Source of the DNA: Vulcanimicrobiota bacterium
GTDB lineage: Bacteria > Vulcanimicrobiota > Vulcanimicrobiia > Vulcanimicrobiales > Vulcanimicrobiaceae
NCBI GenBank assembly: GCA_963757945.1
Contig: CAVWTN010000002.1
Span: 458,262-522,261, forward strand
DNA length: 64,000 nucleotides
Direction of reading: 5' to 3'
Positions within the stretch are counted from its first letter, which is position 1. Every line of letters starts with the position of its first letter. The translations under genes and the position numbers were made by a program. Of the stretch, positions 1-64,000 are shown one piece after another. The notes beneath the pieces were generated by a model. That model did not search any database. It saw only the letters and a list, made by a program, of their open reading frames with translations, and was not told the origin of the DNA.

Positions 1-1
1 G

Positions 2-703
2 CAATTCCCCAACCATCCATGCGGACGCGACCACGGCATCCTCTCCGTCAGCTCGATCATCGCCGCGCATCTGCCGCATGCGGTCGGCGTGGCGTACGCC
101 TTCAAGTACCGCAAGGAGTTCGACCGGGTCGTGCTCGCGACGTTCGGCGACGGATCCACGAGCGAAGGCGAGTGGCACGAGTCGCTCAATTTCGCCGCGG
201 TCCACAAGCTGCCGGTCGTCTTCTTATGCGAGAATAACGGCATCGCGATCTCCGTCCCGCAGGCGCAACAGATGGCGATCGCCGACATCTACAAGCGCGC
301 CGCCGGCTACGGAATCCCGGGCGTCGTCTGCAACGGGCTCGACCCGATCGCGACCTACGCGACCGTCAAGGAAGCGTTCGCACGTGCCCGCTCCGGCGGC
401 GGTCCGACGCTGGTCGAGGCGAAATGCTACCGGTATCTCGCGCATTCGACCGACGACGACGATCGCACGTACCGCAGCCGCGAGGAAGTGCAGCAGCATC
501 GCAAAGCCAACGACCCCGTCCCGCACTTCGAGGCGCTGCTGGTCGAACACGGCATCATCGACGCGCACGCGGTCGTCACGCTCAAGAAATCGATCCTGCA
601 AGAGATCAACGAGGCGACCGACCGGGCCGAGTCGCAACCGCTCCCGGCGCCGAGCGAGCTCTTCACGCACGTGTACGAAGGGAGCCACGAGCCATGGCGC
701 TAG
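2..703 (+). CDS. 2-oxoacid (pyruvate/acetoin/branched-chain) dehydrogenase E1 component alpha subunit, 5'-truncated by window edge
   Basis: In-frame translation from position 2 with no stop; thiamine-PP E1alpha-like sequence (…GDGSTSEGEWHESLNFAA…LCENNGIAIS…). Stop overlaps the start of the E1beta gene. Confidence 0.85.
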   Translation, partial: QFPNHPCGRDHGILSVSSIIAAHLPHAVGVAYAFKYRKEFDRVVLATFGDGSTSEGEWHESLNFAAVHKLPVVFLCENNGIAISVPQAQQMAIADIYKRAAGYGIPGVVCNGLDPIATYATVKEAFARARSGGGPTLVEAKCYRYLAHSTDDDDRTYRSREEVQQHRKANDPVPHFEALLVEHGIIDAHAVVTLKKSILQEINEATDRAESQPLPAPSELFTHVYEGSHEPWR

Positions 704-1701
704 CCGCCCACCCCCACACGACCGTGATGAACAACGTCGAGGCCGTGCGCGCGGCGCTGCACGAAGCGCTCAAGGGAGATCAACGCACGCTGATCCTCGG
801 CGAGGACGTCGGCGCGCGCGGCAACGTCTTCCTGATCACCAAAGGTTTCCTCGATGAGTTCGGCGCGGAGCGCGTGATCGATACGCCGCTCGCCGAGGCC
901 TCGATCGTCGGCGTCGCGGTCGGTATGGCGATGGAGGGCCTGCGCCCGATCGCCGAGATCCAGTTCGCCGATTTCATCTATCCGGCGTTTAACCAGATCG
1001 TCGGCGAGGCCGCGAAGACGCGCTATCGCTCGAACGGCGACTACTCGTGTCCGCTCGTGATCCGCACGCCCTACGGCGGCGGCGTCCACGGCGCGCTCTC
1101 GCACTCCGTTTCGATCGAAGCGCTGTTCTATCACGTGCCGGGGCTGAAGATCGTCGCACCGTCGTTCCCGGCCGACATCAAGGGCCTGCTCGCGGCGGCG
1201 ATCGAGGATCCGGATCCGGTCCTCTTCCTGGAACACAAGCGGACGTATCGCCTCGTCAAGGGCGAGGTCCCGACCAAGCGCTACACGATTCCGATCGGGA
1301 AAGCCGACGTCAAGCATGCCGGCACGCAGCTGACCGTCGTCTCGTACGGGCTCAACGTGCATCAGGCGCTCGATGCCGCGCTGCGCCTCGAAGCCGAGGG
1401 CCTCTCGGTCGAGGTGATCGATCTGCGCTCGATCCGGCCGATGGACCGCACGACGATCCTGCAGAGCGTGCGCAAGACGCGCAAACTGCTGATCGTTCAC
1501 GAAGACAACAAGTTCGGCGGCATCGGCGCCGAGATCAGCGCGATGGTCGTCGAGCAGGCGTTCTTCGATCTCGACGCGCCGATCCGGCGTCTCTGCGGGC
1601 CGGACGTCCCGGCGATGGGCTACGCGCATACGCTCGAGGATGCGTTCATGATCTCGACCGCTCGTATGGAAGCGGCAATGCGCGAACTGATCGCGTTTTA
1701 G
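694..1701 (+). CDS. 2-oxoacid dehydrogenase E1 component beta subunit
   Basis: Transketolase-like E1beta motifs (EDVGARGNVF, IDTPLAEASIVG, PYGGGVHG). ATG at 694 overlaps the E1alpha stop (ATGGCGCTAG). Confidence 0.9.
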   Translation: MALAAHPHTTVMNNVEAVRAALHEALKGDQRTLILGEDVGARGNVFLITKGFLDEFGAERVIDTPLAEASIVGVAVGMAMEGLRPIAEIQFADFIYPAFNQIVGEAAKTRYRSNGDYSCPLVIRTPYGGGVHGALSHSVSIEALFYHVPGLKIVAPSFPADIKGLLAAAIEDPDPVLFLEHKRTYRLVKGEVPTKRYTIPIGKADVKHAGTQLTVVSYGLNVHQALDAALRLEAEGLSVEVIDLRSIRPMDRTTILQSVRKTRKLLIVHEDNKFGGIGAEISAMVVEQAFFDLDAPIRRLCGPDVPAMGYAHTLEDAFMISTARMEAAMRELIAF

Positions 1702-1737
1702 CGGCGTCCAGCGAGGAAGATGGGAGAAGCGGAAACG

Positions 1738-3090
1738 ATGTCTACGACGATTACGATGCCGCAGCTCGGAGAATCGGTGACCGAGGGGACCGTCGCGCAG
1801 TGGCTCAAGAAAGTCGGCGACACCGTCGAGAAGTACGAGGCGTTCGTCGAGGTCTCGACCGATAAGGTCAACGCCGAAGTGCCCGCGCCCGTGAGCGGGA
1901 CGATCCGCGAGCTGATCGTCAAAGAGGGCGAGACCGTGCCGACCGGTGCGCCGATCGCGGTCATCGACGAAGTCGGCGCGCAAAGCGCTCCGCCTCCAAG
2001 CGCCCCGAGCCCGAGCGAGCGCGTTGCGCCCGCAGCGAGCGTCCCGCCCGCGGTCCTGACGGCGACCGTGACCGCAATCGCGAGCGGCGCGCCGGAGCCC
2101 TCCGGCAACGGCCACGCGAAGAACGCGCCCGAACTTCTGCGGCGCGTCTCCCCCGCCGTCCGGCGCCTAGCGCGCGAGCACGCGATCGATCTGAGCCGGA
2201 TCTCCGGGACGGGAATCGGCGGACGAATCACGGCGAACGACGTGCTGGCCGCAGCCCAAAGCGGATCGGCGGCACTGCCGGCCGCGGCCCCGTCGAGCCT
2301 GCCCGCCGCCCCGGCACCCGCCGCCACGGCGCCCGCCGCCCCGGGGGCGCCCGCGGCCGCCGCCGCCGCGAAGCCGCACGCCGCCGCGCCGGCGCCCGGC
2401 GAAACGATCCCGCTCACGCAGGCGCGACGGATCATCGCGCAGCGGATGGTCGAATCCAAGCACACCGCGCCGCATGCCTGGACGATGGTCGAGGTCGACG
2501 TCAGCTCGCTTTGGGCCTGGCGCGCGAAGGAAAAGGACCGCTTCCTGCGCGATCACGGCGTCCCGCTGACGCTTTTGCCCTTCTTCATCCGCGCGGTCGT
2601 GGAATCGCTGCGCGCATTCCCGCTCATGAACGCGCGCTTCACCGAGGACGGCATCAGCCTGTTCAAGGAAGTGCACATCGGGATCGCGATCGGGCTGGAA
2701 ACCAACCTCGTCGTGCCGGTCATTCGCAACGCGGACGCGCTTTCGATCACGGGCCTCGCGCTTGCGGCCGGGCGCCTGATCGAGAAGGCGCGCAGCGGCA
2801 AGCTCGCCGTCGACGATCTCGCCGGCGGCACGTTCACGGTCAACAACACCGGGGCGAACGGCTCGATCATGTCCGCGCCGATCATCAACGGCGGGCAGGC
2901 GGGCATCGTGACGATGGAGGCCGTCGTCAAGCGGCCCGTCGTCGTCGAGGGTGACGCGATCGCGATCCGTTCGATGATGAACGTGTGCCTGTCGCTCGAC
3001 CACCGGGTCCTCGACGGCGCGATCGCGAGCGCGTTCTTGGTCGATCTCAAGAAACGCCTTCAAGCGATGGGGCCGGGCTCGCAACTCTAA
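1738..3090 (+). CDS. dihydrolipoamide acyltransferase E2 component
   Basis: N-terminal lipoyl domain (EVSTDKVNAEV), Ala/Pro-rich linker, E3-binding motif, catalytic DHRVLDGA. ATG at 1738 has RBS GGGAGAAG 8 nt upstream; alternative ATG at 1720. Confidence 0.9.
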   Translation: MSTTITMPQLGESVTEGTVAQWLKKVGDTVEKYEAFVEVSTDKVNAEVPAPVSGTIRELIVKEGETVPTGAPIAVIDEVGAQSAPPPSAPSPSERVAPAASVPPAVLTATVTAIASGAPEPSGNGHAKNAPELLRRVSPAVRRLAREHAIDLSRISGTGIGGRITANDVLAAAQSGSAALPAAAPSSLPAAPAPAATAPAAPGAPAAAAAAKPHAAAPAPGETIPLTQARRIIAQRMVESKHTAPHAWTMVEVDVSSLWAWRAKEKDRFLRDHGVPLTLLPFFIRAVVESLRAFPLMNARFTEDGISLFKEVHIGIAIGLETNLVVPVIRNADALSITGLALAAGRLIEKARSGKLAVDDLAGGTFTVNNTGANGSIMSAPIINGGQAGIVTMEAVVKRPVVVEGDAIAIRSMMNVCLSLDHRVLDGAIASAFLVDLKKRLQAMGPGSQL

Positions 3091-5555
3091 GGACGCGTGG
3101 GTTCCACCTTCCAGATCGTTTCGGCGTATTCGCGAATCGAGCGATCCGAGGAGAACTTGCCCATGCGCGCAACGTTGAGGATCGAGCATCGCGTCCAGGC
3201 CTCTTGATCGTGCCAAAGCTCGCTCACGCGCGTCTGCGCCTCGAGATAGCTCTGGAAGTCGGCGAGGACGAGGAACGGGTCGCTCTCGCGCAGATTCTCG
3301 ACGAGCGGCGCGAAGAGCTTGCGATCGCCGTTCGAAAAGGCGCCGGATGCGATGAGGTCCAACGCCTCGCGGACGACCTGGTTCTTCTCGTAGATGTCGC
3401 GCGGATGATAGCGCGGCGCGCTCTCGGCGGCCTGCTCCGCGGTCAGCCCGAACGAGAAGAAATTCTCCGCGCCGACCGCCTCGCGTATCTCGATGTTCGC
3501 GCCGTCGAGCGTTCCGATCGTCAGCGCACCGTTCATCGAGAACTTCATGTTCCCGGTCCCCGATGCTTCCTTCCCCGCCAGCGAGATCTGCTCCGAAAGA
3601 TCGGCCGCGGGATAGACGTGCTGCGCGCTCTTCACGTTGAAATTCGGAAGGAAGGCGACGCGCAGCCGGTCCCGCGTCTTCACGTCCGCGTTGACGACGG
3701 CGGCAATCGCATCGATCAGCTTGATGATCAGCTTCGCCATGCGATAACCGGGCGCGGCTTTCGCGGCGAACAGGTACGTTCGCGGCGCGAGTTCCGGCGA
3801 CGGGTCGCGCCCCAGCCGCAGGTAGAGTGCGACGATGTGGAGCGCGTTTAGGTGCTGCCGCTTGTACTCGTGAAGGCGCTTTGCCTGTACGTCGAAGAGG
3901 CTCGCCGGGTCGACGGCGGCGCCGGTGCGCTCCGCGAGGATTGCGGCGAGACGGGACTTCGCCGTATGCTTCACGGCCCGCCAAGCCGCACGAAACTCCG
4001 CATCGCCGGCAAACGGCTCGAGCTTGCGCAACTCGTCGAGGTCCGTGAGCCAGCCGGCGCCGATGTGCGCCGTTATGAGCGCGGCAAGCGGCGGATTCGC
4101 GAGGCCGACGAAGCGCCGCTGCGTCACGCCGTTGGTGACGTTCGTGAACTTCTCCGGCCATAGCTCGTAGAAGTCGCGCAGGATCGTTCTCCGCAAGAGG
4201 TCGGAGTGCAGTTCGGCGACGCCGTTCACTTTTTTGCTGCCGACCGTCGCCAAGTGCGCCATGCGAACGGTGCGCCCGCCATCCTCACCGATCAGCGACA
4301 TCCGCGCGACGCGCGCCCGGTCGCCGGGGAACGCGGCACGGACCTCCTCCAGAAAGCGCCGGTTGATCTCGTAGACGAGTTCGAGATGGCGCGGCAGCAG
4401 CTCGCCGAAAATTCCGATGGGCCACTTCTCGAGCGCTTCCGGCAGCAGCGTATGGTTGGTATAGCCGAACGTGTTCCGCGTGACGTCCCACGCCTTTTCC
4501 CAGTCGAGCTTGTGCTCGTCGACCAGCAGGCGCATGAGTTCGGCGACGGCGAGCGCCGGGTGCGTGTCGTTGAGCTGAATCGTCCACTTATCGTGAAAGG
4601 ACTCGACCCGGGCGCCCCCCGCCAGATGCATCCGCAGCATGTCCTGTAAAGAGCACGAGACGAAGAAGTACTGCTGCTCGAGGCGCAGGATCTTTCCTTG
4701 GATCACTTCGTCGTTCGGATAGAGCACTTTGCTGATGTTCTCGGAATAGATCTTCTCGCCGACGGCTCCGTAATAGTCGCCGCGATTGAACGACGCGAAG
4801 TTGAAGGAATCGACGGCCTCGGCGCGCCACAGGCGCATCCGATTGCAGTTGTCGACGCGGAAGCCGAGCACGGGCGTATCGTACGCCACGCCTTTGACGA
4901 CGTTGGCGGCGACCCAGCGCACGCTGCGGCGCCCGCGTTCATCGGTATAGGCCTCAGTGTGCCCGCCGAACTTCACTTCATAGGTTATTTCCGGGCGCAC
5001 GACTTCCCAAGGATTGCCCCAGCGCAGCCAGCGGTCCGTGATCTCGACTTGCCACCCGTCGCGAATGAGCTGCTCGAAGATCCCGAACTCATAGCGAATG
5101 CCGTAGCCGATTGCGGGGTACCCGAGCGTCGCGAGCGAGTCCATGTAACACGAGGCCAGCCGCCCGAGCCCCCCGTTGCCCAGGCCCGGCTCCGTCTCTT
5201 GTTCGATGACGTCGTCGAAATCGACGCCCAGCTCTTCCATCGCAGCCCGGACCTGCTCCGTGATGCCCAGGTTGAGCATATTGTTCGCAAGATGCGGCCC
5301 CGGCAGATACTCCGCCGAGAGATACGCGACGGCTCGCGAGTTCCGATATTGTTCGAGGGTTTGCTCGCCCGTCTCGAAGACGCGTTCGCGAACCGTGAGC
5401 GCAAGCGCCAAATACTTGTCGTTCCGCGTCGCCGCCGGGAGCGTGCGGCCCAGCGCGCCGAACAGGTTGTTCAGGAATGACCGCTTGATATCCGAGGGAG
5501 AGTTTCGATGGCCGTCGCCGTGCGGACCGTCGGGCGAGCCCTCAGTCGTCAGCAT
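3087..5555 (-). CDS. glgP: glycogen/alpha-glucan phosphorylase (GT35)
   Basis: 822 aa. Pyridoxal-phosphate region EASGTGNMKFSMNGALTIGTLDGANIEI and other GT35 conserved blocks. Convergent with the E2 gene, 4 bp overlap. Confidence 0.9.
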   Translation of the reverse strand: MLTTEGSPDGPHGDGHRNSPSDIKRSFLNNLFGALGRTLPAATRNDKYLALALTVRERVFETGEQTLEQYRNSRAVAYLSAEYLPGPHLANNMLNLGITEQVRAAMEELGVDFDDVIEQETEPGLGNGGLGRLASCYMDSLATLGYPAIGYGIRYEFGIFEQLIRDGWQVEITDRWLRWGNPWEVVRPEITYEVKFGGHTEAYTDERGRRSVRWVAANVVKGVAYDTPVLGFRVDNCNRMRLWRAEAVDSFNFASFNRGDYYGAVGEKIYSENISKVLYPNDEVIQGKILRLEQQYFFVSCSLQDMLRMHLAGGARVESFHDKWTIQLNDTHPALAVAELMRLLVDEHKLDWEKAWDVTRNTFGYTNHTLLPEALEKWPIGIFGELLPRHLELVYEINRRFLEEVRAAFPGDRARVARMSLIGEDGGRTVRMAHLATVGSKKVNGVAELHSDLLRRTILRDFYELWPEKFTNVTNGVTQRRFVGLANPPLAALITAHIGAGWLTDLDELRKLEPFAGDAEFRAAWRAVKHTAKSRLAAILAERTGAAVDPASLFDVQAKRLHEYKRQHLNALHIVALYLRLGRDPSPELAPRTYLFAAKAAPGYRMAKLIIKLIDAIAAVVNADVKTRDRLRVAFLPNFNVKSAQHVYPAADLSEQISLAGKEASGTGNMKFSMNGALTIGTLDGANIEIREAVGAENFFSFGLTAEQAAESAPRYHPRDIYEKNQVVREALDLIASGAFSNGDRKLFAPLVENLRESDPFLVLADFQSYLEAQTRVSELWHDQEAWTRCSILNVARMGKFSSDRSIREYAETIWKVEPTRP

Positions 5556-5606
5556 GATGCCGGCCTCGGCGCGCGAGCCTCGTCGTTTGCATCCATCGGT
5601 GCCGGC

Positions 5607-7256
5607 TCAGGCCGGGACGGCGAGCGCGTTCGTGACGATGTGCTGCGCTTCGGCGACGATCGCCCCGAGGTGCGCCTCGTCGCGAAACGACTCAGCGTAG
5701 ATCTTGTAGATGTCTTCCGTCCCGGAAGGCCGCGCGGCGAACCAGCCTGAGGCGGAGACGACCTTCAGCCCACCGATCGGCGCGCCGTTCCCGGGTGCGC
5801 GCGTGAGCTTCGCGAGGATCGGTTCGCCCGCGAGTTCGGCGTCCAGAACGGCTTCGGGCGCGAGCTTCGCAAGGCCGGCCTTCTGCTCGCGGGTTGCGGG
5901 GGCGTCGATCCGAGTCGAGAGCGGCGCTCCGAACTCGGCCGTCAAGGTTCGATAGTGAACGCCGGGATCCGAGCCGGTGCGCGCGGTGATCTCCGCGGCG
6001 AGCAAGCCCATCACGATGCCGTCCTTGTCCGTCGTCCACACGGTGCCGTCGCGGCGCAGGAAGCTCGCACCCGCGCTTTCCTCCCCGCCGAAGCAGCACG
6101 TCCCGGAGAAGAGGCCGTCGACGAACCACTTGAACCCGACCGGCACTTCCAAGAGCGCGCGGCCGAGCCCGGCGACGACGCGATCGATGAGGCTGCTGCT
6201 CACGACCGTCTTTCCGACCGCCGCCTGCGCGCTCCAAGCCGTGCGATGCACCAGCAGATAGTGAATCGCGACCGAAAGGAAGTGGTTCGGATTCATCAGG
6301 CCGGCCGAGGGAGTGACGATGCCGTGCCGGTCCGCGTCCGTGTCGGTGGCGAACGCGACGTCGTACTTTGCACTCAAATCCAGCAGCCGCGCCATCGCGT
6401 AGGGGCTCGAGGGGTCCATTCGAATGCGCCCGTCCCGATCGACCGTCATGAACGAGAACGTCGGATCGACGATGCGATTGACGACCTCGATGTCGAGCCC
6501 ATAGGTCGCGTTGATCGCATCCCAATACTGCGTGGACGCGCTGCCGAGCGGATCGACGGCGAGTTTGGGGCCCGCCGCGCGGATGACGTCGAAATCGACG
6601 ATCGCAGCGAGATCGTCGACGTAGGGCTGGAGGAAATCGAACCGGCGCGTCGTCTCGGCGCAGATCGCGCGCTCGTACGCCGTGCGCCGCACGCCCGCGT
6701 TCCCCGCCGCAAGCAGCTCGTTCGCGCGCCGTTCGATCCAGCCCGTGACCTCGGTGTCGGCGGGTCCCCCGTTCGGCGGGTTGTACTTGAAACCGCCGTC
6801 CTCGGGCGGGTTGTGCGACGGCGTGATGAGGATCCCGTCGGCTAGCGGCCCCGTGCGACTCCGGTTCGCGACGAGAATCGCACGCGAGATCACGGGCGTC
6901 GGCGTGGGCGCATCGTCGCGCTGCAGGGCGACGGCGACGCCGTTGGCGGCGAGCACTTCCAGCGCCGTGCGCTCGGCGGGCCCGGAGAGCGCATGCGTAT
7001 CTTTTCCGAGGAAGAGCGGGCCGTCGATGCCGTGCGCGGCCCGGTAGTCGCAGATCGCCTGAGCGATGGCGAGGATGTGCGCCTCATTAAAAGCGTTCCG
7101 CAGCGGCGAACCCCGGTGGCCGCTCGTCCCGAATGAGACGCGCTGAGCCGGGTCGGCGGCGTCGGGCCGGCGGTCGTAGTAGGCGCCGATCAGCTGCGCA
7201 ACATCGATGAGAAGCTCGGGCGGGGCCGGTTTCCCAGCCAACGGGGACACGCTCAT
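5607..7256 (-). CDS. pgm: alpha-D-glucose-phosphate-specific phosphoglucomutase
   Basis: Active-site [15 protein letters not shown] and GTSGHRG motifs. Start taken at the ATG before MSVSPLAGK (7256), because the ORF's upstream 63 aa are Arg/Gly-rich and not protein-like. Confidence 0.85.
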
Positions 7257-7456
7257 GTAGGCCTCGGATCCAGGGGTGCCGGGCCGGAAAACTTCCCGGC
7301 GTTCGCACCGTCCCCTACCGCTCGAACCGCGCCGAGCGCACCTTTTCCCCCCGCGCGCGGCCGCGGGAACAGCGGCATTTTCTCTGTTAAATGGGCGTAA
7401 AGCCCTATAGGGGGCGGCCGCTCGGGCCGTATAGTAGAGATGCAAGGAGGGTGTTC

Positions 7457-8794
7457 GTGCACGCGAGCATCGCGAATGCGCAAGGATCGCGCATACAGCG
7501 CCGTACCGCCGTTATAACAACGGTCTGCTTGGTCATTGGCTGCGCGGCCCTGTTGCCGTTCGCGCACCGCACCTATCCGGCGATCCCCGGCATGCCGCCG
7601 GTCTTCATCACGTTCTCGCTGTGCCTCGCGGCGATCTCGGCGTTCGTGATCGCAACGCAGTACAAGAGCTCGCGCTCGCGCGCGCTCTTGATCCTCGCCT
7701 CGGGCTACGCGTTCATCGCGCTGATCGCCATCCCGGAACTGTTCATCGCGCTCACGCGCTCGGCCGGGCTCAACCTCGCCCCCAACGCCGGGCGCATCCT
7801 CGCGTTCGCCGCGCAGGCCGGATTCGATTTCCACGTCTGTTGGTACATCTACGCCGCGAACCGCAAGCTGAAAGTCCCGCTCGAAGGCGCCGATTTCGTT
7901 TCGACCGTCTTCTCCATGCGGCTCGTGCTCGTGACGTTGATCGTCACGACGGTCGCATTCGGGCCGTGGAAGCTCCCCGCCGGGCTCGACATCGTCGGCC
8001 CCGCGACCTTCGACAGCCTGACGCTCGCGGCGACGCTCCTCTACCGCCGCCAAGGATCGATCCTCAGCAGTTGGCTCGTCGTCGCCCTGATCGCTTCGAT
8101 CCTGGGCGAGCTCTTCACGGTCGCGAGCGGGACGCGCTTCACGCTCGGATGGCACGTCGCAAGCACGCTGCGCCTGATCGAGTACGGCGTGATCCTCGGC
8201 GCGTTCGTGACCGAAGTTTCGATCCGGTCCGGCGAACTCGCAACGCTGGCGACGATCGATCCGCTGACGGAACTCGCGAATCGCCGCCACCTCGACGCGT
8301 ACCTGGCCCGGCTCCTCTCCGACGGCCGGCGGACGACCGACACGCTCTCCCTCCTGATGATCGACATCGATCACTTCAAGCGCTTCAACGACCGCTTCGG
8401 GCACGCCGCGGGCGACCTCGCATTGCAGACGGTCGCGACGGCGCTCAAACGCAGCGTCGGCCGAAACCAGGATTTCGTGGCACGCTACGGCGGCGAAGAG
8501 TTCGTCGTGCTGCTCACCGCCGTCGATCGGCTCGGCGCGCTCGACATCGCGGAACGGATGCGGGAGCGCGTCGAAGGCATGCTGATCGCGCTCGAAAACG
8601 GCTCGCAGCACGTCACGATCTCCATTGGGATCGTCTCGGTCCGCAGCCGCGAGGGGCTCGATCCCGCCGCGCTCCTGCGCGAAGCGGACCGCGCGCTCTA
8701 TGCCGCCAAGGCACTCGGACGCAACCGCGTCCACGAAAATCGCGTCTTTCCGGCGAGCCTGCGCCGGCCGACTGAGGACGTCGCGACCGCCTGA
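7457..8794 (+). CDS. membrane-anchored diguanylate cyclase (GGDEF domain with GGEEF active site) with N-terminal multi-TM sensor region
   Basis: About 7 predicted TM helices, then a GGDEF domain ([12 protein letters not shown]…[11 protein letters not shown]). GTG at 7457 lies 6 nt after AGGAGG (7445-7450). Confidence 0.8.
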
Positions 8795-8811
8795 GCGAAA
8801 GCCGGGACGTC

Positions 8812-9183
8812 GTGCAGATTCGCAAACATTTCAGCTTCGAGGCCGCCCACGTGCTGCCGCACCATCCCGGAAAGTGCAGCCGCCTGCACGGTCATTCCTA
8901 TCGTCTCGAGGTGGCGCTCGAAGGGCCGCTGCAGGAAAGCGGGCCGTCGCAGGGCATGGTCCGCGACTTCGACGAGCTCAAAGACGTCGTCAAACGCACG
9001 GTGATCGAACGGGTCGATCACCGCTCGCTCAACGACCTGCTCGCCAACCCGACGGCGGAACTCCTCGTCGAGTGGATCTGGGGCCAGCTCGCACCGGAGT
9101 TACCCGAGCTCGCCGAACTCGTGCTGTGGGAAACGCCGACGGCGTGCGCCGTGTCGCGTGGGCCGGATGCTCGAGCTCGCTGA
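8812..9183 (+). CDS. queD: 6-carboxy-5,6,7,8-tetrahydropterin synthase
   Basis: PTPS/QueD family motifs (FSFEAAHVLP…CSRLHGHSY…). Confidence 0.85.
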   Translation: MQIRKHFSFEAAHVLPHHPGKCSRLHGHSYRLEVALEGPLQESGPSQGMVRDFDELKDVVKRTVIERVDHRSLNDLLANPTAELLVEWIWGQLAPELPELAELVLWETPTACAVSRGPDARAR

Positions 9184-9742
9184 GATCTTCTACAGCGTGC
9201 AGGGCGAAGGAACCCACGTCGGCACGCCCGCGGTCTTCGTGCGCCTGGCCGGGTGCAACCTGAACTGCCGTTTTTGCGACACGGACTACTCGCTGAAGTT
9301 CGTCGCGCCGGTCGCCGAGGTCGTCGCGCGCGTGCGTGAAACGGGCGGCGGTTGCCCGATGGTGGTGCTGACGGGCGGCGAGCCGCTCGCGCAACGCGAA
9401 GCGCTCGAGCTGATCGATGCGCTGCGGGCGGACGGACGGCGCATCCACGTCGAATCGAACGGTTCCGTCGCCGTCGCGCTCCCGCGCGACGTCTGGCTGA
9501 CCGTCTCGCCGAAGGAACGGCTCGATCCCGCGATGGCGGCGCGCGCGAACGAAGTGAAGCTGATCGTCGACGGGCGGATCCCGCATGAATGGGACGGCGC
9601 GTTTCCGGCCGCGACGCCGCGTTTCTTGCAGCCGGAAGGCAACAAACCGCGCAACGTCGAGCTCGCGCTCGCGGCCGCCAAAGCGGCGCCCGAGCGCTAC
9701 CGGCTCTCGCTGCAAACGCACAAGTTCATCGGCGTCCGATGA
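9158..9742 (+). CDS. queE: 7-carboxy-7-deazaguanine synthase (radical SAM)
   Basis: QueE N-terminus (IFYSVQGEGTHVGTPAVFVRLAGCNLNCRFCDT). Overlaps queD; the exact start could be 9167. Confidence 0.85.
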   Translation: MGRMLELAEIFYSVQGEGTHVGTPAVFVRLAGCNLNCRFCDTDYSLKFVAPVAEVVARVRETGGGCPMVVLTGGEPLAQREALELIDALRADGRRIHVESNGSVAVALPRDVWLTVSPKERLDPAMAARANEVKLIVDGRIPHEWDGAFPAATPRFLQPEGNKPRNVELALAAAKAAPERYRLSLQTHKFIGVR

Positions 9743-10344
9743 TCCTCGTGGTCTGCGCGACGGAAATCGAACGGGCGCGCCTGCCGCTGCGCGAGGGCGT
9801 CGAGGTTCTCGTCAGCGGGATCGGGCCGGTCGAGGCCGCGCTCGCGACCGCCGCCGCGCTCGCGCGCGAGGCCTACGAGCTGACGATCAACGTCGGGATC
9901 GCGGGCGTGTTCCCCGGGCGCGGCGAGATCGGCGACGCATTTGCCGTTGCGGAGGAGCTCTACGCCGACCTCGAACTCGAGGGCGGCGCTTCGCTCGGGT
10001 TTTCGCTCCCGGATCGCGCCGAGAGCAGCGCCCCGGCGCTCGAGCCCTTCCGTGCGGGGAAGCTCCCGGCGCGGATCGGGCGAGGGATCACGACGGCGAC
10101 GATCACCGCGAGCGATGGGCGCGCGGCCCTGCTCGCGTTGCGCTTCGAGTGCGACGTGGAGGCGATGGAAGGCTTCGCGGTGTTGCGCGCGGCGGCGCTC
10201 GCCGGGGTTCCTGCGCTCGAGTTGCGCGGCATCTCGAACCTCGTCGGCGATCGCGCCAAGAACCGCTGGGATTTCAACCGTGGCGCCGACGCGGCCGGCG
10301 CCGCGCTCGCGGCGTTCCTGGATTGGTATCGAGCCGGCAAGTGA
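9739..10344 (+). CDS. mqnB: futalosine hydrolase (MTA/SAH-nucleosidase family)
   Basis: MILVVCATEIE…GIGPVEA…VEAMEGFAV…ISNLVGDR is a PNP/MTAN-fold signature. ATGA overlap with the queE stop. It sits next to mqnD. Confidence 0.65.
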   Translation: MILVVCATEIERARLPLREGVEVLVSGIGPVEAALATAAALAREAYELTINVGIAGVFPGRGEIGDAFAVAEELYADLELEGGASLGFSLPDRAESSAPALEPFRAGKLPARIGRGITTATITASDGRAALLALRFECDVEAMEGFAVLRAAALAGVPALELRGISNLVGDRAKNRWDFNRGADAAGAALAAFLDWYRAGK

Positions 10345-10404
10345 CCGGTATGCGCCGCGAGGGCCGCGAGGTTACGCTCGCGGAGGTGCGCAACTGAGCC
10401 GGAT

Positions 10405-11265
<861 letters not shown>

Positions 11266-11285
11266 CCTGGCGCCCTTCGACGGGC

Positions 11286-11642
11286 TCAGGACGAGGGGGC
11301 CGAAATGCAGGCCGCGATCAGCGCGCGGATGGTCTCGAGTTCGCCGCTCGTGATGTGAGACGGCGTCTCGGTCAGGCGCGAGTGAGGAACCGTTTGGACG
11401 TTCCAAGCGAGCGCGTAGCACGGCTTCGTACAACCGTTCTCTGGCGTCGGCGGAATCAACAACGCGGCGCCCGCCACGGCGAGTTCAGCGGCGCCCGTCA
11501 GCGGCACGACGATCTCGAACTGCAAGGCGCCCCCGAAGAAGCTCGGCGAGCTTACGACCACAGCGGGGCGCAGCTTGTGCGGCTCCCCGGAACCCGCAAG
11601 CGCGTCGCGCCAGTTGACCGCGACGATCTGACCGGGCCTCAT
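11286..11642 (-). CDS. type II toxin, MazF/PemK-family mRNA interferase-like
   Basis: 118 aa. MRPGQIVAVNW…KLRPAVVVS matches the PemK/MazF fold signature. 4-bp ATGA overlap with the upstream small RHH gene. Confidence 0.55.
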   Translation of the reverse strand: MRPGQIVAVNWRDALAGSGEPHKLRPAVVVSSPSFFGGALQFEIVVPLTGAAELAVAGAALLIPPTPENGCTKPCYALAWNVQTVPHSRLTETPSHITSGELETIRALIAACISAPSS

Positions 11643-11890
11643 GCATCCTTCGCGCCCGGAAAGAAGCCGGCGGGATCGTCGGCCCAACCCTCCGGATGCT
11701 CTCTGAGATAGGCAGCGGCCCGTTCGATGCTCGCCCGCCGCGCAGCGGCAAGCGTTTCGGCCGCCCACCGCTCCAAGATGTCCCGCGCCAGAGCCGACGC
11801 CCCGGCGGCATCCCGCGTAGCCGCTGCATCGGCCAGGACCTGACGGGTCTCTCGGCTCAGCCGGACGGAAAGTGTCTCAGTCTTTGCCAT
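11639..11890 (-). CDS. ribbon-helix-helix (CopG/RHH) antitoxin
   Basis: 83 aa. MAKTETLSVRLSRETRQVLADAA is RHH-like. Translationally coupled to the MazF-like gene. Confidence 0.5.
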   Translation of the reverse strand: MAKTETLSVRLSRETRQVLADAAATRDAAGASALARDILERWAAETLAAARRASIERAAAYLREHPEGWADDPAGFFPGAKDA

Positions 11891-12023
11891 ACACAAACTG
11901 TAACACACCAGGTGCACTTCATGAACTGCCGGCGGAAGGGCCGGCTCGAAATGGGCAAGACCTCAGCATGAACATTTCGAGCGCCGGCAGCCGCGCCGGC
12001 GGCGTCAGTGATAGGTAAAGAGC

Positions 12024-12566
12024 ATGGCACAGGACGGCAGCGACCTCGTCCCCGAGCCGAGCGGCTCCGATCACATCCGGGGCTCGCTCGAGGCGCCCAT
12101 CGTCATCACCGAGTTCGGCGATTTCGAATGCCCGTATTGCGGCGACGCGTACCAGGTTCTCGAAGCGAACTTGGAACGCTACGCGCCGCGCGTCGCGCTC
12201 GTCTTCCGCCACTTTCCGTTGCCGATGCATCCGCACGCCCCGGCCGCGGCCGAAGCGGCCGAAGCCGCGGCGAGCGCCGGAAAGTTCTGGGAGATGCACC
12301 GGGAGCTCTTCCTACACCAAAAGGCGCTGACCGTTCGCGATCTGCGCGCCTACGCGGAAGCGATCGGCGTCGATGGGAGCAGCGTCGAGAAGGCGATCGA
12401 GCACGGCACGCATCGCCGGCGCATCGAACGCGACGTGCAGTCCGGCGAGCGCAGCGGGATCGAGGGAACGCCGGCGCTCTTCATCAACGGGTTCGCCTAC
12501 GATGACGACGTCACGGTCGAGGCTTTGAGCGAAACGATCGAGCGCGCCCTCGCCGCGCGAACCTGA
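12024..12566 (+). CDS. DsbA-family thiol:disulfide oxidoreductase (thioredoxin fold)
   Basis: CPYC active-site motif (FGDFECPYCG) and the rest of the DsbA-like thioredoxin domain. Confidence 0.75.
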   Translation: MAQDGSDLVPEPSGSDHIRGSLEAPIVITEFGDFECPYCGDAYQVLEANLERYAPRVALVFRHFPLPMHPHAPAAAEAAEAAASAGKFWEMHRELFLHQKALTVRDLRAYAEAIGVDGSSVEKAIEHGTHRRRIERDVQSGERSGIEGTPALFINGFAYDDDVTVEALSETIERALAART

Positions 12567-12626
12567 GCCGCTCCGTTCTCGCCCCGCGCGAAACGGTGTC
12601 GGCGCGGGGCCGTGGAATCATTCGCC

Positions 12627-13190
12627 ATGAAAACGTTCATCCGAACGCTTCTTCTGACTCTCTCGATCGGAGGCGCCGTCTTCGTCATGTCCAGCGAATC
12701 CACAGCCGCGTCCTTTCAACTGACGAGCCCCGCCTTCGCGGACGGCGGGACGCTGCCGCACTCGACGCTCTTCAACGGGTTCGGCGTCGGCGGCGAGAAC
12801 AAATCGCCGGCGCTCGCCTGGAAGGGCGCGCCGGCTGGCACGAAGAGCTTCGCGCTCACCGTCTTCGACCCCGACGCGCCGACCGGCCACGGCTGGACGC
12901 ACTGGGTCGCCTTCAACATCCCGGGCGACGCCGTGGGCCTGCCTGAAAATGCGGGCGCCGAAGGCAACACGCACGGGATAACGCTGGGATACACGGACTT
13001 CGGCACGAGTGCCTACGGCGGCGCCGCTCCGCCGCCCGGAGACACGCCGCATCACTACCTGTTCACGCTGTACGCGCTCGACCTGCCGAAGCTCGATCTC
13101 GATTCCAAGACGACGATCGCGCTGTTGCGCTTCGCGATCCGCGGACACGTCCTCGGAACGGCGACGCTGACCGGACGCTTCGGCCGCTAG
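12627..13190 (+). CDS. YbhB/YbcL family (PEBP/Raf-kinase-inhibitor-like) protein, secreted
   Basis: Signal peptide, then PEBP motifs (DPDAPTGHGWTHW, HHYLFTLYALD). Confidence 0.75.
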   Translation: MKTFIRTLLLTLSIGGAVFVMSSESTAASFQLTSPAFADGGTLPHSTLFNGFGVGGENKSPALAWKGAPAGTKSFALTVFDPDAPTGHGWTHWVAFNIPGDAVGLPENAGAEGNTHGITLGYTDFGTSAYGGAAPPPGDTPHHYLFTLYALDLPKLDLDSKTTIALLRFAIRGHVLGTATLTGRFGR

Positions 13191-13194
13191 CCGA

Positions 13195-14484
13195 GTGCAG
13201 CATCAAGGGAACGCGCCGCGACGCGACGCCCGCCGCGCCGCGTGCGCGTTTGCGCCGCTGCTGGCGCTCGCCGGGTTGCTGGGCGCATTGCTCGGCGGAG
13301 CGCCCGGCCCCCGGCCCGTAAGCGCCGCGCCGATCCCGCCGGCCGCCGTCATGCTCGGCGACGAGGTCTTTCTGCAAGAGGCCTGGCGCGAGTTGCGGGG
13401 CCGCTGCGTCGGCATCGTCACGAATCAGACCGGCGTCACCTCGCAGCTCGAATCGATCGTCGATGCGGCGCGCCGCAATCCGCAGATCTGCGTGAAGGCG
13501 ATCTATTCGCCCGAACACGGCTTGCGCGGCGATCAACCGGCGGGCGCGAACGTCTCGTCGTACGTCGACGCGCGCAGCGGGCTGCCGGTCTACAGCCTCT
13601 ACGGAAAGACGCGCCACCCGACGGCCGAGATGCTCGACGGCGTCGACGTCCTGCTCTTCGACATCCAAGACGTCGGTGACCGCGCCTATACGTACGTTTC
13701 GACGATGGCCTACGTGCTCGAAGCCGCCAAGGAGTTCCACAAGGAAGTCTGGATCCTCGATCGGCCCAACCCGCTCGGCGGCGAGATCGTCGAAGGGCCC
13801 GTCCTCGATCCGCGTTTCAAATCGTTCGTCGGGCTGTACCCGATCGCGTTGCGGCACGGGATGACCGTCGGCGAACTCGCGCGCCTGTTCGACGACGAGT
13901 TCGGCATCGGCGCGCAGCTGCGCGTGATCAAGATGCGCGGCTGGCAACGCGACATGTTCTGGCCGGCGACGGGGCTCGCGTGGGTTCAAACCTCGCCGAA
14001 CATCCCCGAATGGGACACGACGCTCGTCTATCCGGCCACGGGCCCGATCGACGAAGCGGGGATCAACAACGGCGTCGGCTTCACGAAGCCGTTCAAGTAT
14101 GCGGGCGCATACGGACTCGACGGGGCGCGGCTGGCGGACTATTTGAACGCGCGCCCGATCCCCGGGGTCTTCTTCCGCGCCGCGTCGTGGACGCCGCTCT
14201 CCGGCTTCTGGAGCGGAAAGCAGCTCGGCGGCGTCGAGCTGATCGTCACGAACCCGCGAACGTACCGCGCGGTGCGCACGGCCGTCGAACTCCTCTGCGC
14301 CGTCCGCGCCGTGGCCCCCGGCCTGCTCGCCGTCCATGCGGATGCGCTCGACCGCGACTGGGGGACCGACGCGCTTCGCCTGGGCCTGGCCGCCGGCTCG
14401 ACGCCCGAGCAGATCCTGCGCTCGTGGGAACCCCAAACGCAGAGCTTCCGCGCGCTGCGCGCGCGCTTTTTGCTCTACCCGTGA
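13195..14484 (+). CDS. DUF1343 family protein (exo-beta-N-acetylmuramidase NamZ-like), secreted
   Basis: Signal peptide plus DUF1343/YbbC-like conserved regions (VLLFDIQDVGDRAYTY, LDRPNP). Confidence 0.65.
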   Translation: MQHQGNAPRRDARRAACAFAPLLALAGLLGALLGGAPGPRPVSAAPIPPAAVMLGDEVFLQEAWRELRGRCVGIVTNQTGVTSQLESIVDAARRNPQICVKAIYSPEHGLRGDQPAGANVSSYVDARSGLPVYSLYGKTRHPTAEMLDGVDVLLFDIQDVGDRAYTYVSTMAYVLEAAKEFHKEVWILDRPNPLGGEIVEGPVLDPRFKSFVGLYPIALRHGMTVGELARLFDDEFGIGAQLRVIKMRGWQRDMFWPATGLAWVQTSPNIPEWDTTLVYPATGPIDEAGINNGVGFTKPFKYAGAYGLDGARLADYLNARPIPGVFFRAASWTPLSGFWSGKQLGGVELIVTNPRTYRAVRTAVELLCAVRAVAPGLLAVHADALDRDWGTDALRLGLAAGSTPEQILRSWEPQTQSFRALRARFLLYP

Positions 14485-14551
14485 ACGCCGCAGCGCCGCG
14501 CTCGGCAGCGCGCGGTCCAGGAACGGCGCGCGCCCTCGCAAAGAACGCTCG

Positions 14552-16009
14552 ATGACGGCTGATTCGCGAAGACGCGCGGCGCTCGTGGCTCGTCTCATCG
14601 ACGCGATCGGCCGCGACGCGGTGAAGACGGAGCCTGAAGATCTCGCCGCCTACGCCTACGACGCGTTCAGCGAAGAGGAGATGCCGAGCGTCGCGGTCAT
14701 CCCGCGCGACGCGAAGGACGTCAGCGCGATCGTCCGCATCGCGCGCGATTTTCGCGAGCCGATCGTTCCGCGCGGCGCGGGGACGGGGCTTTGCGGCGGG
14801 GCCGTGCCCGTGCACGGCGGGATCGTGATCTCCTTTGCGCGGATGAACCGCATCCTCTCGTTCGATCCGGCGAACCGCCGCGCGCGCGTGCAGCCGGGAA
14901 CGGCGAACCTCGCGCTGTCGGCGGCGATGCAGCCGCTCGGCCTCTTCTTCGGGCCCGACCCCTCGAGTCAAAAGATCTCGACGCTCGGCGGAAACACCGC
15001 GACGAACGCGGGCGGCCCGCACGCGCTCTCCTACGGTTCGATGATCAACCACGTGCTCGGCGTCGAGTTCGTCGATTCCGCAGGCCAGGTGCAGCACGTT
15101 TCCAGCGAAGACGCCGGCTACGACTTGTCAGCCGCGTTCGTCGGCAGCGAAGGGACGCTCGGCGTCATCACCGCCGTCGACCTGCGCCTGATGCGGCTGC
15201 CCGCCGCGACGCGCGTGTGCGTCGCGGCGTTCGGTGAGATCGACGCCGCCTCCGAGGCGGTCTCCGCGATCGTCGGCGCGGGGATCGTTCCGACCGCGCT
15301 CGAGATCATGGATCGCGTGATCACGCAAGCGGTCGAAGCGCATTACCATGCGGGCTACCCGACGGATGCCGGCGCCGTGCTGCTGGTCGAGATCGCGGGT
15401 GCGGCCGAGGACATGGCCGCCTCGGAGGCCGCGATCGCGACGATCGCCAAGCGCAGCGGCTCGCTCTCGTGGCGCAGCGCGCGCGACGCGAAGGAACGCG
15501 AAGCGCTGTGGGCCTCGCGAAAGGGCGCCGCGGGCGCGATCGGCCGCATCGCGCCGAACTATTACATCCAAGATGCGACGGTGCCGCGCACGAAGCTGCC
15601 CGAGGCCGTCCGCGCGGTCGATGCGATCTCTCGCGAACACGGCCTCGCGGTCGGCAACGTCTTCCATGCCGGCGACGGCAACCTGCACCCGCTCTTGCTG
15701 TTCGATCGCCGCGAGCGCAAGCAGATCGAGGCGGTCTTCGCGGCGGGGACCGACATTCTGACGGCCTGCATTGCGCTGGGCGGAACGATCTCCGGCGAGC
15801 ACGGCATCGGCTTCGAAAAGCGTGAATCGCTCTCGAAGGTCTTCTCGAGCGCCGACCTCGCGACGATGGGGCGGGTGCGCGACGTCTTCGATCCCGAGCG
15901 GCTCTTCAATCCCGACAAGATCTTCCCGAGCGGCGCCGTCTGCGCCGAGGTCCGCACGGGGCTCGGCGCCGCACCCGCGGCACCCGCGGCGCCGGTGAAC
16001 GCCGAATGA
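14552..16009 (+). CDS. glcD: FAD-linked oxidase, glycolate oxidase subunit GlcD-like
   Basis: FAD-binding PCMH domain (VVPRGAGTGL…GG) and C-terminal FAD-oxidase domain (ISGEHGIG). Start at ATG 14552; the upstream part of the ORF is Arg-rich junk. Confidence 0.8.
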   Translation: MTADSRRRAALVARLIDAIGRDAVKTEPEDLAAYAYDAFSEEEMPSVAVIPRDAKDVSAIVRIARDFREPIVPRGAGTGLCGGAVPVHGGIVISFARMNRILSFDPANRRARVQPGTANLALSAAMQPLGLFFGPDPSSQKISTLGGNTATNAGGPHALSYGSMINHVLGVEFVDSAGQVQHVSSEDAGYDLSAAFVGSEGTLGVITAVDLRLMRLPAATRVCVAAFGEIDAASEAVSAIVGAGIVPTALEIMDRVITQAVEAHYHAGYPTDAGAVLLVEIAGAAEDMAASEAAIATIAKRSGSLSWRSARDAKEREALWASRKGAAGAIGRIAPNYYIQDATVPRTKLPEAVRAVDAISREHGLAVGNVFHAGDGNLHPLLLFDRRERKQIEAVFAAGTDILTACIALGGTISGEHGIGFEKRESLSKVFSSADLATMGRVRDVFDPERLFNPDKIFPSGAVCAEVRTGLGAAPAAPAAPVNAE

Positions 16010-17268
16010 AGCTCAAGCTGCCCGATCCGGCGGAGTATGCGCTCGGCGGACGCGTGCCGTCGCGCATCGTCTTTCCCGCCTCGCCCGCGGAGCTTGCGGA
16101 GACGCTGCGTTCGTGCGACGCCGCCGGCGAAGCGGTCGTGGTCTTCGGCGGCGGGACGCTGCAAGGTTTCGGCAACGCGCCCGCGCGGTATGACGTCGCG
16201 ATCGGTCTCGGCGCGCTCGACCGAACGCTCGCCTACGAATACCGCGACCTGACGATCGCAGTCGAAGCGGGGATGACGGTCGGCGCGCTCGAGCGGACGC
16301 TCGCGAAGGATCGCCAGTTCGTTCCGCTCGACGCCCCGCGCCGCGCCGTCAGCACGGTCGGCGGAACGATCGCCTCCGGTTGGCTCGGACCGCGTCGCGC
16401 GACCCACGGCCGTCCGCGCGATCTGCTGATCGGCACGACCGCGGTGCTCGCCGACGGCACGATCGCGAAAGCGGGCGGCATGGTCGTCAAGAACTCGACC
16501 GGCTACGACCTCAGCCGCCTCTACGCGGGCTCGCTCGGCACCCTCGCGGTGCTCGTGCGCACGAACTTCAAGACCAAACCCCTCCCGGCGTTGCAGCGCG
16601 TCGCGCTCGCAGCGCTCCCCGAGGGCACGCGCGAACGCGCGGTCGCCCACGTCTTGGCGCTCGAACTCGAACCGGCGGCCGCGCTCGTCATCGGCGGCTT
16701 CGCGGGCGAGATCGACGGACACGACGGCATCGACGGCCGGATCCTGTTGTTCTTCGAGGGGTCCGAACGCGCCGTCGAGCGCGCCACCCGGGACGTGCGC
16801 TCGGCGCTCGGGGCTGCGGGCGTCCCGGAGACGACGCTGATCGACCGCGGCGCGGGCGAAGTGCTGCAACGCGCGATCGACGCCTATATCGAGCCGTTCG
16901 GCGCGTCGGTGACGTACCGCATCGGCGGGTTGCCGAGCGACGCGCTGCTGCGCGAGCGCGCCGTGGGTCTGCTCGCCCAACGGCACGGGCTCGCCTACGA
17001 GTCGATCTGCGACGTGCGCACCGGCGACCTGATCGCGCGGATCGTCGGGGAGGACGCCGATGTTCTCGACGCCGCGATCGTCCCGTTCGACGAAGCACTG
17101 CACGACGCGAGCCCGCGCGCGACCGTCATCTCGGCGCCCGACGGTGTGCGCGAGCGCCTCGCCGTCTGGGGCGCTCCGCCCGCCGCACTCGCGCAAATGC
17201 GCGCGCTCAAACGCCGCTTCGACCCCAACGGAACGCTCGCGCCCGGCCGCTTCGTCGGCGGAATCTAG
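16006..17268 (+). CDS. glcE: glycolate oxidase FAD-binding subunit GlcE-like
   Basis: FAD-binding-4 domain. 4-bp overlap with glcD. No glcF Fe-S subunit follows. Confidence 0.7.
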   Translation: MKLKLPDPAEYALGGRVPSRIVFPASPAELAETLRSCDAAGEAVVVFGGGTLQGFGNAPARYDVAIGLGALDRTLAYEYRDLTIAVEAGMTVGALERTLAKDRQFVPLDAPRRAVSTVGGTIASGWLGPRRATHGRPRDLLIGTTAVLADGTIAKAGGMVVKNSTGYDLSRLYAGSLGTLAVLVRTNFKTKPLPALQRVALAALPEGTRERAVAHVLALELEPAAALVIGGFAGEIDGHDGIDGRILLFFEGSERAVERATRDVRSALGAAGVPETTLIDRGAGEVLQRAIDAYIEPFGASVTYRIGGLPSDALLRERAVGLLAQRHGLAYESICDVRTGDLIARIVGEDADVLDAAIVPFDEALHDASPRATVISAPDGVRERLAVWGAPPAALAQMRALKRRFDPNGTLAPGRFVGGI

Positions 17269-17277
17269 GACGGCCAA

Positions 17278-18288
<1,011 letters not shown>

Positions 18289-19497
18289 TTAGTTGGAGCT
18301 GCGGGCCGCGGCTTTGCGCTCGGCCGAGCGTTTTCCGACCGCCAGCATCGAGAGCGCCGCGAGCAGCGGCACGTAGCTGACCTGCACGAGCGCGGCATCG
18401 AAGCCGATGCGAACGCCGACGAACCCCGTCAGCGCGACGAACATCGAGCCTACGCCGAACGCGACGCCGTTCATCAGGCCCAGCGCCATCCCGAGATTGC
18501 GCGGCAGCATCCCCTGGACGAGCGCGACGCCCGGCGCGTTCTGCATTGCGAGCAAGACGCTGCCGCCGAGCAGGCACGCGATCCCGAGCGAACCGGGAAA
18601 CAAGAAGAACAGCACCAGCAGCGGGACCGCTCCGCAGAGGCTGGCGACGCAGACGCGCAGCGCCCCGAAGCGGTCGGCGAGCGCGCCGCCGGCGTACAGG
18701 CCGGCGACCGAGACCATCAGGAAGGCGCTGACGAGTTCGCCCGATTGCGTCAGCGTGAAGCCGCGCGCGGCGAGCACGTTCGGCAGAAACGTCATGAACG
18801 CGCCGGTGACGAACTGCCGCAGCGCCGTGCTCACGATGATGAGCGTCAGTCCGAAGCGGTCGACGCGCTCGTGCACGACGGGCGCTGTGAATTCCGGCCG
18901 CGCGCCGCCGTACGCCGCGCGATCGACCCGCGGCATCAGCGCGAAGATCGCGCAGGCGACGAGCACCATCGGCGGGAGCAGATAGAGCGCGCCCGCGCCG
19001 CCGAAATGCGCGAGCAGCGGCGCGATCACGATCGGCCCCAGGGCGAAGCCGAACTGCCCGCCGATCTGGAAGATCGAGATGCCGCCGGCCTTGCGCGTCC
19101 CGCTGAGCATCGCGGAATACTTGCCGGCCTCGGGATGCATCACCGCGGAGCCCAGCCCGCCGACGACGATGCAGAGCGCCAGCAACGCGAGCGAGTGGAC
19201 CGAGCCCGCGAGCGAAAGGCTCGTGACGGTCAACAGGATCGCGCTCGGCAGAAACCACCAGCGGCCGTGGCGATCGGCATAGGCACCGAAGAACGGCTGG
19301 ACGATCGAACTCGTGAAGTACCAGAGGAACCCGAGCAGGCCTTGATAGACCGGCGAGAGTTGGTCGCGGGCGATCACGAAGTAGATCACCAGCGGAATCA
19401 TCCCCGCGAAGAAGTCGCTGACGCCGTGCGCGACGGCGACGAACGAGAGCGCCCGCAGGTTCCATTCCCCTGGCCGGCGCGCCGCGCTAGCTCCCAA
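18289..19497 (-). CDS. MFS transporter
   Basis: 12-TM major-facilitator topology with an MFS motif (GAYADRHGR). Confidence 0.8.
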   Translation of the reverse strand: MGASAARRPGEWNLRALSFVAVAHGVSDFFAGMIPLVIYFVIARDQLSPVYQGLLGFLWYFTSSIVQPFFGAYADRHGRWWFLPSAILLTVTSLSLAGSVHSLALLALCIVVGGLGSAVMHPEAGKYSAMLSGTRKAGGISIFQIGGQFGFALGPIVIAPLLAHFGGAGALYLLPPMVLVACAIFALMPRVDRAAYGGARPEFTAPVVHERVDRFGLTLIIVSTALRQFVTGAFMTFLPNVLAARGFTLTQSGELVSAFLMVSVAGLYAGGALADRFGALRVCVASLCGAVPLLVLFFLFPGSLGIACLLGGSVLLAMQNAPGVALVQGMLPRNLGMALGLMNGVAFGVGSMFVALTGFVGVRIGFDAALVQVSYVPLLAALSMLAVGKRSAERKAAARSSN

Positions 19498-19673
19498 TCG
19501 TGCGCTCCATTCCCTCCGGCGAGCCTAAGCGTCTACACATCCTTGCTCCAAAATGACGCGCAGCGGTGTGCGAAGGTTGCGGGGGGTGGGGCGAGCCGGG
19601 CGGCTCGCTAACATCCTGCAGCGAAGGAACGTTGCACACATCGGCATCGCTACACTCTTCAAGTGGGAGAACC

Positions 19674-20291
19674 ATGCGTAATCTTCTTTCATTCGCGTTC
19701 GCCGCGGCGCTTGCCGCCGCGAGCGTCCCGGCCTTGGCACAGACGGCGGCGGGCACCGCGACCCAGCCCATTTGCCCGGCAAACGACCCGGTCGTGTGGC
19801 TGAACACCGAGACGAAGGTGTTCCACGTCAAGGGCGACCGGTATTTCGGCACGACCAAGAAAGGCAAATACGAGTGCCAATCCGCGGCGACCGCGGAAGG
19901 CGGGAAACTCTCCAAGCAAGGTTCGAAGGCCGGCGGCGCGGCCGCGGGCCCGGCCGGAGCGGCCGCGACCGCCACCCCGGCTGCGAAGCGCGGCTTCAAG
20001 GGTCTGTTCGCCCCGGCGGCGACCGCCACGGCCGCCCCGGTTCCGGCGGCCAGCGTGACCCCCGCCGCGACAAAGCGTCACCACAAGGGCGCCACACCGG
20101 CACCGGGAGCAGCGCTTCCGGACGCGACCGCGACCACCGCTCCCGGCAAGAAGAAACACCATCACAAGAGTGAGGCGACACCGGCCCCCGACGCCTCGGC
20201 GACCGAGGCGCCCGGCACAAAGAAACACCACCACAAGAGCAAGGAGTCACCCGCTCCCGATGCGGCCGCAACGGTAGCGCCCGCGAAGTGA
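19674..20291 (+). CDS. secreted low-complexity His/Lys-rich repeat protein
   Basis: Signal peptide (MRNLLSFAFAAALAAASVPALA), one Cys pair, then about 3 tandem ~24-aa repeats (KKHHHKSEATPAPDASATEAPGT). RBS GGGAGA upstream of ATG 19674. Confidence 0.55.
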   Translation: MRNLLSFAFAAALAAASVPALAQTAAGTATQPICPANDPVVWLNTETKVFHVKGDRYFGTTKKGKYECQSAATAEGGKLSKQGSKAGGAAAGPAGAAATATPAAKRGFKGLFAPAATATAAPVPAASVTPAATKRHHKGATPAPGAALPDATATTAPGKKKHHHKSEATPAPDASATEAPGTKKHHHKSKESPAPDAAATVAPAK

Positions 20292-20395
20292 CGTAACGAG
20301 CAGCGGCGGTGGAGCCGGCGAGAGCCGGCGCCCCGCCTCACTGCATGTTTGGCCCGCATTCGCGGGAATAGAAATGGTATGGGCAAGCGGGGATA

Positions 20396-21238
20396 GTGCG
20401 CGTCGCCGTGATCGGTGCCTCCGGTTTCATCGGGCGGCACCTGGTGGAGGCACTGCAGAAACGCGCCGACGAGGTGATCCCCCTCTCGTTGCGTGACCCC
20501 GAAGAAGCCGGGCGGTCCTGCGCGGGCGCCGATGCCGTGGTGAACTTGGCGGGGGAACCGGTCGCCCAGCGCTGGACGGAAGGGGCCAAGGCACTGATCC
20601 GCAGCAGCCGCGTCGACGCTCCGCGGAAACTGATCGCCGTTCTGGCGACGCTGCCGGCGCCTCCCAAGGCGTACGTCTCAGCCTCGGCGATCGGCTACTA
20701 CGGAACGAGCGAAACGGCGACGTTCACGGAGTCGAGCGCTCCCGGGAGCGATTTTCTCGCCGGCGTGTGCATCGAGTGGGAAGCCGAGGCCGAACGGGCC
20801 GCGGCTGCGGGCATGCGCGTCGCGATCGTGCGCACGGGCCTGGTCATCGGAGCGGACGGCGGCGCGCTGACGCGGCTCTTGCCGGTGTTCAAGCTCGGCG
20901 GCGGCGGTCACGTCGCCGGCGGCAATCAGTGGTACTCCTGGATCCACATCGACGACATCGTCGGAATCTATCTCGCCGCGATCGACCGCGTCGGGGGCGT
21001 GCTGAACGCGACCGCGCCGCATCCGCTGCGCAATCGCGACTTCACCGCCGCGCTCGCGCACGCGGTCAATCGGCCCGCATTCTTCCCCATCCCCGAGTTC
21101 ACGATGAATCTCGTTTTCGGCGAAGGGGCGATCATCGTGACGAGGGGGCAGCGCGTGCTGCCCGAGCGCACCAGCGCCCAGGGCTATACGTTCCTCTATC
21201 CCGAGATCGACAGGGCCTTCGCGCAGATCGTGGGCTGA
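20396..21238 (+). CDS. TIGR01777/YfcH-family NAD-dependent epimerase/dehydratase (DUF1731 C-terminus)
   Basis: N-terminal Rossmann motif VAVIGASGFIGRHL. GTG start at 20396. Confidence 0.7.
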   Translation: MRVAVIGASGFIGRHLVEALQKRADEVIPLSLRDPEEAGRSCAGADAVVNLAGEPVAQRWTEGAKALIRSSRVDAPRKLIAVLATLPAPPKAYVSASAIGYYGTSETATFTESSAPGSDFLAGVCIEWEAEAERAAAAGMRVAIVRTGLVIGADGGALTRLLPVFKLGGGGHVAGGNQWYSWIHIDDIVGIYLAAIDRVGGVLNATAPHPLRNRDFTAALAHAVNRPAFFPIPEFTMNLVFGEGAIIVTRGQRVLPERTSAQGYTFLYPEIDRAFAQIVG

Positions 21239-21315
21239 CGAAGCGGCCGCCGACTGTAACGCGGCACGCCGGATGCCGATGATCTAAGGATGGCGAGCAC
21301 ACCAGGGGAGATGGC

Positions 21316-21762
21316 ATGATCGGAGTCGGAGACGTAGCACCGGATTTCAACACGACGAGTGAGCGCGGACACTCGATCCGGTTGCGCGATACCCTCGCGA
21401 AGGGGCCGGTCGTCCTCATCTTTTACCCAGGCGACAGCACGCCGGGCTGCACGAAACAGCTCTGCGCCGTCCGCGACGACTATGAGAAATACGACGCTGC
21501 GGGGATCACGGTGTTCGGCGTCAACAACGCCGACGCCGAATCGCATTGGCGCTTCATCGCGCAGAACAGGCTCAGCGTGCGCCTGCTCGTCGACCGGGAT
21601 TTCAAGATCTCAACGGAATACGGCTGCGTGCTCGGCTTCGGACCGCTGCGCCTGATCAAGCGCACCGTGGTCGGCATCAACAAGGACGGCGCGATCGTCT
21701 ATTACCAGCGCGGCACTCCGACGACGGACGAGATCATCGCCGGAATCACGCAAACCGCCTAA
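21316..21762 (+). CDS. bcp: thioredoxin-dependent peroxiredoxin (Bcp/AhpC-TSA family)
   Basis: Peroxidatic Cys motif in FYPGDSTPGCTKQLC. Confidence 0.8.
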   Translation: MIGVGDVAPDFNTTSERGHSIRLRDTLAKGPVVLIFYPGDSTPGCTKQLCAVRDDYEKYDAAGITVFGVNNADAESHWRFIAQNRLSVRLLVDRDFKISTEYGCVLGFGPLRLIKRTVVGINKDGAIVYYQRGTPTTDEIIAGITQTA

Positions 21763-22694
21763 GCGCGCACTTCGGCGTGCGCTTCGAGCGTTTCGAGATA
21801 TTTCTCGACCTCGAGCGCGGCCTTGCAACCCATCCCCGCCGCCGTGACCGCCTGTTTGTAGCGGATGTCGTACACGTCGCCCGCGACGAACACGCCCGGC
21901 ACGTCCGTGTGCACGCCGTCCGGCGAGCGGATGTAGCCCTGCGGATCGAGCGCCAGCTGATCGCGGAAGATCGCGGTGTTGGGATCGTGCCCGATCGCGA
22001 TGAAGATCGCGTCGGCAGCGAAGTCGCTGCGTTCTCCGGTCACGACGTTGCGCAACGTCAAGCGCTCGAGGTGATGTTCGCCGTGCATTTCCTCCACGGC
22101 CGTATCCCACACGAAGGAGATCTTCGGGTGCGCGAGCGCGCGGTCGGCCATGATCTTGCTCGCGCGCAAACGCTCGCGCCGGTGGATCACCGTCACGTGT
22201 TTGCCGAAGCGCGTGAGGAAGATCGCCTCCTCCATCGCGGAATCGCCGCCGCCGATCACGACGATCTCCTTTTCGCGGAAGAACGCACCGTCGCACGTCG
22301 CGCAGGTCGAGACGCCGCGGCCGCGCAGCCGGGCTTCACCCGGCACATCGAGCCAGCGAGCGCTGGCGCCGGTCGCGACGATGACGGCATCGGCGGTATG
22401 TTCGCCCTCGGCGTCCCACACGCGCAGCGGGCGCTGCGAAAAGTCCACGCGCGTGACGTCGACGTTCTCGATCTTTGCGCCGAAGCGCTCGGCCTGGGCG
22501 CGAAACGCCTCCATCAACTCGGGACCCATGATGCCCTCGGGAAATCCCGGGAAATTCTCGACCTCCGTCGTGAGCATCAACTGCCCGCCGTACATGTGGC
22601 CGCCGAAGACGCGCGGCGCGAGATTCGCGCGCGCGGCGTAAATCGCCGCCGTGAGGCCGGCGGGGCCCGAACCGATGATGATCACTCGTTCCAT
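21759..22694 (-). CDS. trxB: thioredoxin-disulfide reductase
   Basis: Motifs IIGSGPAGLTAAIYAAR and CATCDG (redox-active site). Start at ATG 22694 (MERVIII); 4-bp overlap with bcp. Confidence 0.9.
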   Translation of the reverse strand: MERVIIIGSGPAGLTAAIYAARANLAPRVFGGHMYGGQLMLTTEVENFPGFPEGIMGPELMEAFRAQAERFGAKIENVDVTRVDFSQRPLRVWDAEGEHTADAVIVATGASARWLDVPGEARLRGRGVSTCATCDGAFFREKEIVVIGGGDSAMEEAIFLTRFGKHVTVIHRRERLRASKIMADRALAHPKISFVWDTAVEEMHGEHHLERLTLRNVVTGERSDFAADAIFIAIGHDPNTAIFRDQLALDPQGYIRSPDGVHTDVPGVFVAGDVYDIRYKQAVTAAGMGCKAALEVEKYLETLEAHAEVRA

Positions 22695-22774
22695 ATCGCC
22701 CGCTTCGACCGCAGGTGTAGCCCTCCCGGTTGCGCCGCTGGGTGAGGACCGGCCCAATACCGAAGCAACGCCGC

Positions 22775-23611
22775 ATGAACCCGAGCGACTTTGCCCTCGA
22801 GGACGACTTTTGCGACGTCCTGCGAAAGGCGATGCGCGGGACGGGCGAGGGGCCCACCGTTATCGCCGAGCGAACAGGGCTCGACGCCGCCGCGATCAAC
22901 CGCTGGTCGAAGGGCGAGGGCGTCCCCGACGAGGCGACCACGCGTACGCTCGCGCGCGCGCTCGCGCTCGACCCCGGAAAACTCGCCGATTCCGCCGCAC
23001 GGCGCTGGCATCCGCACGTCGCGCTGCCGGGCGACGTGCGGCATCACCCGCACGATCCGCACCCCTCCAACGGATACCTTTTCTTCTTGGAGGAGAACCG
23101 GACCGCGGCGCTCATCGATCCGGCGGGGATCGCGAAGACCATCCTCGACGCAATCCGCGAGGGGCCGTATGCGCTGCGCTACATCCTGATCACGCACAAA
23201 CACGCCGATCATTGCGACGCGACCGCCGATATCGCGCACGCGTTCCCAGGCGCTCAGATCGTCATGCATAAAGACGACGTCGCCGCGCTCGGCGCCTACA
23301 CGCGCAAGGCCCTTCCGCTGGTCGACAACGCGGCGCTGCCGTTCGGGGAGGGCGCCGAGATCCGGATGCTCCACACGCCCGGGCACACTGACGGCTCCTC
23401 GTCGTATTTGTTTCGCTCGACGCTCTTCACCGGGGATACGCTCTTCGCGGGGAGCGTCGGGGGCGCGTACGGCGACCTGAGCACCTATCGCGACATTCTC
23501 GAGAGCGTCCGCACGAAAATCTTCACGCTTCCGGACGACGTCGTCCTGATGCCCGGGCACGGCCCGCCGTCGACGGTCGCCTTGGAAAAAGCGCACAATC
23601 CCTTCTTCTGA
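22775..23611 (+). CDS. MBL-fold metallo-hydrolase (glyoxalase II-like)
   Basis: Motif HKHADHCD and downstream metal-binding His/Asp residues. Start ATG at 22775 assumed (MNPSDF). Confidence 0.7.
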   Translation: MNPSDFALEDDFCDVLRKAMRGTGEGPTVIAERTGLDAAAINRWSKGEGVPDEATTRTLARALALDPGKLADSAARRWHPHVALPGDVRHHPHDPHPSNGYLFFLEENRTAALIDPAGIAKTILDAIREGPYALRYILITHKHADHCDATADIAHAFPGAQIVMHKDDVAALGAYTRKALPLVDNAALPFGEGAEIRMLHTPGHTDGSSSYLFRSTLFTGDTLFAGSVGGAYGDLSTYRDILESVRTKIFTLPDDVVLMPGHGPPSTVALEKAHNPFF

Positions 23612-23620
23612 AATGGACGC

Positions 23621-24148
23621 ATGATCGAGAGAGTCTTCGAAAAGTTCCTCTGGAACACGCGCTTCATCGTCGTCGTCGCCGTGATCGCGTGCCTGTTCGC
23701 CTCGGTGGCGATGTTCTTCATCGCCACCGTCGATGTCGTGCGGTTGCCGCAGGCCGCGGTGGACTACGTCAATCCCGCGCTCGCGGAGGCGGAGCGCCAC
23801 CGTCTCTACAATCGGACCGTCGCGGACGTCGCGGGAATCATCGATGCGTACCTGTTCGCGACGATCCTGCTCATCTTCGCGCTCGGTCTCTACGAGCTCT
23901 TCGTGAGCAAGATCGAGGCGGCCGAGAACTCCGCGTTTGCGGAGCGGATCCTGCTCGTCCGCTCGCTCGACGATCTCAAGGATCGCCTTGCGAAAGTGAT
24001 CTTCCTGATCCTGATCGTCAAGTATTTCGAATACGCGTTGGAGCAACAAATCCACACGTCGCTCGATCTCTTGATGCTCGCACTGGGCATCGCGCTCATC
24101 GCCCTAGCAATCTACCTGACCCGAGCGGCCAAAGGCACCGGCCACTAG
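23621..24148 (+). CDS. YqhA-family (UPF0114) membrane protein
   Basis: 4-TM small membrane protein with a YqhA-like N-terminus (FLWNTRFIVVVAV). Confidence 0.6.
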   Translation: MIERVFEKFLWNTRFIVVVAVIACLFASVAMFFIATVDVVRLPQAAVDYVNPALAEAERHRLYNRTVADVAGIIDAYLFATILLIFALGLYELFVSKIEAAENSAFAERILLVRSLDDLKDRLAKVIFLILIVKYFEYALEQQIHTSLDLLMLALGIALIALAIYLTRAAKGTGH

Positions 24149-24205
24149 AGCGACCACATCCGGCGCATCCTTCGACAAGCTGCGCACCCTGAGCTTGCCG
24201 AGGGG

Positions 24206-24976
24206 TCAGACGCGGAGCTTGTAGCCGACCGCCGTCATGCGCAGCGCGGCGGCGAGCGCCAGGGCGGTGAGCACCGAGACGATTGCGAGAGAGCGCCCCA
24301 GCGGCACGTCGCCCGTGCCGATGAAGGCGTAGCGGAACGCATCGATCATATACATCATCGGATTGAACGCGGAGACCGCGCGGACGGCGGGCGGCAACTG
24401 TTGCGCCGACGTGAAGACGCCGCCCACGAACACGAGCGGCGTGATCACGAACGTCGTGAAAATCGCGATGTGGTCGAACTTCTCGGCCAGCAGGCCGAAG
24501 ACGATGCCGATCGCCCCGAACAGCACGGCGACCAGCAGCGTCACGCCCACGAACAGGAACCAATTCTGCGGCCAGGTCTGCGCGAACAGGATCCCGACCG
24601 CGAGCACGAGCCCCGCGATGAAGAGCGCGCGCACGGCCGAGGCCACGATAAAGCCGCTGACGAGCTCGAGCGCCGAGAGTGGCGCGATCAGCATCTCCTG
24701 AATCGAGTTCATCAAACGGCCCTGAAAGACGGAGCTGCTGCTCTCGCCGTACGTCGCGTCGATCACCTGCAGCATGATCAGCCCCGGAATCAGGAACGCC
24801 GCGTAAGTGACGCCGCCGGCCGGCTTGATTCGGCTGCCCAGCGAGAGCCCGAAGACCACGACGTAGAGCACGGTCGTGATCACGGGCGGCCAAACGACCT
24901 GATTGATCACCTTGTACGTGCGCATGAGCTCGCGCTTGACCAGCGTCCAGAATCCGACGACGTTCGGCCCGTTCAC
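24206..24976 (-). CDS. ABC-2 type transporter permease
   Basis: 6-TM ABC-2 permease topology. Overlaps the ATPase gene by 4 bp. Confidence 0.8.
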   Translation of the reverse strand: MNGPNVVGFWTLVKRELMRTYKVINQVVWPPVITTVLYVVVFGLSLGSRIKPAGGVTYAAFLIPGLIMLQVIDATYGESSSSVFQGRLMNSIQEMLIAPLSALELVSGFIVASAVRALFIAGLVLAVGILFAQTWPQNWFLFVGVTLLVAVLFGAIGIVFGLLAEKFDHIAIFTTFVITPLVFVGGVFTSAQQLPPAVRAVSAFNPMMYMIDAFRYAFIGTGDVPLGRSLAIVSVLTALALAAALRMTAVGYKLRV

Positions 24977-25899
24977 CGGCGCGTCAACTCCAGGAATACG
25001 TCTTGCAGGTTCGCGCGGCGGTAGTCGACGTCGACGACGCGGTAGCCTGCGCTCTCGAGCGCCGCGAGCGCGTTCGAGATGCGTTCCGCCTTGAGCCCGT
25101 CGAACCGGGCGACCCCCGGCGCATCCTCGTCGGGCTTGGCGCCGAGTTCCTCGAGTTCGCCGCTACATCGAACGAACGCGCGATCGAGCGTGACGCGCAA
25201 CGTGCTGCCGCCCCTGCCGGAGAGCAACTGTTCCGTCGTGTCGAAAGCGACGAGCCGGCCCCCTTCGATGATCCCGATCGTGCGGCAGAGCTCCTCGGCT
25301 TCCTCGAGATAATGCGTCGTGAGCACGATCGTCATGCCGCCCGCGTTGAGCTCGCGCAAGAACGCCCACAGCTCGATACGCAGTTCCACATCGACCCCGG
25401 CGGTCGGCTCATCGAGGATCAACAGACGCGGCTGGTGGATCAGCGCACGCGCAAGCGTCAGCCTGCGCTTCATCCCGCCTGAGATCTTGACGTAGGTCTC
25501 GTGCGCCTTGGCGCTCAGCCCGAAGCGCTCGAGCAGCTCGTCGGCGCGCCGATTGACCGCGGCCCCTTGCATGCCGAAATATCCGGCCTGGTAGATCAGC
25601 ACGTCGCGGATCGAAAGATAGCGATCGAAGTTGTATTCCTGCGGCGCGAGCCCGACGAGCTTCCGGGCTGCGCGCCAGTCCGTCTGCGTGTCCGAACCGA
25701 AGACCGCGATCCGGCCGGCCGAGGGGCGCGCGAGACCCACGATCGCGTTGATCGTCGTCGTCTTCCCCGCGCCGTTCGGTCCGAGCAGACCGAAGAACTC
25801 GCCGGCGCGAACGCGCAGCGAAAGATCGTCGACGGCCGTGAACGTGCCGTAGCGCTTCGTCAGATGCGAAATCGAGATCGCATCAGGGGATCCGTTCAC
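24973..25899 (-). CDS. ABC transporter ATP-binding protein
   Basis: Walker A GPNGAGKTT, signature LSGGMKRRL, Walker B LILDEPT. GTG start at 25899 with AAGGAG upstream; the ORF's N-terminal extension is not protein-like. Confidence 0.8.
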   Translation of the reverse strand: MNGSPDAISISHLTKRYGTFTAVDDLSLRVRAGEFFGLLGPNGAGKTTTINAIVGLARPSAGRIAVFGSDTQTDWRAARKLVGLAPQEYNFDRYLSIRDVLIYQAGYFGMQGAAVNRRADELLERFGLSAKAHETYVKISGGMKRRLTLARALIHQPRLLILDEPTAGVDVELRIELWAFLRELNAGGMTIVLTTHYLEEAEELCRTIGIIEGGRLVAFDTTEQLLSGRGGSTLRVTLDRAFVRCSGELEELGAKPDEDAPGVARFDGLKAERISNALAALESAGYRVVDVDYRRANLQDVFLELTRR

Positions 25900-26623
25900 C
25901 GAGCTCCTTGTACCGATGGCGCAACAGCACTCGTTCGCGCGCCTTGGCGCCGGGCATCCCGCTCTTACGGATCTGGCGCGCCACCCCTTCGACGTCGAAC
26001 GAAACGCGCCGGTGCTTGACCTGCCAACCGCCGGGCCGCTCGGTGAAAATCGCATAGCTCACGCGCGGGTCGCCGTCTTTCGGCAAACCTGCCGAGGCCA
26101 CGTTCACGAGCATGCGATCGCGCCAAACGCGAACGTAAGGCAGATGCAAGTGCCCGAAGGCGATCGTCCGCTCCGGCACGCCGGCGGTCATGCGCACCAG
26201 GAACCCATCGTCGGCGTCGGGCCACAGGTGTTCTTCATCGTTGCGCGGGTTTGCATGCACGACGAGCAGTTCGTTCCCTTCGGAGCCGATGCGCAACGAA
26301 AACGGGAAGTCGCGCAGGCGCTCGAGCCAGGTTGCGCCGAGTTGCTCGCGCTGCCATGCGAACGCCGAGGCTTCCGCCTCGTCTGCGGCGAGCACCTCGT
26401 CCGCGTCGGCGCCGGCAGCGATGTAGCGATCCGTGTTCCCGCGTACGCAGCGCGCGCCGATTTCCTCTAGGCGTTCGAGCACTTGACGCGGGCGTGGACC
26501 GTCCATGCAATAATCGCCCGCACCGATGATCACGTCGGCGCCGCCCTGCTCGGCGAGGTCCGCCAGGCACGCATCCAGGCCCCGGATGTTTCCGTGAACG
26601 TCGGAAACGATCGCGGCCCGCAC
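25883..26623 (-). CDS. metallophosphoesterase (calcineurin-like)
   Basis: AIVSDVHGN…GDY…GNTD…GHLH phosphoesterase motifs. GTG start at 26623 lies 2 nt after the upstream gene's stop; an alternative ATG at 26689 would overlap it. Confidence 0.65.
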   Translation of the reverse strand: MRAAIVSDVHGNIRGLDACLADLAEQGGADVIIGAGDYCMDGPRPRQVLERLEEIGARCVRGNTDRYIAAGADADEVLAADEAEASAFAWQREQLGATWLERLRDFPFSLRIGSEGNELLVVHANPRNDEEHLWPDADDGFLVRMTAGVPERTIAFGHLHLPYVRVWRDRMLVNVASAGLPKDGDPRVSYAIFTERPGGWQVKHRRVSFDVEGVARQIRKSGMPGAKARERVLLRHRYKELGERIP

Positions 26624-26625
26624 GT

Positions 26626-27495
26626 TCAGCTTCGCCGCAGCGCGAGCGCGAGCAACGACGGCGTCGTCCCGATCTTGCCGAACTCCCACAGGTCGATCGC
26701 GTCGACGGCGACCTTCGCGGCGCGCAGCAGCGGGGGGACCGCGCGGAAACGGAGGTTCCCGATCACGCGCCCGCGCCCGAGCGCGAGCACGCCGGCGCCG
26801 TAATCGTCGCCGCGCGGCACTTCGATCGCCGTCAACCCGGCAAACGCGGCGCCCTGCACGAGCCCGGGCGAATACAGGATCGCTTCCTCATCGACGAAGG
26901 CGGCGACGGCCCGCAAGCGCACGGCATCCGCGGCTACGCCGACCTCGACGATGCGCCGCCCGATCCCGCGCGCGTACGCGGCGAGCTGCTCGCGCCCATG
27001 GGCGTTGCCGCGCCGCCCCGTCGGGATTCCCCCGGCCGATGGCCGTGCTTCACTGACACCGAGGTACAGCGCTTCCGGGCCGAGCAGCACGTCGCCGCCG
27101 TCGAGCAATCCGGGCGCTTCGATCCGGCCGACGATCGGCACGCCCGCCGTCGCCAGCGCCGCTTCGACGGCCGCGAGTTCGGTTCGCCGGGCTACGTCGC
27201 TGGGCCGCATCAAGAACGCGCCGCCCGGGAAGACGACCGCGAGATCCGCGACCGCGCTCGCATTCGGCAAGCCGGGCGTTTGGTCGATCGCGATCGTTTG
27301 GACGCCGTTGTAGTGCAGCGTGCCTTCGAAGATCGCGAATTGCTCGAGCGCGCGCGCGAAGATCGTCCCCGATTCGCCCTGAACGGGCTTCGCCCGTTCG
27401 ATCGCAGCCGACGGCCGCACGAGCAGCGCCGCCGCCAAGCGTGCGCCGTCATCTTCGACAAAGGGGCCCTTGATCTCGTTCGCTATGCTGACCAC
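26626..27495 (-). CDS. amidinotransferase-superfamily protein (dimethylarginine dimethylaminohydrolase-like)
   Basis: DDAH/arginine-deiminase-fold similarity across the length. The usual C-terminal catalytic Cys appears to be replaced (…GKIGTTPSLL), so it may be non-catalytic. Confidence 0.5.
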   Translation of the reverse strand: MVSIANEIKGPFVEDDGARLAAALLVRPSAAIERAKPVQGESGTIFARALEQFAIFEGTLHYNGVQTIAIDQTPGLPNASAVADLAVVFPGGAFLMRPSDVARRTELAAVEAALATAGVPIVGRIEAPGLLDGGDVLLGPEALYLGVSEARPSAGGIPTGRRGNAHGREQLAAYARGIGRRIVEVGVAADAVRLRAVAAFVDEEAILYSPGLVQGAAFAGLTAIEVPRGDDYGAGVLALGRGRVIGNLRFRAVPPLLRAAKVAVDAIDLWEFGKIGTTPSLLALALRRS

Positions 27496-27550
27496 CCTCA
27501 GTAGTTAACGAGAACCCCCCTCGCGCCCCCTCGCCCCGTGCGCGACTCGT

Positions 27551-27952
27551 TCAGCCTGAGCTTGCCGAAGGGGTCGAAGGGTCTGCACCGATGTCGAGGG
27601 TGATTCGGCCGCTTCCGTTGCAGGTGCAGCAGGCGAGGCCGCTGCCGGTGGCGCGAGCGATTCCGGAGCCTCGGCAGTTCGGGCAGGCTTGGGTTCGCTT
27701 CGGCACGCTGTGAACGCCGCGTCCGCCGCAGGCGCTGCAGGTCAAGCGCTTTTGCGGCTGCACGGCGGTCCCGCGGCACTCACCGCAGCGCACGAATGGT
27801 GCGCGCACGAGAATCATGCCCTCGCCGTGGCAGATCTCGCAGCGCGAGAGCGGGGAAAGGACCCCGAATGGATCCTTTCCCGTCCCGCGGCAGAACGCGC
27901 ACGCGACCTCATGGTACGCGGAGTTCGGGGTCCGGTTAGGCTGGATTGCCAC
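27551..27952 (-). CDS. DnaJ-type zinc-finger protein (six CxxCxGxG motifs), gas-vesicle-cluster associated, paralog 1
   Basis: 133 aa with repeated CxxC(x)GxG motifs ([48 protein letters not shown]). Paralog of 29608..29985. Confidence 0.6.
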   Translation of the reverse strand: MAIQPNRTPNSAYHEVACAFCRGTGKDPFGVLSPLSRCEICHGEGMILVRAPFVRCGECRGTAVQPQKRLTCSACGGRGVHSVPKRTQACPNCRGSGIARATGSGLACCTCNGSGRITLDIGADPSTPSASSG

Positions 27953-27964
27953 GCACGACCTCCA

Positions 27965-28636
27965 CTACGCGAGTCGAACTTGTTGCGTTGCGCTATCCGC
28001 CACGAGGTAGGTCAGCTTCTCCAACTTCTCGACTTGGTCGAAGAGCGAGAGAGCCTCGTGGTAATGCCCCTCGTTTTCGAAGACGTGCCCGAGTTCAAGG
28101 AGCCGATCGAACGCCTCGCGCCCCTCGATGCTGCCGGGATAGCGCCGCAGGAGCCGCGTGTATCCGTCGATCGCGGTGTGGATCAGCCCTTGTTCGTCCC
28201 AGGCTTGCGCTGCGCGAAGCAAGGCCACTCGGCCCGATGCCGCCGCGGCCAACTTCTGCAACGTGTGCAGGAACGAGGAATGACGTTCCGCCAGCGCCGT
28301 GCGAATTTCATCGTCCGACGCATAGACGCTGAAGGTCCCCGCGGGGAGCAACGTAAGGCGCCGCTGTAACGCGTCGACGACCCGGCCGTGATCGAACGTT
28401 ATCCGCCCGAGCCACGCGTCATCCTGGGCCAGCGTGCGCACGCGCTCCTGCGAAAATTCGTCGAGCGGAACGGCGCTGACGAGTGCGGCCAACTCGCCAT
28501 ACTCGATCGCGGTGAGCGGCGCCGATCCGTTGACGCCGAACGTGTCATCGGGCAGGCGGCTCTGGGCATCGGTCTGCTTCGCGATCCCGTAAAGGTACCA
28601 CCCGTGGTCCGGGGGCAAGCGGTGTTTCGTCATCAC
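27965..28636 (-). CDS. GvpL/GvpF-family N-terminal domain fused to a TPR-like C-terminal region
   Basis: N-terminal ~135 aa aligns with the gvpL at 31578..32423 (GHAWYLYGIAK…YGELAALVSAVPLDEF…FSVYASDD). The C-terminus diverges into TPR-like helices (AWDEQGLIHTAIDGYTRLLRRYPGS…GHYHEALSLFDQV). Confidence 0.65.
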   Translation of the reverse strand: MMTKHRLPPDHGWYLYGIAKQTDAQSRLPDDTFGVNGSAPLTAIEYGELAALVSAVPLDEFSQERVRTLAQDDAWLGRITFDHGRVVDALQRRLTLLPAGTFSVYASDDEIRTALAERHSSFLHTLQKLAAAASGRVALLRAAQAWDEQGLIHTAIDGYTRLLRRYPGSIEGREAFDRLLELGHVFENEGHYHEALSLFDQVEKLEKLTYLVADSATQQVRLA

Positions 28637-29031
28637 CGGCTCCCTCCGCGTGCGACGCCGGCTCGCCTGCGCGTGTAGCTGCTCCAGATGCGCGCCGTCT
28701 CGCTGCGTCGGCCGTGGAGGCCGCCGAGCAGACCGCGAACCTGCGCCCGGTTCTGTGCCGTTTCTGCCTCGAGCAGCGTTCGCTGGCGCTGTGCCGTTGC
28801 CGCAAGCTCGCGGCCGAAACCCGCGAGCAGCGTGGCGACCGCCCGGCTACGGACGGTCACGTCCTCTCTGAGCGCCTCTCGCAGCGAGGCATCCTCGCGC
28901 AGGCGCTCGCGCCCCAGCAGCTCGAGCTTTTGCGCGATCGCCGCCCGTCTGGCTGCAATCTCTAGCGAGCGTTCATCGTGCGCCTGCTCCAACCGATCGG
29001 TCAGCGCGCGCACGTCCGCGACTATTGCCAT
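28633..29031 (-). CDS. predicted coiled-coil gas-vesicle-associated protein ('GvpX' paralog 1, family not recognised)
   Basis: 132 aa, helical and Arg/Glu/Ala-rich. The first ~100 aa are paralogous to 37420..38013 (MAIVADVRALTDRLEQ…). ATG at 29031; the ORF's upstream extension is junk. Immediately downstream of gvpA1. Confidence 0.5.
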   Translation of the reverse strand: MAIVADVRALTDRLEQAHDERSLEIAARRAAIAQKLELLGRERLREDASLREALREDVTVRSRAVATLLAGFGRELAATAQRQRTLLEAETAQNRAQVRGLLGGLHGRRSETARIWSSYTRRRAGVARGGSR

Positions 29032-29168
29032 GTCGATCTCCCGAATCATTGAAGAAAAACAGTGCGAGGGGGCGCCGGCGTCTTTGCCGCCGATCGCTAC
29101 GCACGACCGGCATGCAAGCCCCGGCGCCCTTCGCTCGAGCTCGATCGACGAGCTCTTTGCCGCTCGTG

Positions 29169-29399
29169 CTATGCGGCGGCCGCCTGCGGTGCGGCGACGG
29201 ATGCCGTGAGCCCGATCGCTTCGGCATACTTGAGGTAGGTTTCGACCGACGCGACGACGGCGCGGATTTCGATCGCGAGCAATTCGATGCCGACCAGCGA
29301 CACGCGCACCCATGCGTCGATGACGAGGCCCTTGTCCAAGATGCGATCGACGACTTCCACGAGGCTCGACGAGCCGATTGCCTTCTCTACTTGTGCCAT
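29169..29399 (-). CDS. gvpA: gas vesicle structural protein GvpA (copy 1)
   Basis: 76 aa: [64 protein letters not shown]… is the canonical GvpA core. Confidence 0.92.
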
Positions 29400-29494
29400 T
29401 CTCAGCCAAGCTCCCTGTGACGAATAGCGGCCTTGACGCATTGCCGAAGCCGCTGGTTGGGGTCCCATCGCCATCCTATCCGGCGCTCGAGAAC

Positions 29495-29543
29495 TCAACA
29501 ACACTCGATCGAGGTACTGCGGACTATCCGGACGGATACAAAT
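29495..29543 (-). promoter_or_regulatory. conserved upstream element of gvpA copy 1 (CTCGATCGAG palindrome + TATCCG-N2-CGGATA inverted repeat)
   Basis: About 48 bp nearly identical to 38510..38558 upstream of gvpA copy 2, while the flanking intergenic DNA diverges. Confidence 0.5.
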
Positions 29544-29607
29544 CCGTGCGCCCTTCGAACCACGCGGGGCGCACGCCGCAGCGCGGGATCGCGCCTGGCT
29601 GGCGGCG

Positions 29608-29985
29608 TTACGAAGCCGAACCGCTATGCAACGTCACTCTGCCGCTGCCGGTACAGGTGGAACACGACAGATCGATCTCGCTTTCCGGATCGACGCCCGT
29701 ACCTTTGCAAACCGGGCACGCTTGGTTGTTCTTCGAGACGCTCTGCACGCCGCGCCCTCCGCACGCACTGCACGTCAGACGCTTGTGCGGCTGCGCGCCG
29801 GTACCATGGCATTCGCCGCAGCGCACGAACGGCACGTGCACGATGTTCTTGCCGACGCCCTGGCACGTCTCGCAGCGCGAAAGGTCGGAAAGGAGCCCGA
29901 ACGGATCCTTACCCGTACCGCTACAGAATGCGCATTCGACGGCCTGTTCGCCTGGTTTCGGAACTGGATTAGGCATTGGCTCCAA
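29608..29985 (-). CDS. DnaJ-type zinc-finger protein (CxxCxGxG repeats), paralog 2
   Basis: 125 aa ([48 protein letters not shown]). About 50% identical to 27551..27952. Overlaps the gvpJ stop. Confidence 0.6.
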
Positions 29986-30280
29986 TCGCCTCCTCTACGC
30001 GTGCGAGTCTTTCTTTGAGTAAAAGGTTATCGGCCTCGAGACTTTCGGCGCGCGAAACCAGCGCCGAGTCGCGCTCCCACCAGTTGATCCCCATCTCTTT
30101 CGCCTTGTCCACCGATGCGATCAACAAGCGCACCTTGATGCTCAACAACTCCACCTGAACGAGGGAGATGGTGATGTCCCCGGCGATGACGATGCCCTTG
30201 TCGAGCACGCGCTCGAGGATGTCGGCCAAGTTCGTGGTCTGGATTGCACTGGCGACGCGCCGGTCGCTTGCGTTCTGCAT
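29969..30280 (-). CDS. gvpJ: gas vesicle protein GvpJ (GvpA-family)
   Basis: NLADILERVLDKGIVIAGDITISLVQVELLSIKVRLLIASVDKAKEMGI. RBS GGGAGAAGG upstream. Confidence 0.8.
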   Translation of the reverse strand: MQNASDRRVASAIQTTNLADILERVLDKGIVIAGDITISLVQVELLSIKVRLLIASVDKAKEMGINWWERDSALVSRAESLEADNLLLKERLARVEEAIGANA

Positions 30281-30303
30281 GTTCCCTTACCTTCTCCCTG
30301 TTA

Positions 30304-30633
30304 TCACAGGAGATTGCCCAGCGGTCCCAAGTTGAGATTCAAATCCTCGCCTTCCAGACCGAACCGTTCTTTGAGCTCGATCATCGCTTGCTCGAGGTTC
30401 ATGAACGTCTCGCCCATCCGCTCGACCTCGTCCGCCGTCACGCTCTCCGCTTCGATGCGCTTGATGGCCTGACGCTCGAGCAACTGGCGCAACAACTCGA
30501 TGATCGTGAGCACGAGCTTTGCCAGCCCTTGCTCCACGCGCTCCGGGTCGATATCGAGCCGATCCTCCGCGGCCCGCGCCGCGGACGACGGCGCGATCGT
30601 GTCGGGGAGATCGGTCGCATCATTCACGTTCAT
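30304..30633 (-). CDS. gvpK: gas vesicle protein GvpK
   Basis: 109 aa. EQGLAKLVLTIIELLRQLLERQAIKRIE…LNLNLGPLGNLL is the GvpK signature. Confidence 0.85.
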   Translation of the reverse strand: MNVNDATDLPDTIAPSSAARAAEDRLDIDPERVEQGLAKLVLTIIELLRQLLERQAIKRIEAESVTADEVERMGETFMNLEQAMIELKERFGLEGEDLNLNLGPLGNLL

Positions 30634-31409
30634 CGCTGTACCCTCGCCGCTATGCGGGCTCGCGAACGGTCCTCCGCCACGAAGCTGTACGGCGCGGACG
30701 GGCCGCTCAGCACCAGATCGAGTTCCGGGCGCTCGCTGCACAGGCTCGCAAACGCCCTGCGGAATCCCGGCACCGCGGCCGGATCCACGAGATACGCGGC
30801 GCTGCAGGCGATGCGCTCGCTCGCCAGCTCGGACCAACGCACTTCGCGCGCGTGGGGAGAGAGGCGCTCGTCGATGCCGTCCCGCGCCGCGCGGAGGCGC
30901 TCTTCGAGAATCTGCGCCTTCAAATGCACGCGCATCAGCCCGCGCAAGTAACGAGCGCCCGCACCGGAACCGCGAATGTTCGGCCCTGCAGGCAAAGCTG
31001 CCGCCGGCGCGCTTGCGCCGTCCCGCAGAACGGAAGACGTGGTCAGGATCGCCAGATCCAACTCCGCCATGGGGCCCAAGCGCGCCAAGTCCTCGTGCAA
31101 CTGCTCGCGCTGCCGTGCGAGCGTTTCGACGACGGCCGTCTCGCCGCGCAGTACCGTGCCGAACCGGGCAGGAAGCGCGGAGTTCCGCTGGCGTACCGCC
31201 TCGACGACGGCTTGGTGAGCGAAGAGATGCTTGGCCGTATGCTCCCAACGTTCCTGACTCACCGCGCCGGTGACGGCCGCAAGGCCTGCGCCGCGGACCA
31301 AAGCCAACGCCTCACCCTCCACGCCGCGCACGCCGGGCGCCAGCTCGGCCTGCGGCGGAACGATCGCGTAGACGTACAGGTATCGTTCGCTACGGTCGAG
31401 CGTTTCCAC
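30630..31409 (-). CDS. gvpF: gas vesicle protein GvpF/GvpL family
   Basis: N-terminal YLYVYAIV… and GvpF-family architecture. GTG start; ATGA-type overlap with gvpK. Confidence 0.75.
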   Translation of the reverse strand: METLDRSERYLYVYAIVPPQAELAPGVRGVEGEALALVRGAGLAAVTGAVSQERWEHTAKHLFAHQAVVEAVRQRNSALPARFGTVLRGETAVVETLARQREQLHEDLARLGPMAELDLAILTTSSVLRDGASAPAAALPAGPNIRGSGAGARYLRGLMRVHLKAQILEERLRAARDGIDERLSPHAREVRWSELASERIACSAAYLVDPAAVPGFRRAFASLCSERPELDLVLSGPSAPYSFVAEDRSRARIAARVQR

Positions 31410-31581
31410 GGTATTGCGGCTCCCCTACGCACAGCGCAATCACGAGTTGCAGGTCGAGGAAGAGCAGGTCGACGCCGGCGACCGAGATCGTCAGATTCCC
31501 CGCCAGCACGAGGCCCCGATCGAGGACCCGGTCGAGCAGATCGAGGAGGGTGACCTCGTCCGGCTCTGCAACGGCGCTCAT
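31390..31581 (-). CDS. gvpS: small GvpA-family gas vesicle protein (GvpS/GvpM-like)
   Basis: 63 aa. TLLDLLDRVLDRGLVLAGNLTISVAGVDLLFLDLQLVIA is a GvpA-fold core. Confidence 0.7.
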   Translation of the reverse strand: MSAVAEPDEVTLLDLLDRVLDRGLVLAGNLTISVAGVDLLFLDLQLVIALCVGEPQYRGNARP

Positions 31582-32423
31582 CGGTGCACGCTCCCTTGCT
31601 CTTCGATGGATTCAGGATCGACGAAATTGTACGGCGGCCACGGCCCGCTATATTCGACCTTGATCTCCGGGCGCAGTTGACCGATGCGCTCCACCATCTC
31701 CAAGAACGCACCTTGCTGCGCGCGCCGGACCAAGAATGTCCGGCGCAGGATCGCGAGCGTCGCTTCGCCGTCCGTGAGGCGCAGGGGCGAGAGCTCCCCG
31801 CCGGCGACCGCGAGCGAACGCAGTTCCGCGTACGCCTGGTCGCTCACGCCTGCGATCGTGTCTTCGACGTGACGCTTCAAGAGGGTCGCGATTTGGCGAT
31901 CCACGAGATAGGCGCGGCCGGCACTCGACGACGCCCGCTTCTCCAGCAACTGCGCGATCTGGGGGACGGAGCGGGAAAGGCTCTTGCGCAGGAGCGTCCG
32001 ATCGAACGTCAGCCGCACCTCGAACTCGTCGCAGCCCTCCAACCGTTGCAGGATGCGTAAGATCGAGGACTGACTTTCCGCAAGCGCCGCAAGAATGTCG
32101 TCATCGCTCGCATAGACGCTGAACAACCGCGCGGGCACGATGCCCAGGCGCTGCTGCAGCCCTTCGACGACCCGTTCGTGCTCGGAGGCGACCTGCCCGA
32201 GCCACGTATCGTCTTGCGCGAGCGAGCGCACGCGCTCCGCTTCGAAATCGGCAAGCGGAACGGCGCTCACGAGTGCGCTTAACTCCCCATAACTGATCGC
32301 GCCGACGAGCGTCGCGCCGTCCACGCCGAGGATCGCGAGCGGCAGCCGGCTGCGAACATCGCTCTCCTTCGCGATTCCGTACAGATACCACGCATGCCCG
32401 GGCGGCAATACTCGATCGATCAT
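31578..32423 (-). CDS. gvpL: gas vesicle protein GvpL/GvpF family
   Basis: 282 aa, WYLYGIAKE…GELSALVSAVPL. Start at ATG 32423, which overlaps the gvpG stop by 1 nt. Confidence 0.8.
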   Translation of the reverse strand: MIDRVLPPGHAWYLYGIAKESDVRSRLPLAILGVDGATLVGAISYGELSALVSAVPLADFEAERVRSLAQDDTWLGQVASEHERVVEGLQQRLGIVPARLFSVYASDDDILAALAESQSSILRILQRLEGCDEFEVRLTFDRTLLRKSLSRSVPQIAQLLEKRASSSAGRAYLVDRQIATLLKRHVEDTIAGVSDQAYAELRSLAVAGGELSPLRLTDGEATLAILRRTFLVRRAQQGAFLEMVERIGQLRPEIKVEYSGPWPPYNFVDPESIEEQGSVHR

Positions 32424-32671
32424 CAGAGCGACGCCTTGTATTCGCGAATCTCGTTCAAGCGCTGCAAGATGCTCGCTTCCGCCTCGCTGTACTCCGCTTC
32501 CGAGATCTCGCCCAAATCGAGTTGCAAGCTCAGCCGCATCAGCGCGCTCTCGAGGCGGCCTTCGTCGTACATCTCCGCGTCGACCGCCTCTTTGATCTTC
32601 TCGAACACAAAGAGCAGCCCGCGGGCCGGTCCCGCAACCGGCAGACACACGAGATCGGTGACCAATCCCAT
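32423..32671 (-). CDS. gvpG: gas vesicle protein GvpG
   Basis: 83 aa. MGLVTDLVCLPVAGPARGLLFVFEKIKEAVDAEMYDE…LDLGEISEAEYSEAEASIL is GvpG-like. RBS AAGGAGAG. Confidence 0.7.
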   Translation of the reverse strand: MGLVTDLVCLPVAGPARGLLFVFEKIKEAVDAEMYDEGRLESALMRLSLQLDLGEISEAEYSEAEASILQRLNEIREYKASL

Positions 32672-32673
32672 CG

Positions 32674-33477
32674 CTAGCTCTCCTTTTCCCAGGCGAGATC
32701 GACGAAATCGAACGGCGGCAGAGGCCCGACGTACTTCAGAATCAGCCGTTCGGCATTCCGCTCGGCGATCGCGTTGACGGCCGCGTCGAAGCGCGCTTCG
32801 CTTGCTTTCTCCACGAGAAACGCCGCGTTGACGATCATCATGTCCGTGAGCAGGGCGTTCGTCTTCATCTCCACGCACAGCGGTGCAAGCTCGCTCTCGA
32901 TCTCCTCGGCGTCGCGCGTGCGCAGCAGGGCCATGGCCTGCTCCACCAATTGCCCGAGCCGGATCTGCTCGAAGTGGCCCGACCCCGATACCATCTCGTC
33001 ACGCAACGAGCGGATGTCGTCCCGCGCGGCCACGATCTCGGCGAACACGCGCTCCCGTTTCCAAAGCACCTTGAGCCCGAGCTCGACTCGCCCGCGGACA
33101 TGCGCCAAGATCGCGAGCAGCTCGTCGCGCCGCGCTTCAAGAACCTGCTCGCCGACACGCGCGTCGCTCGCGGAGATCAATCCGAATTGCGCGGGGATCA
33201 CCTCGCTGAACGTGAGGATCTCTTCGAGAACGCGCTGATGCGTCAGGAGGTTCTCGCGGCTAACGTCGTAGCGAGCTGCCGGAGAGTCGCTGACGATCGC
33301 CGCGAGCTCGCCGGCCCGGACGGCGCGCACCGCGTCGCCGCGCCCGCCGACCGCGGCCGCGGCGAACGCACCGCGCCCTTCGAGCGCGGCTGCGGGAACG
33401 ATGCCGTAGACATAAACGCCGGCCGCGCCCGCGGACGTTCCCGCCTCGCTCGCGGCGAGCTTCTCGTCACTCACCAT
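32674..33477 (-). CDS. gvpF: gas vesicle protein GvpF
   Basis: 267 aa. GVYVYGIVPAAA…LAAIVSDSP… is GvpF-family. Start at ATG 33477. Confidence 0.8.
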   Translation of the reverse strand: MVSDEKLAASEAGTSAGAAGVYVYGIVPAAALEGRGAFAAAAVGGRGDAVRAVRAGELAAIVSDSPAARYDVSRENLLTHQRVLEEILTFSEVIPAQFGLISASDARVGEQVLEARRDELLAILAHVRGRVELGLKVLWKRERVFAEIVAARDDIRSLRDEMVSGSGHFEQIRLGQLVEQAMALLRTRDAEEIESELAPLCVEMKTNALLTDMMIVNAAFLVEKASEARFDAAVNAIAERNAERLILKYVGPLPPFDFVDLAWEKES

Positions 33478-35659
33478 GGGCCGCCTCTTCCGCCTGGAGG
33501 GCCGCGACGTGCGCTTCGCGCGCCTGCACGAACGCGTTCTCGAAGTGACGCCGCTCGATGACGAACGGCGTGAACGCCGCCTGGGGTTCGCGCTCGATCG
33601 ATTCGCGGATCGCGAGCATCGCCGCACGCCGGCAAAGCCCCTCGAGATCCGCGCCGACGAGGCCCTCGGTGCTCGCTGCGATGCTCTTGAGGTCCACGTC
33701 TGCACTCAACTGCCGGCCGCGCGTGTGCACGCCGAGGATCGACAGGCGCGCAGCCCGGTCCGGGGCGTGCAACGGGAGAATCACGTCGAAGCGCCCGGCG
33801 CGCAACAGCGCGGGATCGATCATGTCCGGGCGATTGGTCGCGCCGAGAATGACGACGCCGCGCAATTCCTCGATGCCGTCGAGTTCGGCGAGGAACTGCC
33901 CCACGACACGTTCCGCAACGTGCCCCCCGCCGCTCCCGTCGCCGCGGCGCGGCACGAGCGCGTCGATCTCGTCGAAGAAGACCATGCACGGCGCGGCTTG
34001 CCTGGCCTTGTGGAAGACTTCGCGGATGCCTTTCTCCGACTCGCCGACCCACTTCGAGATCAGCGCGGGCCCCTTGACCGAGATGAAATTGATGCCGCTC
34101 TCCGCCGCGGCCGCCCTCGCCACGAGCGTCTTTCCCGTTCCCGGCGGCCCGGTCAGGAGCAACCCTTTCGGTGGATTCACCTTGGCAAACGCAAAGCGGT
34201 CGGCATACGCGAGCGGCCAGGCGACCATCTCACGAATGACTTCCTTCACCTCGTCGAGCCCGCCGACGTCGTCCCACTTCACGTCCGGCAGTTCGGTGAA
34301 GACCTCGCGAATGGCCGAGGGCTCCGTCTCCGTGAGCGCATCCGTGAAGTTCCGCATCGAGATTTCGAGCTTGAGCAGCTCCTCGTAGGGAAGCTGCGGG
34401 TTCTTGAAATCGATCGTCGGGAGAGCGTTTCGCAAGCAGCTCATCGCGGCTTCGCGGCACACCCCGGCGAGATCGGCGCCGACGAAGCCATGCGTGATCG
34501 CCGCCAGCTTCTCGAGGTCCACATCCTTCGCGAGCGGCATGCCGCGCGTGTGAATCTGCAAGATCTCCAGACGCCCCACCTTGTCGGGGACGAGGACCGA
34601 GATTTCGCGATCGAAGCGCCCCGGCCGGCGCAGCGCCGGGTCGATGCTATCCGGAATGTTCGTCGCGCCGATGACGACGACGTGCCCGCGGGACTCGAGG
34701 CCGTCCATCAGGGTCAGGAGCTGCGCGACCACGCGCTTCTCGACTTCCCCTTGGACCGCTTCGCGCTTGGGCGCGATCGCGTCGATCTCGTCGATGAAGA
34801 CGATGCTCGGCGCGTGGTTCTGCGCCTCATCGAAGAGCTTGCGCAGATTTGCTTCCGACTCGCCGTAGAACTTGTGGATGATCTCCGGACCGTTGACGTG
34901 CACGAAGTGCGCGGAGGTTTCGGCTGCGACCGCTCGCGCGATCAGCGTCTTGCCGCACCCGGGCGGCCCGTAGAGCAAAACTCCCTTGGGCGGCTCGATG
35001 CCCAGACGCGCGAAGACCTCCGGGTAGCGCATCGGCAACTCGATCATCTCGCGAATCCGCGCGATCTCTCTCCCCAGGCCACCCACGTCCTCGTAGGACA
35101 CTCCCGGCGCGCGGCCTCCCAGGGTGGCATCTCCGGCGATGCGCACGACGGTGGCTCGATCGACGTAGACGGGACCGGACGGGCTCGTGTCCTTGACGAT
35201 GAAATCGACCGCCCGCGAACCGAACAGCGCGACGCGCACGCGATCGCCCACCACGAGCGGCACGTTCTCGAGCAGCGTGCCGATGTAGCGCGAATCTTGC
35301 GCGCCGAGCGCCTTGGCGGTGACGACCGGCGTGAGCGCGAGACTCGCCGCGCTGTGGTTGCCCGCCTTCTTGAGTTGCACGCTATCGTCGAGCGCCGCCT
35401 GCGCGTTCTCCCGGATGATCCCGTCGATCTGGACCAGACCCTTGCCGCGCTCGCCGGGGAACGCCGGCATGATCCGCGCCGTGGTGTTGCGTTTGCCTGC
35501 GATCTCCACGATGTCGCCGATCGCGCAACCGAGACGCTCGATATCCGCCGGATCGACGCGCGCGATCGCCCGGCCGACGTCTTTCGGAAGCGCCTCCGCA
35601 ACGCGCAGCGCGAGCGCCGCCCGCTCGCCTACCGCGCCGCTTGCTCCGGGTTGACTCAT
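33467..35659 (-). CDS. CDC48/VAT-like double-ring AAA+ ATPase (N-domain + D1 + D2) embedded in the gvp operon
   Basis: 730 aa. CDC48-type N-domain, two Walker A sites (GPPGCGKT, GPPGTGKT), two Walker B sites (IVFIDEID, MVFFDEID), and a second-region-of-homology with Arg fingers. Confidence 0.85.
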   Translation of the reverse strand: MSQPGASGAVGERAALALRVAEALPKDVGRAIARVDPADIERLGCAIGDIVEIAGKRNTTARIMPAFPGERGKGLVQIDGIIRENAQAALDDSVQLKKAGNHSAASLALTPVVTAKALGAQDSRYIGTLLENVPLVVGDRVRVALFGSRAVDFIVKDTSPSGPVYVDRATVVRIAGDATLGGRAPGVSYEDVGGLGREIARIREMIELPMRYPEVFARLGIEPPKGVLLYGPPGCGKTLIARAVAAETSAHFVHVNGPEIIHKFYGESEANLRKLFDEAQNHAPSIVFIDEIDAIAPKREAVQGEVEKRVVAQLLTLMDGLESRGHVVVIGATNIPDSIDPALRRPGRFDREISVLVPDKVGRLEILQIHTRGMPLAKDVDLEKLAAITHGFVGADLAGVCREAAMSCLRNALPTIDFKNPQLPYEELLKLEISMRNFTDALTETEPSAIREVFTELPDVKWDDVGGLDEVKEVIREMVAWPLAYADRFAFAKVNPPKGLLLTGPPGTGKTLVARAAAAESGINFISVKGPALISKWVGESEKGIREVFHKARQAAPCMVFFDEIDALVPRRGDGSGGGHVAERVVGQFLAELDGIEELRGVVILGATNRPDMIDPALLRAGRFDVILPLHAPDRAARLSILGVHTRGRQLSADVDLKSIAASTEGLVGADLEGLCRRAAMLAIRESIEREPQAAFTPFVIERRHFENAFVQAREAHVAALQAEEAAHGE

Positions 35660-36156
35660 TTCTTCTTCTCGAGGCGAACCTCGAGAATGGCATTCTTAAA
35701 GCTTCGCTGCAGGTTCGACGCATCGACCTGCGCCGGCAACAGGAGTTCCTTGGAGTATTTCCGTTCGCGACCGGCGGCCTCGAGCGTCAGGATGTCGCCC
35801 TCAACTTCGACCTTGATGTCTTCGTCCGTGACGCCCGGCAGCTCCGCCACGACCAAGACATGATCGGCTTCGTCGAAAATGTCGACGAGCGGCTCGCGCA
35901 CCTCGGAAACTTCGGGCCCGTGTGCCGTGGGGCGGATGTTGCCGAACTGCTCGATGACCGGAACGCCGCCGAGCGACTTGATCGACACGCCGTAGAGGCC
36001 GCGCAATTCACGCGGACCGCTCAGCTCGCCGCTGCGCCGGATTTCCTTGCCCTCGCCGAGCTCACCGAGCAGATCGATGAAACCGCCCAGCCCTTTGAGG
36101 ATCTCGCCGAGCCCGAGATCCGTGCGCGGATCGCTTGTCTTCCGTTTGCTGCTCAT
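35656..36156 (-). CDS. gvpH: Hsp20/alpha-crystallin family protein (GvpH-like)
   Basis: 166 aa with an alpha-crystallin domain (ADHVLVVAELPGVTDEDIKVEVEGDILTLEAAG). ATGA overlap with the CDC48-like gene. Confidence 0.75.
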   Translation of the reverse strand: MSSKRKTSDPRTDLGLGEILKGLGGFIDLLGELGEGKEIRRSGELSGPRELRGLYGVSIKSLGGVPVIEQFGNIRPTAHGPEVSEVREPLVDIFDEADHVLVVAELPGVTDEDIKVEVEGDILTLEAAGRERKYSKELLLPAQVDASNLQRSFKNAILEVRLEKKK

Positions 36157-36159
36157 CTT

Positions 36160-36459
36160 CTAGTACTCCAACGTCAGCGCATGGCGGTCACTCGCGGCAG
36201 GCGGGGCTTCGATGCCGCCGGCGATCGGGCGCGCGATCGGCCGTGATTCGAGGTCGGCGATCTGCCCGTCGACCTCGCGCAAACGCGCCTCGACGGTTTG
36301 CTGTCTTTTCCGCGCGAGCTCGACTTCGCGCACGAGCCGCCGGCGTTCGCCCGCCAGCCGCTGGAGTTGCAATGCACGGCTCACTTCGCTGCGCAACCCG
36401 ATCGACGGGGGCAGCCCGCGAAACGACCGCACGTCGTGCATGGTGCTAGGTTGCCCCAT
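36160..36459 (-). CDS. small predicted coiled-coil protein in the gvp operon (unknown)
   Basis: 99-aa ORF tightly packed between gvpN (2-nt gap) and the Hsp20 gene, with RBS GGAG. Helical Arg/Glu-rich composition. It could be spurious in this high-GC DNA. Confidence 0.4.
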   Translation of the reverse strand: MGQPSTMHDVRSFRGLPPSIGLRSEVSRALQLQRLAGERRRLVREVELARKRQQTVEARLREVDGQIADLESRPIARPIAGGIEAPPAASDRHALTLEY

Positions 36460-36461
36460 GG

Positions 36462-37391
36462 TTACTTCCGCCTTTTCGGACTGCCGGTTTCCCGGATGCG
36501 CCGCCGCGACTTTTCAGATCGATCGGAGCCGCCGCTGACGAGCACATCAGCGCACGTCTGCTCGAACGCCGGCTCTCCGGGAACCGCGCGTCCACCGGAG
36601 ATCGACAAGACCTTGGCGATCATGATGGAGCGGCGCAGCGTGGACCCTACGTGGCCGGACTCATCCCTCCAGTGATGCACGACGTCGACGATCCGTTCGG
36701 CATCCTCGAGGGGAACGCCGGACTTCGCTCGAGTGATCTCGATCTCCGTATCGCGATCGAAGCCGCTCATGTCGATCGTGATCATCCGGTCGAGCAGTGC
36801 ATCCTGCGCGCCGTGCACGCCCACGTACTCGTCGGGATTCGACGTGAAGATCGCGGAGAACGCGGGGTGAACCTTCAGATACTGCACGCCGTTCCTGCTC
36901 GTGGGCAACATGAGCAGCTTCTCTTCCAACACGGCGAGCAGGACGTTGTTCGCCTCCGCGCGCGAGCGCGAGAACTCGTCGTAAAGCAGCGTCAGCCCTT
37001 CGCGGCAGGCGACCGTCAAACGATTGTCGACCCACTGTTGCGTCACGTCCTCCTCGGTCTTGAGGACCGAGTGGACGAAGTTGTCGACGACCCTGCGGCG
37101 GCGATAGCCGGATCGCCCGCCGACAAGGTCCGATGTGCCGAACTCGTCGTCACCGCACAGCAACGCCAGCGGCCGGCCCAGGTGATGCGCGACGTGCAGC
37201 GCCAAGGTCGTTTTGCCCGAGCCGGACGGTCCGCGGAAATGCACCGGATAGCCGGCCCGGATATACGTGAGGGCCCGTGCGGTCAGGGCCCGGATGAAGT
37301 CGGTCTCAACGAAATCCGCGCGTGGCCGGCTCGTGATGACCGAACTCCCTCCGACCGCAGGCGCGCTACCGTTCAACGTGACGCTCGCCAA
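36462..37391 (-). CDS. gvpN: gas vesicle protein GvpN (MoxR-like AAA+ ATPase)
   Basis: Walker A HFRGPSGSGKTTLA, Walker B LLYDEFSR. TTG start at 37391 preceded by AGGAGG at 5-nt spacing. Confidence 0.85.
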   Translation of the reverse strand: MASVTLNGSAPAVGGSSVITSRPRADFVETDFIRALTARALTYIRAGYPVHFRGPSGSGKTTLALHVAHHLGRPLALLCGDDEFGTSDLVGGRSGYRRRRVVDNFVHSVLKTEEDVTQQWVDNRLTVACREGLTLLYDEFSRSRAEANNVLLAVLEEKLLMLPTSRNGVQYLKVHPAFSAIFTSNPDEYVGVHGAQDALLDRMITIDMSGFDRDTEIEITRAKSGVPLEDAERIVDVVHHWRDESGHVGSTLRRSIMIAKVLSISGGRAVPGEPAFEQTCADVLVSGGSDRSEKSRRRIRETGSPKRRK

Positions 37392-37419
37392 GGCGCCCTC
37401 CTCTTCTTATCGAGTGCGA

Positions 37420-38013
37420 TCAAGTTGCAAAGTAAATTTCGCGAACGTCGTCCTTACGGGCGCGGTTCTGCTCGATGAGTCCATCGATCGCATGACCGAC
37501 TCCCGCGCGCGATGCGTGGAAGTGACGCTCGATGTCGTGGATCTTCACGCCGTTTGGATGGCCGGCGAGGAACGTGAAGACCTTGTCCTGCAGAGCGGTT
37601 GAATGATGCTGGACGCTTGGTTTGGGGCCATCTTGCGTCACCGCTCTGAAGGCGTAGTAATTGCCCCAGATCCCGGCCGTCTCCACGCGATTGACGTGGA
37701 AGGCGTCAAGGAGCCGGCTGACCTGTGCCCGGTTCTCCGCCGCGTCGGCCTTGAGCTGCGCGTTCTGCTTCTTCGCCGTCGCAGCAAGCTCCCGATCGAA
37801 ACCGGCAAGCTGATCGGCGACCGACCGGCTACGGGCGACGACCTCGGTATGGAGCGCCGCTCGCAGCTCCGTCTGTTCTTGAGTCCGCTCGCGTTGGAAG
37901 CGCGAAAGCTTCTGCGAAATCGCCTGTCGTCTCGCCGCGATCTCTTGGAACCGCTCTTCGTGCGATTGCTCCAACCGATCCGTCAGTGCGCGCACGTCTG
38001 CAACTATTGCCAT
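37420..38013 (-). CDS. predicted coiled-coil gas-vesicle-associated protein ('GvpX' paralog 2) with extra C-terminal winged-helix-like domain
   Basis: 198 aa. The N-terminal ~110 aa are paralogous to 28633..29031 (MAIVADVRALTDRLEQSHEER…). C-terminal ~70 aa extension (…VFTFLAGHPNGVKIHDIERHFHASRAGVGHAIDGLIEQN…). RBS GGGGGAGA. Confidence 0.5.
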   Translation of the reverse strand: MAIVADVRALTDRLEQSHEERFQEIAARRQAISQKLSRFQRERTQEQTELRAALHTEVVARSRSVADQLAGFDRELAATAKKQNAQLKADAAENRAQVSRLLDAFHVNRVETAGIWGNYYAFRAVTQDGPKPSVQHHSTALQDKVFTFLAGHPNGVKIHDIERHFHASRAGVGHAIDGLIEQNRARKDDVREIYFAT

Positions 38014-38151
38014 CTGGATCTCCCCCGCTTGTTGCGGCGTTGCGAGAGGGGCGCCGGCGGCCTTCACGCTGCTCTCTGGGCGCGAGCAGCGTGTAGACCC
38101 CAGCGCCCTCCCTCAAGCTCGATATAGTCGAGCCTATCTCTACCGCTCGCG

Positions 38152-38382
38152 CTACGCGGCGACGGGCTGGGGTGCTGCGACCGATGCCGTAAGCCCGATC
38201 GCTTCGGCATACTTGAGATACGTCTCGACCGAGGCCACGACGGCGCGGATCTCGATAGCGAGCAACTCGATGCCGACGAGCGACACGCGCACCCATGCAT
38301 CGATGACAAGGCCCTTGTCCAGGATACGATCGACGACTTCCACGAGGCTCGATGAGCCGATTGCCTTCTCTACTTGTGCCAT
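38152..38382 (-). CDS. gvpA: gas vesicle structural protein GvpA (copy 2)
   Basis: 76 aa. Identical to copy 1 except for 2 C-terminal residues (…APQPVAA vs …APQAAAA); DNA about 88% identical, mostly synonymous changes. Confidence 0.92.
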
Positions 38383-38478
38383 TATTTAACGAAGCTCCCT
38401 GTGACAAATGGCGGCCAAGACACACTGCCGAGGCCACTGCTTGGGATTCGAGAAACCATGAACATCAGGTTTCCCTCC

Positions 38479-38558
38479 CTACGATGCATCGTAGTCGTAC
38501 GGCAGCGGCACAACAACACTCGATCGAGGTAGCGCGAGCTATCCGAACGGATACAATC
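38479..38558 (-). promoter_or_regulatory. gvpA copy-2 upstream region: 16-bp perfect palindrome CTACGATGCATCGTAG (38479..38494) plus conserved CTCGATCGAG / TATCCG-N2-CGGATA element (38510..38558)
   Basis: The conserved element is shared with 29495..29543. The 16-bp palindrome is unique to copy 2. It lies between the RR stop and gvpA2. Confidence 0.5.
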
Positions 38559-38564
38559 ATGCCG

Positions 38565-39221
38565 TCACTCCACCATTCCGACGCGCATCGCGAGGACCGC
38601 GACGTGCGTGCGATCGCGCGCGGCGAATTTTCCGATGATGCTCTGAACGTGCTTCTTGACGGTCACTTCAGCAAGACCGAGCTCGTCGCCGATGGCGCGA
38701 TTCGTCTTTCCGTCGACCAAAAGATCGAGCACCATTCGCTCGCGCTCGGTGAGATCGATCCCGGCCTTCTTCGCGGCGTTCGCCGGCGCCAGCGCCTCGT
38801 CCGCAAGCGCGCGCCGGATGACCGCATCTCTCACGACGATGTTGCCTTGACTGACTGCGGTGACGGTATGATACAAGAGATCGCGCGAGCAATCTTTGAG
38901 CAAATAGCCTGCCGCCCCGGCACACACCGCGCTCGTCACGAACGCATCGTCGCCGTAGCTGCTCATCATGATGACGGCGGTATCCCCGAAGGCTTCCTTG
39001 ATGCGACGCGCCGCATCCAAGCCGCCCATGCCCGGCATGCGCACGTCCATCAACACGACGTTCGGCCGCAGCCGTTCCACGCTCGCGATCGCGCTCTTTC
39101 CATCCTCCGCCTCGCCGACGACCTCGATCGCAGGATACGTCTCGAGCATGGCCCGCACGCCCTCGCGAACGACGAGATGGTCATCGACCAGCAGGACGGA
39201 GATGCGCGGCGTTGCGCTCAT
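38565..39221 (-). CDS. LuxR/NarL-family response regulator (REC + HTH)
   Basis: 219 aa. Receiver domain LLVDDH…VVLMDVRMPGMGG; C-terminal LuxR HTH (LTERERMVLDLLVDGKTNRAIGDELGLAEVTVKKH). Start at ATG 39221. Confidence 0.85.
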   Translation of the reverse strand: MSATPRISVLLVDDHLVVREGVRAMLETYPAIEVVGEAEDGKSAIASVERLRPNVVLMDVRMPGMGGLDAARRIKEAFGDTAVIMMSSYGDDAFVTSAVCAGAAGYLLKDCSRDLLYHTVTAVSQGNIVVRDAVIRRALADEALAPANAAKKAGIDLTERERMVLDLLVDGKTNRAIGDELGLAEVTVKKHVQSIIGKFAARDRTHVAVLAMRVGMVE

Positions 39222-39988
39222 CGCAAATGCTCCCGGGATTCGCTCGCCACGAACGAAGGCGCGCCGAGCGCGAGCGACGCCGGGACGATCACGGTCGTCG
39301 CGGTGCCCTTGCCTGGGGCGCTTTCCACGGTCAACGTGCCGTCGAGGAGTTCCGCACGCTTGGTCATGCTCAGCACGCCGAAATGCCGCGGTGCACGCTC
39401 TCCGATCAGCGTGGCGACATCGAAACCGGCGCCGTCGTCGAGCACGGTCCATTGGATCGTATCGCCTACGCGACGGAGCGTGGCCACGATCCGCGATGCA
39501 TTTGCATGTTTGACGACGTTTGTAATCGCCTCGTGAACGATGCGATAGAGCGCCGTCTCCACTTCCTTGGGAAAGTGCAGCGGAGCGAGTTCGTAATGAA
39601 CCGCCAGACCGTGGCTCTCGCGCAGCTCGTCCAGTTCGTGCTGGATTGTCGACACGAGCCCGACGTCGTCGAGCGCCGCCGGCCGCAGGCAGGCGACGAC
39701 CTCTCTGGCCTCCTGAAGTGCCTTGCGAACGCAACTCCCGGCACGATTCACGCTCGCCCGAACGTCGTCCGGCAAATTCGATCGTGCAACCACGACTTGA
39801 AGCTGCTGGAAGGCCGCGGTCAGCGTTTGCGTGAGACCATCGTGGATGTCCAAGCAAATTCGCTCGCGCTCCCGTTCCTGCGCCTCAAGCGTCTTCTGCA
39901 ACAGATAACGAACGCGTTGCTCCTGCTCTTGCAAAGCAGTGCGCAAGCCTGCGTCGTCGGCCTTCCTCTGCGCACTTATCTCAGACAT
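39218..39988 (-). CDS. sensor histidine kinase, HisKA_3 + HATPase_c, no TM or recognisable sensor domain
   Basis: 256 aa. H-box LDIHDGLTQTL about 45 aa from the N-terminus; ATPase motifs (ITNVVKHANA, DDGAGF, GLLSM). 4-bp overlap with the RR gene. Confidence 0.8.
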   Translation of the reverse strand: MSEISAQRKADDAGLRTALQEQEQRVRYLLQKTLEAQERERERICLDIHDGLTQTLTAAFQQLQVVVARSNLPDDVRASVNRAGSCVRKALQEAREVVACLRPAALDDVGLVSTIQHELDELRESHGLAVHYELAPLHFPKEVETALYRIVHEAITNVVKHANASRIVATLRRVGDTIQWTVLDDGAGFDVATLIGERAPRHFGVLSMTKRAELLDGTLTVESAPGKGTATTVIVPASLALGAPSFVASESREHLR

Positions 39989-40543
39989 ACGGGGCGAGCC
40001 TCGGAATCGCCCCGAATCTTAAGCCCGTTAATGATTCGGGCGTGGTGCACTGCCTGGCCTGATGGAACGTCGACATAGGCATTGCCGAACTCGGTACGGT
40101 GATCGTACTGAACTCGGCGGAAGTCCTTACCAGCAACGAGCATCGACATGCACATTTCAGCCTATTACTCGTTTTGCCCCGGAATGTGCACGGCAAACCC
40201 GCTTGTATGCGGCCTTCCCCGCCTGCGCCGCGACGCGCGTACGGCGGCACGCGACGTGCGCGCGGAATCCGTGCGCGAGCGCGGTGCTATTGCGGTGCGC
40301 GGCGAGAAAGCCACCAGCAGCAACCCTTGCGAATGAAGTGATCGGAAACGGCGGACGCCGATTCGTGTCTGGGAATCACCATGATACCAAACGGCGTTGA
40401 AAATACAGTCCCATGTATGGGGGATAATCCGGCGACCAGACGCGCAGTCACGCGAACGCCGCGGGTTCGGCTAGCCGTACTCGAGCAAAGATACGTGCGG
40501 TGCGCGTGCTGCTTGGGGAGCTATCCGAGCGCAGCCAAGTGCT
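39989..40543. other. 555-bp non-coding region with locally lower GC, upstream of the HK-RR-gvp genes
   Basis: No protein-like ORF on either strand. GC drops to roughly 50-55% around 40100-40450. Stem-loop GGGGCGA-9nt-TCGCCCC at 39990..40012. Confidence 0.4.
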
Positions 40544-43084
40544 TTATTTCGTCCGGCCTGCTAGCGCGACATATGGCGCCGCATCCGGCGCCGCCGTGAA
40601 GAAGTCGCGTAAGTCGGCGGCCAGCGCATCGCCGAGCGAGAGCGGCGGCAGCCCGAGCAGCTCCTCCTCCGTCTTCAGGACGCTCGCCGTGGAGAGATGA
40701 CGGCCGCCGAGGTAGTGCGGCTTCGCATACGGCGAGATGACGAGCGCGTAGCTTCTGTGCGCGTGAACGTGATCGCGCGAATTCTCCGCATCGTCGGGCA
40801 TGACGAAGATCGCGGTCTCCTTCCATTGCGGAAGATGCGTGAGAAACTCGACGATGCTCCCGAGCGCGGCGTCGCCGTCTTTGACTTGCTCGGCGAGAGA
40901 GGGCAGTCCGGGCGCGGCGGCACCGCGATCGCCCGGCAGCCAGATCTGCGTGAAGGCGGGGAAGCCGTTGGATGCGACCAGCTGCGAGAAGTCGGAGACG
41001 AACTCTTGCGCGCGCCGCGTATCGCGGATCGATGGGCTCCAGCCGGGATAGTCGAGGTCGATGCGCCCGGCGAGCGCCGCAAGCGCGGGGACGTCGAGCG
41101 AATAGACGCCGCCTAGCCCGGGTGCTTGCACGCTCGCTCCCGCGACGCTGCCCGTCGACGCGGTATACCCCGAGAGCCGCACGAGGTCGCCGTAATCGCG
41201 ATAGCTCAGGCGCTTACGCGCGAGCGCATCGAAGATGTAGCCGGCTCGCGGATAGTCCTCGGGATCTTGGCTGCTCGTAAACGGCAGGCGGCCGCGCTCG
41301 ATTCGCAGCGTTCGCTCGCTGAACGCCGTCGCGAGCCCCCCCGCGGCGAACTGGTGCGCCCCGTTCGATTCCTCAGCGTCCGCGTAAAAATTCGTAGCCA
41401 GCCCATACGTGCGGGCCAGCGCATGCAGATTCGGCGTGACGGATTCATCGAACGCCGTGAACGTGCGCTCGCCGTTGCCCCACGGTTTGCCCGCTGCATC
41501 CGTGAGATCGCCGAGCATCGCATCGTAGCTCTTGCTCTCTTCGAGAATCAACACGACGTGCTTGATCGCATGGCTCGCCTCGCCGGAAAAACCCTGCGGC
41601 ACGATCGGGTTCGCCGTCGCCCTGCGCGCGATGCGCACGTACGTCAGTGCCCGGCGCGTCACCCGGCCGAGATCCAGCGTGCCCAATTCGATCTTCTGCA
41701 GCGTCGCCCAGACCGCGCTGCTGTCCCCGGTGAATCCGGGTTCGTGATCCAGTCCCTTCGCGTTGGCGACGAGCAGCGTCGTATCGTTCGCGGTGAGCGC
41801 GAGCGCGCTCGGAGACCAGCCCGTGGGGATCAGGCCGATACGATGCGGCCGCACCGGATCGCGCACGTCGAGCACGGCGACGGCGTTCAGCCCCGCTAGC
41901 GCGACGTAGAGCCGCCGCTGGTCGGCGCCCAGCGCGAGCGCAACCGGCTGCGTGCCGTAGGGCGCGCGGTCGAACAATCGCAGCTCGGTCCCACCGACGA
42001 CGCGCGCGCGGCCCTTATCAAACCCCACCACCGCGATGCGATCGACGTTCGTCATCGTGACGAAGGCGTGCCGACCGTCGCGCGTGGCGACGACCGCGGT
42101 GGGATGCGCGCCGCCGATCGTCGCACGGCCGTCGGGCGGCCGATCCATCTCGAGAGCGTACGCGCGGCGCCCGTCGGGGATCCCCCCCGTCCCGAGCGGA
42201 ATGACGGAGAGCGAGGAGGATCGCCCGCGATCGATCCGCGCGCCGCGGAACTCGGGCGCTCCGAGCGCCGCCGGGAGCGCGCGATAGGCCGCGAGCCCCT
42301 CGTTCGAAACGAGCAGCCGCTCTCCGGCACGCGCTGCGCCGAAGGGGAAGTATCCGACGGGAATCACTGGGCCGGCGAGCGCGCGCGTCGCCGTGTCGAT
42401 CGTCGCAACGGTGTTCGCCATGTTGTTTATGACGTAGATCCGCGCGCCGTTCTGCGAGGGGACGAGCGTCCCGGGGAACGCGCGGCCGGCGGTCGCGAGG
42501 CGTGCATCCGCGGCGGGCGGCATCGGGATCATCGCGGCGATCGGATCGGGCGCCAGCCGCCCCGCCGCGTCCAGATCGAATGCGAGGACCGCATCGTTCG
42601 CGCCGCCGCTCGCGAAGACGAGCGTCCGGCCGCGATCGAGCGGGTCGGCGACCGCCACGATCCCGGCGAAGAACGTCGCATCGGGCGCGCGGTACTGGTC
42701 GACGAGCCGCATCGATGCGACGTCGACGACCGCGAGCGAATACCCGCCGTGGACGCGCGGATCGAGCGTGCTGATCGCGCCGCTTTGCCGGTCGTCGCAG
42801 TTCGCGACGATCGCATAGCGCCCGTCCGGGGTCAGCGCGAGACCCAGCGCGTTCGTCCCGACGAGCGTGCTGGTGCCTTCGGGAATGACCAAGCGCCCGG
42901 AGGGCAGGATCTGCGAGAACGGATCGGCTGGATCGAGCACGCCGGCCGGGCGGGTTCCCGCCGGCGGCTCGAAGGTAAGGAGCGCAACGGGCCGCGCCGT
43001 GGGGCGAGGCTGCGGATGCGCGCCGAGCAAGCTGACCGCAGCGACAAGCGCGGCCAAGAGGCGGAGTCTCACGTCATCCCGCAT
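40544..43084 (-). CDS. secreted fusion protein: YVTN-type beta-propeller repeats + C-terminal phosphoesterase-family (PLC/acid-phosphatase-like) domain
   Basis: 846 aa. Signal peptide. The N-terminal ~480 aa carry repeated beta-propeller YVTN/lactonase-like units. The C-terminus has phosphoesterase-family motifs (HVVLILEESKSYD…, …PDDAENSRDHVHAHRS). Confidence 0.65.
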   Translation of the reverse strand: MRDDVRLRLLAALVAAVSLLGAHPQPRPTARPVALLTFEPPAGTRPAGVLDPADPFSQILPSGRLVIPEGTSTLVGTNALGLALTPDGRYAIVANCDDRQSGAISTLDPRVHGGYSLAVVDVASMRLVDQYRAPDATFFAGIVAVADPLDRGRTLVFASGGANDAVLAFDLDAAGRLAPDPIAAMIPMPPAADARLATAGRAFPGTLVPSQNGARIYVINNMANTVATIDTATRALAGPVIPVGYFPFGAARAGERLLVSNEGLAAYRALPAALGAPEFRGARIDRGRSSSLSVIPLGTGGIPDGRRAYALEMDRPPDGRATIGGAHPTAVVATRDGRHAFVTMTNVDRIAVVGFDKGRARVVGGTELRLFDRAPYGTQPVALALGADQRRLYVALAGLNAVAVLDVRDPVRPHRIGLIPTGWSPSALALTANDTTLLVANAKGLDHEPGFTGDSSAVWATLQKIELGTLDLGRVTRRALTYVRIARRATANPIVPQGFSGEASHAIKHVVLILEESKSYDAMLGDLTDAAGKPWGNGERTFTAFDESVTPNLHALARTYGLATNFYADAEESNGAHQFAAGGLATAFSERTLRIERGRLPFTSSQDPEDYPRAGYIFDALARKRLSYRDYGDLVRLSGYTASTGSVAGASVQAPGLGGVYSLDVPALAALAGRIDLDYPGWSPSIRDTRRAQEFVSDFSQLVASNGFPAFTQIWLPGDRGAAAPGLPSLAEQVKDGDAALGSIVEFLTHLPQWKETAIFVMPDDAENSRDHVHAHRSYALVISPYAKPHYLGGRHLSTASVLKTEEELLGLPPLSLGDALAADLRDFFTAAPDAAPYVALAGRTK

Positions 43085-43159
43085 ACGCGGTGAAACAGAC
43101 GGCTCCTAGCTGCCCATCGGCAAGCTCAAGGTGACTGGAGGGTTAGGCCACCCTGAGTC

Positions 43160-44632
43160 TCATCGAAGGGCGGGTGGGGCCCCGCAGCGCTCGAGCGCGC
43201 GGGAGAGTCGCGCGATCCCCTCGCGCGCGGTCGCCTCGTCCAGATCGCCGAAGGAAAGCCGCAGGGCCGCGGGGCCCGAGCGGGTCGGGTACGACGGGTC
43301 GGCCGGCATCACTAGGACCCCTTCGCGCGCGCATTCGTCGAAGGCCGCCTGCGTCGAGATGCGCGGCGGGAGGGGAAGCCACATCGTCAAGCCCGCGGCC
43401 GGGGGGCGCACGTTCGCCCACGGCAGGGCGCGCGCCAGCTCTTCGACGAACGCGTCGCGCCGGCGACGGTAGAGCGCGCGCGCCGACCGCAAGTGCTTGG
43501 GATACGCGGGCGACTCCATGAAGCGCCGCAGCGACCGCTGCATCAGCGTCGAGGTGAACGAGTCCGTGCGCTCCTTCGCCGCCGCGAAGGGCGCGTGGAG
43601 CGCGCCGCGCGCGTGGATGTAGCCGACGCGCAGCGCCGGGAAGATCGATTTCGAAAGGCTCTCGAGCACGATCGTGCGCCCGTCGACGTCGTACGCCGCG
43701 AGCGGCGCGGGGGGCTCCCCGTCGTAGGTGAAGACCCAGCCGGTCTGATCTTCGAGAATCACGACGTCGTAACGCCGCGCGAGCGCCACGATCGCCTTCG
43801 CGCGGCGCTCGGGCAAAATGCCGCCGATTGGATTCTGCGCGAACGGGTTCAGGTAGAGCAAGCGCGGACGGTACTCGGCGAAGACGCGCTCGACGTCGTC
43901 GACGCGGACGCCGTCGTCGTCGGTCGCAAGCTCGACGTAGGTCACGCCGCGCGCATCGAACGCGCCGAGCGTGGCGGCGTAGGTCGGGCTCTCGGCCGCC
44001 ACGACCGAGCGCGGTTCGAGCAGCGTCCCCGCGACGATGTCGACGGCTTGCTGCGCGCCCGAACACACGATCAGATCGTTCGCGGAAACCTCCACGCCGC
44101 GAGCGCGCAGAGCGTTTGCGAGCGTCTCGCGCAGTTGGGGATCGCCGCTCCCCGAAGCGTACTGCATCGTCTCGGGCGGATCGTCCGCCAGCGTCCGCTG
44201 GACGCAGCGCCCGAACTCCGCGAGCGGGAAGGTCTCGGGCGCCGGGTAACCGGTCGCAAGCGAGATCGTGCCCGGGCGGTTCGCCAGCTCGAGCCGGGCG
44301 AGGACGTTCTCCATTCGCGCGCGAGTGACTCCGCCGAGGTCCGGTTCCCAGCGGCGCGCCAAGGGTTCGGCGGCAACCGCGGCGCGCGCCACGAACGAGC
44401 CCTTGCCGACGCGCGTGACGATGCGGCCGCGCGCCGAGAGCGCCTCGTACGCCTGCGAAACCGTGACCAGTCCGCAGCCGAGGCTCTTCGCGAGCGAACG
44501 CATCCCGGGCAACCGGTCCCCTGCGGCGAACTCACCGCGCTCGATCTGCGCCGCGAGGCCGTCCGCAATCTGAACGTAGAGCGGGCGCTTGTCCCGTTCG
44601 TCGAGGACGATCGCGCCCGGAGGCTCGTTCAC
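43160..44632 (-). CDS. MocR/GntR-family PLP-dependent aminotransferase-like transcriptional regulator
   Basis: N-terminal GntR wHTH (PLYVQIADGLAAQIERGEF…LPGMRSLAKSLG), then a class-I aminotransferase domain with a PLP lysine motif (LSKSIFPALRVGY). GTG start at 44632 overlaps the upstream stop (GTGA). Confidence 0.8.
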   Translation of the reverse strand: MNEPPGAIVLDERDKRPLYVQIADGLAAQIERGEFAAGDRLPGMRSLAKSLGCGLVTVSQAYEALSARGRIVTRVGKGSFVARAAVAAEPLARRWEPDLGGVTRARMENVLARLELANRPGTISLATGYPAPETFPLAEFGRCVQRTLADDPPETMQYASGSGDPQLRETLANALRARGVEVSANDLIVCSGAQQAVDIVAGTLLEPRSVVAAESPTYAATLGAFDARGVTYVELATDDDGVRVDDVERVFAEYRPRLLYLNPFAQNPIGGILPERRAKAIVALARRYDVVILEDQTGWVFTYDGEPPAPLAAYDVDGRTIVLESLSKSIFPALRVGYIHARGALHAPFAAAKERTDSFTSTLMQRSLRRFMESPAYPKHLRSARALYRRRRDAFVEELARALPWANVRPPAAGLTMWLPLPPRISTQAAFDECAREGVLVMPADPSYPTRSGPAALRLSFGDLDEATAREGIARLSRALERCGAPPALR

Positions 44633-45327
44633 GCGGCGTCGAGCCGGTACCCGATGCCGCGAACCGAGGATATCTGCACGATCGAGCCCACCTCGGAGAG
44701 CTTCTTGCGCAACGCGGCGACGTGCACGTCGACGACGCGCGTCGGCACGCCCGAGACGTCGTTCCAGACGCGCTCGAGGATCTGCGCGCGCGTCAGCAAC
44801 CTGCCTTCGGCCTCCGCCAAGAACCACAGCAAACGGAATTCGAGCGCCGTCAGGCTGGTGGTCCGTTCGCCTCGTTCGAGCACGTGCAGATCGCGCAGCA
44901 GGCGCGCGTCGCCGATGCCGAGCGTCGCGCCGTTTGCGTTCGCGCGAGCCCGATCGCGGCGCCGCAAGAACGCGCCGATGCGAGCGATCAGCTCGCTCGG
45001 TAGAAAGGGCTTGGTGATGTAGTCGTCGGCCCCGAGACCGAGGCCCCGCAGCTTGAACTCTTCCTCCGCGTGACCGCTCACGAGCAAGATGTACGCATCG
45101 GCGCTCTCAGCGATCGCCGTGCACACGTCGAGCCCCGACATATCGGGCAAGCCGATATCCAACAGCACGACGTCCGGGTGATATTTCGTCATCAGCTGCA
45201 AGCCGGCCGAGCCGTTCGACGCGATGCGCGCATCGTAGCCGGCCTTCGCCAAAACGAGCTGCTCGAAGCGCGCCGTGTCGGCGTCATCTTCGACGATCAG
45301 CACCCGGGCCGCCGAGCTGTCGATCAT
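44629..45327 (-). CDS. OmpR/PhoB-family response regulator
   Basis: REC domain (LIVEDD…VVLLDIGLPDMSG) plus winged-helix trans_reg_C (LTALEFRLLWFLAEAEGRLLTRAQIL…GIGYRL). No cognate kinase adjacent. Confidence 0.85.
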   Translation of the reverse strand: MIDSSAARVLIVEDDADTARFEQLVLAKAGYDARIASNGSAGLQLMTKYHPDVVLLDIGLPDMSGLDVCTAIAESADAYILLVSGHAEEEFKLRGLGLGADDYITKPFLPSELIARIGAFLRRRDRARANANGATLGIGDARLLRDLHVLERGERTTSLTALEFRLLWFLAEAEGRLLTRAQILERVWNDVSGVPTRVVDVHVAALRKKLSEVGSIVQISSVRGIGYRLDAA

Positions 45328-46775
45328 TTCCGAAGGCCGATCCCCACGGGAATGTCCTCGCTGTCGACCGCGAGCAGGCGCCGCCCAACGCCTTCGCGCG
45401 CGGCTTCCGATGCGACGGCCTTCGCGACGGCGTCGACGACGCGCGGATCGAAAACGCTGGGAATGACGTACTCCGGGCCACGTTCGGCATCGGTGACGAT
45501 CTCCGCGATCGCATGAGCGGCCGCAAGCTTCATCCCTTCGGTGATCTTTCGCGAACGGCTATCGAGTGCGCCGCGGAAGATGCCGGGGAACGCGAGCAGG
45601 TTGTTGACCTGATTGGGAAAGTCCGAGCGGCCGGTCGCCATCACCGCGACGTAGGGCGCCGCGACGTCCGGCATGATCTCGGGCGTCGGGTTGGCCATCG
45701 CGAAAACGATCGGGTCGCGCGCCATCAGCTGGAGATCGGCGGGCTTGAGGATGCCGGGCGCCGAGACGCCGATGAAGACGTCCGCGCCGCGCAAGACCTC
45801 GCCGAGCTTCCCGCGGCGGTTCTCGCGATTCGTGTTCTGCGCGAGCCACGTCCAATGCGAGTTCGTGTAGGTGTCGTCGCGATTGAGCGCGCCCTCGCGG
45901 TCGACGGGGATCACGTCGTGCACGCCGGCGGCGAGGAGCATCTTGATCGTCGCCGTGCCGGCCGCGCCGGAACCCACGACGACGACGGTGAGGTCCTCGA
46001 TGCGCTTGTCGACGACTTTCGCCGCATTGATCAGCGCCGCCAGGATCACGACGGCGGTTCCATGCTGATCGTCGTGCATCACGGGAATGTCGAGCCGCTC
46101 GATCAAGCGCCGTTCGATCTCGAAACAGCGGGGCGCCGAGATGTCCTCGAGGTTGATGCCCCCGAAGATCGGCGCGATGCGAACGACGGTCTCGACGATC
46201 TCGTCGACGTCCTTTGTATCCAAGCAGATCGGGAACGCGTCGATCCCGGCGAACTGCTTGAAGAGCATCGCTTTGCCTTCCATCACGGGCGCGGCGCCAT
46301 ATGGACCGATATCCCCGAGGCCAAGCACCGCCGTGCCGTCGGAGACGACGGCGACCGTGTTGCGCTTGATCGTGAATTGATAGGCCTTCGAGGGATCGTC
46401 GGCGATGGCCATCGAGACGCGCGCGACGCCCGGCGTGTAGACCGTCGAAAGGTCGTGCCGCGTCTTGACCGGGACCGTCCCTTCGACGCGAATCTTGCCA
46501 CCCTGATGGGCCAGAAACGTGCTATCCGAGACGCTGATCACCTTGACGTCGCCAAGGCCTTGGACGATCGCGCGCACCGCGGCGGCGACGGCATCGGAAG
46601 GAACGTTGACCGTGACGTCGCGCGTCACCGCCGCCTTGCCGATCGCGCACACGTCGATGCCGCCGACGATCCCGCCGGCCGATCCGATCGCGGAAGCGAG
46701 TTCGGCGAAGGCTCCCGGGGTATTCGGCATCTCGAGGCGCATGATGAGGGAAAAACCAATTGCAGGGCTTGCCAT
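45324..46775 (-). CDS. NAD(P)-dependent malic enzyme with N-terminal ACT-like domain
   Basis: Malic enzyme conserved blocks (FNDDIQGTA-like [21 protein letters not shown]) and a Rossmann NAD-binding region. About 65 aa regulatory N-terminal domain. Confidence 0.85.
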
Positions 46776-46879
46776 GCCCCTAGGTTATCGGCAGAAAATG
46801 ATAGGTCCTCGCAGGCGCGCCGCAAACGCCGCGCCCAAGCCCCGCCGGGTCGAGCGTCCACGCTCGGCGGGCGCCCGCG

Positions 46880-48235
46880 CTATTGGCCCGAGACCGTCAT
46901 TTCCGCCACGCGAAACGACGGCGCGACGATCGCGCCGTCGAACCGCAGATCGTTCGCGACGCCGTCGATCGCGGCGAGCATCGTCGCCAGGTTCCCGGCG
47001 ATCGTGAACTCGTCGAGGGGGCCAGCGAGTTCCCCGTTCTCGATCGCGAAACCGCGGGCTCCGCGACTATAGGTTCCGCTGACGTATTCCGTTGCGAAGC
47101 CGATCGTATCGACGACAAAAACGCCGCGCGCCGTTCCCGCGATCAGCTCGGCGAGCGTCTGCGAGCCCGGTTCCAGGAAGAAATTGTTCGGTCCCACGCC
47201 GCCGCCCGCCGCGTTCGCCGTCGATTTCGCGCCGAGCTTACGGCCGTAATAGACGTCGAAGAGATACGTGCGCAACACGCCGCGGTCGAAGACGACGGTG
47301 CGACGCGTCGGGACGCCCTCGGCATCGAAGGGCGACGTGCCCAGGCCCCCGACGAGCCGGCCGTCGTCGACGATCGTCACGAGGTCGCTGCCGACGCGCT
47401 CTCCGACTCGGTCGATCAGAAACGAGTTGCCGACCGCGACGTGCGCCGCATTCACGGAAGCGAACACGTCGGAGAGCACGGCCGCCGCGACGTCGCGCTC
47501 GAAAATGACCGGCACGCGCATCGTCGCAGGCCGGCGCGCGCCGCAAAGATCCACCGCCCGCCGCGCCGCCGTTTCGGCGATCGAGGCGACCGATTCGAGC
47601 GCGGCATAACCGCGCGCCGCGCTTCCATAGCCGGCAACGCGCAGATTGGCACCGTCTTGCGCGATCGGCGCGGTGCTGCGCGACGCGCTCGAAGCCCGAA
47701 ACGAGCCTCGAAAACCGCGTGAATTCACGAGTGCCAGCGTCGTCGTCCCATCGGCGACGCGCGAGCCGCTCGAATTCGCGATGCGCGGGTCGACCTCGCG
47801 AATGCGGCGCTCCAACTCGAGCGCGTCGTCCAGCTTCGCTTCGACGGCGCGCTCGCGCACGTCCGCGGCGAGGATCCCGAGGTCCGCGCCTTCTGCGGCC
47901 GGCGGCAGGTCGTCGGGCAAGCCGGCGAACGGGTCGATCGCGACGTGCCCCGCCGCATCGACCACTTCGCGCGCCAGCGCACCGAGCGTGGCGGCGGAAA
48001 GGTCGGTCGTCGCAAGCGTCGCTTTCGCGCCGTTCTTGAAGACGCGCAGGGTCAGCGCGCGGCCGATCGATTGTTCGAGCTTCGCGATCTCGCGGCCGCG
48101 CGCTTCGGTGGAAAAACGTTCCGATACGTGAACCGTCGCCTCGGCGTCCGTCGCGCCCGCGGCGAGCGCCGCCTCGACGGCGCGTCCCGCGATTTCGAGC
48201 TCAAGCTCCAAGCGCGGAACCCCCGACCGTCGCAT
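46880..48235 (-). CDS. PmbA/TldE-family metalloprotease
   Basis: TldD/PmbA family similarity throughout. Paired with the downstream tldD. Start uncertain because the 5' end overlaps tldD by 35 bp. Confidence 0.75.
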   Translation of the reverse strand: MRRSGVPRLELELEIAGRAVEAALAAGATDAEATVHVSERFSTEARGREIAKLEQSIGRALTLRVFKNGAKATLATTDLSAATLGALAREVVDAAGHVAIDPFAGLPDDLPPAAEGADLGILAADVRERAVEAKLDDALELERRIREVDPRIANSSGSRVADGTTTLALVNSRGFRGSFRASSASRSTAPIAQDGANLRVAGYGSAARGYAALESVASIAETAARRAVDLCGARRPATMRVPVIFERDVAAAVLSDVFASVNAAHVAVGNSFLIDRVGERVGSDLVTIVDDGRLVGGLGTSPFDAEGVPTRRTVVFDRGVLRTYLFDVYYGRKLGAKSTANAAGGGVGPNNFFLEPGSQTLAELIAGTARGVFVVDTIGFATEYVSGTYSRGARGFAIENGELAGPLDEFTIAGNLATMLAAIDGVANDLRFDGAIVAPSFRVAEMTVSGQ

Positions 48236-49607
48236 GCGAGAGCTTGACCGTCGGCAGGCCGACTCCGACCGGCACGTACTGCCCGCCCTTGCCGCAGGTA
48301 TAGAAGCGCCCCGCGAGCCGGCTATCGTTGCCGACCGCTACGACGCGCGTCATGACCTCGGGACCGTTGCCGATCAGCGTTGCGCCGCGCACCGGACGCG
48401 TCAGCTTGCCGTCTTCGATCAGGTATCCCTCGGCGAGCATGAAGACGAAATCGCCCTTGCTGATCTCGACTTGTCCACCCGCAAACGACTTCGCGAACAG
48501 CCCGCGTTTGACCGAGCCGATGATCTCTTCGTAGGTCGATTCGCCGCTGGGCATGTAGGTGTTGCACATGCGCGGCTGCGGCATGCTGCGAAACGATTGA
48601 CGCCTGCCGCTGCCCGTGGACGAACACTCCATCAAGGTCGCATTGAGACGATCGTGCATGTAACCGCACAGGATGCCGTTCTCGACCAGAACTTTGTGGG
48701 AGCCGGGCGTTCCCTCGTCGTCGACCGCGACGCTGCCGCGTTCTTCGGGCAGATTGCCGTCGTCGTAGATCGTCACGAGCTCGCTCGCAACGCGCTCGCC
48801 GATGCGCCCGCTGTAGAGCGAGGTGCCTTGCCGGTTGAAATCCCCTTCGAGACCGTGGCCGACCGCCTCGTGGAGCAGAACGCCCCCGCTCCCCGCGCCG
48901 ACGACGACCGGCAATTCGCCCGCGGGCGCCTCGACCGCCTCCGCGTTGACCGCGGCGACGCGCGCCGCTTCACGCGCGATCGCTTCAGGAGTCTGCTCGA
49001 GGAAATATGCAAGGCTCGTGCGCCCGCCGTCGGCGGAGAAGCCGTTGCCGCGCACGGTGCCGCGCGCGACGCACTGCACCGCGAGCGTCACGAGCGGCCT
49101 GCGGTCGGTCACGTAGCGGCCCTCGCTCGTCGCGATCACGACCTCCTGCAATTCCTGCGCGATCGACGCGTTGACCGCGACGATCCGCGGATCGAAGGCG
49201 CGCGCGGCGACGTCGGCGCGCGAGAGCAGATCGACGTAGGCTGCGGACGCGCTTCCGTCGAGGGCGGCGGCCGCGTGATAGATATCAGGTGCGAGTTGCG
49301 GCCGCGTACCGAGGTCCACGCTCGCCGCACGCGAGGAGCCGCCGCGGGCGATGTACGAAGCGATCCGCGCCGTGCGCAGCAACGCCTCGCGCGAGAGGTC
49401 GTCCGTGTGCGCGTAGCCCGCGCGTTCGCCGGAGAGCACGCGTATCCCGACGCCGCTCGTGACCGTCAGACCCGCTTCGTGGATCGCGCCGTCCTGAAGC
49501 CGGAACGAACGCGCGGTGCGATGCTCGTAGAATGCGTCGGCGTAGTCGCCGGCGCCGATCGCCTCGGCAAGGACGGCGGAAAAAGTCGCCGCGTCGATCG
49601 TCTCCAT
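48201..49607 (-). CDS. tldD: TldD-family metalloprotease
   Basis: TldD motifs (HEAVGHGLEGD, …GYMHD…). 468 aa. Confidence 0.85.
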   Translation of the reverse strand: METIDAATFSAVLAEAIGAGDYADAFYEHRTARSFRLQDGAIHEAGLTVTSGVGIRVLSGERAGYAHTDDLSREALLRTARIASYIARGGSSRAASVDLGTRPQLAPDIYHAAAALDGSASAAYVDLLSRADVAARAFDPRIVAVNASIAQELQEVVIATSEGRYVTDRRPLVTLAVQCVARGTVRGNGFSADGGRTSLAYFLEQTPEAIAREAARVAAVNAEAVEAPAGELPVVVGAGSGGVLLHEAVGHGLEGDFNRQGTSLYSGRIGERVASELVTIYDDGNLPEERGSVAVDDEGTPGSHKVLVENGILCGYMHDRLNATLMECSSTGSGRRQSFRSMPQPRMCNTYMPSGESTYEEIIGSVKRGLFAKSFAGGQVEISKGDFVFMLAEGYLIEDGKLTRPVRGATLIGNGPEVMTRVVAVGNDSRLAGRFYTCGKGGQYVPVGVGLPTVKLSHATVGGSALGA

Positions 49608-49630
49608 TCCGGGTCTCTTTTCGATGAACC

Positions 49631-51229
49631 TCAGAAGTCCGCCAAGCGATCGAGCGCTAGATCCTCGAGGTCCGCGAGCCGATCGCTGCCTGCGTGTTCT
49701 CCGTTCGAGAGAAACGCGAACACGATCGGACCGTGGCGCCGGCTCTCGACGACCCCGGCGAGGCCGTTGACGCCCTCCAAGTGCCCGCTCTTGCCGCGAA
49801 CCCGGCCGGCGCCGTCCTGCAGCGTGCGGCGGCGCACGGTTCCCTCGATTCCGACACGGGGCATCAGCGGGACGACGCTCTCATCGGCGGGGACGAACAA
49901 TTGCGCGCGTAAGAGCGCGGCCAGCGACGCCGCGGTCAGACGGTTCGAGAACGAAAGGCCGCTGCCGTCGACGATCCGCACGCCTTCGCTCGGGACGTTC
50001 CAACGCGCGAGCAACGTCTTCTCGATGCGAATGCCGTCGCTGCTGCCGGCCGCGCCGAAGCCGTCCGCCGCGAGTAAACGCAGCAGTTGCTCGGCCGTGT
50101 GATTGTCCGAAGCAAAGAGCATCTCGTGCACGAGACGCTCGACGGGCGGCGAGCGATGCGTCCACAACGCGAGCGCATCGCCCGGCGCGGCGCCCAGCTC
50201 GACGCCGCCGCCGAGCGCGATCCGATGCCCTTCGAGCATCGCCGCAAACGCGTGGCCCGCATAACGCGGAAGATCCAGAACCGGCTGCCAATCGTGTTCG
50301 GTCTCGCCGGCCGCGACCGTGCCCCAGGCCCGAAAGACGTTGCTTCCGCGCCGATCGCGCGGCCCGGCGCCGCCGTCGCGTTCGAAGAAGAACTGCGCCG
50401 GACTGCCCGCCCCGACCGTTTCGATCGTGCCGTGCACGCGCACGCCGCTCTTCGGCGGCTCGGTTTCGATGCGCGCCGCAGCTCCGGGAACCGTCGGGGT
50501 CACGCGAAAATCGACGCTGTCTCCGTCGAGCGAGAGCGCGCTCGCGGCAAACGCAAAGCCTGCGCGCAGGTCGTCCGGCGACCAGGTGGGGTTCGTCTCC
50601 TCGCCGGAAAAACGCGTCGCGTCCACGACGAGCGGCCCTTCGACGCGCCGGATCCCGCGCGCCGCGAGTTCGTGCGCCGCGCCGCGCAAATCGTCCGACG
50701 TCAAAGCCGGATCGCCGCCGCCCACGAGCCAAAGCGGTGAGGGAACCGTGCCGTCCCGGGGCTCGGCGCGCGCGAGCACGCGCGTTTCGATGCGCCGTTG
50801 CGGCCCCAAAACGGCGAGCGCGGCCGCCGCGACCACGAGCTTGATCGTCGACGCCGGGACGAGCGAACGGCGCGCACCGTGCGAAAAGAGCACCGTGCCG
50901 TCCGCCGTGACGATCTGGACCCCGGCATCCGAGAATACCGGGTCGTCCAAGAGCGCGCGCAACGAGCGCTGCGCGCGTGTCCGTTCGGCGCCGCTCCAGC
51001 GCGCGGCGCGCACAACGCGCGGCGCTCGCGCGCCGGGGAGCGCCGGAGCGGGCACGACGGGGTGCGTTGGGGCCTTCGGTCCGCAGGCCGACAGCACGCC
51101 CAGGCAGAGCGCGAGCGCCGCGCGCAGCTCCGATACCCGCAATCTCAGATCCCCGCGCCCTCCGCGAACTCGAGCTCTTGCATGCCGTCGCGGCCCCCGA
51201 ACGCCAGCGCTTCGACCAGTTCCAACCAC
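49631..51229 (-). CDS. dacB: D-alanyl-D-alanine carboxypeptidase/endopeptidase (PBP4 family), lipoprotein
   Basis: Lipobox LGVLSAC. PBP4 motifs STIKL, SDN, KSG. The true start is probably an internal start codon near the lipobox (about 51100); the annotated 5' end is the ORF maximum. Confidence 0.7.
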   Translation of the reverse strand: MVGTGRSAGVRGPRRHARARVRGGRGDLRLRVSELRAALALCLGVLSACGPKAPTHPVVPAPALPGARAPRVVRAARWSGAERTRAQRSLRALLDDPVFSDAGVQIVTADGTVLFSHGARRSLVPASTIKLVVAAAALAVLGPQRRIETRVLARAEPRDGTVPSPLWLVGGGDPALTSDDLRGAAHELAARGIRRVEGPLVVDATRFSGEETNPTWSPDDLRAGFAFAASALSLDGDSVDFRVTPTVPGAAARIETEPPKSGVRVHGTIETVGAGSPAQFFFERDGGAGPRDRRGSNVFRAWGTVAAGETEHDWQPVLDLPRYAGHAFAAMLEGHRIALGGGVELGAAPGDALALWTHRSPPVERLVHEMLFASDNHTAEQLLRLLAADGFGAAGSSDGIRIEKTLLARWNVPSEGVRIVDGSGLSFSNRLTAASLAALLRAQLFVPADESVVPLMPRVGIEGTVRRRTLQDGAGRVRGKSGHLEGVNGLAGVVESRRHGPIVFAFLSNGEHAGSDRLADLEDLALDRLADF

Positions 51230-51693
51230 GGACCGTCAGCGACGCGTTCGCGCAAGCGCCGCGCCGGCCTCGTCGCGCGCAGCGCGTCCTCGCGAAAGAT
51301 CGTCGCTCCGAAACGCCGCGCGCGCAACATCCGTTCCAGCGCCGGTGCGCCGTATTCGATCAGCCCGACCCCGGGCTCGAGCTCCCAGCGCTGGATCGCC
51401 CCGGCCGGCGCGACGAACGCGAAGTGCGTGCAATACGGAAGATAGCTGCGCCACTTCGCATCGGCCAGGACGTCGCCGCGCGACGATTTCACCTCGAAGA
51501 TCCGCGCTTGACGCGTGTATTTCGTCAAGCCGATCACATCGAAGCGCAAGCCGCTCCCCAGCGGCGAGAACTCGGTGCCGGCGTACGCGTACCCGAGCGC
51601 GCGCATCCGCTCGAGTGCGAGCGCCCGCAACTCGCTCGTCATCGGGGCTCGCCCGGCGGCCGGCGTAAGCGGGATGTAGTCGAGTGCGGGCAT
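51145..51693 (-). CDS. hypothetical protein, possible PD-(D/E)xK nuclease fold (MmcB-like?)
   Basis: About 180-aa ORF with a D…E-V-K pattern (RFDVIGLT…IFEVKSS). Weak assignment. Overlaps the dacB ORF 5' extension. Confidence 0.3.
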   Translation of the reverse strand: MPALDYIPLTPAAGRAPMTSELRALALERMRALGYAYAGTEFSPLGSGLRFDVIGLTKYTRQARIFEVKSSRGDVLADAKWRSYLPYCTHFAFVAPAGAIQRWELEPGVGLIEYGAPALERMLRARRFGATIFREDALRATRPARRLRERVADGPWLELVEALAFGGRDGMQELEFAEGAGI

Positions 51694-51705
51694 CGTGCCG
51701 AGGGC

Positions 51706-53214
51706 TCAGTCGCGCGGCCGCAGGCCGTCGAGCGAGAACAAGCGCGTGGGTCTCTCCCAGCGCAAGGTCGCTATTCCGTCCGGCGCGAGCGATTCGCACC
51801 ACGTAAAATAGAACGTGCGCGGCGGCGTCGCGCCGTACCGGTACGAGTGCGCGCCGCCGTCCACGACGCGCTCGCACGCGAGCTCAAAACGCGAGGCAAA
51901 CTCGGGACGAGCCGCGAGCGGTTGATTGTCGACGAAGAGCGCGCGGCGCGCGTGCTTGGTCGACGGATACCAATTGTGCGATTCGCGCCCCTGCCAATCG
52001 TAGCCGATGACGACGGCCGGAACGTTCGCGTTGAAATCGATCACGGATGAGAGCCCGTATCCGTCCGTCATCACGATCGCGTGCCGCTCGCGGGCGATCC
52101 GCGCGAGATCGCGTGCGAGCGGGCGGTAGGCGAACATCTCGAACGGTCCCGCGTTGCGAAGCTGCACGCCCGTTTCGCGCTGAATGATCCGGTAGCTCGC
52201 GACCGGTGCGAACGCCATCGCGAAGATCGCCGGGAGCAGCACGGCCGCCGGCACGAGCGCGATCGTGGTCCAGACGATGCGGCGGCGAGCGGCCAACTGC
52301 ACGTAGGCGATCCCCATCATCGCGCAGAGCGAAGCGAACGCGCCGAAGGCCCAGTGAATTTCGACGTCGCGGAAAAGCGCGAGCAGCGTCAGCGTGCCGA
52401 GCAGCGGCAGCGCGGTCCAAGCCAAGAAGGCGTTACGCGGCCGTAGCGCGAGGATCAAGACACCGAGCCAGATCCCGGGCGAGTACGCGGCGGCTTGAGC
52501 GGCGTACAGCGAGAGCACGTGCCGCAGCGAGGACTGCATCAAGCGCTCGCCTTCGTGGCGGTGCACCAGCGCGAACGCGAACGTGACCCACTCGTGCGCC
52601 GCGTTCCAGATGACGAACGGCGAATAGACCAGCGCGCAGATGCCGAACGAGAGCGCGAGGCCTTCCCGCCAGTACCGGCGATGCGCGGGCAAGAGTGCAT
52701 AGCCCGCGATCCCGGCGACGAGCGCGAACCCGAACATGCGCGAGAGCAGCACGCCGCCGAGCGCAAGACCCAGCAGCGCGTAATCGCGCCGTTCGCCGGA
52801 GCGGAACGCGCGCGCGGCAAACCACAGGGCCAAGCACCAGAACATGAGATACGGACCGTCCGGCTGCGCCGAGCCGAACGCGATCGACGCGAGCGGCGTG
52901 ACCGAGAACGCGATCGCCGCGGCATCGCCAGCGCGCCGGTCGCCCGCGAGCAGCGTCGCGCAGCGCGCCAACGCGTACGTCGCGATCGCGCCGCACAGGA
53001 CGAACCCCAGGCGCACGAAGCCCGGATTGTTCCCGAGCCATCCGAACGAGGCGATCGTCCACGCGACCGCGGGCGGGTGGTCGACGTAACCGAACGCCGG
53101 CCGCCGGCTCCACTCCCAATAATACGCTTCATCGCCGGTCAACGGGAGCATGAATCCGCCCACGGCTCGCAGGATGAACGCGACGATCACGACGGCCCAC
53201 ACGTACGGCGTCAT
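51706..53214 (-). CDS. glycosyltransferase family 39 / ArnT-like membrane glycosyltransferase
   Basis: About 11 TM helices with an N-terminal GT39/PMT_2-like region (LTGDEAYYWEWSRRPAFGYVDHPP). Confidence 0.7.
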   Translation of the reverse strand: MTPYVWAVVIVAFILRAVGGFMLPLTGDEAYYWEWSRRPAFGYVDHPPAVAWTIASFGWLGNNPGFVRLGFVLCGAIATYALARCATLLAGDRRAGDAAAIAFSVTPLASIAFGSAQPDGPYLMFWCLALWFAARAFRSGERRDYALLGLALGGVLLSRMFGFALVAGIAGYALLPAHRRYWREGLALSFGICALVYSPFVIWNAAHEWVTFAFALVHRHEGERLMQSSLRHVLSLYAAQAAAYSPGIWLGVLILALRPRNAFLAWTALPLLGTLTLLALFRDVEIHWAFGAFASLCAMMGIAYVQLAARRRIVWTTIALVPAAVLLPAIFAMAFAPVASYRIIQRETGVQLRNAGPFEMFAYRPLARDLARIARERHAIVMTDGYGLSSVIDFNANVPAVVIGYDWQGRESHNWYPSTKHARRALFVDNQPLAARPEFASRFELACERVVDGGAHSYRYGATPPRTFYFTWCESLAPDGIATLRWERPTRLFSLDGLRPRD

Positions 53215-53963
53215 CGCTCGTGCGGCTCCACGAGCCCGCCGTTCACGCCGATCGTCTGACCGTTGATGAAACCGGCATCATCCGAAAGATAGAAGCGGAC
53301 GGCGGCCGCGATATCTTCCCAGGAACCGGCGTGGCCCGTGGGATTCGCAGCGGGAACGCTGCTCGCTCCGAAGCGGTCGAGCTCCTTATCGCGGATGTCG
53401 CCCGGCTCGATCGCGTTCACGGTGATCCCGTGCCGCGCTTCCTCGAGCGCGAGCGCCCGTGCGAACGTCACGACGGCGGCTTTCGCCGCGCCGTACAAGG
53501 TCATGCCCGCGGCTGGGAGCGTCGCGTGAGAACCGTTCATGCCGAAGAACACGAGGCGCCCGAAAGCGCGTTCGCGCATGCCCGGCAGGACGGCGAACGC
53601 GCCCTCGACGGCGCTCCCCAGATTGGCCGCCAGCATCGTCTCGTAGTCGGCGAAGGTCGATGCGGCGAACCGCCGCACGACGATCGGACCCGCGGCGTGG
53701 ACGAAGGCATCCAGCCTTCCGAAGCGCGCCTGGACCGCCGCCACGGCCGCCTGCGTTTGCCCGCGCACGGCGTGATCGGCCGGGAAGGCAAAGCCTTCCT
53801 GGCCCGCCCGTTCGATGGCGGCCAACGTCTCGTCCGGCGGTGTCCCGGCCGGCCTGTACGTAAAGGCCACCCGGTAGCCGCTCTCCGCAAGATTCCGAGC
53901 GATGCCGCGAGCCAAGCCGCGCGCCGCCCCCGTAACCAGCGCTACCCGAGTCTGCGTGCTCAC
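53211..53963 (-). CDS. SDR-family oxidoreductase
   Basis: TGAARGLARGIA Rossmann motif and a Y-x3-K active site. 4-bp overlap with the GT39 gene. Confidence 0.8.
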   Translation of the reverse strand: MSTQTRVALVTGAARGLARGIARNLAESGYRVAFTYRPAGTPPDETLAAIERAGQEGFAFPADHAVRGQTQAAVAAVQARFGRLDAFVHAAGPIVVRRFAASTFADYETMLAANLGSAVEGAFAVLPGMRERAFGRLVFFGMNGSHATLPAAGMTLYGAAKAAVVTFARALALEEARHGITVNAIEPGDIRDKELDRFGASSVPAANPTGHAGSWEDIAAAVRFYLSDDAGFINGQTIGVNGGLVEPHER

Positions 53964-54062
53964 TTCGCGGGGTTCTTCGTCGTCAGCCGCACCCTTCCGC
54001 GTTGGGCGGCGACCTCGGGTTTCCCCTGCCGGTGTTTCTCGGTCGTACTAGGTGACGGCGGC

Positions 54063-57000
54063 CTATACCCCCGCTTCGATTCGCGGCGCGACGAGTTCCG
54101 GCAGGCCCTGCTCGGCCTTCCTTTTCCTTTTTTCCGCACGGCGCTCCGAGGCGCCCATGATCGTGCAGTAGACGATCGGCACGAGCATCAGCGTCAAAAC
54201 GAGCGAACTCGAGAGGCCGCCGATGAGGACCGTCCCCATCGACGCCCGCTCTTCGCCGCCTTCGGTCAAGCCCAGCGCGAGCGGGAGCATGCCGAAGATC
54301 ATCGCGCACGTCGTCATCAAGATCGGCCGGAAGCGCGTCGATGCGGCCTTCGTCATCGCTTCGACCACGCGTAAGCCTCGCGCGCGCATCTGGTTCGCGT
54401 AATCGACGAGCAGGATGCCGTTCTTGGCGACGAGGCCGAACAGCATGATCATCGCGATCAGCGAGAACAAGTTGAGCGACTGGTGCCGCAGCGCGAGCCC
54501 CACGAGCGCGCCGATGATCGCAACCGGAACCGAGAACATCACGACGAACGGCTCGACGAACGATCCGTAGAGCACGACCATCAGCATGTAGACGAGCGTG
54601 ACGGACGTCAGCAGCGCGAGCCCCATGCTCGAGAACGTCTGTTGGTAGAGCTCGGCGTCGCCGGCCGAGAGCGCCTTCGTATCGGGCGGCAGGAAACCAG
54701 GCGTCGCGAGCGCTTTGTCGACCGGCCCGAGCACGGTGCCGAGCGTCGTCGTTCCATCGATATCCCCGATCACGCGCACGATGCGGTGGCGGCTCTGCCG
54801 TTCGATCTTCGTAGGAGCTTTCGTCAGCGTGAAACTCGCAATCGAACCCAAACTGACGAGCGAGCCGTCGAGCGCGCGCACTTTGACCGTCTTGACGCGC
54901 GCGATGTCGTTGCGCGTGCCTTCGGGCAACTGCACGCGAACGTTGATGAGCCCGCTTTCCGTGCGGACCTTCGTCGCGATCGCGCCGCCGATGGCGATGC
55001 GGGCGGCGGTCGCCGCATCGCCCGGAGCGACGCCGACGAGGGTCGCGCGCGCCGGATCGATCTGAATGTTCAGGCGCGGACCGTCGCCCTCGGCCCCGGT
55101 TTGCACGTTGATCGCGCCGGGCTGCGCGCGGATCAGCGCCGCCAGCTTGTTGGCCGCTGCGTTCAGCGTCGCGTCGGGACCCGAGAGCGTGTAATAGATC
55201 GGCGTCCCGGTCCCGCCGCCGCCCTCTTTCTGCGCTTCGAAGCGCGCGCCGGGGACGGTCCAATCGAGCTTGCGGAGATCCTCGAGGGCGCGGTTCGTTT
55301 CCTTGCGTTTGTCCTGGCGCAGGATCACCGTGAAGCGGCCGACCTGCCCGCCGATCGTCGATCCCCAGCCGCTCGGTTTTCTGCCCGCGGTCGTCAGCAC
55401 GCTCTCAACGTCCTTGACCTTCAACGCCTCCGTCGCGAAGCGATCCATCGCCGCCTCCGTGACCGCCAGCGGCGTACCGATCGGGTAGGTGACCGCGCCG
55501 GTGAGCATGCCCGTGTTCGACCCCGGGATGAACTCCGAGCCGATGAAGCCGAGCGGCACGAGCGCGATCGCGCCGATGACCAACACGAAGCCGCTGCTGA
55601 CCGTCAGCCAGCGGTGCCCGAGCGCCCACGGCAGCACCCGCTCGAGATAGAAGCGCGCGACCACATCGAAGGAGCGCTGGAACCAGGCGGCCCAACCGGG
55701 GACGCCTTCGCTGCGCGTCTTGACCGACCAGCGGCCCGCCAACAGCGGCGTCAGCGTGAAGGAGACGAGCAGCGAGAACAGCGTCGCGACGACGATGACG
55801 ATGCCGAACTCCTTCATGTATTTGCCGACGATCCCGGAGAGGAATGCGATCGGGAAAAACACGACGACGTCGACGAGCGTGATCGCGATTGCGGCTTGGC
55901 CGATCTCGGTGCGCCCGTTGTAGGCGGCATCGAGAGGTGATTCGCCCATGTCTCGATGGCGCGTGATGTTCTCGAGCACCACGATCGAATCGTCGACGAG
56001 GATCCCGATCGTCAGGCCGAGCCCCATCATCGAGATCGTGTCGATCGTGTAATTCAAGAGCCGCATGACCATGAACGTCGCGAGCAGCGACATCGGGATC
56101 GCGATCATGACGACCGCCGCGTTGCGCCAGGCGTGCAGGAACAGCAGCATCACGATCGCCGTGAGCAAGATGCCCTCGCCCAAGCTCTGCAAGACGCCGT
56201 TGATCGAGGCTCGCGTGTAATCGGCGTTCGCTTCGATCTCGCTGAACTTGACCTCGGGATGGCGCGCGGCGAGATCCTTGAAGGCCTTGCGCACGGCGTC
56301 GGTCGTCTTGATCTCATCCGAATCGGCGCTGCGTTGAACGTCGAGGATCACGCCTGCAGCACCGTTATATTTCGTCGGGTAGCGCTGTTCTTGGTGGCCG
56401 TCGACGACGGTGGCAAGCGCCCCGATCGTCGGCATCATCATGCCCGCGGAGACCGTCGTGCCGCTGGGATAGAGCGAAACGGGCAGTGCCAAGATATCGG
56501 CCGGCTGCACGATATCCGCGTGGACCGAAACGCTGGTCTCGCTGGTCTTGGCGTCGATGCGGCCGCCCGGCAGGTTCGCGTTGTTTTGCTGGACCGAGCC
56601 GAACACGTCGCCGAGCGTCGCGCCGACGCCGTCGAGCCGGCCGAGATCCGGATACACGTAGATTTCGCGGAGCGTGTCGCCGCGCGTATCGATCGAGACG
56701 ACGCCCGGCACGTTCTTGAGTTCGGGCACGAGCCGGTCCTCGATCAGATCGCCGAGCGCTCCGGCGGAGAGCGAAGTCGAGCTCAGCGCTTCCGTCAGAA
56801 TCGGATCGGCCGTCCCCGAGTTCTTGAACACGGTCGGCGGATCGAGATCCGCCGGCATGTTGACGCGCGCCGTATCGACCCGCCGCTGGACGTCCGTCGC
56901 GGCGAAATCGAGATTCGTATCGAGCTTGAACTGGACGATGACCGACGCCGTGCCTTCTTGCGCGGTCGCCGAGAGTTTGTCGAGGTTATCGATGCCGTCG

Positions 57001-57212
57001 AGTTGATCTTCGATCGGCTTGATGACGAGCTTCTCCATCTCGGCGGGAGACGCGCCGGGGTAGCTCGCGGAGACGACGACGATCGGAAACGCGACGTTCG
57101 GAAACAGACTCACGCCGAGCGAGCGGTAGGAGATGAACCCGAAAATTGCAATCGCGATCGCCGCCATCGCGACGATGACCGGCCGGGTTATCGCAAATCG
57201 GGTCAACCACAC
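54063..57212 (-). CDS. RND efflux transporter permease (AcrB/HAE family)
   Basis: 1049 aa, 12-TM RND architecture with two large periplasmic loops. No membrane-fusion adaptor or outer-membrane factor gene adjacent. Confidence 0.9.
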   Translation of the reverse strand: MWLTRFAITRPVIVAMAAIAIAIFGFISYRSLGVSLFPNVAFPIVVVSASYPGASPAEMEKLVIKPIEDQLDGIDNLDKLSATAQEGTASVIVQFKLDTNLDFAATDVQRRVDTARVNMPADLDPPTVFKNSGTADPILTEALSSTSLSAGALGDLIEDRLVPELKNVPGVVSIDTRGDTLREIYVYPDLGRLDGVGATLGDVFGSVQQNNANLPGGRIDAKTSETSVSVHADIVQPADILALPVSLYPSGTTVSAGMMMPTIGALATVVDGHQEQRYPTKYNGAAGVILDVQRSADSDEIKTTDAVRKAFKDLAARHPEVKFSEIEANADYTRASINGVLQSLGEGILLTAIVMLLFLHAWRNAAVVMIAIPMSLLATFMVMRLLNYTIDTISMMGLGLTIGILVDDSIVVLENITRHRDMGESPLDAAYNGRTEIGQAAIAITLVDVVVFFPIAFLSGIVGKYMKEFGIVIVVATLFSLLVSFTLTPLLAGRWSVKTRSEGVPGWAAWFQRSFDVVARFYLERVLPWALGHRWLTVSSGFVLVIGAIALVPLGFIGSEFIPGSNTGMLTGAVTYPIGTPLAVTEAAMDRFATEALKVKDVESVLTTAGRKPSGWGSTIGGQVGRFTVILRQDKRKETNRALEDLRKLDWTVPGARFEAQKEGGGGTGTPIYYTLSGPDATLNAAANKLAALIRAQPGAINVQTGAEGDGPRLNIQIDPARATLVGVAPGDAATAARIAIGGAIATKVRTESGLINVRVQLPEGTRNDIARVKTVKVRALDGSLVSLGSIASFTLTKAPTKIERQSRHRIVRVIGDIDGTTTLGTVLGPVDKALATPGFLPPDTKALSAGDAELYQQTFSSMGLALLTSVTLVYMLMVVLYGSFVEPFVVMFSVPVAIIGALVGLALRHQSLNLFSLIAMIMLFGLVAKNGILLVDYANQMRARGLRVVEAMTKAASTRFRPILMTTCAMIFGMLPLALGLTEGGEERASMGTVLIGGLSSSLVLTLMLVPIVYCTIMGASERRAEKRKRKAEQGLPELVAPRIEAGV

Positions 57213-57471
57213 AGTCGCGTCATCCTCCGGCTCCGGTTGCTACGCCCTCAGGTACGCGGAACCCGTCCCCGAAGTTTCGCTTGGCCCGCAATCTGGTTCC
57301 GCAAGGGACCCCTCGCCTGGCCGGTCAGCCGTTAGACGGCCCCAACCCCGGCCGCGTCCCCCCGCCGCCGGGCGCTCGGCGTGACGGGGCCCGCGCTCGT
57401 CGTCGTGGTCACCTGTCGAAGGGTGCGCTCGCCGAACGGCCGGTCCGCCGGAGAACGACGGGTTCCGTGGG

Positions 57472-57499
57472 ACGAGAAAAACCCGCCGGGTGACGGCGG
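57472..57499 (-). terminator. intrinsic terminator after tRNA-Leu
   Basis: On the minus strand, CCCGCCG-5nt-CGGCGGG followed by TTTTTC, immediately 3' of the tRNA. Confidence 0.6.
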
Positions 57500-57586
57500 G
57501 TGGTGCGCGAGACTGGACTCGAACCAGCACGCCCTTGCGGGCGCTAGCCCCTCAAGCTAGTGCGTCTACCAATTCCGCCACTCGCG
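57500..57586 (-). tRNA. tRNA-Leu (anticodon GAG), CCA encoded
   Basis: Minus-strand sequence GCGCGAGTGGCGGAATTGGTAGACGCACTAGCTTGAGGGGCTAGCGCCCGCAAGGGCGTGCTGGTTCGAGTCCAGTCTCGCGCACCA folds as a class-II tRNA with a long variable arm and anticodon loop TTGAGGG. Confidence 0.85.
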
Positions 57587-57760
57587 CACGGGGGCCCAAA
57601 GCTTGGGCGCGGGAAAGCGCCAAAGCGATTAACCCGCGTATGGTATCGTATCGGCCGACGCCGTGCAAGACACGCCGCGGGGTATCCCGCACGGGGCAGC
57701 TATCCCCGGCGACGGGCGTGATTGACAGGCTGCGGCGGGGGGTGGTACCGTCGGGAGCGT

Positions 57761-57841
57761 CATGTTTGCGCGTGCTTTCGGTCCGGCGCCGTGCTGTTGT
57801 CCCCCCGTAACGCTTCGTCGGGAAGGGTGCATTCGCGCGTA
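57761..57841 (+). other. putative 26-codon leader ORF (MFARAFGPAPCCCPPVTLRREGCIRA*) with three consecutive Cys codons
   Basis: ATG at 57761 with GGGAG upstream. Follows a TTGACA-N18-TACCGT promoter-like sequence at 57721..57750. A terminator follows at 57870..57906. Confidence 0.3.
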
Positions 57842-57869
57842 GACGGCGTCAGCGCATGACGCAAGCGTT

Positions 57870-57906
57870 GACCCCCTGCCGGCGGCAGGGGGTCTTTTCA
57901 TTTTTC
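57870..57906 (+). terminator. intrinsic terminator / attenuator 44 bp upstream of the nif-like genes
   Basis: GACCCCCTGCC-GGC-GGCAGGGGGTC hairpin followed by TTTTCATTTTTC. Confidence 0.55.
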
Positions 57907-57949
57907 TGCGAGGCCCTCGCCTCGCGTAGCACCCGGAAGGAACGCATCG

Positions 57950-59416
57950 GTGGACATCAACCTTGATAGCGCGGTCGTGCCGGTTCGCGAAGCGCGACTC
58001 GGCTCGGTCAGCGGCTACGTCGGGACGGCCGCCGATCTGGTGGCCCGCTCGGCGGCAGGCACGCTCGCGGACCGCGGCCGGAGCTTCACGCAGTGCCTCT
58101 CCTGCTCGGAGATGTGCGCGGTCTCGCTGCTTGCCTATATCCAAGATGCCGCGGTCGTGAGCCACGCGCCGCTCGGGTGCGCGGCGAGCTTCGGCGGAAT
58201 GAACCAGCTCAATCGCTGGGGTCAGCTGCGACGCGGCCTGCAGGTCGGCAACGCGCACTTGGTCAGTTCCAACCTGACGGAGAGCGACACGATCTTCGGG
58301 GCCGCCGCGAAGCTCGAGCAGGCCGTGCGGGCGGCCTACGAACGCTTCGACCCCAAGGCGATCTTCGTCGCGACCGCCTGCGCGTCGGCGATCATCGGCG
58401 AGGATCTCGCCGGCCCCCTCGACGATCTCGAACGCGAGCTCGGCGTTCCGATCGTGCCCGTCCACTGCGAAGGCTTCCGCTCCCAGCTATGGTCGAGCGG
58501 TTTCGACGCCGCGTATCACGCGATTCTGCGGAAGATCGTCAAGCCCGCGCAGCGGAAGCGCAACACGGTCAACGTCGTCAACTTCTGGCACGACGACGTC
58601 TTCTCGCACCTGCTCGAGCCGCTCGGGCTGACCGCGAACCTGATCGTTCCGTTCTCGACGATCGCGCAATTGGAGACGATCTCCGAGGCGGCGGCGACCG
58701 TGCAGATGTGCGCCACGCTCGGCACCTATCTCGCGAGCGGCCTCGAGGAATTGCACGGCGTCCCGGCGATCAAGGCTCCACAGCCGTACGGCATCGCCGG
58801 AACGGATGCGTGGCTGCGCGCGCTCGCCCGCGCGACCGGGAAAGAATCGCAGGCAGAAGCGCTGATCGCCGCCGAGAAGGACGCGATCGCGCAGGAGCTC
58901 GCGGACCTGCGCCGAGAGCTCGGCGGCGTGCGCGCGTACGTCGCCGCCGGGAGCGCGCACGGACACAGTCTGATCAGCGTCCTGCGCGAACTGGGCGTCA
59001 CGATCGAGGGCGGCTGCTTCTATCACCACGATCCGAAGTTCGATCACGGCGACCCCGCGGGCGATACGCTCGGGCACGTCGTGCGGACGTACGGCGATTT
59101 CAAGGCCGGCGTCTGCAACAAGCAGCTCTTCGAGCTGATCAACCTCGCGAATCGCATCAAGCCCGACATCTTGATCGTCCGGCACGGCAACCTCGCGGTC
59201 TGGGGCGCGAAGCTCGGCATCCCGACGTTCCTGTTGCAGGACGAGCACCTCTCGCTCGGCTATCGCGGGATCGTCCGCTACGGACGCAAGATCCTGGACT
59301 TCGTGAGCAATCCCGCGCTCGTGAAGCATCTGGCGAAACACACGCGGCTCCCGTACAAGCCGTGGTGGTTCGAGCAGAATCCCTACGCGTTCTTGAAGGC
59401 GGAACGGACGCCGTGA
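57950..59416 (+). CDS. nitrogenase component-1-like oxidoreductase, NifD/NifE-like subunit
   Basis: 488 aa. NifD-type cluster-ligand region (CAVSLLAYIQDAAVVSHAPLGC) and further conserved Cys/His positions. GTG start with AGGAA RBS. Confidence 0.65.
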   Translation: MDINLDSAVVPVREARLGSVSGYVGTAADLVARSAAGTLADRGRSFTQCLSCSEMCAVSLLAYIQDAAVVSHAPLGCAASFGGMNQLNRWGQLRRGLQVGNAHLVSSNLTESDTIFGAAAKLEQAVRAAYERFDPKAIFVATACASAIIGEDLAGPLDDLERELGVPIVPVHCEGFRSQLWSSGFDAAYHAILRKIVKPAQRKRNTVNVVNFWHDDVFSHLLEPLGLTANLIVPFSTIAQLETISEAAATVQMCATLGTYLASGLEELHGVPAIKAPQPYGIAGTDAWLRALARATGKESQAEALIAAEKDAIAQELADLRRELGGVRAYVAAGSAHGHSLISVLRELGVTIEGGCFYHHDPKFDHGDPAGDTLGHVVRTYGDFKAGVCNKQLFELINLANRIKPDILIVRHGNLAVWGAKLGIPTFLLQDEHLSLGYRGIVRYGRKILDFVSNPALVKHLAKHTRLPYKPWWFEQNPYAFLKAERTP

Positions 59417-60735
59417 GCACGATCGTCGAGCAGCCGAGAAACTTCTGCCCGCTGGGCGGCCAGCAAACCGTGCTCGCGATCGAGCGCGCGATCCCGATCG
59501 TCCACGCGGGGCCGGGCTGCTCGTCGATGCTCTTCGGCGGGCTCGCGATGGCGAACGGGTTCCAGGGTTCGGGTTATGCCGGCGGCGGAACGGTCCCGAG
59601 CACGAATGCGGGCGAACGCGAGGTCGTCTTCGGCGGCGAGGAGCGCCTGCGCGAAGAGATCGAAGGCGCGCTCCAAGTGCTCGACGCCGATCTCTACGTC
59701 GTGCTGACGGGCTGCACCGCGGACCTCGTCGGGGACGACGTCGCACAAGTCGTGCGGCCGTTCCGCGAGCGCGGCGTGCCGATCGTGCACGCCTCGACCG
59801 GCGGCTTCAAAGGGTACTCGTGCTTGGGGCACGAGCTCGTCGTGCGGGCGATCGTCGAGCAATTCCTGGAACCCGCGACCGCGACGATCCCGGGGCTCGT
59901 CAACGTGTGGTCGGTCGTGCCGTACAAGGACACGTTCTGGGCCGGGAATCTCGAGGCGATTCGCGAGTTGCTCGAAGGGATCGGGCTCGAGGCGAACATC
60001 CTCTTCGGCCACGATTCCGGCGGCGTCGCGGCCTGGCGCCGCGTCCCGGCGGCGCAATTCAACCTCGTCGTTTCGCCCTGGACGGGGCTCGCGATCGCGC
60101 ACGATCTCGAGGCGGCGTTCGGCACGCCGTACCTGCACTATCCGGTCTTCCCGATCGGCGCCGTCGAATCGAGCCGCTTCCTGCGGGAGGTCGGCGAGTT
60201 CGCCGGGATCGCGCCCGAGATCGTCGAGCGCTTCATCGAGCGCAAGGAGAACCGGTTCTATCACTACCTCGACCGCGCCGCCGACTTCTTCCTCGAAGCG
60301 CGCTGGGACTTGCCCGACCGTTTCGTCAGCATCGCCGATTCGTTTTACACGATCGGGATCGCGCGCTTCCTCGTGAACGAACTCGGCTTGTTGCCCGGGC
60401 ATCAATTCATCACCGACGATCCGCCGGAGGAGAGCCGCGCGCTCCTCTCCGATCTGCTCGCGAACCTCACGCCGAAGGTCTCGGCGCACGTCACGTTCAC
60501 GCACGACGGCGGCGAGATCGCAAACACGCTCCGCGCCCTGCGCAGCGACGAGAAGCCGATCGTCTTCGGCACGAGCTGGGACAAAGATATCGCGCGCGAA
60601 CTGCGCGGCTACAAACTCAGCATCGGCCTCCCGACGACCGACCGCATCGTCCTCGACCGCGCCTACGCCGGCTACGCCGGAGGCCTACGCCTCATCGAAG
60701 ACATGTACGCCGCCGTCCTCTCCAGCTCCCAATAG
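59413..60735 (+). CDS. nitrogenase component-1-like oxidoreductase, NifK/NifN-like subunit
   Basis: 440 aa, NifK/N-type region (CPLGGQQTVLAIERAIPIVHAGPGC). GTGA start/stop overlap with the preceding subunit gene. Confidence 0.65.
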   Translation: MSTIVEQPRNFCPLGGQQTVLAIERAIPIVHAGPGCSSMLFGGLAMANGFQGSGYAGGGTVPSTNAGEREVVFGGEERLREEIEGALQVLDADLYVVLTGCTADLVGDDVAQVVRPFRERGVPIVHASTGGFKGYSCLGHELVVRAIVEQFLEPATATIPGLVNVWSVVPYKDTFWAGNLEAIRELLEGIGLEANILFGHDSGGVAAWRRVPAAQFNLVVSPWTGLAIAHDLEAAFGTPYLHYPVFPIGAVESSRFLREVGEFAGIAPEIVERFIERKENRFYHYLDRAADFFLEARWDLPDRFVSIADSFYTIGIARFLVNELGLLPGHQFITDDPPEESRALLSDLLANLTPKVSAHVTFTHDGGEIANTLRALRSDEKPIVFGTSWDKDIARELRGYKLSIGLPTTDRIVLDRAYAGYAGGLRLIEDMYAAVLSSSQ

Positions 60736-60799
60736 TCGCGCCACCGTGACGTCAAGACTCGTCACGCTGAGCCTGTCGAAGCGCGCAGCGCCGACTCCT

Positions 60800-61318
60800 T
60801 CACAACGAGCGGGCGATGTCATCCATCCTAAGGATCATCCGGCGTGGATTCGACGGAAGTGACACGAAGCCGACACTCGCGTAGAGCTTGGTCGCTCCGG
60901 GAGATGCATCCAGCGCGACGTCGAGGACGACGAATGCCGAAGCGACGGTTGCCGACGGCGTGTGCGCCTCCCGGAGCGCGTGACTCAAGAGTTTTCGGCC
61001 GAGCCCTTGCCCTTCGTAGCGTTCGTCGACGGCGAAACGGCCGAGCAGGGTCGCAGGGACGGGGAAGGTTGGGCGCCCACGCCTGAAAGCGTCAGGAAGC
61101 CCCGTGAGTTCGAGGGTGCACGCCGAGAGCGTGAAAAATCCGGCGATCGCACCCGTGCGATCGGCCAAGACGTGGACCCGGGTCGTACGATTCTCGTGTT
61201 GTTTGCGAGCGCTCGTGCGCAGAAAGACGTTGAGGCTCTGCGCCCGGCAATGGAATCGATCGCGGAGATGGTGAGGCGCGAGCAGTTGTAGGTGAAAGCC
61301 GTCAGCCGCGAGCGGCAT
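60800..61318 (-). CDS. GNAT-family N-acetyltransferase toxin (TacT-like)
   Basis: GNAT fold motifs (RFAVDERYEGQGLGRKLL). Overlaps and is co-directional with the upstream DUF1778 antitoxin gene. Confidence 0.7.
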   Translation of the reverse strand: MPLAADGFHLQLLAPHHLRDRFHCRAQSLNVFLRTSARKQHENRTTRVHVLADRTGAIAGFFTLSACTLELTGLPDAFRRGRPTFPVPATLLGRFAVDERYEGQGLGRKLLSHALREAHTPSATVASAFVVLDVALDASPGATKLYASVGFVSLPSNPRRMILRMDDIARSL

Positions 61319-61586
61319 CAGGCCCGGTGAGCGCTAGCAATTCGCGCAGTTCAGGAAGCTCGCCGTGCCGCTCCCGCACGAGCAACTCCATGACGAGGCG
61401 GCTGTCGTCCTCGGTCAGCGTCCAGCGCTCGATGGAGGCCGCTGCTTCGTCCGCCTTCTCGATGACTGCCGCAATGATGAAATCGCTCATCGAACGCCCC
61501 GAGAGGGCCGCGATCTTCCGGACGCGCTCCTTCAGAGGCGCCGGAATCCGAAGGTCGACCCGTTCGGTGGCCGGAGTGGTCTTCAT
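61302..61586 (-). CDS. DUF1778-family antitoxin (TacA-like, RHH)
   Basis: 94 aa. MKTTPATERVDLRIPAPLKERVRKIAALSGRSMSDFIIAAV… is the DUF1778 signature. Start at ATG 61586. Confidence 0.7.
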   Translation of the reverse strand: MKTTPATERVDLRIPAPLKERVRKIAALSGRSMSDFIIAAVIEKADEAAASIERWTLTEDDSRLVMELLVRERHGELPELRELLALTGPDAARG

Positions 61587-61756
61587 GGTACGAATTGTAC
61601 GGCGCTTTACTGTACAACACCTCTGACCGTACGGTAATTGTCCGTACGTTCCGGCTATCGGGATCGTTGGGCTTCGGGCCTCCGTCTGTCCGTACGAAGG
61701 GTCTATCGCCACCCCAAGCCCCCGGCTGCCCTAGAGCGAAGTGGCGATAGGCGGCC

Positions 61757-62212
61757 TCATTTTCCGAAGAGCTGGAAGCGCGCGATGTTGAAGCGCAGAT
61801 AAAGATAGCAGCCGACGCAGAAGCCCGCGAGCGCCACCGCCGCGGCCAGCGCAGCGAACGACGAGAAGATCCAACCCACGAGCGGCGCGTGGGCGAGAAA
61901 CGCGATCTGCGCGATCCCGAGAAAGATCGTGGCGAGCGAGTTGTTGAAGCGCATCAAGCGGCGGTCCTCGGTTTCGGCCGTCGCGTTCCAGCGCGCGAAG
62001 ACGCGCGAGCCGATCTGATAGATCAGGCTCCCGCGCGAGCCGAACAGCGCGGCGCTCCCCAGGATCAGGAACAGGGCGGTCGTGATCAGCGGCTGCTGCA
62101 GCACGACCGCCGCGATGACGCCCAGCAACAGCGTCCAGCGGTTCAGCAGCACGATCGGCAGCGGAATGTCGGGTGCGCAGCCCTGCGGCACCGCTTGCGT
62201 CTCGCCGCTCAC
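61757..62212 (-). CDS. small membrane protein (DUF4395-like)
   Basis: 151 aa, about 4 TM helices. 4-bp overlap with the corrinoid-protein gene. Confidence 0.45.
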   Translation of the reverse strand: MSGETQAVPQGCAPDIPLPIVLLNRWTLLLGVIAAVVLQQPLITTALFLILGSAALFGSRGSLIYQIGSRVFARWNATAETEDRRLMRFNNSLATIFLGIAQIAFLAHAPLVGWIFSSFAALAAAVALAGFCVGCYLYLRFNIARFQLFGK

Positions 62213-62874
62213 GCGGGTTGCCTGCGGCTTTCGAGCAACGAGGTCGCGAGCTTCGCGGCGGAAGCTGCGTTTCCGGCGTAGCCGTCGGCGCCGATCTTGC
62301 GCGCGAACGCGGCGGAGATCGGCCCTCCGCCCACGATCACGCTAAAGCGTTCGCGCAGTTGCTCGCGTTCCAGCAGGCGGACGATCTCGGCCATGTTCTC
62401 CATCGTCGTCGTCATCAGCGTCGAGACGGCGATGATGTCGGCCCCCGTCTCCTTCGCGCGTTCGACGAAGACGTGCGGCGCGATGTCGCGGCCGAGATCG
62501 ACGACGTCGAAGCCGGCGGTCTCGAGCATCATCTTGACGAGATTCTTGCCGATGTCGTGCGTGTCGCCTTCCACGACGCCGATCACGACGGTGCCCTTCT
62601 TGCCGCCCGCATCGACGCGCACGTGCGGGCGCAGGATGTCCAGCCCCGCGTACATCGCATCGGAGCAGAGCAGCAGCTCGGGGATGAAATACTCTTCTTC
62701 TTCGAAGAGCTGCCCCGCGCGCTCCATGCCGTGCGCGAGCCCTCGGTCGATCGCGGCGTACGCGTCGAGGCTCTCGTCGACGACCCGGTTCGCGTTCTCG
62801 ACGGCTTTCTCGGCGTCCATCTCGACGACGGCGTCGGAAAGGTTCGAGAGCAGATTCACTTCGAGGCTAGACAT
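62209..62874 (-). CDS. cobalamin-binding corrinoid protein (methyltransferase cognate, MtbC/MttC-like)
   Basis: B12-binding N-terminal cap plus Rossmann B12 domain with DxHxxG (GDTHDIGKNLV). Start at ATG 62874. Confidence 0.75.
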   Translation of the reverse strand: MSSLEVNLLSNLSDAVVEMDAEKAVENANRVVDESLDAYAAIDRGLAHGMERAGQLFEEEEYFIPELLLCSDAMYAGLDILRPHVRVDAGGKKGTVVIGVVEGDTHDIGKNLVKMMLETAGFDVVDLGRDIAPHVFVERAKETGADIIAVSTLMTTTMENMAEIVRLLEREQLRERFSVIVGGGPISAAFARKIGADGYAGNAASAAKLATSLLESRRQPA

Positions 62875-64000
62875 ATTCGAGTCTCCTTTGGGCCGGTTCG
62901 GGAACGTTCGCGACCGCGGGGGCCTCGAAGCCGAGGCTCGCGACGAAGGTCTTCTGGAACTCGGGGAACGTCGCCAGATCGAGCGCGTCGACGCGCCCCG
63001 CGACCTGGGCCATCGCGGCGCGGGCGGGCGCATTGACGAGCAGCGCGCGGCCGCCCGTCTTCGAGGTGTTGCCGAGAAACGTGATGCGCCCCGCGAACGC
63101 GCGCGGCAAGAGTCCCAAGCGAAACAGGCTCTCCGCGCGCACGTGGTAGCCGAACGAGCCTGCGATGAAGACGCGATCGACCGCTTCGGGCGCGACGCCG
63201 GCCTGCGCGAGCAACATCTCGATCCCGCACCGCACGGCGCCCTTCGCGAGCTGGACGTGCCGGATGTCGCGCTGCGTCAGATGCACCCCGGGCGCAAGCG
63301 CGAACGCGGGCTTGCGCTCGCGTTCCACGATGTGCCGCGCGAACTGCGGCGCGAGCTCCGCCGTTTTGCGCAGCCTGCCCGCTCGATCGACGATGCCGCG
63401 CGCGACGAGCGCGCCGGCCGCGTCGAGCAAGCCGCTGCCGCACAGCCCGGCGGGATCGGCGCCGCCGATGACGCCCAGGCTCACCTCGCCGTCCTCGCCG
63501 ATCTCCACGCTCTCGATCGCGCCGCTCGCTGCGCGCATGCCGCAGCTGATGTTCATGCCCTCGAACGCGGGGCCCGCGGCCGTCGACGTCGCCGTCAGCT
63601 TGCCGTCGACGGCGAGCACCATCTCGCCGTTCGTGCCGATGTCGATGAAGAGCGAGACGCCCGCCAGCGTCTGCAGGCGCGCGGCGAGGATCCCCGAGGT
63701 GATATCCGCACCGACGAACCCCGAGATGACCGGCGGCAAGTAGATCGCGCCGCCCTCGGCGAGCGCCAGGCCGTGCTCGCGCGCGTCGAGCAGCGCCGGC
63801 AGCTCCAGATTCGAGAGATACGGAGACTTGCCCAGCGTCGCCGGATCCGTTCCGGTCGCGAGGTGGAGCATGCACGTGTTGCCGCTGTAGACGACCTCGT
63901 AAATATCTGCGCGCCGCACGCCCGCGGCCGCCGCGACCTCGTCGAGCAGGTCGCCGAGCGCGCCCGCGACGGCCGCGTGCAGCTCTTGCAGCCCGCCGGG
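62867..64000 (-). CDS. corrinoid activation/regeneration protein (RACo-type ASKHA ATPase), 5'-truncated by window edge
   Basis: ASKHA/DUF4445-like C-terminal domain (FIDIGTNGEMVL…AGSFG…). The reading frame stays open to the window end, so the N-terminal part lies beyond 64000. Confidence 0.65.
   Translation of the reverse strand, partial: PGGLQELHAAVAGALGDLLDEVAAAAGVRRADIYEVVYSGNTCMLHLATGTDPATLGKSPYLSNLELPALLDAREHGLALAEGGAIYLPPVISGFVGADITSGILAARLQTLAGVSLFIDIGTNGEMVLAVDGKLTATSTAAGPAFEGMNISCGMRAASGAIESVEIGEDGEVSLGVIGGADPAGLCGSGLLDAAGALVARGIVDRAGRLRKTAELAPQFARHIVERERKPAFALAPGVHLTQRDIRHVQLAKGAVRCGIEMLLAQAGVAPEAVDRVFIAGSFGYHVRAESLFRLGLLPRAFAGRITFLGNTSKTGGRALLVNAPARAAMAQVAGRVDALDLATFPEFQKTFVASLGFEAPAVANVPEPAQRRLEYV

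Follow-up and report, generated by a model that had tools for sequence, protein, structure and literature searches.

To our knowledge, haloarchaea (GvpD/E) and Proteobacteria (GvrA/B/C) are the only groups known to encode regulators within their gas-vesicle clusters. The 64-kb stretch of DNA analyzed here (hereafter, the window) carries a histidine kinase (HK) gene and a response regulator (RR) gene directly before gvpA, and the kinase has no input domain. This locus raises the question of whether the pair regulates gas-vesicle formation and what might set the output of a kinase that lacks a sensor. We consider the pair a credible buoyancy switch of an ordinary regulator type, because it adjoins the gvp cluster and a conserved palindrome lies at both gvpA copies. 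From sequence comparison, we favor with moderate confidence the interpretation that the pair is a two-component system of the NarL type, linked to the gvp cluster, through which transcription of the major gas-vesicle structural gene is controlled.

Domain content of the kinase

The HK gene (39218..39988, minus strand, abbreviated below as (-)) encodes a protein of 256 amino acids (aa) composed of an N-terminal helix, a HisKA_3 DHp, and a HATPase_c domain, with no input domain. Its start codon is ATG, and 256 aa is the longest open reading frame (ORF) possible in this frame: the reading frame is closed by a stop 11 codons upstream, and no ATG, GTG, or TTG intervenes. A corrected upstream start, which the preliminary description had named as a way in which a sensor might be revealed, is thus not possible. 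Pfam detects HisKA_3 (PF07730) at residues 40 to 106 (46.1 bits; cutoff, 24) and HATPase_c (PF02518) at residues 143 to 237 (49.5 bits; cutoff, 26.4), and the scan returns nothing beyond these two domains and nothing before residue 40. The HK also lacks a transmembrane segment, as the top 19-residue Kyte-Doolittle mean is 1.57 and falls in the final beta-strand. Pfam, hydropathy, and the upstream stop therefore bear out the initial view of this kinase as an H-box/dimerization region and an ATPase only, without a transmembrane, PAS, GAF, or other input segment. Unlike the usual sensor kinases, the HK has no input module N-terminal to the DHp.

An AlphaFold model of the HK (pLDDT, 87.9) shows residues 2 to 67 as a single helix followed by a standard CA domain, the fold of which superposes on VraS with an rmsd of 2.1 Å. 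The VraS catalytic domain is the top match in both sequence and fold searches of solved structures, and DesK is among the best matches. All that is left upstream of the H-box is a coiled-coil/signaling-helix remnant encoded by codons 1 to 39 (39872..39988 (-)), which is modeled as one helix running on into DHp alpha-1. The H-box itself, ICLDIHDGLTQ (residues 44 to 54; 39827..39859 (-)), contains the phospho-acceptor His49, a clade-invariant Cys45, and the HisKA_3 DxxxQ motif, which is the phosphatase motif of HisKA_3 kinases. Across a 72-sequence HK alignment, H49, D50, Q54, N157, D184, G186, G188, and G204 are invariant; D184-x-G186-x-G188 together with N157 and G204 make up the N, G1, and G2 boxes of the GHKL ATP-binding domain. 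By these signatures, the HK is a HisKA_3-class kinase of the NarX/DesK/LiaS type, and its predicted kinase and phosphatase motifs are intact.

Origin and maintenance of the short kinases

Seven relatives of the HK with 50 to 80% identity are all 243 to 260 aa long. In an NJ tree, the short kinases form one clade, and their sister group consists of GAF/PAS kinases that include gvp-linked ones. The nearest outgroup comprises GAF-HisKA_3 kinases of roughly 420 to 450 aa from Chloroflexota MAGs, which are encoded beside gvpA in four of approximately seven lineages. Alignment with the gvp-linked GAF kinases places the beginning of the window HK inside the last helix/linker of the GAF region, and residues 1 to 39 match the GAF-DHp linker helix of the 420- to 450-aa orthologs. 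The dN/dS of the HK, calculated with synonymous sites saturated, is 0.12 to 0.16 against the four closer relatives and 0.28 against the most distant one, and that of codons 1 to 39 is about 0.06 against L003 and L009. The truncation of the HK is thus evolutionary and maintained. The values against the four closer relatives point to purifying selection, which supports the predicted autophosphorylation, phosphotransfer, and phosphatase activities only indirectly. A metagenome scan for further close relatives found none above 48% identity and no gvp-linked locus.

Search for other sources of input

A hidden or decayed sensor was sought and rejected: approximately 100 GAF/PAS N-terminal regions of homologs gave only noise in a tblastn search of positions 39900 to 40650, and their sole match in the whole window was the linker/DHp of the HK itself. 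The 556-bp gap upstream of the HK contains no GAF/PAS relic. Candidate partners encoded upstream were rejected as well. When stop-to-stop segments from six lineages were all compared with one another for a conserved small ORF, one weak match emerged, which reflects DNA-level conservation; a 59-aa ORF overlapping the HK start lies in an indel-rich region and is not conserved; and the neighbor that encodes a secreted phosphoesterase upstream of the HK differs in L006, L008, and L009. Among the relatives compared, neither a conserved partner gene nor a small ORF was found next to the HK, and a search with Rfam for known RNA elements yielded no meaningful match in the gvpA leader or in the long leader of the HK. 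Alignment reveals a conserved block approximately 160 to 215 nt upstream of the HK start (40146..40205 (-)), which is likely the promoter/regulatory region of the HK-RR operon and does not contain P1, the palindrome described below. Autoregulation through a TCGGATAGCTC half-site at 40518 to 40528 was also rejected, as relatives lack the half-site and none of the HK genes is preceded by P1; its occurrence is probably due to chance.

The preliminary description had reasoned that only a partner protein or regulation of the kinase's own expression could supply the signal. The absence of an input domain stands, but this restriction to two sources is too narrow, because in DesK the switch between kinase and phosphatase states lies in the coiled coil that the window HK has kept (PMC5231405). 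The DHp might itself sense a signal, the HK might serve only as a phosphatase, or the RR might receive its phosphate from other kinases. The HK could, for instance, be a signal-blind remnant that acts mostly as a phosphatase or buffer or is nearly idle, with the RR phosphorylated by a sensor-bearing HisKA_3 kinase elsewhere or by acetyl phosphate. Such a role would agree with the missing input domain, with the intact DxxxQ motif, and with DesK, where the phosphatase state is the one in which the coiled coil preceding the His is folded (PMC5231405); a Chloroflexota locus with two paralogous GAF kinases near one RR (L092) also gives multi-kinase input a precedent. However, the invariance of N157, DxGxG, G204, and His49, together with the dN/dS of 0.12 to 0.16, disfavors a phosphatase-only HK, because ATP binding could then be lost and such conservation would be unneeded. 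ATGA translational coupling to the RR, retained in five short-clade loci, further argues against a remnant, and we regard this explanation as unlikely.

The response regulator and its linkage to gvpA

The RR gene (38565..39221 (-)) encodes a 218-aa protein of the NarL family with a REC domain and a GerE/LuxR HTH. Pfam places Response_reg (PF00072) at residues 9 to 120 (96.1 bits) and GerE (PF00196) at residues 157 to 211 (55.5 bits; cutoff, 23.5), and it detects no Sigma54_activat or AAA+ domain. Although the mechanical ORF reaches 39857, all relatives begin at the ATG of the ATGA overlap with the HK. D13, D14, D59, S87, and K109 are conserved in an alignment of orthologs. The best models are NarL and MctR (153 bits, under the equivalog cutoffs), and full-length matches include the structures of VraR, NarL (1a04), and DevR, as well as DesR (4ldz). 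The RR is, by these matches, a NarL/FixJ-family response regulator and is predicted to bind an operator.

The HK stop and the RR start overlap by 4 bp (ATGA), and 182 bp separate the end of the RR from gvpA, with all three genes in one direction. The overlap can be read in the sequence, and it, the gene coordinates, and the co-directionality with gvp had been described correctly. The ATGA overlap is retained in five short-clade loci (the window, L001, L003/L005, L009, and L006) and is not present in L008. The earlier placement of the RR end 7 bp from a gvpA element needs correction: this 46-nt element starts at 38556, and 8 nt separate it from the RR stop codon.

The HK-RR-gvpA order recurs in five independent relatives (L001, L003/L005, L009, and L008), and it holds even where the upstream neighbors change. 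L010, L092, L093, and L094 each have genes for a GAF-bearing HK and an RR ortholog next to gvpA, and their gvp genes follow the same order. The recurrence in five relatives and in four Chloroflexota lineages indicates that the arrangement is not due to chance. Orthologs at 45 to 52% identity also occur without adjoining gvp genes (L090/L091, L098/L099, and L011). The claim that the pair is a strong candidate for a dedicated buoyancy regulator thus gains from the gvpA synteny and from P1 at both gvpA copies and is weakened on the point of dedication by these distant orthologs.

Conserved palindromes at the putative gvpA promoters

The window contains two gvpA copies of 76 aa each. Copy a (38152..38382 (-)), the first gene of the gvp cluster, matches the GvpA model NF006874 (124 bits), and copy b (29169..29399 (-)) differs from it in the last residues only. 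The gene after gvpA, orf215, encodes a protein with a winged-helix-like C-terminus that could be a second DNA-binding player.

The 46-nt element is common to both gvpA upstream regions, and its core palindrome begins 11 nt past the RR stop. This palindrome, P1a (TATCCGTTCGGATA; 38540..38553 (-)), is the proposed site of an RR dimer and is centered approximately 65 bp upstream of the gvpA-a transcription start, which is predicted near 38481; its counterpart upstream of the second gvpA copy is P1b (TATCCGTCCGGATA; 29525..29538 (-)). P1, or TATCCG-NN-CGGATA, occurs exactly twice in the 64-kb window, both times at gvpA promoters; the window covers 64 kb of the genome, and further P1 sites or other kinases may lie elsewhere. 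The two copies derive from a segmental duplication and therefore are not independent evidence. P1 hardly varies among relatives, and no other block between the RR and gvpA is as well conserved; in a five-lineage alignment, 13 of the 15 positions of TATCCGTTCGGATAG are invariant. The RR recognition helix, AEVTVKKHVQ, is conserved across orthologs along with the P1 motif. P1 was rejected as an intrinsic terminator of HK-RR, as there is no terminator-like site there and the stem would be 5 bp long with no T-run.

Each P1 lies approximately 30 bp upstream of a -35 hexamer, and the spacing to the -35 and -10 hexamers is identical in copies a and b. The putative gvpA-a promoter (38488..38516 (-)) is weak and sigma-70-like (TTGTTG, 17 bp, TACGAT) and falls under the 9-of-12 threshold of the scan tool. 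Adjoining its -35 hexamer is a second palindrome, P2a (CTCGATCGAG; 38519..38528 (-)). In copy b, P2b (CTCGATCGAG) is followed by TTGTTG, 17 bp, and the -10 hexamer TAGGAT with the same spacing as in copy a (29473..29513 (-)). The TTGTTG/17-bp module recurs not only in copy b but also in relatives (with -10 TAGGAT), in L093, and in L090. A sigma-54 promoter was rejected: no TGGCAC-N5-TTGC-like match lies upstream of either gvpA, and the total in the window is at chance level. Farther downstream, a conserved gvpA leader block (38392..38445 (-)) contains a predicted hairpin, weakly supported by covariation, in which CCC pairs with the GGG of the ribosome-binding site, AGGGAG.

The arrangement of these sites bears on the direction of control. 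NarL-family regulators are capable of either mode, and P2 abuts the -35 hexamer, where occupancy would occlude RNA polymerase. The RR might accordingly repress gvpA, through a roadblock or through P1-P2 looping, with phosphorylation relieving or imposing the repression. Against this stand the P1 center, approximately 65 bp upstream of the predicted start and outside the polymerase footprint, and the weak -35 hexamer (TTGTTG), which is typical of activator-dependent promoters. Repression thus appears unlikely.

Conservation of P1 varies in more distant loci. ATCC-N4-GGAT is found 171 to 185 bp upstream of gvpA in L010 and L092; this motif is short, and its count over all loci is near chance, such that its position alone is nonrandom. 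Of two further gvp-linked loci, L093 has a degenerate P1 and L094 has none. P1 and the promoter module are both kept by the orthologous system of L090/L091, in which the downstream gene encodes a Peptidase_M73 protein and neither a gvp gene nor an orf215 homolog is present.

These loci help to assess whether the HK-RR pair is a mere syntenic neighbor of gvpA with a regulon elsewhere, in which case P1 and P2 would be bound by another factor, such as the winged-helix-like C-terminus of orf215. Orthologous systems do exist without gvp, P2 has no assigned ligand, and the orf215 C-terminus is conserved in Chloroflexota gvp clusters and has weak winged-helix matches (MarR_2, E of 0.0066; RPA_C, E of 0.077). 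However, in L090/L091, where gvpA and orf215 are both gone, P1 and its promoter module still accompany the two-component system. The inverted-repeat geometry of P1 is typical for GerE-family dimers, the RR recognition helix is conserved together with the motif, and the synteny outlasts changes of the upstream neighbors, all of which make a regulon confined to other genes quite improbable. P1 is instead the likely docking site of the RR and a candidate operator.

Proposed regulation of gvpA

We propose that the RR, phosphorylated on Asp59, would dimerize on TATCCG-NN-CGGATA in a NarL-like 7-2-7 geometry. From P1, centered near -65 and approximately 30 bp upstream of the weak TTGTTG -35 hexamer, it would activate each gvpA copy; activation is the most likely mode because of this position. 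Anatomy, truncation, purifying selection, synteny, and motif conservation are direct results of the comparison, whereas we infer the binding of the RR to P1, the preference for activation over repression, and the signal source from sequence features. The HK would be an intact, selectively maintained HisKA_3 enzyme that arose from the GAF-HisKA_3 kinases found beside gvpA in Chloroflexota. Its lineage appears to have lost a GAF module of roughly 200 aa in one old event, with the coiled-coil helix as the presumed remainder upstream of the phospho-histidine. With the GAF module lost and the coiled coil left, the output is probably not set by a built-in ligand-binding domain. The most likely determinant would be the amount of HK and RR, as set by the operon's own conserved, P1-less upstream region; a further factor that acts on the free coiled coil might contribute.

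A more specific form of that contribution is conceivable, in which the orphaned coiled coil is a docking site for a gas-vesicle-pathway protein and the balance of HK activities reports assembly or free shell protein to the gvpA promoters. We consider this very unlikely; if true, it would represent an assembly checkpoint built from a minimal kinase, which replaced the ancestral ligand-binding GAF input. Among the docking candidates is the fast-evolving coiled-coil protein whose gene directly follows each gvpA copy.

If the favored regulation of gvpA by this pair is correct, the window pair and its GAF-bearing orthologs would constitute a third type of cluster-encoded gas-vesicle regulator, one that is sigma-70/NarL based and is hosted by uncultivated high-GC soil or freshwater lineages and by Chloroflexota. 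It would offer a concrete candidate 14-bp operator and promoter module, which could be reused to switch acoustic-reporter gvp clusters. The GAF-bearing and truncated kinases, acting on the same regulator and promoter, would also form a natural before-and-after pair, well suited to studying how a histidine kinase works after losing its sensor. The window pair does not overturn the current understanding of two-component signaling.

Comparison with known systems

Known cluster-encoded regulators of gas vesicles differ in kind from the window pair. GvrA, GvrB, and GvrC of Serratia sp. ATCC 39006 are encoded in the gas-vesicle locus and are needed for gvpA1 transcription (PMC4982088). GvrA is an activator of the NtrC type that works with sigma-54, and gvpA1 has a sigma-54 promoter, whereas the window RR has no AAA+ domain and neither gvpA copy is preceded by a sigma-54-like site. 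GvpD and GvpE of haloarchaea are likewise dedicated regulators encoded in the gvp cluster (PMC9501494). They are unrelated to the window pair, one being a bZIP-like activator and the other an NTPase repressor, with no phosphotransfer, and Pfam scans of the main cluster ORFs detected neither family.

Closer parallels come from two-component systems with other targets. NarX/NarQ-NarL shares the RR family and the proposed inverted-repeat site with a 2-bp spacer. High-affinity NarL sites are inverted repeats with such a spacer (7-2-7); the half-site of the window P1 is TATCCG, compared to TACYYMT for NarL. Unlike NarX/NarQ, the window system lacks a sensor of any kind, whether periplasmic, HAMP, or other, and is not linked to nitrate. 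DevS/DosT-DevR belongs to the same kinase and RR families, with DosT and DevR among the solved-structure matches, and GAF-bearing mycobacterial kinases are 37 to 38% identical to the window HK. DevS and DosT carry tandem heme-binding GAF domains and act through a different operator, whereas the window HK has no GAF domain.

DesK-DesR of Bacillus subtilis resembles the window pair in its HisKA_3 DHp with H-D-x-x-x-Q, its coiled coil just before the His, and its REC and GerE partner. DesK matches the window HK with an E of about 1e-10 in the solved-structure search, where the VraS catalytic domain ranks first, and the window HK corresponds almost exactly to the crystallized cytoplasmic fragment DesKC. 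The DesK coiled coil decides between phosphatase and kinase states (PMC5231405). In DesK, five transmembrane helices sense the membrane state and act on this coiled coil, and the target genes are different, whereas the window HK has nothing N-terminal to its coiled coil.

The closest counterparts are the GAF-HisKA_3 and LuxR-type pairs beside gvpA in Chloroflexota MAGs (P0009, P0011, P0016, and L010). Our literature search found no experimental study of these pairs and no paper on a HisKA_3/NarL pair at gvp clusters. Their catalytic cores are 43 to 49% identical to that of the window HK and share the ICL(D/E)IHDG H-box, and their RRs are orthologous to the window RR (51 to 57% identity) and share its recognition helix. 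As in the window, the gvp genes run gvpA, a variable gene, gvpN, a small ORF, hsp20, cdc48, and gvpF/L. Two of the four gvp-linked pairs have P1-like sites. The Chloroflexota RR is sometimes divergent or parted from gvpA by a small gene and, unlike the window HK, the Chloroflexota kinases possess a GAF input module of approximately 200 aa.

Kinase and regulator genes

Two overlapping minus-strand genes lie between positions 39988 and 38565, as the preliminary description held. The kinase gene (HK) at 39218-39988(-) encodes 256 aa and is maximal for its frame, with an in-frame stop 11 codons 5' of the ATG and no alternative start between, which removes the prospect of a sensor being revealed by a corrected upstream start. 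The product carries only HisKA_3 (residues 40-106) and HATPase_c (143-237) and no other Pfam domain, and against NCBIfam it matches solely the C-terminal transmitter halves of MctS, LiaS, UhpB, NarQ, and NarX. The reported lack of a transmembrane segment also stands: the top 19-residue hydropathy mean is 1.57 and falls in the last beta-strand. The response regulator gene (RR) at 38565-39221(-) starts, as described, at the ATG of an ATGA that overlaps the HK stop by 4 bp. It encodes a 218-aa protein with REC and GerE/LuxR HTH domains (Pfam), matched over its full length by the VraR, NarL, and DevR structures. By every sequence feature tested, HK is an ordinary HisKA_3-family protein and RR an ordinary NarL-family one. 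HK is an intact DHp-CA kinase under selection, with translational coupling to a NarL-type RR and synteny with gvpA; it is not a “sensor” kinase in the usual sense, since it lacks an input module.

Search for a hidden sensor or partner

Using the GAF/PAS regions of about 100 longer homologues, we found no similarity in the 556-bp gap 5' of HK, and no such region is encoded elsewhere within the 64-kb window. Upstream of HK, neither a conserved small ORF nor a known RNA element (Rfam) was found. In an AlphaFold2 model (72 homologues, mean pLDDT 87.9), residues 2-67 form a single uninterrupted helix, so modeled that the first 39 residues would extend DHp helix alpha-1, which bears His49, ahead of a canonical CA domain. 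The closest solved structures are the VraS catalytic domain and the DesK cytoplasmic fragment.

Directly 5' of the HK start codon, a hairpin (GGGGCGA-TTCCGAGGC-TCGCCCC, 39991-40013(-)) holds a GAGG ribosome-binding site in its loop; its counterpart at the same place in the related locus L003, GGGGAC...GTCCCC, suggests a compensatory change. Elsewhere in the window, an OmpR-type response regulator without an adjacent kinase (44629-45327(-)) overlaps the end of a malic-enzyme gene and occupies the same position in the related locus L001.

Origin and maintenance of the short kinase

The seven nearest HK homologues (50 to 80% identity) are all 243 to 260 aa long. Past these, the matches listed are mainly GAF- or PAS-containing proteins of 370 to 450 aa, the majority from Chloroflexota MAGs. 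In the alignment, the HK N terminus falls within the final helix/linker of the GAF region of the long forms, and HK retains DDAGLRTALQEQEQRVRYLLQKT, aligned to their ENARLHQDLRDREQQVSFLLKAT. A rough neighbor-joining tree of the catalytic cores places the short kinases in one clade, whose sister group includes gvp-linked GAF kinases. A few other complete short forms are scattered among the 120 homologues listed (e.g., proteins P0045, P0055, P0058, and P0072), and sensor-less HisKA_3 kinases are therefore uncommon, yet not unique.

The truncated gene is not decaying. His49, Asp50, and Gln54 (the HisKA_3 DxxxQ motif), Asn157, DxGxG, and Gly204 are invariant, and dN/dS is 0.12 to 0.16 against four relatives, with synonymous sites saturated, and 0.28 against the most distant, L008. 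By the same measure, the N-terminal helix is constrained at least as much as the remainder. Cys45, one helical turn before His49, is invariant in the clade, GAF-bearing members included; speculatively, it may be a redox handle.

Synteny with the gas-vesicle cluster

The first gvpA copy (38152-38382(-)) comes 182 bp after RR and is followed by a full gvp cluster in the same orientation, which extends to about 27.5 kb and comprises gvpN, hsp20/gvpH, a CDC48-type AAA ATPase gene, three gvpF/L genes, gvpJ/S-like genes, gvpK, genes for DnaJ-type zinc-finger proteins, and a second gvpA copy (29169-29399(-)). The order HK-RR-gvpA recurs in every short-kinase locus that is long enough (L001, L003/L005, L009, and L008, whose contig terminates 24 codons into gvpA). 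Upstream of HK, the window, L001, and L003 have a phosphoesterase gene and L006, L008, and L009 have other genes, so conservation applies to the HK-RR-gvp unit and not to the surroundings at large. Four Chloroflexota loci (L010, L092, L093, and L094) have a GAF kinase and an orthologous RR (51 to 57% identity) beside a gvpA-led cluster in identical gene order. In the more distant loci L090/L091, L098/L099, and L011, the kinase and RR orthologues are not beside such a cluster, so the gvp link is frequent, not obligatory.

L092 also encodes two paralogous GAF-HisKA_3 kinases (3655-5043 and 10001-11344) around one divergent orthologous RR and two ParA-like genes, a layout that suggests an ancestral arrangement with multi-kinase input. 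Besides GvpN, the window cluster encodes a full-length CDC48-family double-AAA ATPase (33467-35659(-); TIGR01243, 909 bits) after hsp20/gvpH, an arrangement also conserved in Chloroflexota gvp clusters; the L001 gene is called as several fragments. Two paralogous small DnaJ-type CXXCXGXG zinc-finger proteins (29608-29985(-) and 27551-27952(-); DNA 72% identical over 300 nt) have a GvpF/L-DnaJ fusion in their place in Chloroflexota clusters. An unusual accessory protein at the distal cluster end fuses a GvpF/L N-terminal half to TPR repeats (27965-28636(-)). At 36000-40000, spanning the proximal gvp end and HK-RR, G+C reaches the window minimum (0.62 to 0.64 versus 0.65 to 0.72 elsewhere), and GC3 is lower (0.72 to 0.80 versus mostly 0.83 to 0.92 for genes outside the cluster), as would fit a module acquired in its entirety from another lineage. 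Outside the cluster, a NifD/NifE-like protein (57950-59416(+)), whose best NCBIfam matches are far under cutoffs, suggests a nitrogenase-like enzyme.

The cluster contains a segmental duplication (28675-29541 and 37657-38556, about 8.98 kb apart) of the promoter module, gvpA (DNA 90% identical), and the 5' part of the next gene, orf215. orf215 (37420-38067(-); probable true start Met19, at 38013) encodes a coiled-coil protein with a winged-helix-like C terminus (MarR_2, E = 0.0066; RPA_C, E = 0.077). Only 6 homologues were found among 5.8 billion proteins, and the last ~55 residues are conserved in much longer (345 to 450 aa) proteins at the same position in L092-L094; the product may act as a GvpC-like shell protein or as a further regulator. 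The second copy, about 134 aa and ending near 28640, lacks the C-terminal domain. Both gvpA leaders (38392-38445(-) and 29408-29461(-)) have a conserved hairpin, GCGGCC...GGCCGC, with only one compensatory pair in six sequences, and its predicted outer CCC/GGG pairing would hide part of the AGGGAG ribosome-binding site.

Candidate operator and promoter

The upstream regions of the two window gvpA copies are 83 to 89% identical over conserved blocks and share one layout: palindrome P1 (TATCCG-NN-CGGATA; 38540-38553 and 29525-29538), a second palindrome, P2 (CTCGATCGAG), TTGTTG, a 17-bp spacer, and TACGAT or TAGGAT. We read the hexamers as a putative weak sigma-70-type promoter, which places the P1 centre near -65 and that of P2 near -42. 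This predicted promoter scores under the promoter-scan threshold; its position and sequence are kept in relatives, L093, and L090.

With one mismatch allowed, TATCCNNNNGGATA occurs exactly twice in 64 kb, both times at gvpA promoters, and 13 of the 15 positions of TATCCGTTCGGATAG are invariant over five lineages (intergenic mean identity, 66%). In L092 and L010, ATCC-N4-GGAT lies 171 to 185 bp before the gvpA start codon; L093 has a degenerate version, and L094 has none. Over all fetched loci, the total count of this 8-base core is at chance level, and only its position is therefore informative. L090/L091 lack both gvpA and the gene following it, and there P1 and the same promoter module lie downstream of the orthologous RR, before a Peptidase_M73 gene. 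P1 travels with RR and not with gvpA, L090/L091 being the most telling case. The RR recognition helix AEVTVKKHVQ is conserved among orthologues, and P1, an inverted repeat with a 2-bp spacer, would share the geometry of high-affinity NarL sites. Relatives do not conserve an exact copy of the P1 half-site context, TCGGATAGCTC at 40518-40528(-), which lies about 530 nt 5' of HK and just past the upstream phosphoesterase stop codon; its presence is probably due to chance.

Proposed mechanism and signal input

Our functional claims on HK, RR, and P1 are based on sequence and comparison, with the 64-kb window as genome scope. Phosphorylated RR would dimerise on P1 and activate the weak gvpA promoter, and this would drive both the gvpA-led operon and the internal unit that holds the second gvpA copy. 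The sensor of DesK works by altering a coiled coil located immediately N-terminal to the phospho-histidine: the phosphatase form has it folded, and the kinase/phosphotransfer form has it broken (PMC5231405). HK retains exactly this element, with nothing to act on it. Our first preference is that the expression level of the HK-RR operon sets the output; its likely control region is a conserved block at 40146-40205, some 160 to 215 nt 5' of the HK start and devoid of P1. As a second choice, the free coiled coil would be acted on by some protein or by a physical variable. Third in order, HK would be mainly a phosphatase, with another kinase feeding RR.

Comparison with known gas-vesicle regulators

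The cluster-encoded gas-vesicle regulators described to date are GvpD/GvpE of haloarchaea and the sigma-54/NtrC-type GvrA, with GvrB and GvrC, of Serratia and other Proteobacteria (PMC4982088, PMC9501494). Unlike GvrA, the window RR lacks an AAA+ domain, and no sigma-54-like promoter was found before gvpA. Full-text literature searches returned no account of gvp clusters with a HisKA_3/NarL pair. HK-RR is plausibly a third family of dedicated gas-vesicle regulators and carries, in addition, a fixed natural loss of the sensor domain.

What the first reader, a model, noticed from the sequence alone, without database searches (positions are those of the whole stretch)
57950..60735. NifD/NifK-like gene pair without a NifH-like reductase gene in the window
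Two overlapping genes (GTGA junction) encode 488- and 440-aa proteins with the characteristic nitrogenase component-1 cluster-ligand regions (…SHAPLGC…, …HAGPGC…). No nifH/BchL-type ATPase gene precedes them: upstream is a tRNA and a leader region. None follows: downstream is a convergent TA pair. The organism shows no other nif genes here. Nitrogenase-like enzymes with non-N2 substrates include methylthio-alkane reductases, CfbCD and DPOR. A corrinoid protein and RACo lie 1.5 kb away.
Basis: partly seen in the sequence, partly recalled or inferred. Interest (0 to 1): 0.6.

Follow-up and report, generated by a model that had tools for sequence, protein, structure and literature searches.

The report
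Orphan Mar-like nitrogenase-like DK pair
These two genes encode the catalytic half of a nitrogenase-like enzyme related to methylthio-alkane reductase, probably used to extract sulfur from organosulfur compounds without oxygen; lacking an adjacent NifH-type partner gene is common in this family.

Summary
Window 57950-59416 and 59413-60735 encode 488- and 440-aa PF00148 proteins with a GTGA overlap. The window has no NifH, NifB or NifX gene.

They are not NifDK or NifEN. The best solved relatives by far are Rhodospirillum rubrum MarD and MarK (E 1e-138 and 1e-143). All six P-cluster cysteines, the [Fe8S9C] cysteine and the Mar-specific Arg-His loop are kept. Six substrate-channel residues differ.

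Both subunits are closer to R. rubrum's orphan NflDK pair, whose function is unknown (56% and 60% identity), than to MarDK (46% and 52%).

DK pairs with no H gene nearby are common here: 11 of 39 fully flanked loci. Metagenomes holding close relatives carry an unlinked NifX-MarH-MarB operon. No MarH was found for the 2.5-Mb source contig, but that could not be settled.

A conserved Cys-Cys leader peptide plus intrinsic terminator precedes the pair. The same device precedes related NFL, MarH/B and sulfate-assimilation operons, which points to cysteine-starvation control.

The nearby corrinoid protein and RACo are the tail of a methyltransferase operon. In relatives that operon starts with a second, divergent DK pair.

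Verdict: a new member of a known kind. The link between Mar-like genes and corrinoid methyltransferase clusters is already published.

The parts
57722..57751 (+). Promoter-like site: TTGACA, 18 nt spacer, TACCGT.
   Evidence: Read from the sequence. TTGACA and the TAC of the second hexamer are invariant in the aligned leaders of relatives L004, L001 and L003. The consensus scan did not call it, so this is inference.
57762..57842 (+). Leader ORF of 26 codons, MFARAFGPAPCCCPPVTLRREGCIRA, with three consecutive Cys codons at 57792-57800.
   Evidence: ORFs of the same length with an invariant TGTTGT lie upstream of the orthologous D genes in L004 and L001. Similar Cys-Cys leaders precede the L005 MGC-DK operon, L005 D2K2, the L129 NifX-MarH-MarB operon and the L129 sulfate-assimilation operon. 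GGGAG lies 5 nt before the ATG.
57870..57905 (+). Intrinsic terminator: an 11-bp GC-rich stem followed by a T-run, 45 nt before the D start codon. This is the attenuator terminator.
   Evidence: Called by the terminator scan. The hairpin is conserved in L004, L001 and L003 and forms in every minimum-free-energy fold.
57950..59416 (+). nflD/marD-like alpha subunit, 488 aa. P-cluster Cys52/77/144; [Fe8S9C] ligands Cys254 and Arg411-His412.
   Evidence: PF00148 at 2.7e-80. MarD 9fmg_A at 1.2e-138 over the full length. Ligand map. 55.6% identity to R. rubrum NflD against 46.5% to MarD. dN/dS 0.10-0.11.
59413..60735 (+). nflK/marK-like beta subunit, 440 aa. P-cluster Cys12/36/101.
   Evidence: PF00148 at 7.3e-61. 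MarK 9d9u_C at 1.1e-143. Ligand map. 59.5% identity to R. rubrum NflK against 51.7% to MarK. dN/dS 0.10-0.16.
61757..62212 (-). DUF4395 membrane protein, the last gene of the neighbouring D2K2-Mlp-RACo-corrinoid operon.
   Evidence: PF14340 at 6.6e-23. It holds the same position after the corrinoid protein in syntenic L004, and follows the two Mlp genes in L005.
62209..62874 (-). Methyltransferase-cognate corrinoid protein, 221 aa.
   Evidence: B12-binding and B12-binding_2. The best NCBIfam matches are corrinoid-protein models (MtgC 206 bits against a cut-off of 310; TIGR02370 195 against 215), all below their curated cut-offs.
62867..64000 (-). RACo/RamA-type ATP-dependent corrinoid reductive activase. 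Its C-terminal 350+ aa are present; the gene runs off the window end.
   Evidence: RACo_C_ter at 8.7e-70 and Raco_middle. The full-length orthologue in L004 is 557 aa with a Fer2 domain.

Best explanation
The two genes encode the catalytic (DK)2 component of a Group-IV nitrogenase-like enzyme of the methylthio-alkane reductase (Mar) family. More precisely, they are of the orphan NflDK type, also found in Rhodospirillum rubrum.

Cofactors (inferred from conserved ligands). The enzyme most likely carries a P-cluster at the D/K interface and an [Fe8S9C] L-type cluster in D.

Partners (inferred). It most likely receives electrons from a MarH-type Fe protein and depends on a MarB radical-SAM maturase. 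Both would be encoded elsewhere in the genome and shared with other DK paralogues.

Reaction (inferred). It most likely cleaves a C-S bond of an organosulfur compound reductively under anoxic conditions, so that the cell can use the sulfur. The substrate is probably not the DMS, EMS or methylthioethanol of canonical Mar, because six residues lining the substrate channel differ.

Regulation (inferred from a conserved leader). Expression appears to be gated by a cysteine-sensing leader-peptide attenuator, a Cys-Cys-Cys leader ORF followed by an intrinsic terminator. The pair would then be made when cysteine is scarce.

Pathway (inferred). It works alongside a corrinoid methyltransferase module (Mlp methyltransferases, corrinoid protein, RACo) and a second, divergent DK pair encoded next door. 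The methyltransferases probably demethylate the methylthio product or substrate.

What is shown: homology, ligand conservation, gene context, leader conservation and purifying selection. What is inferred: the substrate, supply of H and B in trans, and the regulatory logic.
For: Family. MarD and MarK are the top solved matches over the full length, at 1e-138 and 1e-143, against about 1e-30 for NifD.

Ligands. MarD C66/C91/C158/C270/R428/H429 map to C52/C77/C144/C254/R411/H412. MarK C32/C56/C121 map to C12/C36/C101 (residue roles from PMC12552129). W195, F199, C270, H375, R428 and H429 are invariant in all 90 relatives at >=45% identity.

Subclade. An NJ tree places the window D with R. rubrum NflD (P0111). 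Identities are 55.6% and 59.5% to NflD/K against 46.5% and 51.7% to MarD/K. R. rubrum nflDK is also an H-less pair, sits behind a MetY-like gene, and is induced under sulfate limitation (PMC13474568).

H in trans.
- 11 of 39 fully flanked homologous loci have no NifH-like gene within 10 kb, and 14 of 39 have two or more DK-like pairs.
- The 86%-identical relative has four to five DK-like pairs around one NifX-H-B set.
- The metagenome that holds the syntenic relative L004 also holds a NifX-MarH-MarB operon with no DK, next to sulfate-assimilation genes (L129). That H is MarH-type: 486 bits to 9fmg_D against 282 to NifH.

Sulfur control. Cys-Cys leader ORFs with terminators lie upstream of this pair and its orthologues. 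They also precede the MGC-DK operon, D2K2, the X-H-B operon and a PAPS-reductase/APS-kinase/ATP-sulfurylase operon. The rate is 45 of 777 small CC ORFs, against 74 of 6310 for seven control dicodons.

Functionality. dN/dS is 0.10-0.16.

Methyltransferase link. In L005 the order is ferredoxin, corrinoid protein, three Mlps, RACo, D, K on one strand, with a 9-nt gap before D. In L047 RACo, corrinoid protein, Mlp, B, H, D and K all lie on one strand. The association is published (PMC10418091).
Against: - No MarH from the 2,513,026-bp source contig appears among the 120 closest relatives (77-100% identity) of the relative's MarH, nor among the members of the 15 clusters whose members were listed. 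Supply of H in trans is therefore unproven for this genome.
- The MarB search was uninformative.
- No substrate is known for any member of the NflDK type. R. rubrum nflDK is dispensable for Mar activity, and R. palustris NflDK3 showed no activity on the compounds tested.
- The proposed antiterminator pairing is no better than shuffled controls (z from -2.9 to +0.85). Minimum-free-energy folds keep the terminator even with a ribosome masked at the Cys codons.
- The tree is a quick NJ tree without reference sequences for NFL groups IV-A, IV-D, IV-E and IV-F.
Confidence: 0.7

Rival explanations
1. It is a true methylthio-alkane reductase isozyme that reduces DMS, ethyl methyl sulfide or methylthioethanol to methanethiol plus a hydrocarbon, as R. 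rubrum MarDK and R. palustris Mar1/Mar2 do.
For: It shares the fold family and all cluster ligands with MarDK, including the Arg-His hallmark. W195, F199 and H375 are conserved. Its context and regulation are sulfur-related.
Against: It is closer to R. rubrum NflDK, which is dispensable for Mar activity, than to MarDK. The channel residues M70, C73, Q74, Y98, I101 and H194 are C, S, L, M, L and L here, and this set is fixed in the window, L004, L005 and L001 orthologues. Four of these positions (M70, C73, Y98, I101) are the ones proposed to set the Mar1/Mar2 specificity difference.
Confidence: 0.15
2. The enzyme is independent of an H protein. The DK pair would be reduced by the neighbouring RACo (an ATP-dependent ASKHA reductase with a 2Fe-2S domain) or by a ferredoxin, instead of a NifH-type Fe protein.
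For: No MarH was found for the source contig. In L005 RACo ends 9 nt before D in the same operon, and a small 4Fe-4S ferredoxin ORF opens that operon.
Against: RACo sits with its usual partners, a corrinoid protein and MtaA/MtbA-like methyltransferases. L047 has RACo and MarH/MarB in the same cluster. The metagenomes holding the closest relatives contain MarH operons. In R. rubrum Mar activity strictly needs MarH.
Confidence: 0.04
3. In this particular genome the pair is a functionless remnant, left behind after loss of the MarH/MarB operon.
For: MarH was not detected for the source contig. The loci rearrange often between relatives.
Against: Both reading frames are intact and all ligands are kept. 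dN/dS is 0.10-0.16. The promoter, leader and terminator are conserved. dN/dS averages over the whole divergence, so a very recent loss of H cannot be excluded.
Confidence: 0.07
4. It is a NifEN-like scaffold that matures or stores the L-type cluster for the other DK paralogues rather than acting as a reductase itself.
For: nifE is the best-scoring NCBIfam model for both proteins. R. rubrum nflDK has no known catalytic role. Related genomes carry several DK pairs.
Against: The nifE scores are far below the cut-off: 141.9 and 80.1 against 505. Mar cofactor assembly is reported to occur in situ without NifEN or nflDK. The pocket residues are conserved within the clade, as expected for a substrate site.
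Confidence: 0.04

Closest known systems
Rhodospirillum rubrum orphan NflDK (P0111 and its neighbour in CP000230.1, about 923-926 kb)
   Same: It is the closest named relative: 55.6% (D) and 59.5% (K) identity, in the same NJ subclade. It is a DK pair with no NifH/NifB gene within 10 kb. It has the Mar-type Cys and Arg-His ligands. It is expressed under sulfate limitation, and its function is unknown (PMC13474568).
   Different: In R. rubrum the pair follows a MetY-like gene and is controlled by the LysR regulator SalR. Here it stands alone behind a Cys-codon leader/terminator, next to a corrinoid methyltransferase operon. The channel residues also differ: C-L-N-L-C-V there against C-S-L-M-L-L here, at MarD positions 70, 73, 74, 98, 101 and 194.
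Methylthio-alkane reductase MarBHDK of R. rubrum (PDB 9FMG, 9D9U; NFL Group IV-C)
   Same: It is homologous over the full length, at E 1e-138 and 1e-143. The P-cluster and [Fe8S9C] ligands are identical, including the Loop-I Arg428-His429.
   Different: Identity is only 46.5% and 51.7%. The window protein lacks 17 residues, in three short gaps, that MarD has near its N terminus. Six channel or active-site residues are changed. No marB or marH lies in the locus.
Rhodopseudomonas palustris NflDK3 (RPA2363-64)
   Same: It is a Mar-like DK pair without its own H and B genes, is up-regulated under sulfate limitation, keeps the cluster ligands, and has no identified substrate (bioRxiv 10.64898/2026.08.20.746119).
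   Different: The authors place it in a different clade from R. rubrum NflDK.
Type 1 mlp gene clusters (MGC; Kountz and Balskus, PMC10418091)
   Same: [quoted passage not shown] In relatives there are also two to three MtaA/MtbA-like methyltransferases. That paper already reports Mar-like nitrogenase genes in or near non-selenium MGCs.
   Different: In this lineage the MGC genes are operonic with a second, divergent DK pair (D2K2) or with this DK pair, and all are preceded by Cys-codon leaders. The Mlp genes themselves lie beyond the window end.
Polycysteine leader ORF attenuators of mycobacteria (Canestrari et al., bioRxiv 10.1101/834739; predicted earlier in PMC1262725)
   Same: A short upstream ORF with consecutive Cys codons precedes sulfur and cysteine metabolism operons. 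Several operons share the device.
   Different: The mycobacterial elements are leaderless and act on translation by unmasking a ribosome-binding site, and no terminators were found there. Here each leader is followed by a strong intrinsic terminator, which is the classical transcription-attenuator layout, and it controls nitrogenase-like genes.

Membership tests
Methylthio-alkane reductase (MarBHDK, NFL Group IV-C) | D and K subunits homologous to MarD and MarK over their full length. | tested here: met
   9fmg_A at 1.2e-138 (query residues 1-481) and 9d9u_C at 1.1e-143 (residues 4-439).
Methylthio-alkane reductase (MarBHDK, NFL Group IV-C) | Six P-cluster cysteines: MarD C66, C91, C158 and MarK C32, C56, C121. 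| tested here: met
   They map to D C52, C77, C144 and K C12, C36, C101. Residue roles are from PMC12552129.
Methylthio-alkane reductase (MarBHDK, NFL Group IV-C) | [Fe8S9C] ligands Cys270 and Loop-I Arg428-His429. | tested here: met
   They map to C254 and R411-H412. They are invariant in 90 of 90 relatives.
Methylthio-alkane reductase (MarBHDK, NFL Group IV-C) | Substrate-channel and active-site residues of proven Mar: M70, C73, Q74, Y98, I101, H194. | tested here: not met
   The window has C, S, L, M, L, L.
Methylthio-alkane reductase (MarBHDK, NFL Group IV-C) | Orthology to MarDK rather than to a paralogous NFL clade. | tested here: not met
   The pair is closer to R. rubrum NflDK than to MarDK in both subunits and in the NJ tree.
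Methylthio-alkane reductase (MarBHDK, NFL Group IV-C) | Cognate marH and marB in the operon or genome. | tested here: inconclusive
   Both are absent from the window. No MarH from the source contig is among the closest 120 hits. The MarB search was uninformative. The genome is not in the searchable collection.
Methylthio-alkane reductase (MarBHDK, NFL Group IV-C) | Reduction of DMS, EMS or methylthioethanol to methanethiol plus a hydrocarbon. | not testable with these tools
   This needs an enzyme assay or in vivo complementation.
Orphan NflDK type (R. rubrum nflDK) | A Mar-like DK pair encoded without an adjacent H or B gene. | tested here: met
   Shown for the window and for R. rubrum L130.
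Orphan NflDK type (R. rubrum nflDK) | Highest similarity and tree position with R. rubrum NflD and NflK. | tested here: met
   55.6% and 59.5% identity and the same NJ subclade. This is an NJ tree only, without bootstrap.
Orphan NflDK type (R. rubrum nflDK) | Induction under sulfur limitation. | tested here: inconclusive
   This is inferred only from the conserved Cys-codon leader and terminator. There are no expression data.
NifEN cofactor scaffold / canonical NifDK | Scores above the NCBIfam nifE/nifN/nifD/nifK cut-offs, and linkage to nifHDKENB. | tested here: not met
   The best score is nifE at 141.9 against 505. nifD scores 111.9 against 653 and nifK 68.3 against 427. No nif genes are in the window.
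Type 1 mlp gene cluster (neighbouring genes) | A corrinoid protein, a Ram/RACE activase and at least two Mlp (MtaA/MtbA-like) methyltransferases. | tested here: inconclusive
   The corrinoid protein and RACo are in the window. The Mlp genes are seen only in syntenic relatives L004 and L005 beyond the window end. Three of five Mlps pass the NF004889 cut-off. Assignment to the Mlp1/2/3 clades was not tested.
Cysteine-responsive leader-peptide attenuator | A short upstream ORF with consecutive Cys codons, conserved among orthologous and paralogous operons. | tested here: met
Cysteine-responsive leader-peptide attenuator | A terminator plus a mutually exclusive antiterminator whose formation depends on ribosome position. 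| tested here: inconclusive
   The terminator is present and conserved. A candidate antiterminator segment lies 11-25 nt after the Cys codons in all 11 leaders, but it is no better than shuffled controls.

The most novel reading that the evidence does not exclude
The 2.5-Mb source genome may truly lack any NifH-type Fe protein. In that case this conserved, selected DK pair, and the second pair in the adjoining operon, would be driven by another ATP-dependent reductant: the co-encoded RACo/ferredoxin system. That would make it the first nitrogenase-family catalytic component that works without a NifH-like partner.
Probability: 0.04. Interest if true: 0.85.

Novelty: new member of a known kind. 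Interest (0 to 1): 0.4.

Why it matters
Mar-type nitrogenase-like enzymes are a recently recognised anaerobic route from volatile organosulfur compounds to usable sulfur, and they release methane, ethane or ethylene. The orphan NflDK pairs are an acknowledged open question, because no substrate is known for them.

This locus adds three things.
- A distinct NflDK subclade with a conserved pocket, under purifying selection.
- Tight physical coupling to corrinoid S-methyltransferase genes and to a second NFL pair.
- A shared Cys-codon attenuator that also controls MarH/MarB and sulfate-assimilation operons in relatives.

Together these give a concrete regulon and a testable hypothesis: cysteine starvation induces C-S cleavage plus demethylation. 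If the missing MarH in the source genome were confirmed, the rule that the Fe protein is obligatory would be directly testable.

Tried and rejected
1. Riboswitch in the 360-nt leader. Rfam found nothing at gathering thresholds or at E<=1 except the tRNA and a chance anti-hemB hit.

2. Locating the source genome.
- An exact-protein look-up of D found no indexed contig.
- A chimeric D+MarH+MarB query against the species-representative genomes found nothing.

3. MarB in the source genome.

4. Antiterminator support.
- Constrained minimum-free-energy folds keep the terminator.
- Duplex energies are not better than shuffles.
- A column-wise covariation count was abandoned, because the palindromic CCGG shifts register between sequences.

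5. First terminator scan. It timed out and was rewritten.

6. NifEN, DPOR/COR and CfbD assignments. All were considered and rejected on scores and ligands.

7. Structure prediction. Not run, because sequence identity to solved MarDK is already decisive.
Full report
**1. Observation**

The pair is real and sits at the stated coordinates. ORF 57950-59416 (+) encodes 488 aa. A second frame from GTG 59413 to 60735 encodes 440 aa, and its GTG start overlaps the TGA stop of the first gene. Both proteins match Pfam PF00148 end to end, at 2.7e-80 and 7.3e-61. They fall far below every NCBIfam equivalog cut-off for NifD/K/E/N, Vnf, Anf, Bch and CfbD.

- The only tRNA, tRNA-Leu(GAG), lies at 57501-57587 on the minus strand.
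- Downstream is a convergent GNAT-toxin/TacA pair.
- Further on, all on the minus strand, are DUF4395, a corrinoid protein and a RACo-type activase that runs off the window end.

No NifH, NifB or NifX-like sequence is in the 64 kb. The rest of the window is housekeeping genes plus a gas-vesicle cluster.

**2. What the proteins are**

Against all solved structures the best matches are the methylthio-alkane reductase subunits of Rhodospirillum rubrum. MarD (9FMG/9D9U) scores 1.2e-138 and MarK scores 1.1e-143, both over the full length. NifD and NifE follow only at about 1e-30 and 1e-22.

The residues that Lago-Maciel et al. identified as cluster ligands (PMC12552129) are all present.

| Role | Mar residue | Window residue |
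|---|---|---|
| P-cluster | MarD C66, C91, C158 | D C52, C77, C144 |
| P-cluster | MarK C32, C56, C121 | K C12, C36, C101 |
| [Fe8S9C] cysteine | MarD C270 | D C254 |
| Mar-specific Loop I | MarD R428-H429 | D R411-H412 |

W195, F199, C270, H375, R428 and H429 are invariant in all 90 relatives at >=45% identity that I collected.

By contrast, six residues that line the substrate channel or the belt-sulfide site of MarD are changed. M70, C73, Q74, Y98, I101 and H194 are C, S, L, M, L and L here. This set is identical in the window, L004, L005 and L001 orthologues and is rare elsewhere. Four of these positions (M70, C73, Y98, I101) are the ones proposed to explain the different specificities of R. 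palustris Mar1 and Mar2.

**3. Which clade**

The large protein search found 651 relatives. The closest named one is a 487-aa R. rubrum protein (P0111) that is not MarD. Its locus shows a MetY-like gene followed by D and K, with no H within 10 kb. This is the orphan nflDK of R. rubrum. It is reported to be sulfate-limitation induced, SalR dependent, dispensable for Mar activity and of unknown function (PMC13474568; bioRxiv 10.64898/2026.08.20.746119).

The window proteins are 55.6% and 59.5% identical to NflD and NflK, against 46.5% and 51.7% to MarD and MarK. A neighbour-joining tree of 118 D-like sequences puts the window D with NflD rather than with MarD. The tree is quick and lacks reference sequences for several NFL groups. 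I therefore file the pair in the Mar/NflDK radiation of Group IV, not as an orthologue of proven Mar.

**4. The missing NifH**

Lack of an adjacent H gene is ordinary in this family.
- Of 39 homologous loci from species-representative genomes with 10 kb on both sides, 28 have a NifH-like gene nearby and 11 have none. Fourteen carry two or more DK-like pairs.
- The 86%-identical relative (L001/L006) has four to five DK-like pairs around one NifX-like, MarH and MarB set.
- The metagenome that holds L004 is informative. L004 is collinear with the window at 82-85% nucleotide identity from 47.2 to 64 kb. The same metagenome holds a contig (L129) with NifX-like, MarH and MarB but no DK, next to sulfite reductase and ATP-sulfurylase/APS-kinase/PAPS-reductase genes.
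- The sample that holds L005 also has a NifX-MarH-MarB-D-K contig.
- The L129 H is clearly MarH-type: 486 bits to 9fmg_D against 282 to the best NifH.

The parsimonious model is therefore one Fe protein and one maturase serving several DK paralogues in trans.

For the source genome itself I could not confirm this. Its D and K are indexed as lying on a 2,513,026-bp contig. No MarH from that contig appears among the 120 best hits (77-100% identity) of the relative's MarH, nor among the members of the 15 clusters whose members I listed, which include every top-120 cluster with more than one member. The genome is not in the searchable genome collection, and the MarB search was uninformative. The possible explanations are real loss, a fragmented gene call, or a second replicon.

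**5. Regulation**

The 360-nt region upstream of D is conserved in relatives. It contains, in order:
- a promoter-like TTGACA-N18-TACCGT at 57722-57751;
- a 26-codon ORF at 57762-57842, MFARAFGPAPCCCPPVTLRREGCIRA;
- a strong intrinsic terminator at 57870-57894 plus a T-run, 45 nt before the D start.

The orthologous leaders in L004 and L001 encode peptides of the same length. These diverge everywhere except the Cys-Cys pair, and TGTTGT is invariant.

Similar Cys-Cys leaders with terminators precede several other operons:
- the L005 ferredoxin-corrinoid-Mlp-RACo-D-K operon;
- the second DK pair (D2K2);
- the L129 NifX-MarH-MarB operon;
- the L129 sulfate-assimilation operon;
- a NifX-MarH operon whose leader has five consecutive Cys codons (L007);
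- several Firmicutes mar-like operons.

Small CC-containing ORFs followed by a terminator occur at 45 of 777, against 74 of 6310 for seven control dicodons. The loci are partly redundant, so this comparison is not fully independent.

This is the layout of a classical amino-acid attenuator keyed to cysteine. In every leader a segment 11-25 nt after the Cys codons can pair with the 5' arm of the terminator. In L004 and L001 the changes in that arm are matched on the candidate antiterminator side. However, duplex energies are no better than shuffled controls, and equilibrium folds keep the terminator. The antiterminator therefore remains an inference.

Polycysteine leader ORFs are known in mycobacteria, where they act on translation without terminators. 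No Rfam family matches the leader.

**6. The corrinoid neighbours**

In L004 the genes D2, K2, Mlp, Mlp, RACo, corrinoid protein and DUF4395 form one minus-strand operon. The window holds only its last three genes.

In L005 the corrinoid protein, three Mlps and RACo instead sit between the Cys leader and D-K. The same gene set is thus reshuffled but stays together. The Mlps are MtaA/MtbA-like, and three of five pass the NF004889 cut-off.

D2 is a more distant Mar relative: 218 bits to MarD and about 32% identity to the window D.

Kountz and Balskus already reported that Mar-like nitrogenase genes accompany non-selenium type 1 mlp clusters. They proposed that the reductase supplies or complements methyl-sulfide demethylation (PMC10418091). 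RACo therefore has its ordinary client here. L047 carries RACo and MarH/MarB in one cluster, which argues against RACo replacing the Fe protein.

**7. Function and rivals**

Both genes are under purifying selection, with dN/dS of 0.10-0.16 against three orthologues.

My best reading (confidence 0.7) has four parts.
- The pair is a Mar-family, NflDK-type catalytic component.
- With MarH and MarB supplied in trans, it reductively cleaves a C-S bond of an as yet unknown organosulfur compound.
- It is switched on by cysteine shortage.
- It works together with a corrinoid S-methyltransferase module.

The rivals are:
- a canonical Mar isozyme (0.15);
- a recent remnant after loss of H (0.07);
- an H-independent enzyme driven by RACo or a ferredoxin (0.04);
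- a NifEN-like scaffold (0.04).

**8. Verdict**

The feature it stressed, the absence of NifH nearby, is normal for this family. The family, the orphan arrangement and the corrinoid linkage are all published, so this is a new member of a known kind.

What is worth keeping:
- the distinct conserved pocket;
- the Cys-leader regulon that joins NFL, MarH/B, methyltransferase and sulfate-assimilation operons;
- the unresolved absence of MarH from the source contig.

Noticed in passing
L004:19494-21551 and L005:16578-19431 (beyond the window end at 64000): A second, divergent nitrogenase-like pair (D2 498 aa, K2 449-454 aa) heads the operon whose tail lies in the window (RACo, corrinoid protein, DUF4395). 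D2 is about 32% identical to the window D, and its best solved match is MarD at 2e-63. D2K2-type pairs also sit next to mar-like clusters in Heliophilum, Ruminiclostridium and Sporomusa loci.
   Followed up: partly
L129:2886 (-), L129:6314 (+), L007:675 (+), L006:4233 (+), L128:5467 (+), L053, L073, L080, L113, L117: Cys-rich leader peptides followed by terminators precede a PAPS-reductase/APS-kinase/ATP-sulfurylase operon, NifX-MarH-MarB operons (one leader has CCCCC), a permease-hydrolase-DK operon, and several Firmicutes mar-like operons. This suggests a widespread cysteine attenuation regulon around NFL genes.
   Followed up: partly
L001 and L006 (JGI contigs of 212 and 207 kb): The 86%-identical relative carries four to five DK-like pairs (the window orthologue plus paralogues at 60%, 36%, 34% and a D2 type) around a single NifX-like, MarH and MarB set, with an amino-acid permease, an alpha/beta hydrolase and an NMT1/ABC transporter interspersed.
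   Followed up: partly
window 57501-57950, compared with L005:3467-10001: The same tRNA-Leu, promoter and Cys leader are followed directly by D-K in the window and L004. In L005 they are followed by a small 4Fe-4S ferredoxin ORF, a corrinoid protein, three Mlps and RACo before D-K. Nucleotide homology to the window resumes only 25 nt before the D start, which marks a sharp recombination junction.
   Followed up: partly
L001:12894-13051 (-): A Cys-leader ORF (MGASYEAFADFCRCCRASTRSACIVVP) with a terminator points at the 3' end of K and has no gene behind it. Its homologue in L128 (5467, + strand) precedes a gene row that ends in NifX-MarH-MarB-D-K. It looks like a leader stranded by rearrangement.
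   Followed up: no
window 27965-37391 (-): A gas-vesicle gene cluster: two GvpL/GvpF genes, a GvpA-family gene, a CDC48-type double AAA ATPase, an Hsp20-family gene and a GvpN-like AAA_5 protein.
   Followed up: no
window 60800-61586 (-): A TacT-like GNAT toxin (172 aa) and a TacA antitoxin (94 aa) lie between K and DUF4395. The pair is also present in L005. In syntenic L004 it is replaced by a 437-aa gene with no Pfam match.
   Followed up: no
window 1-64000: The source organism could not be named. Its D gene and those of its >=80% relatives are absent from the species-representative genome collection. The nearest named loci, at 59-63% identity, are MAGs of Bacillota, Bryobacterales and Solibacteraceae.
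   Followed up: partly
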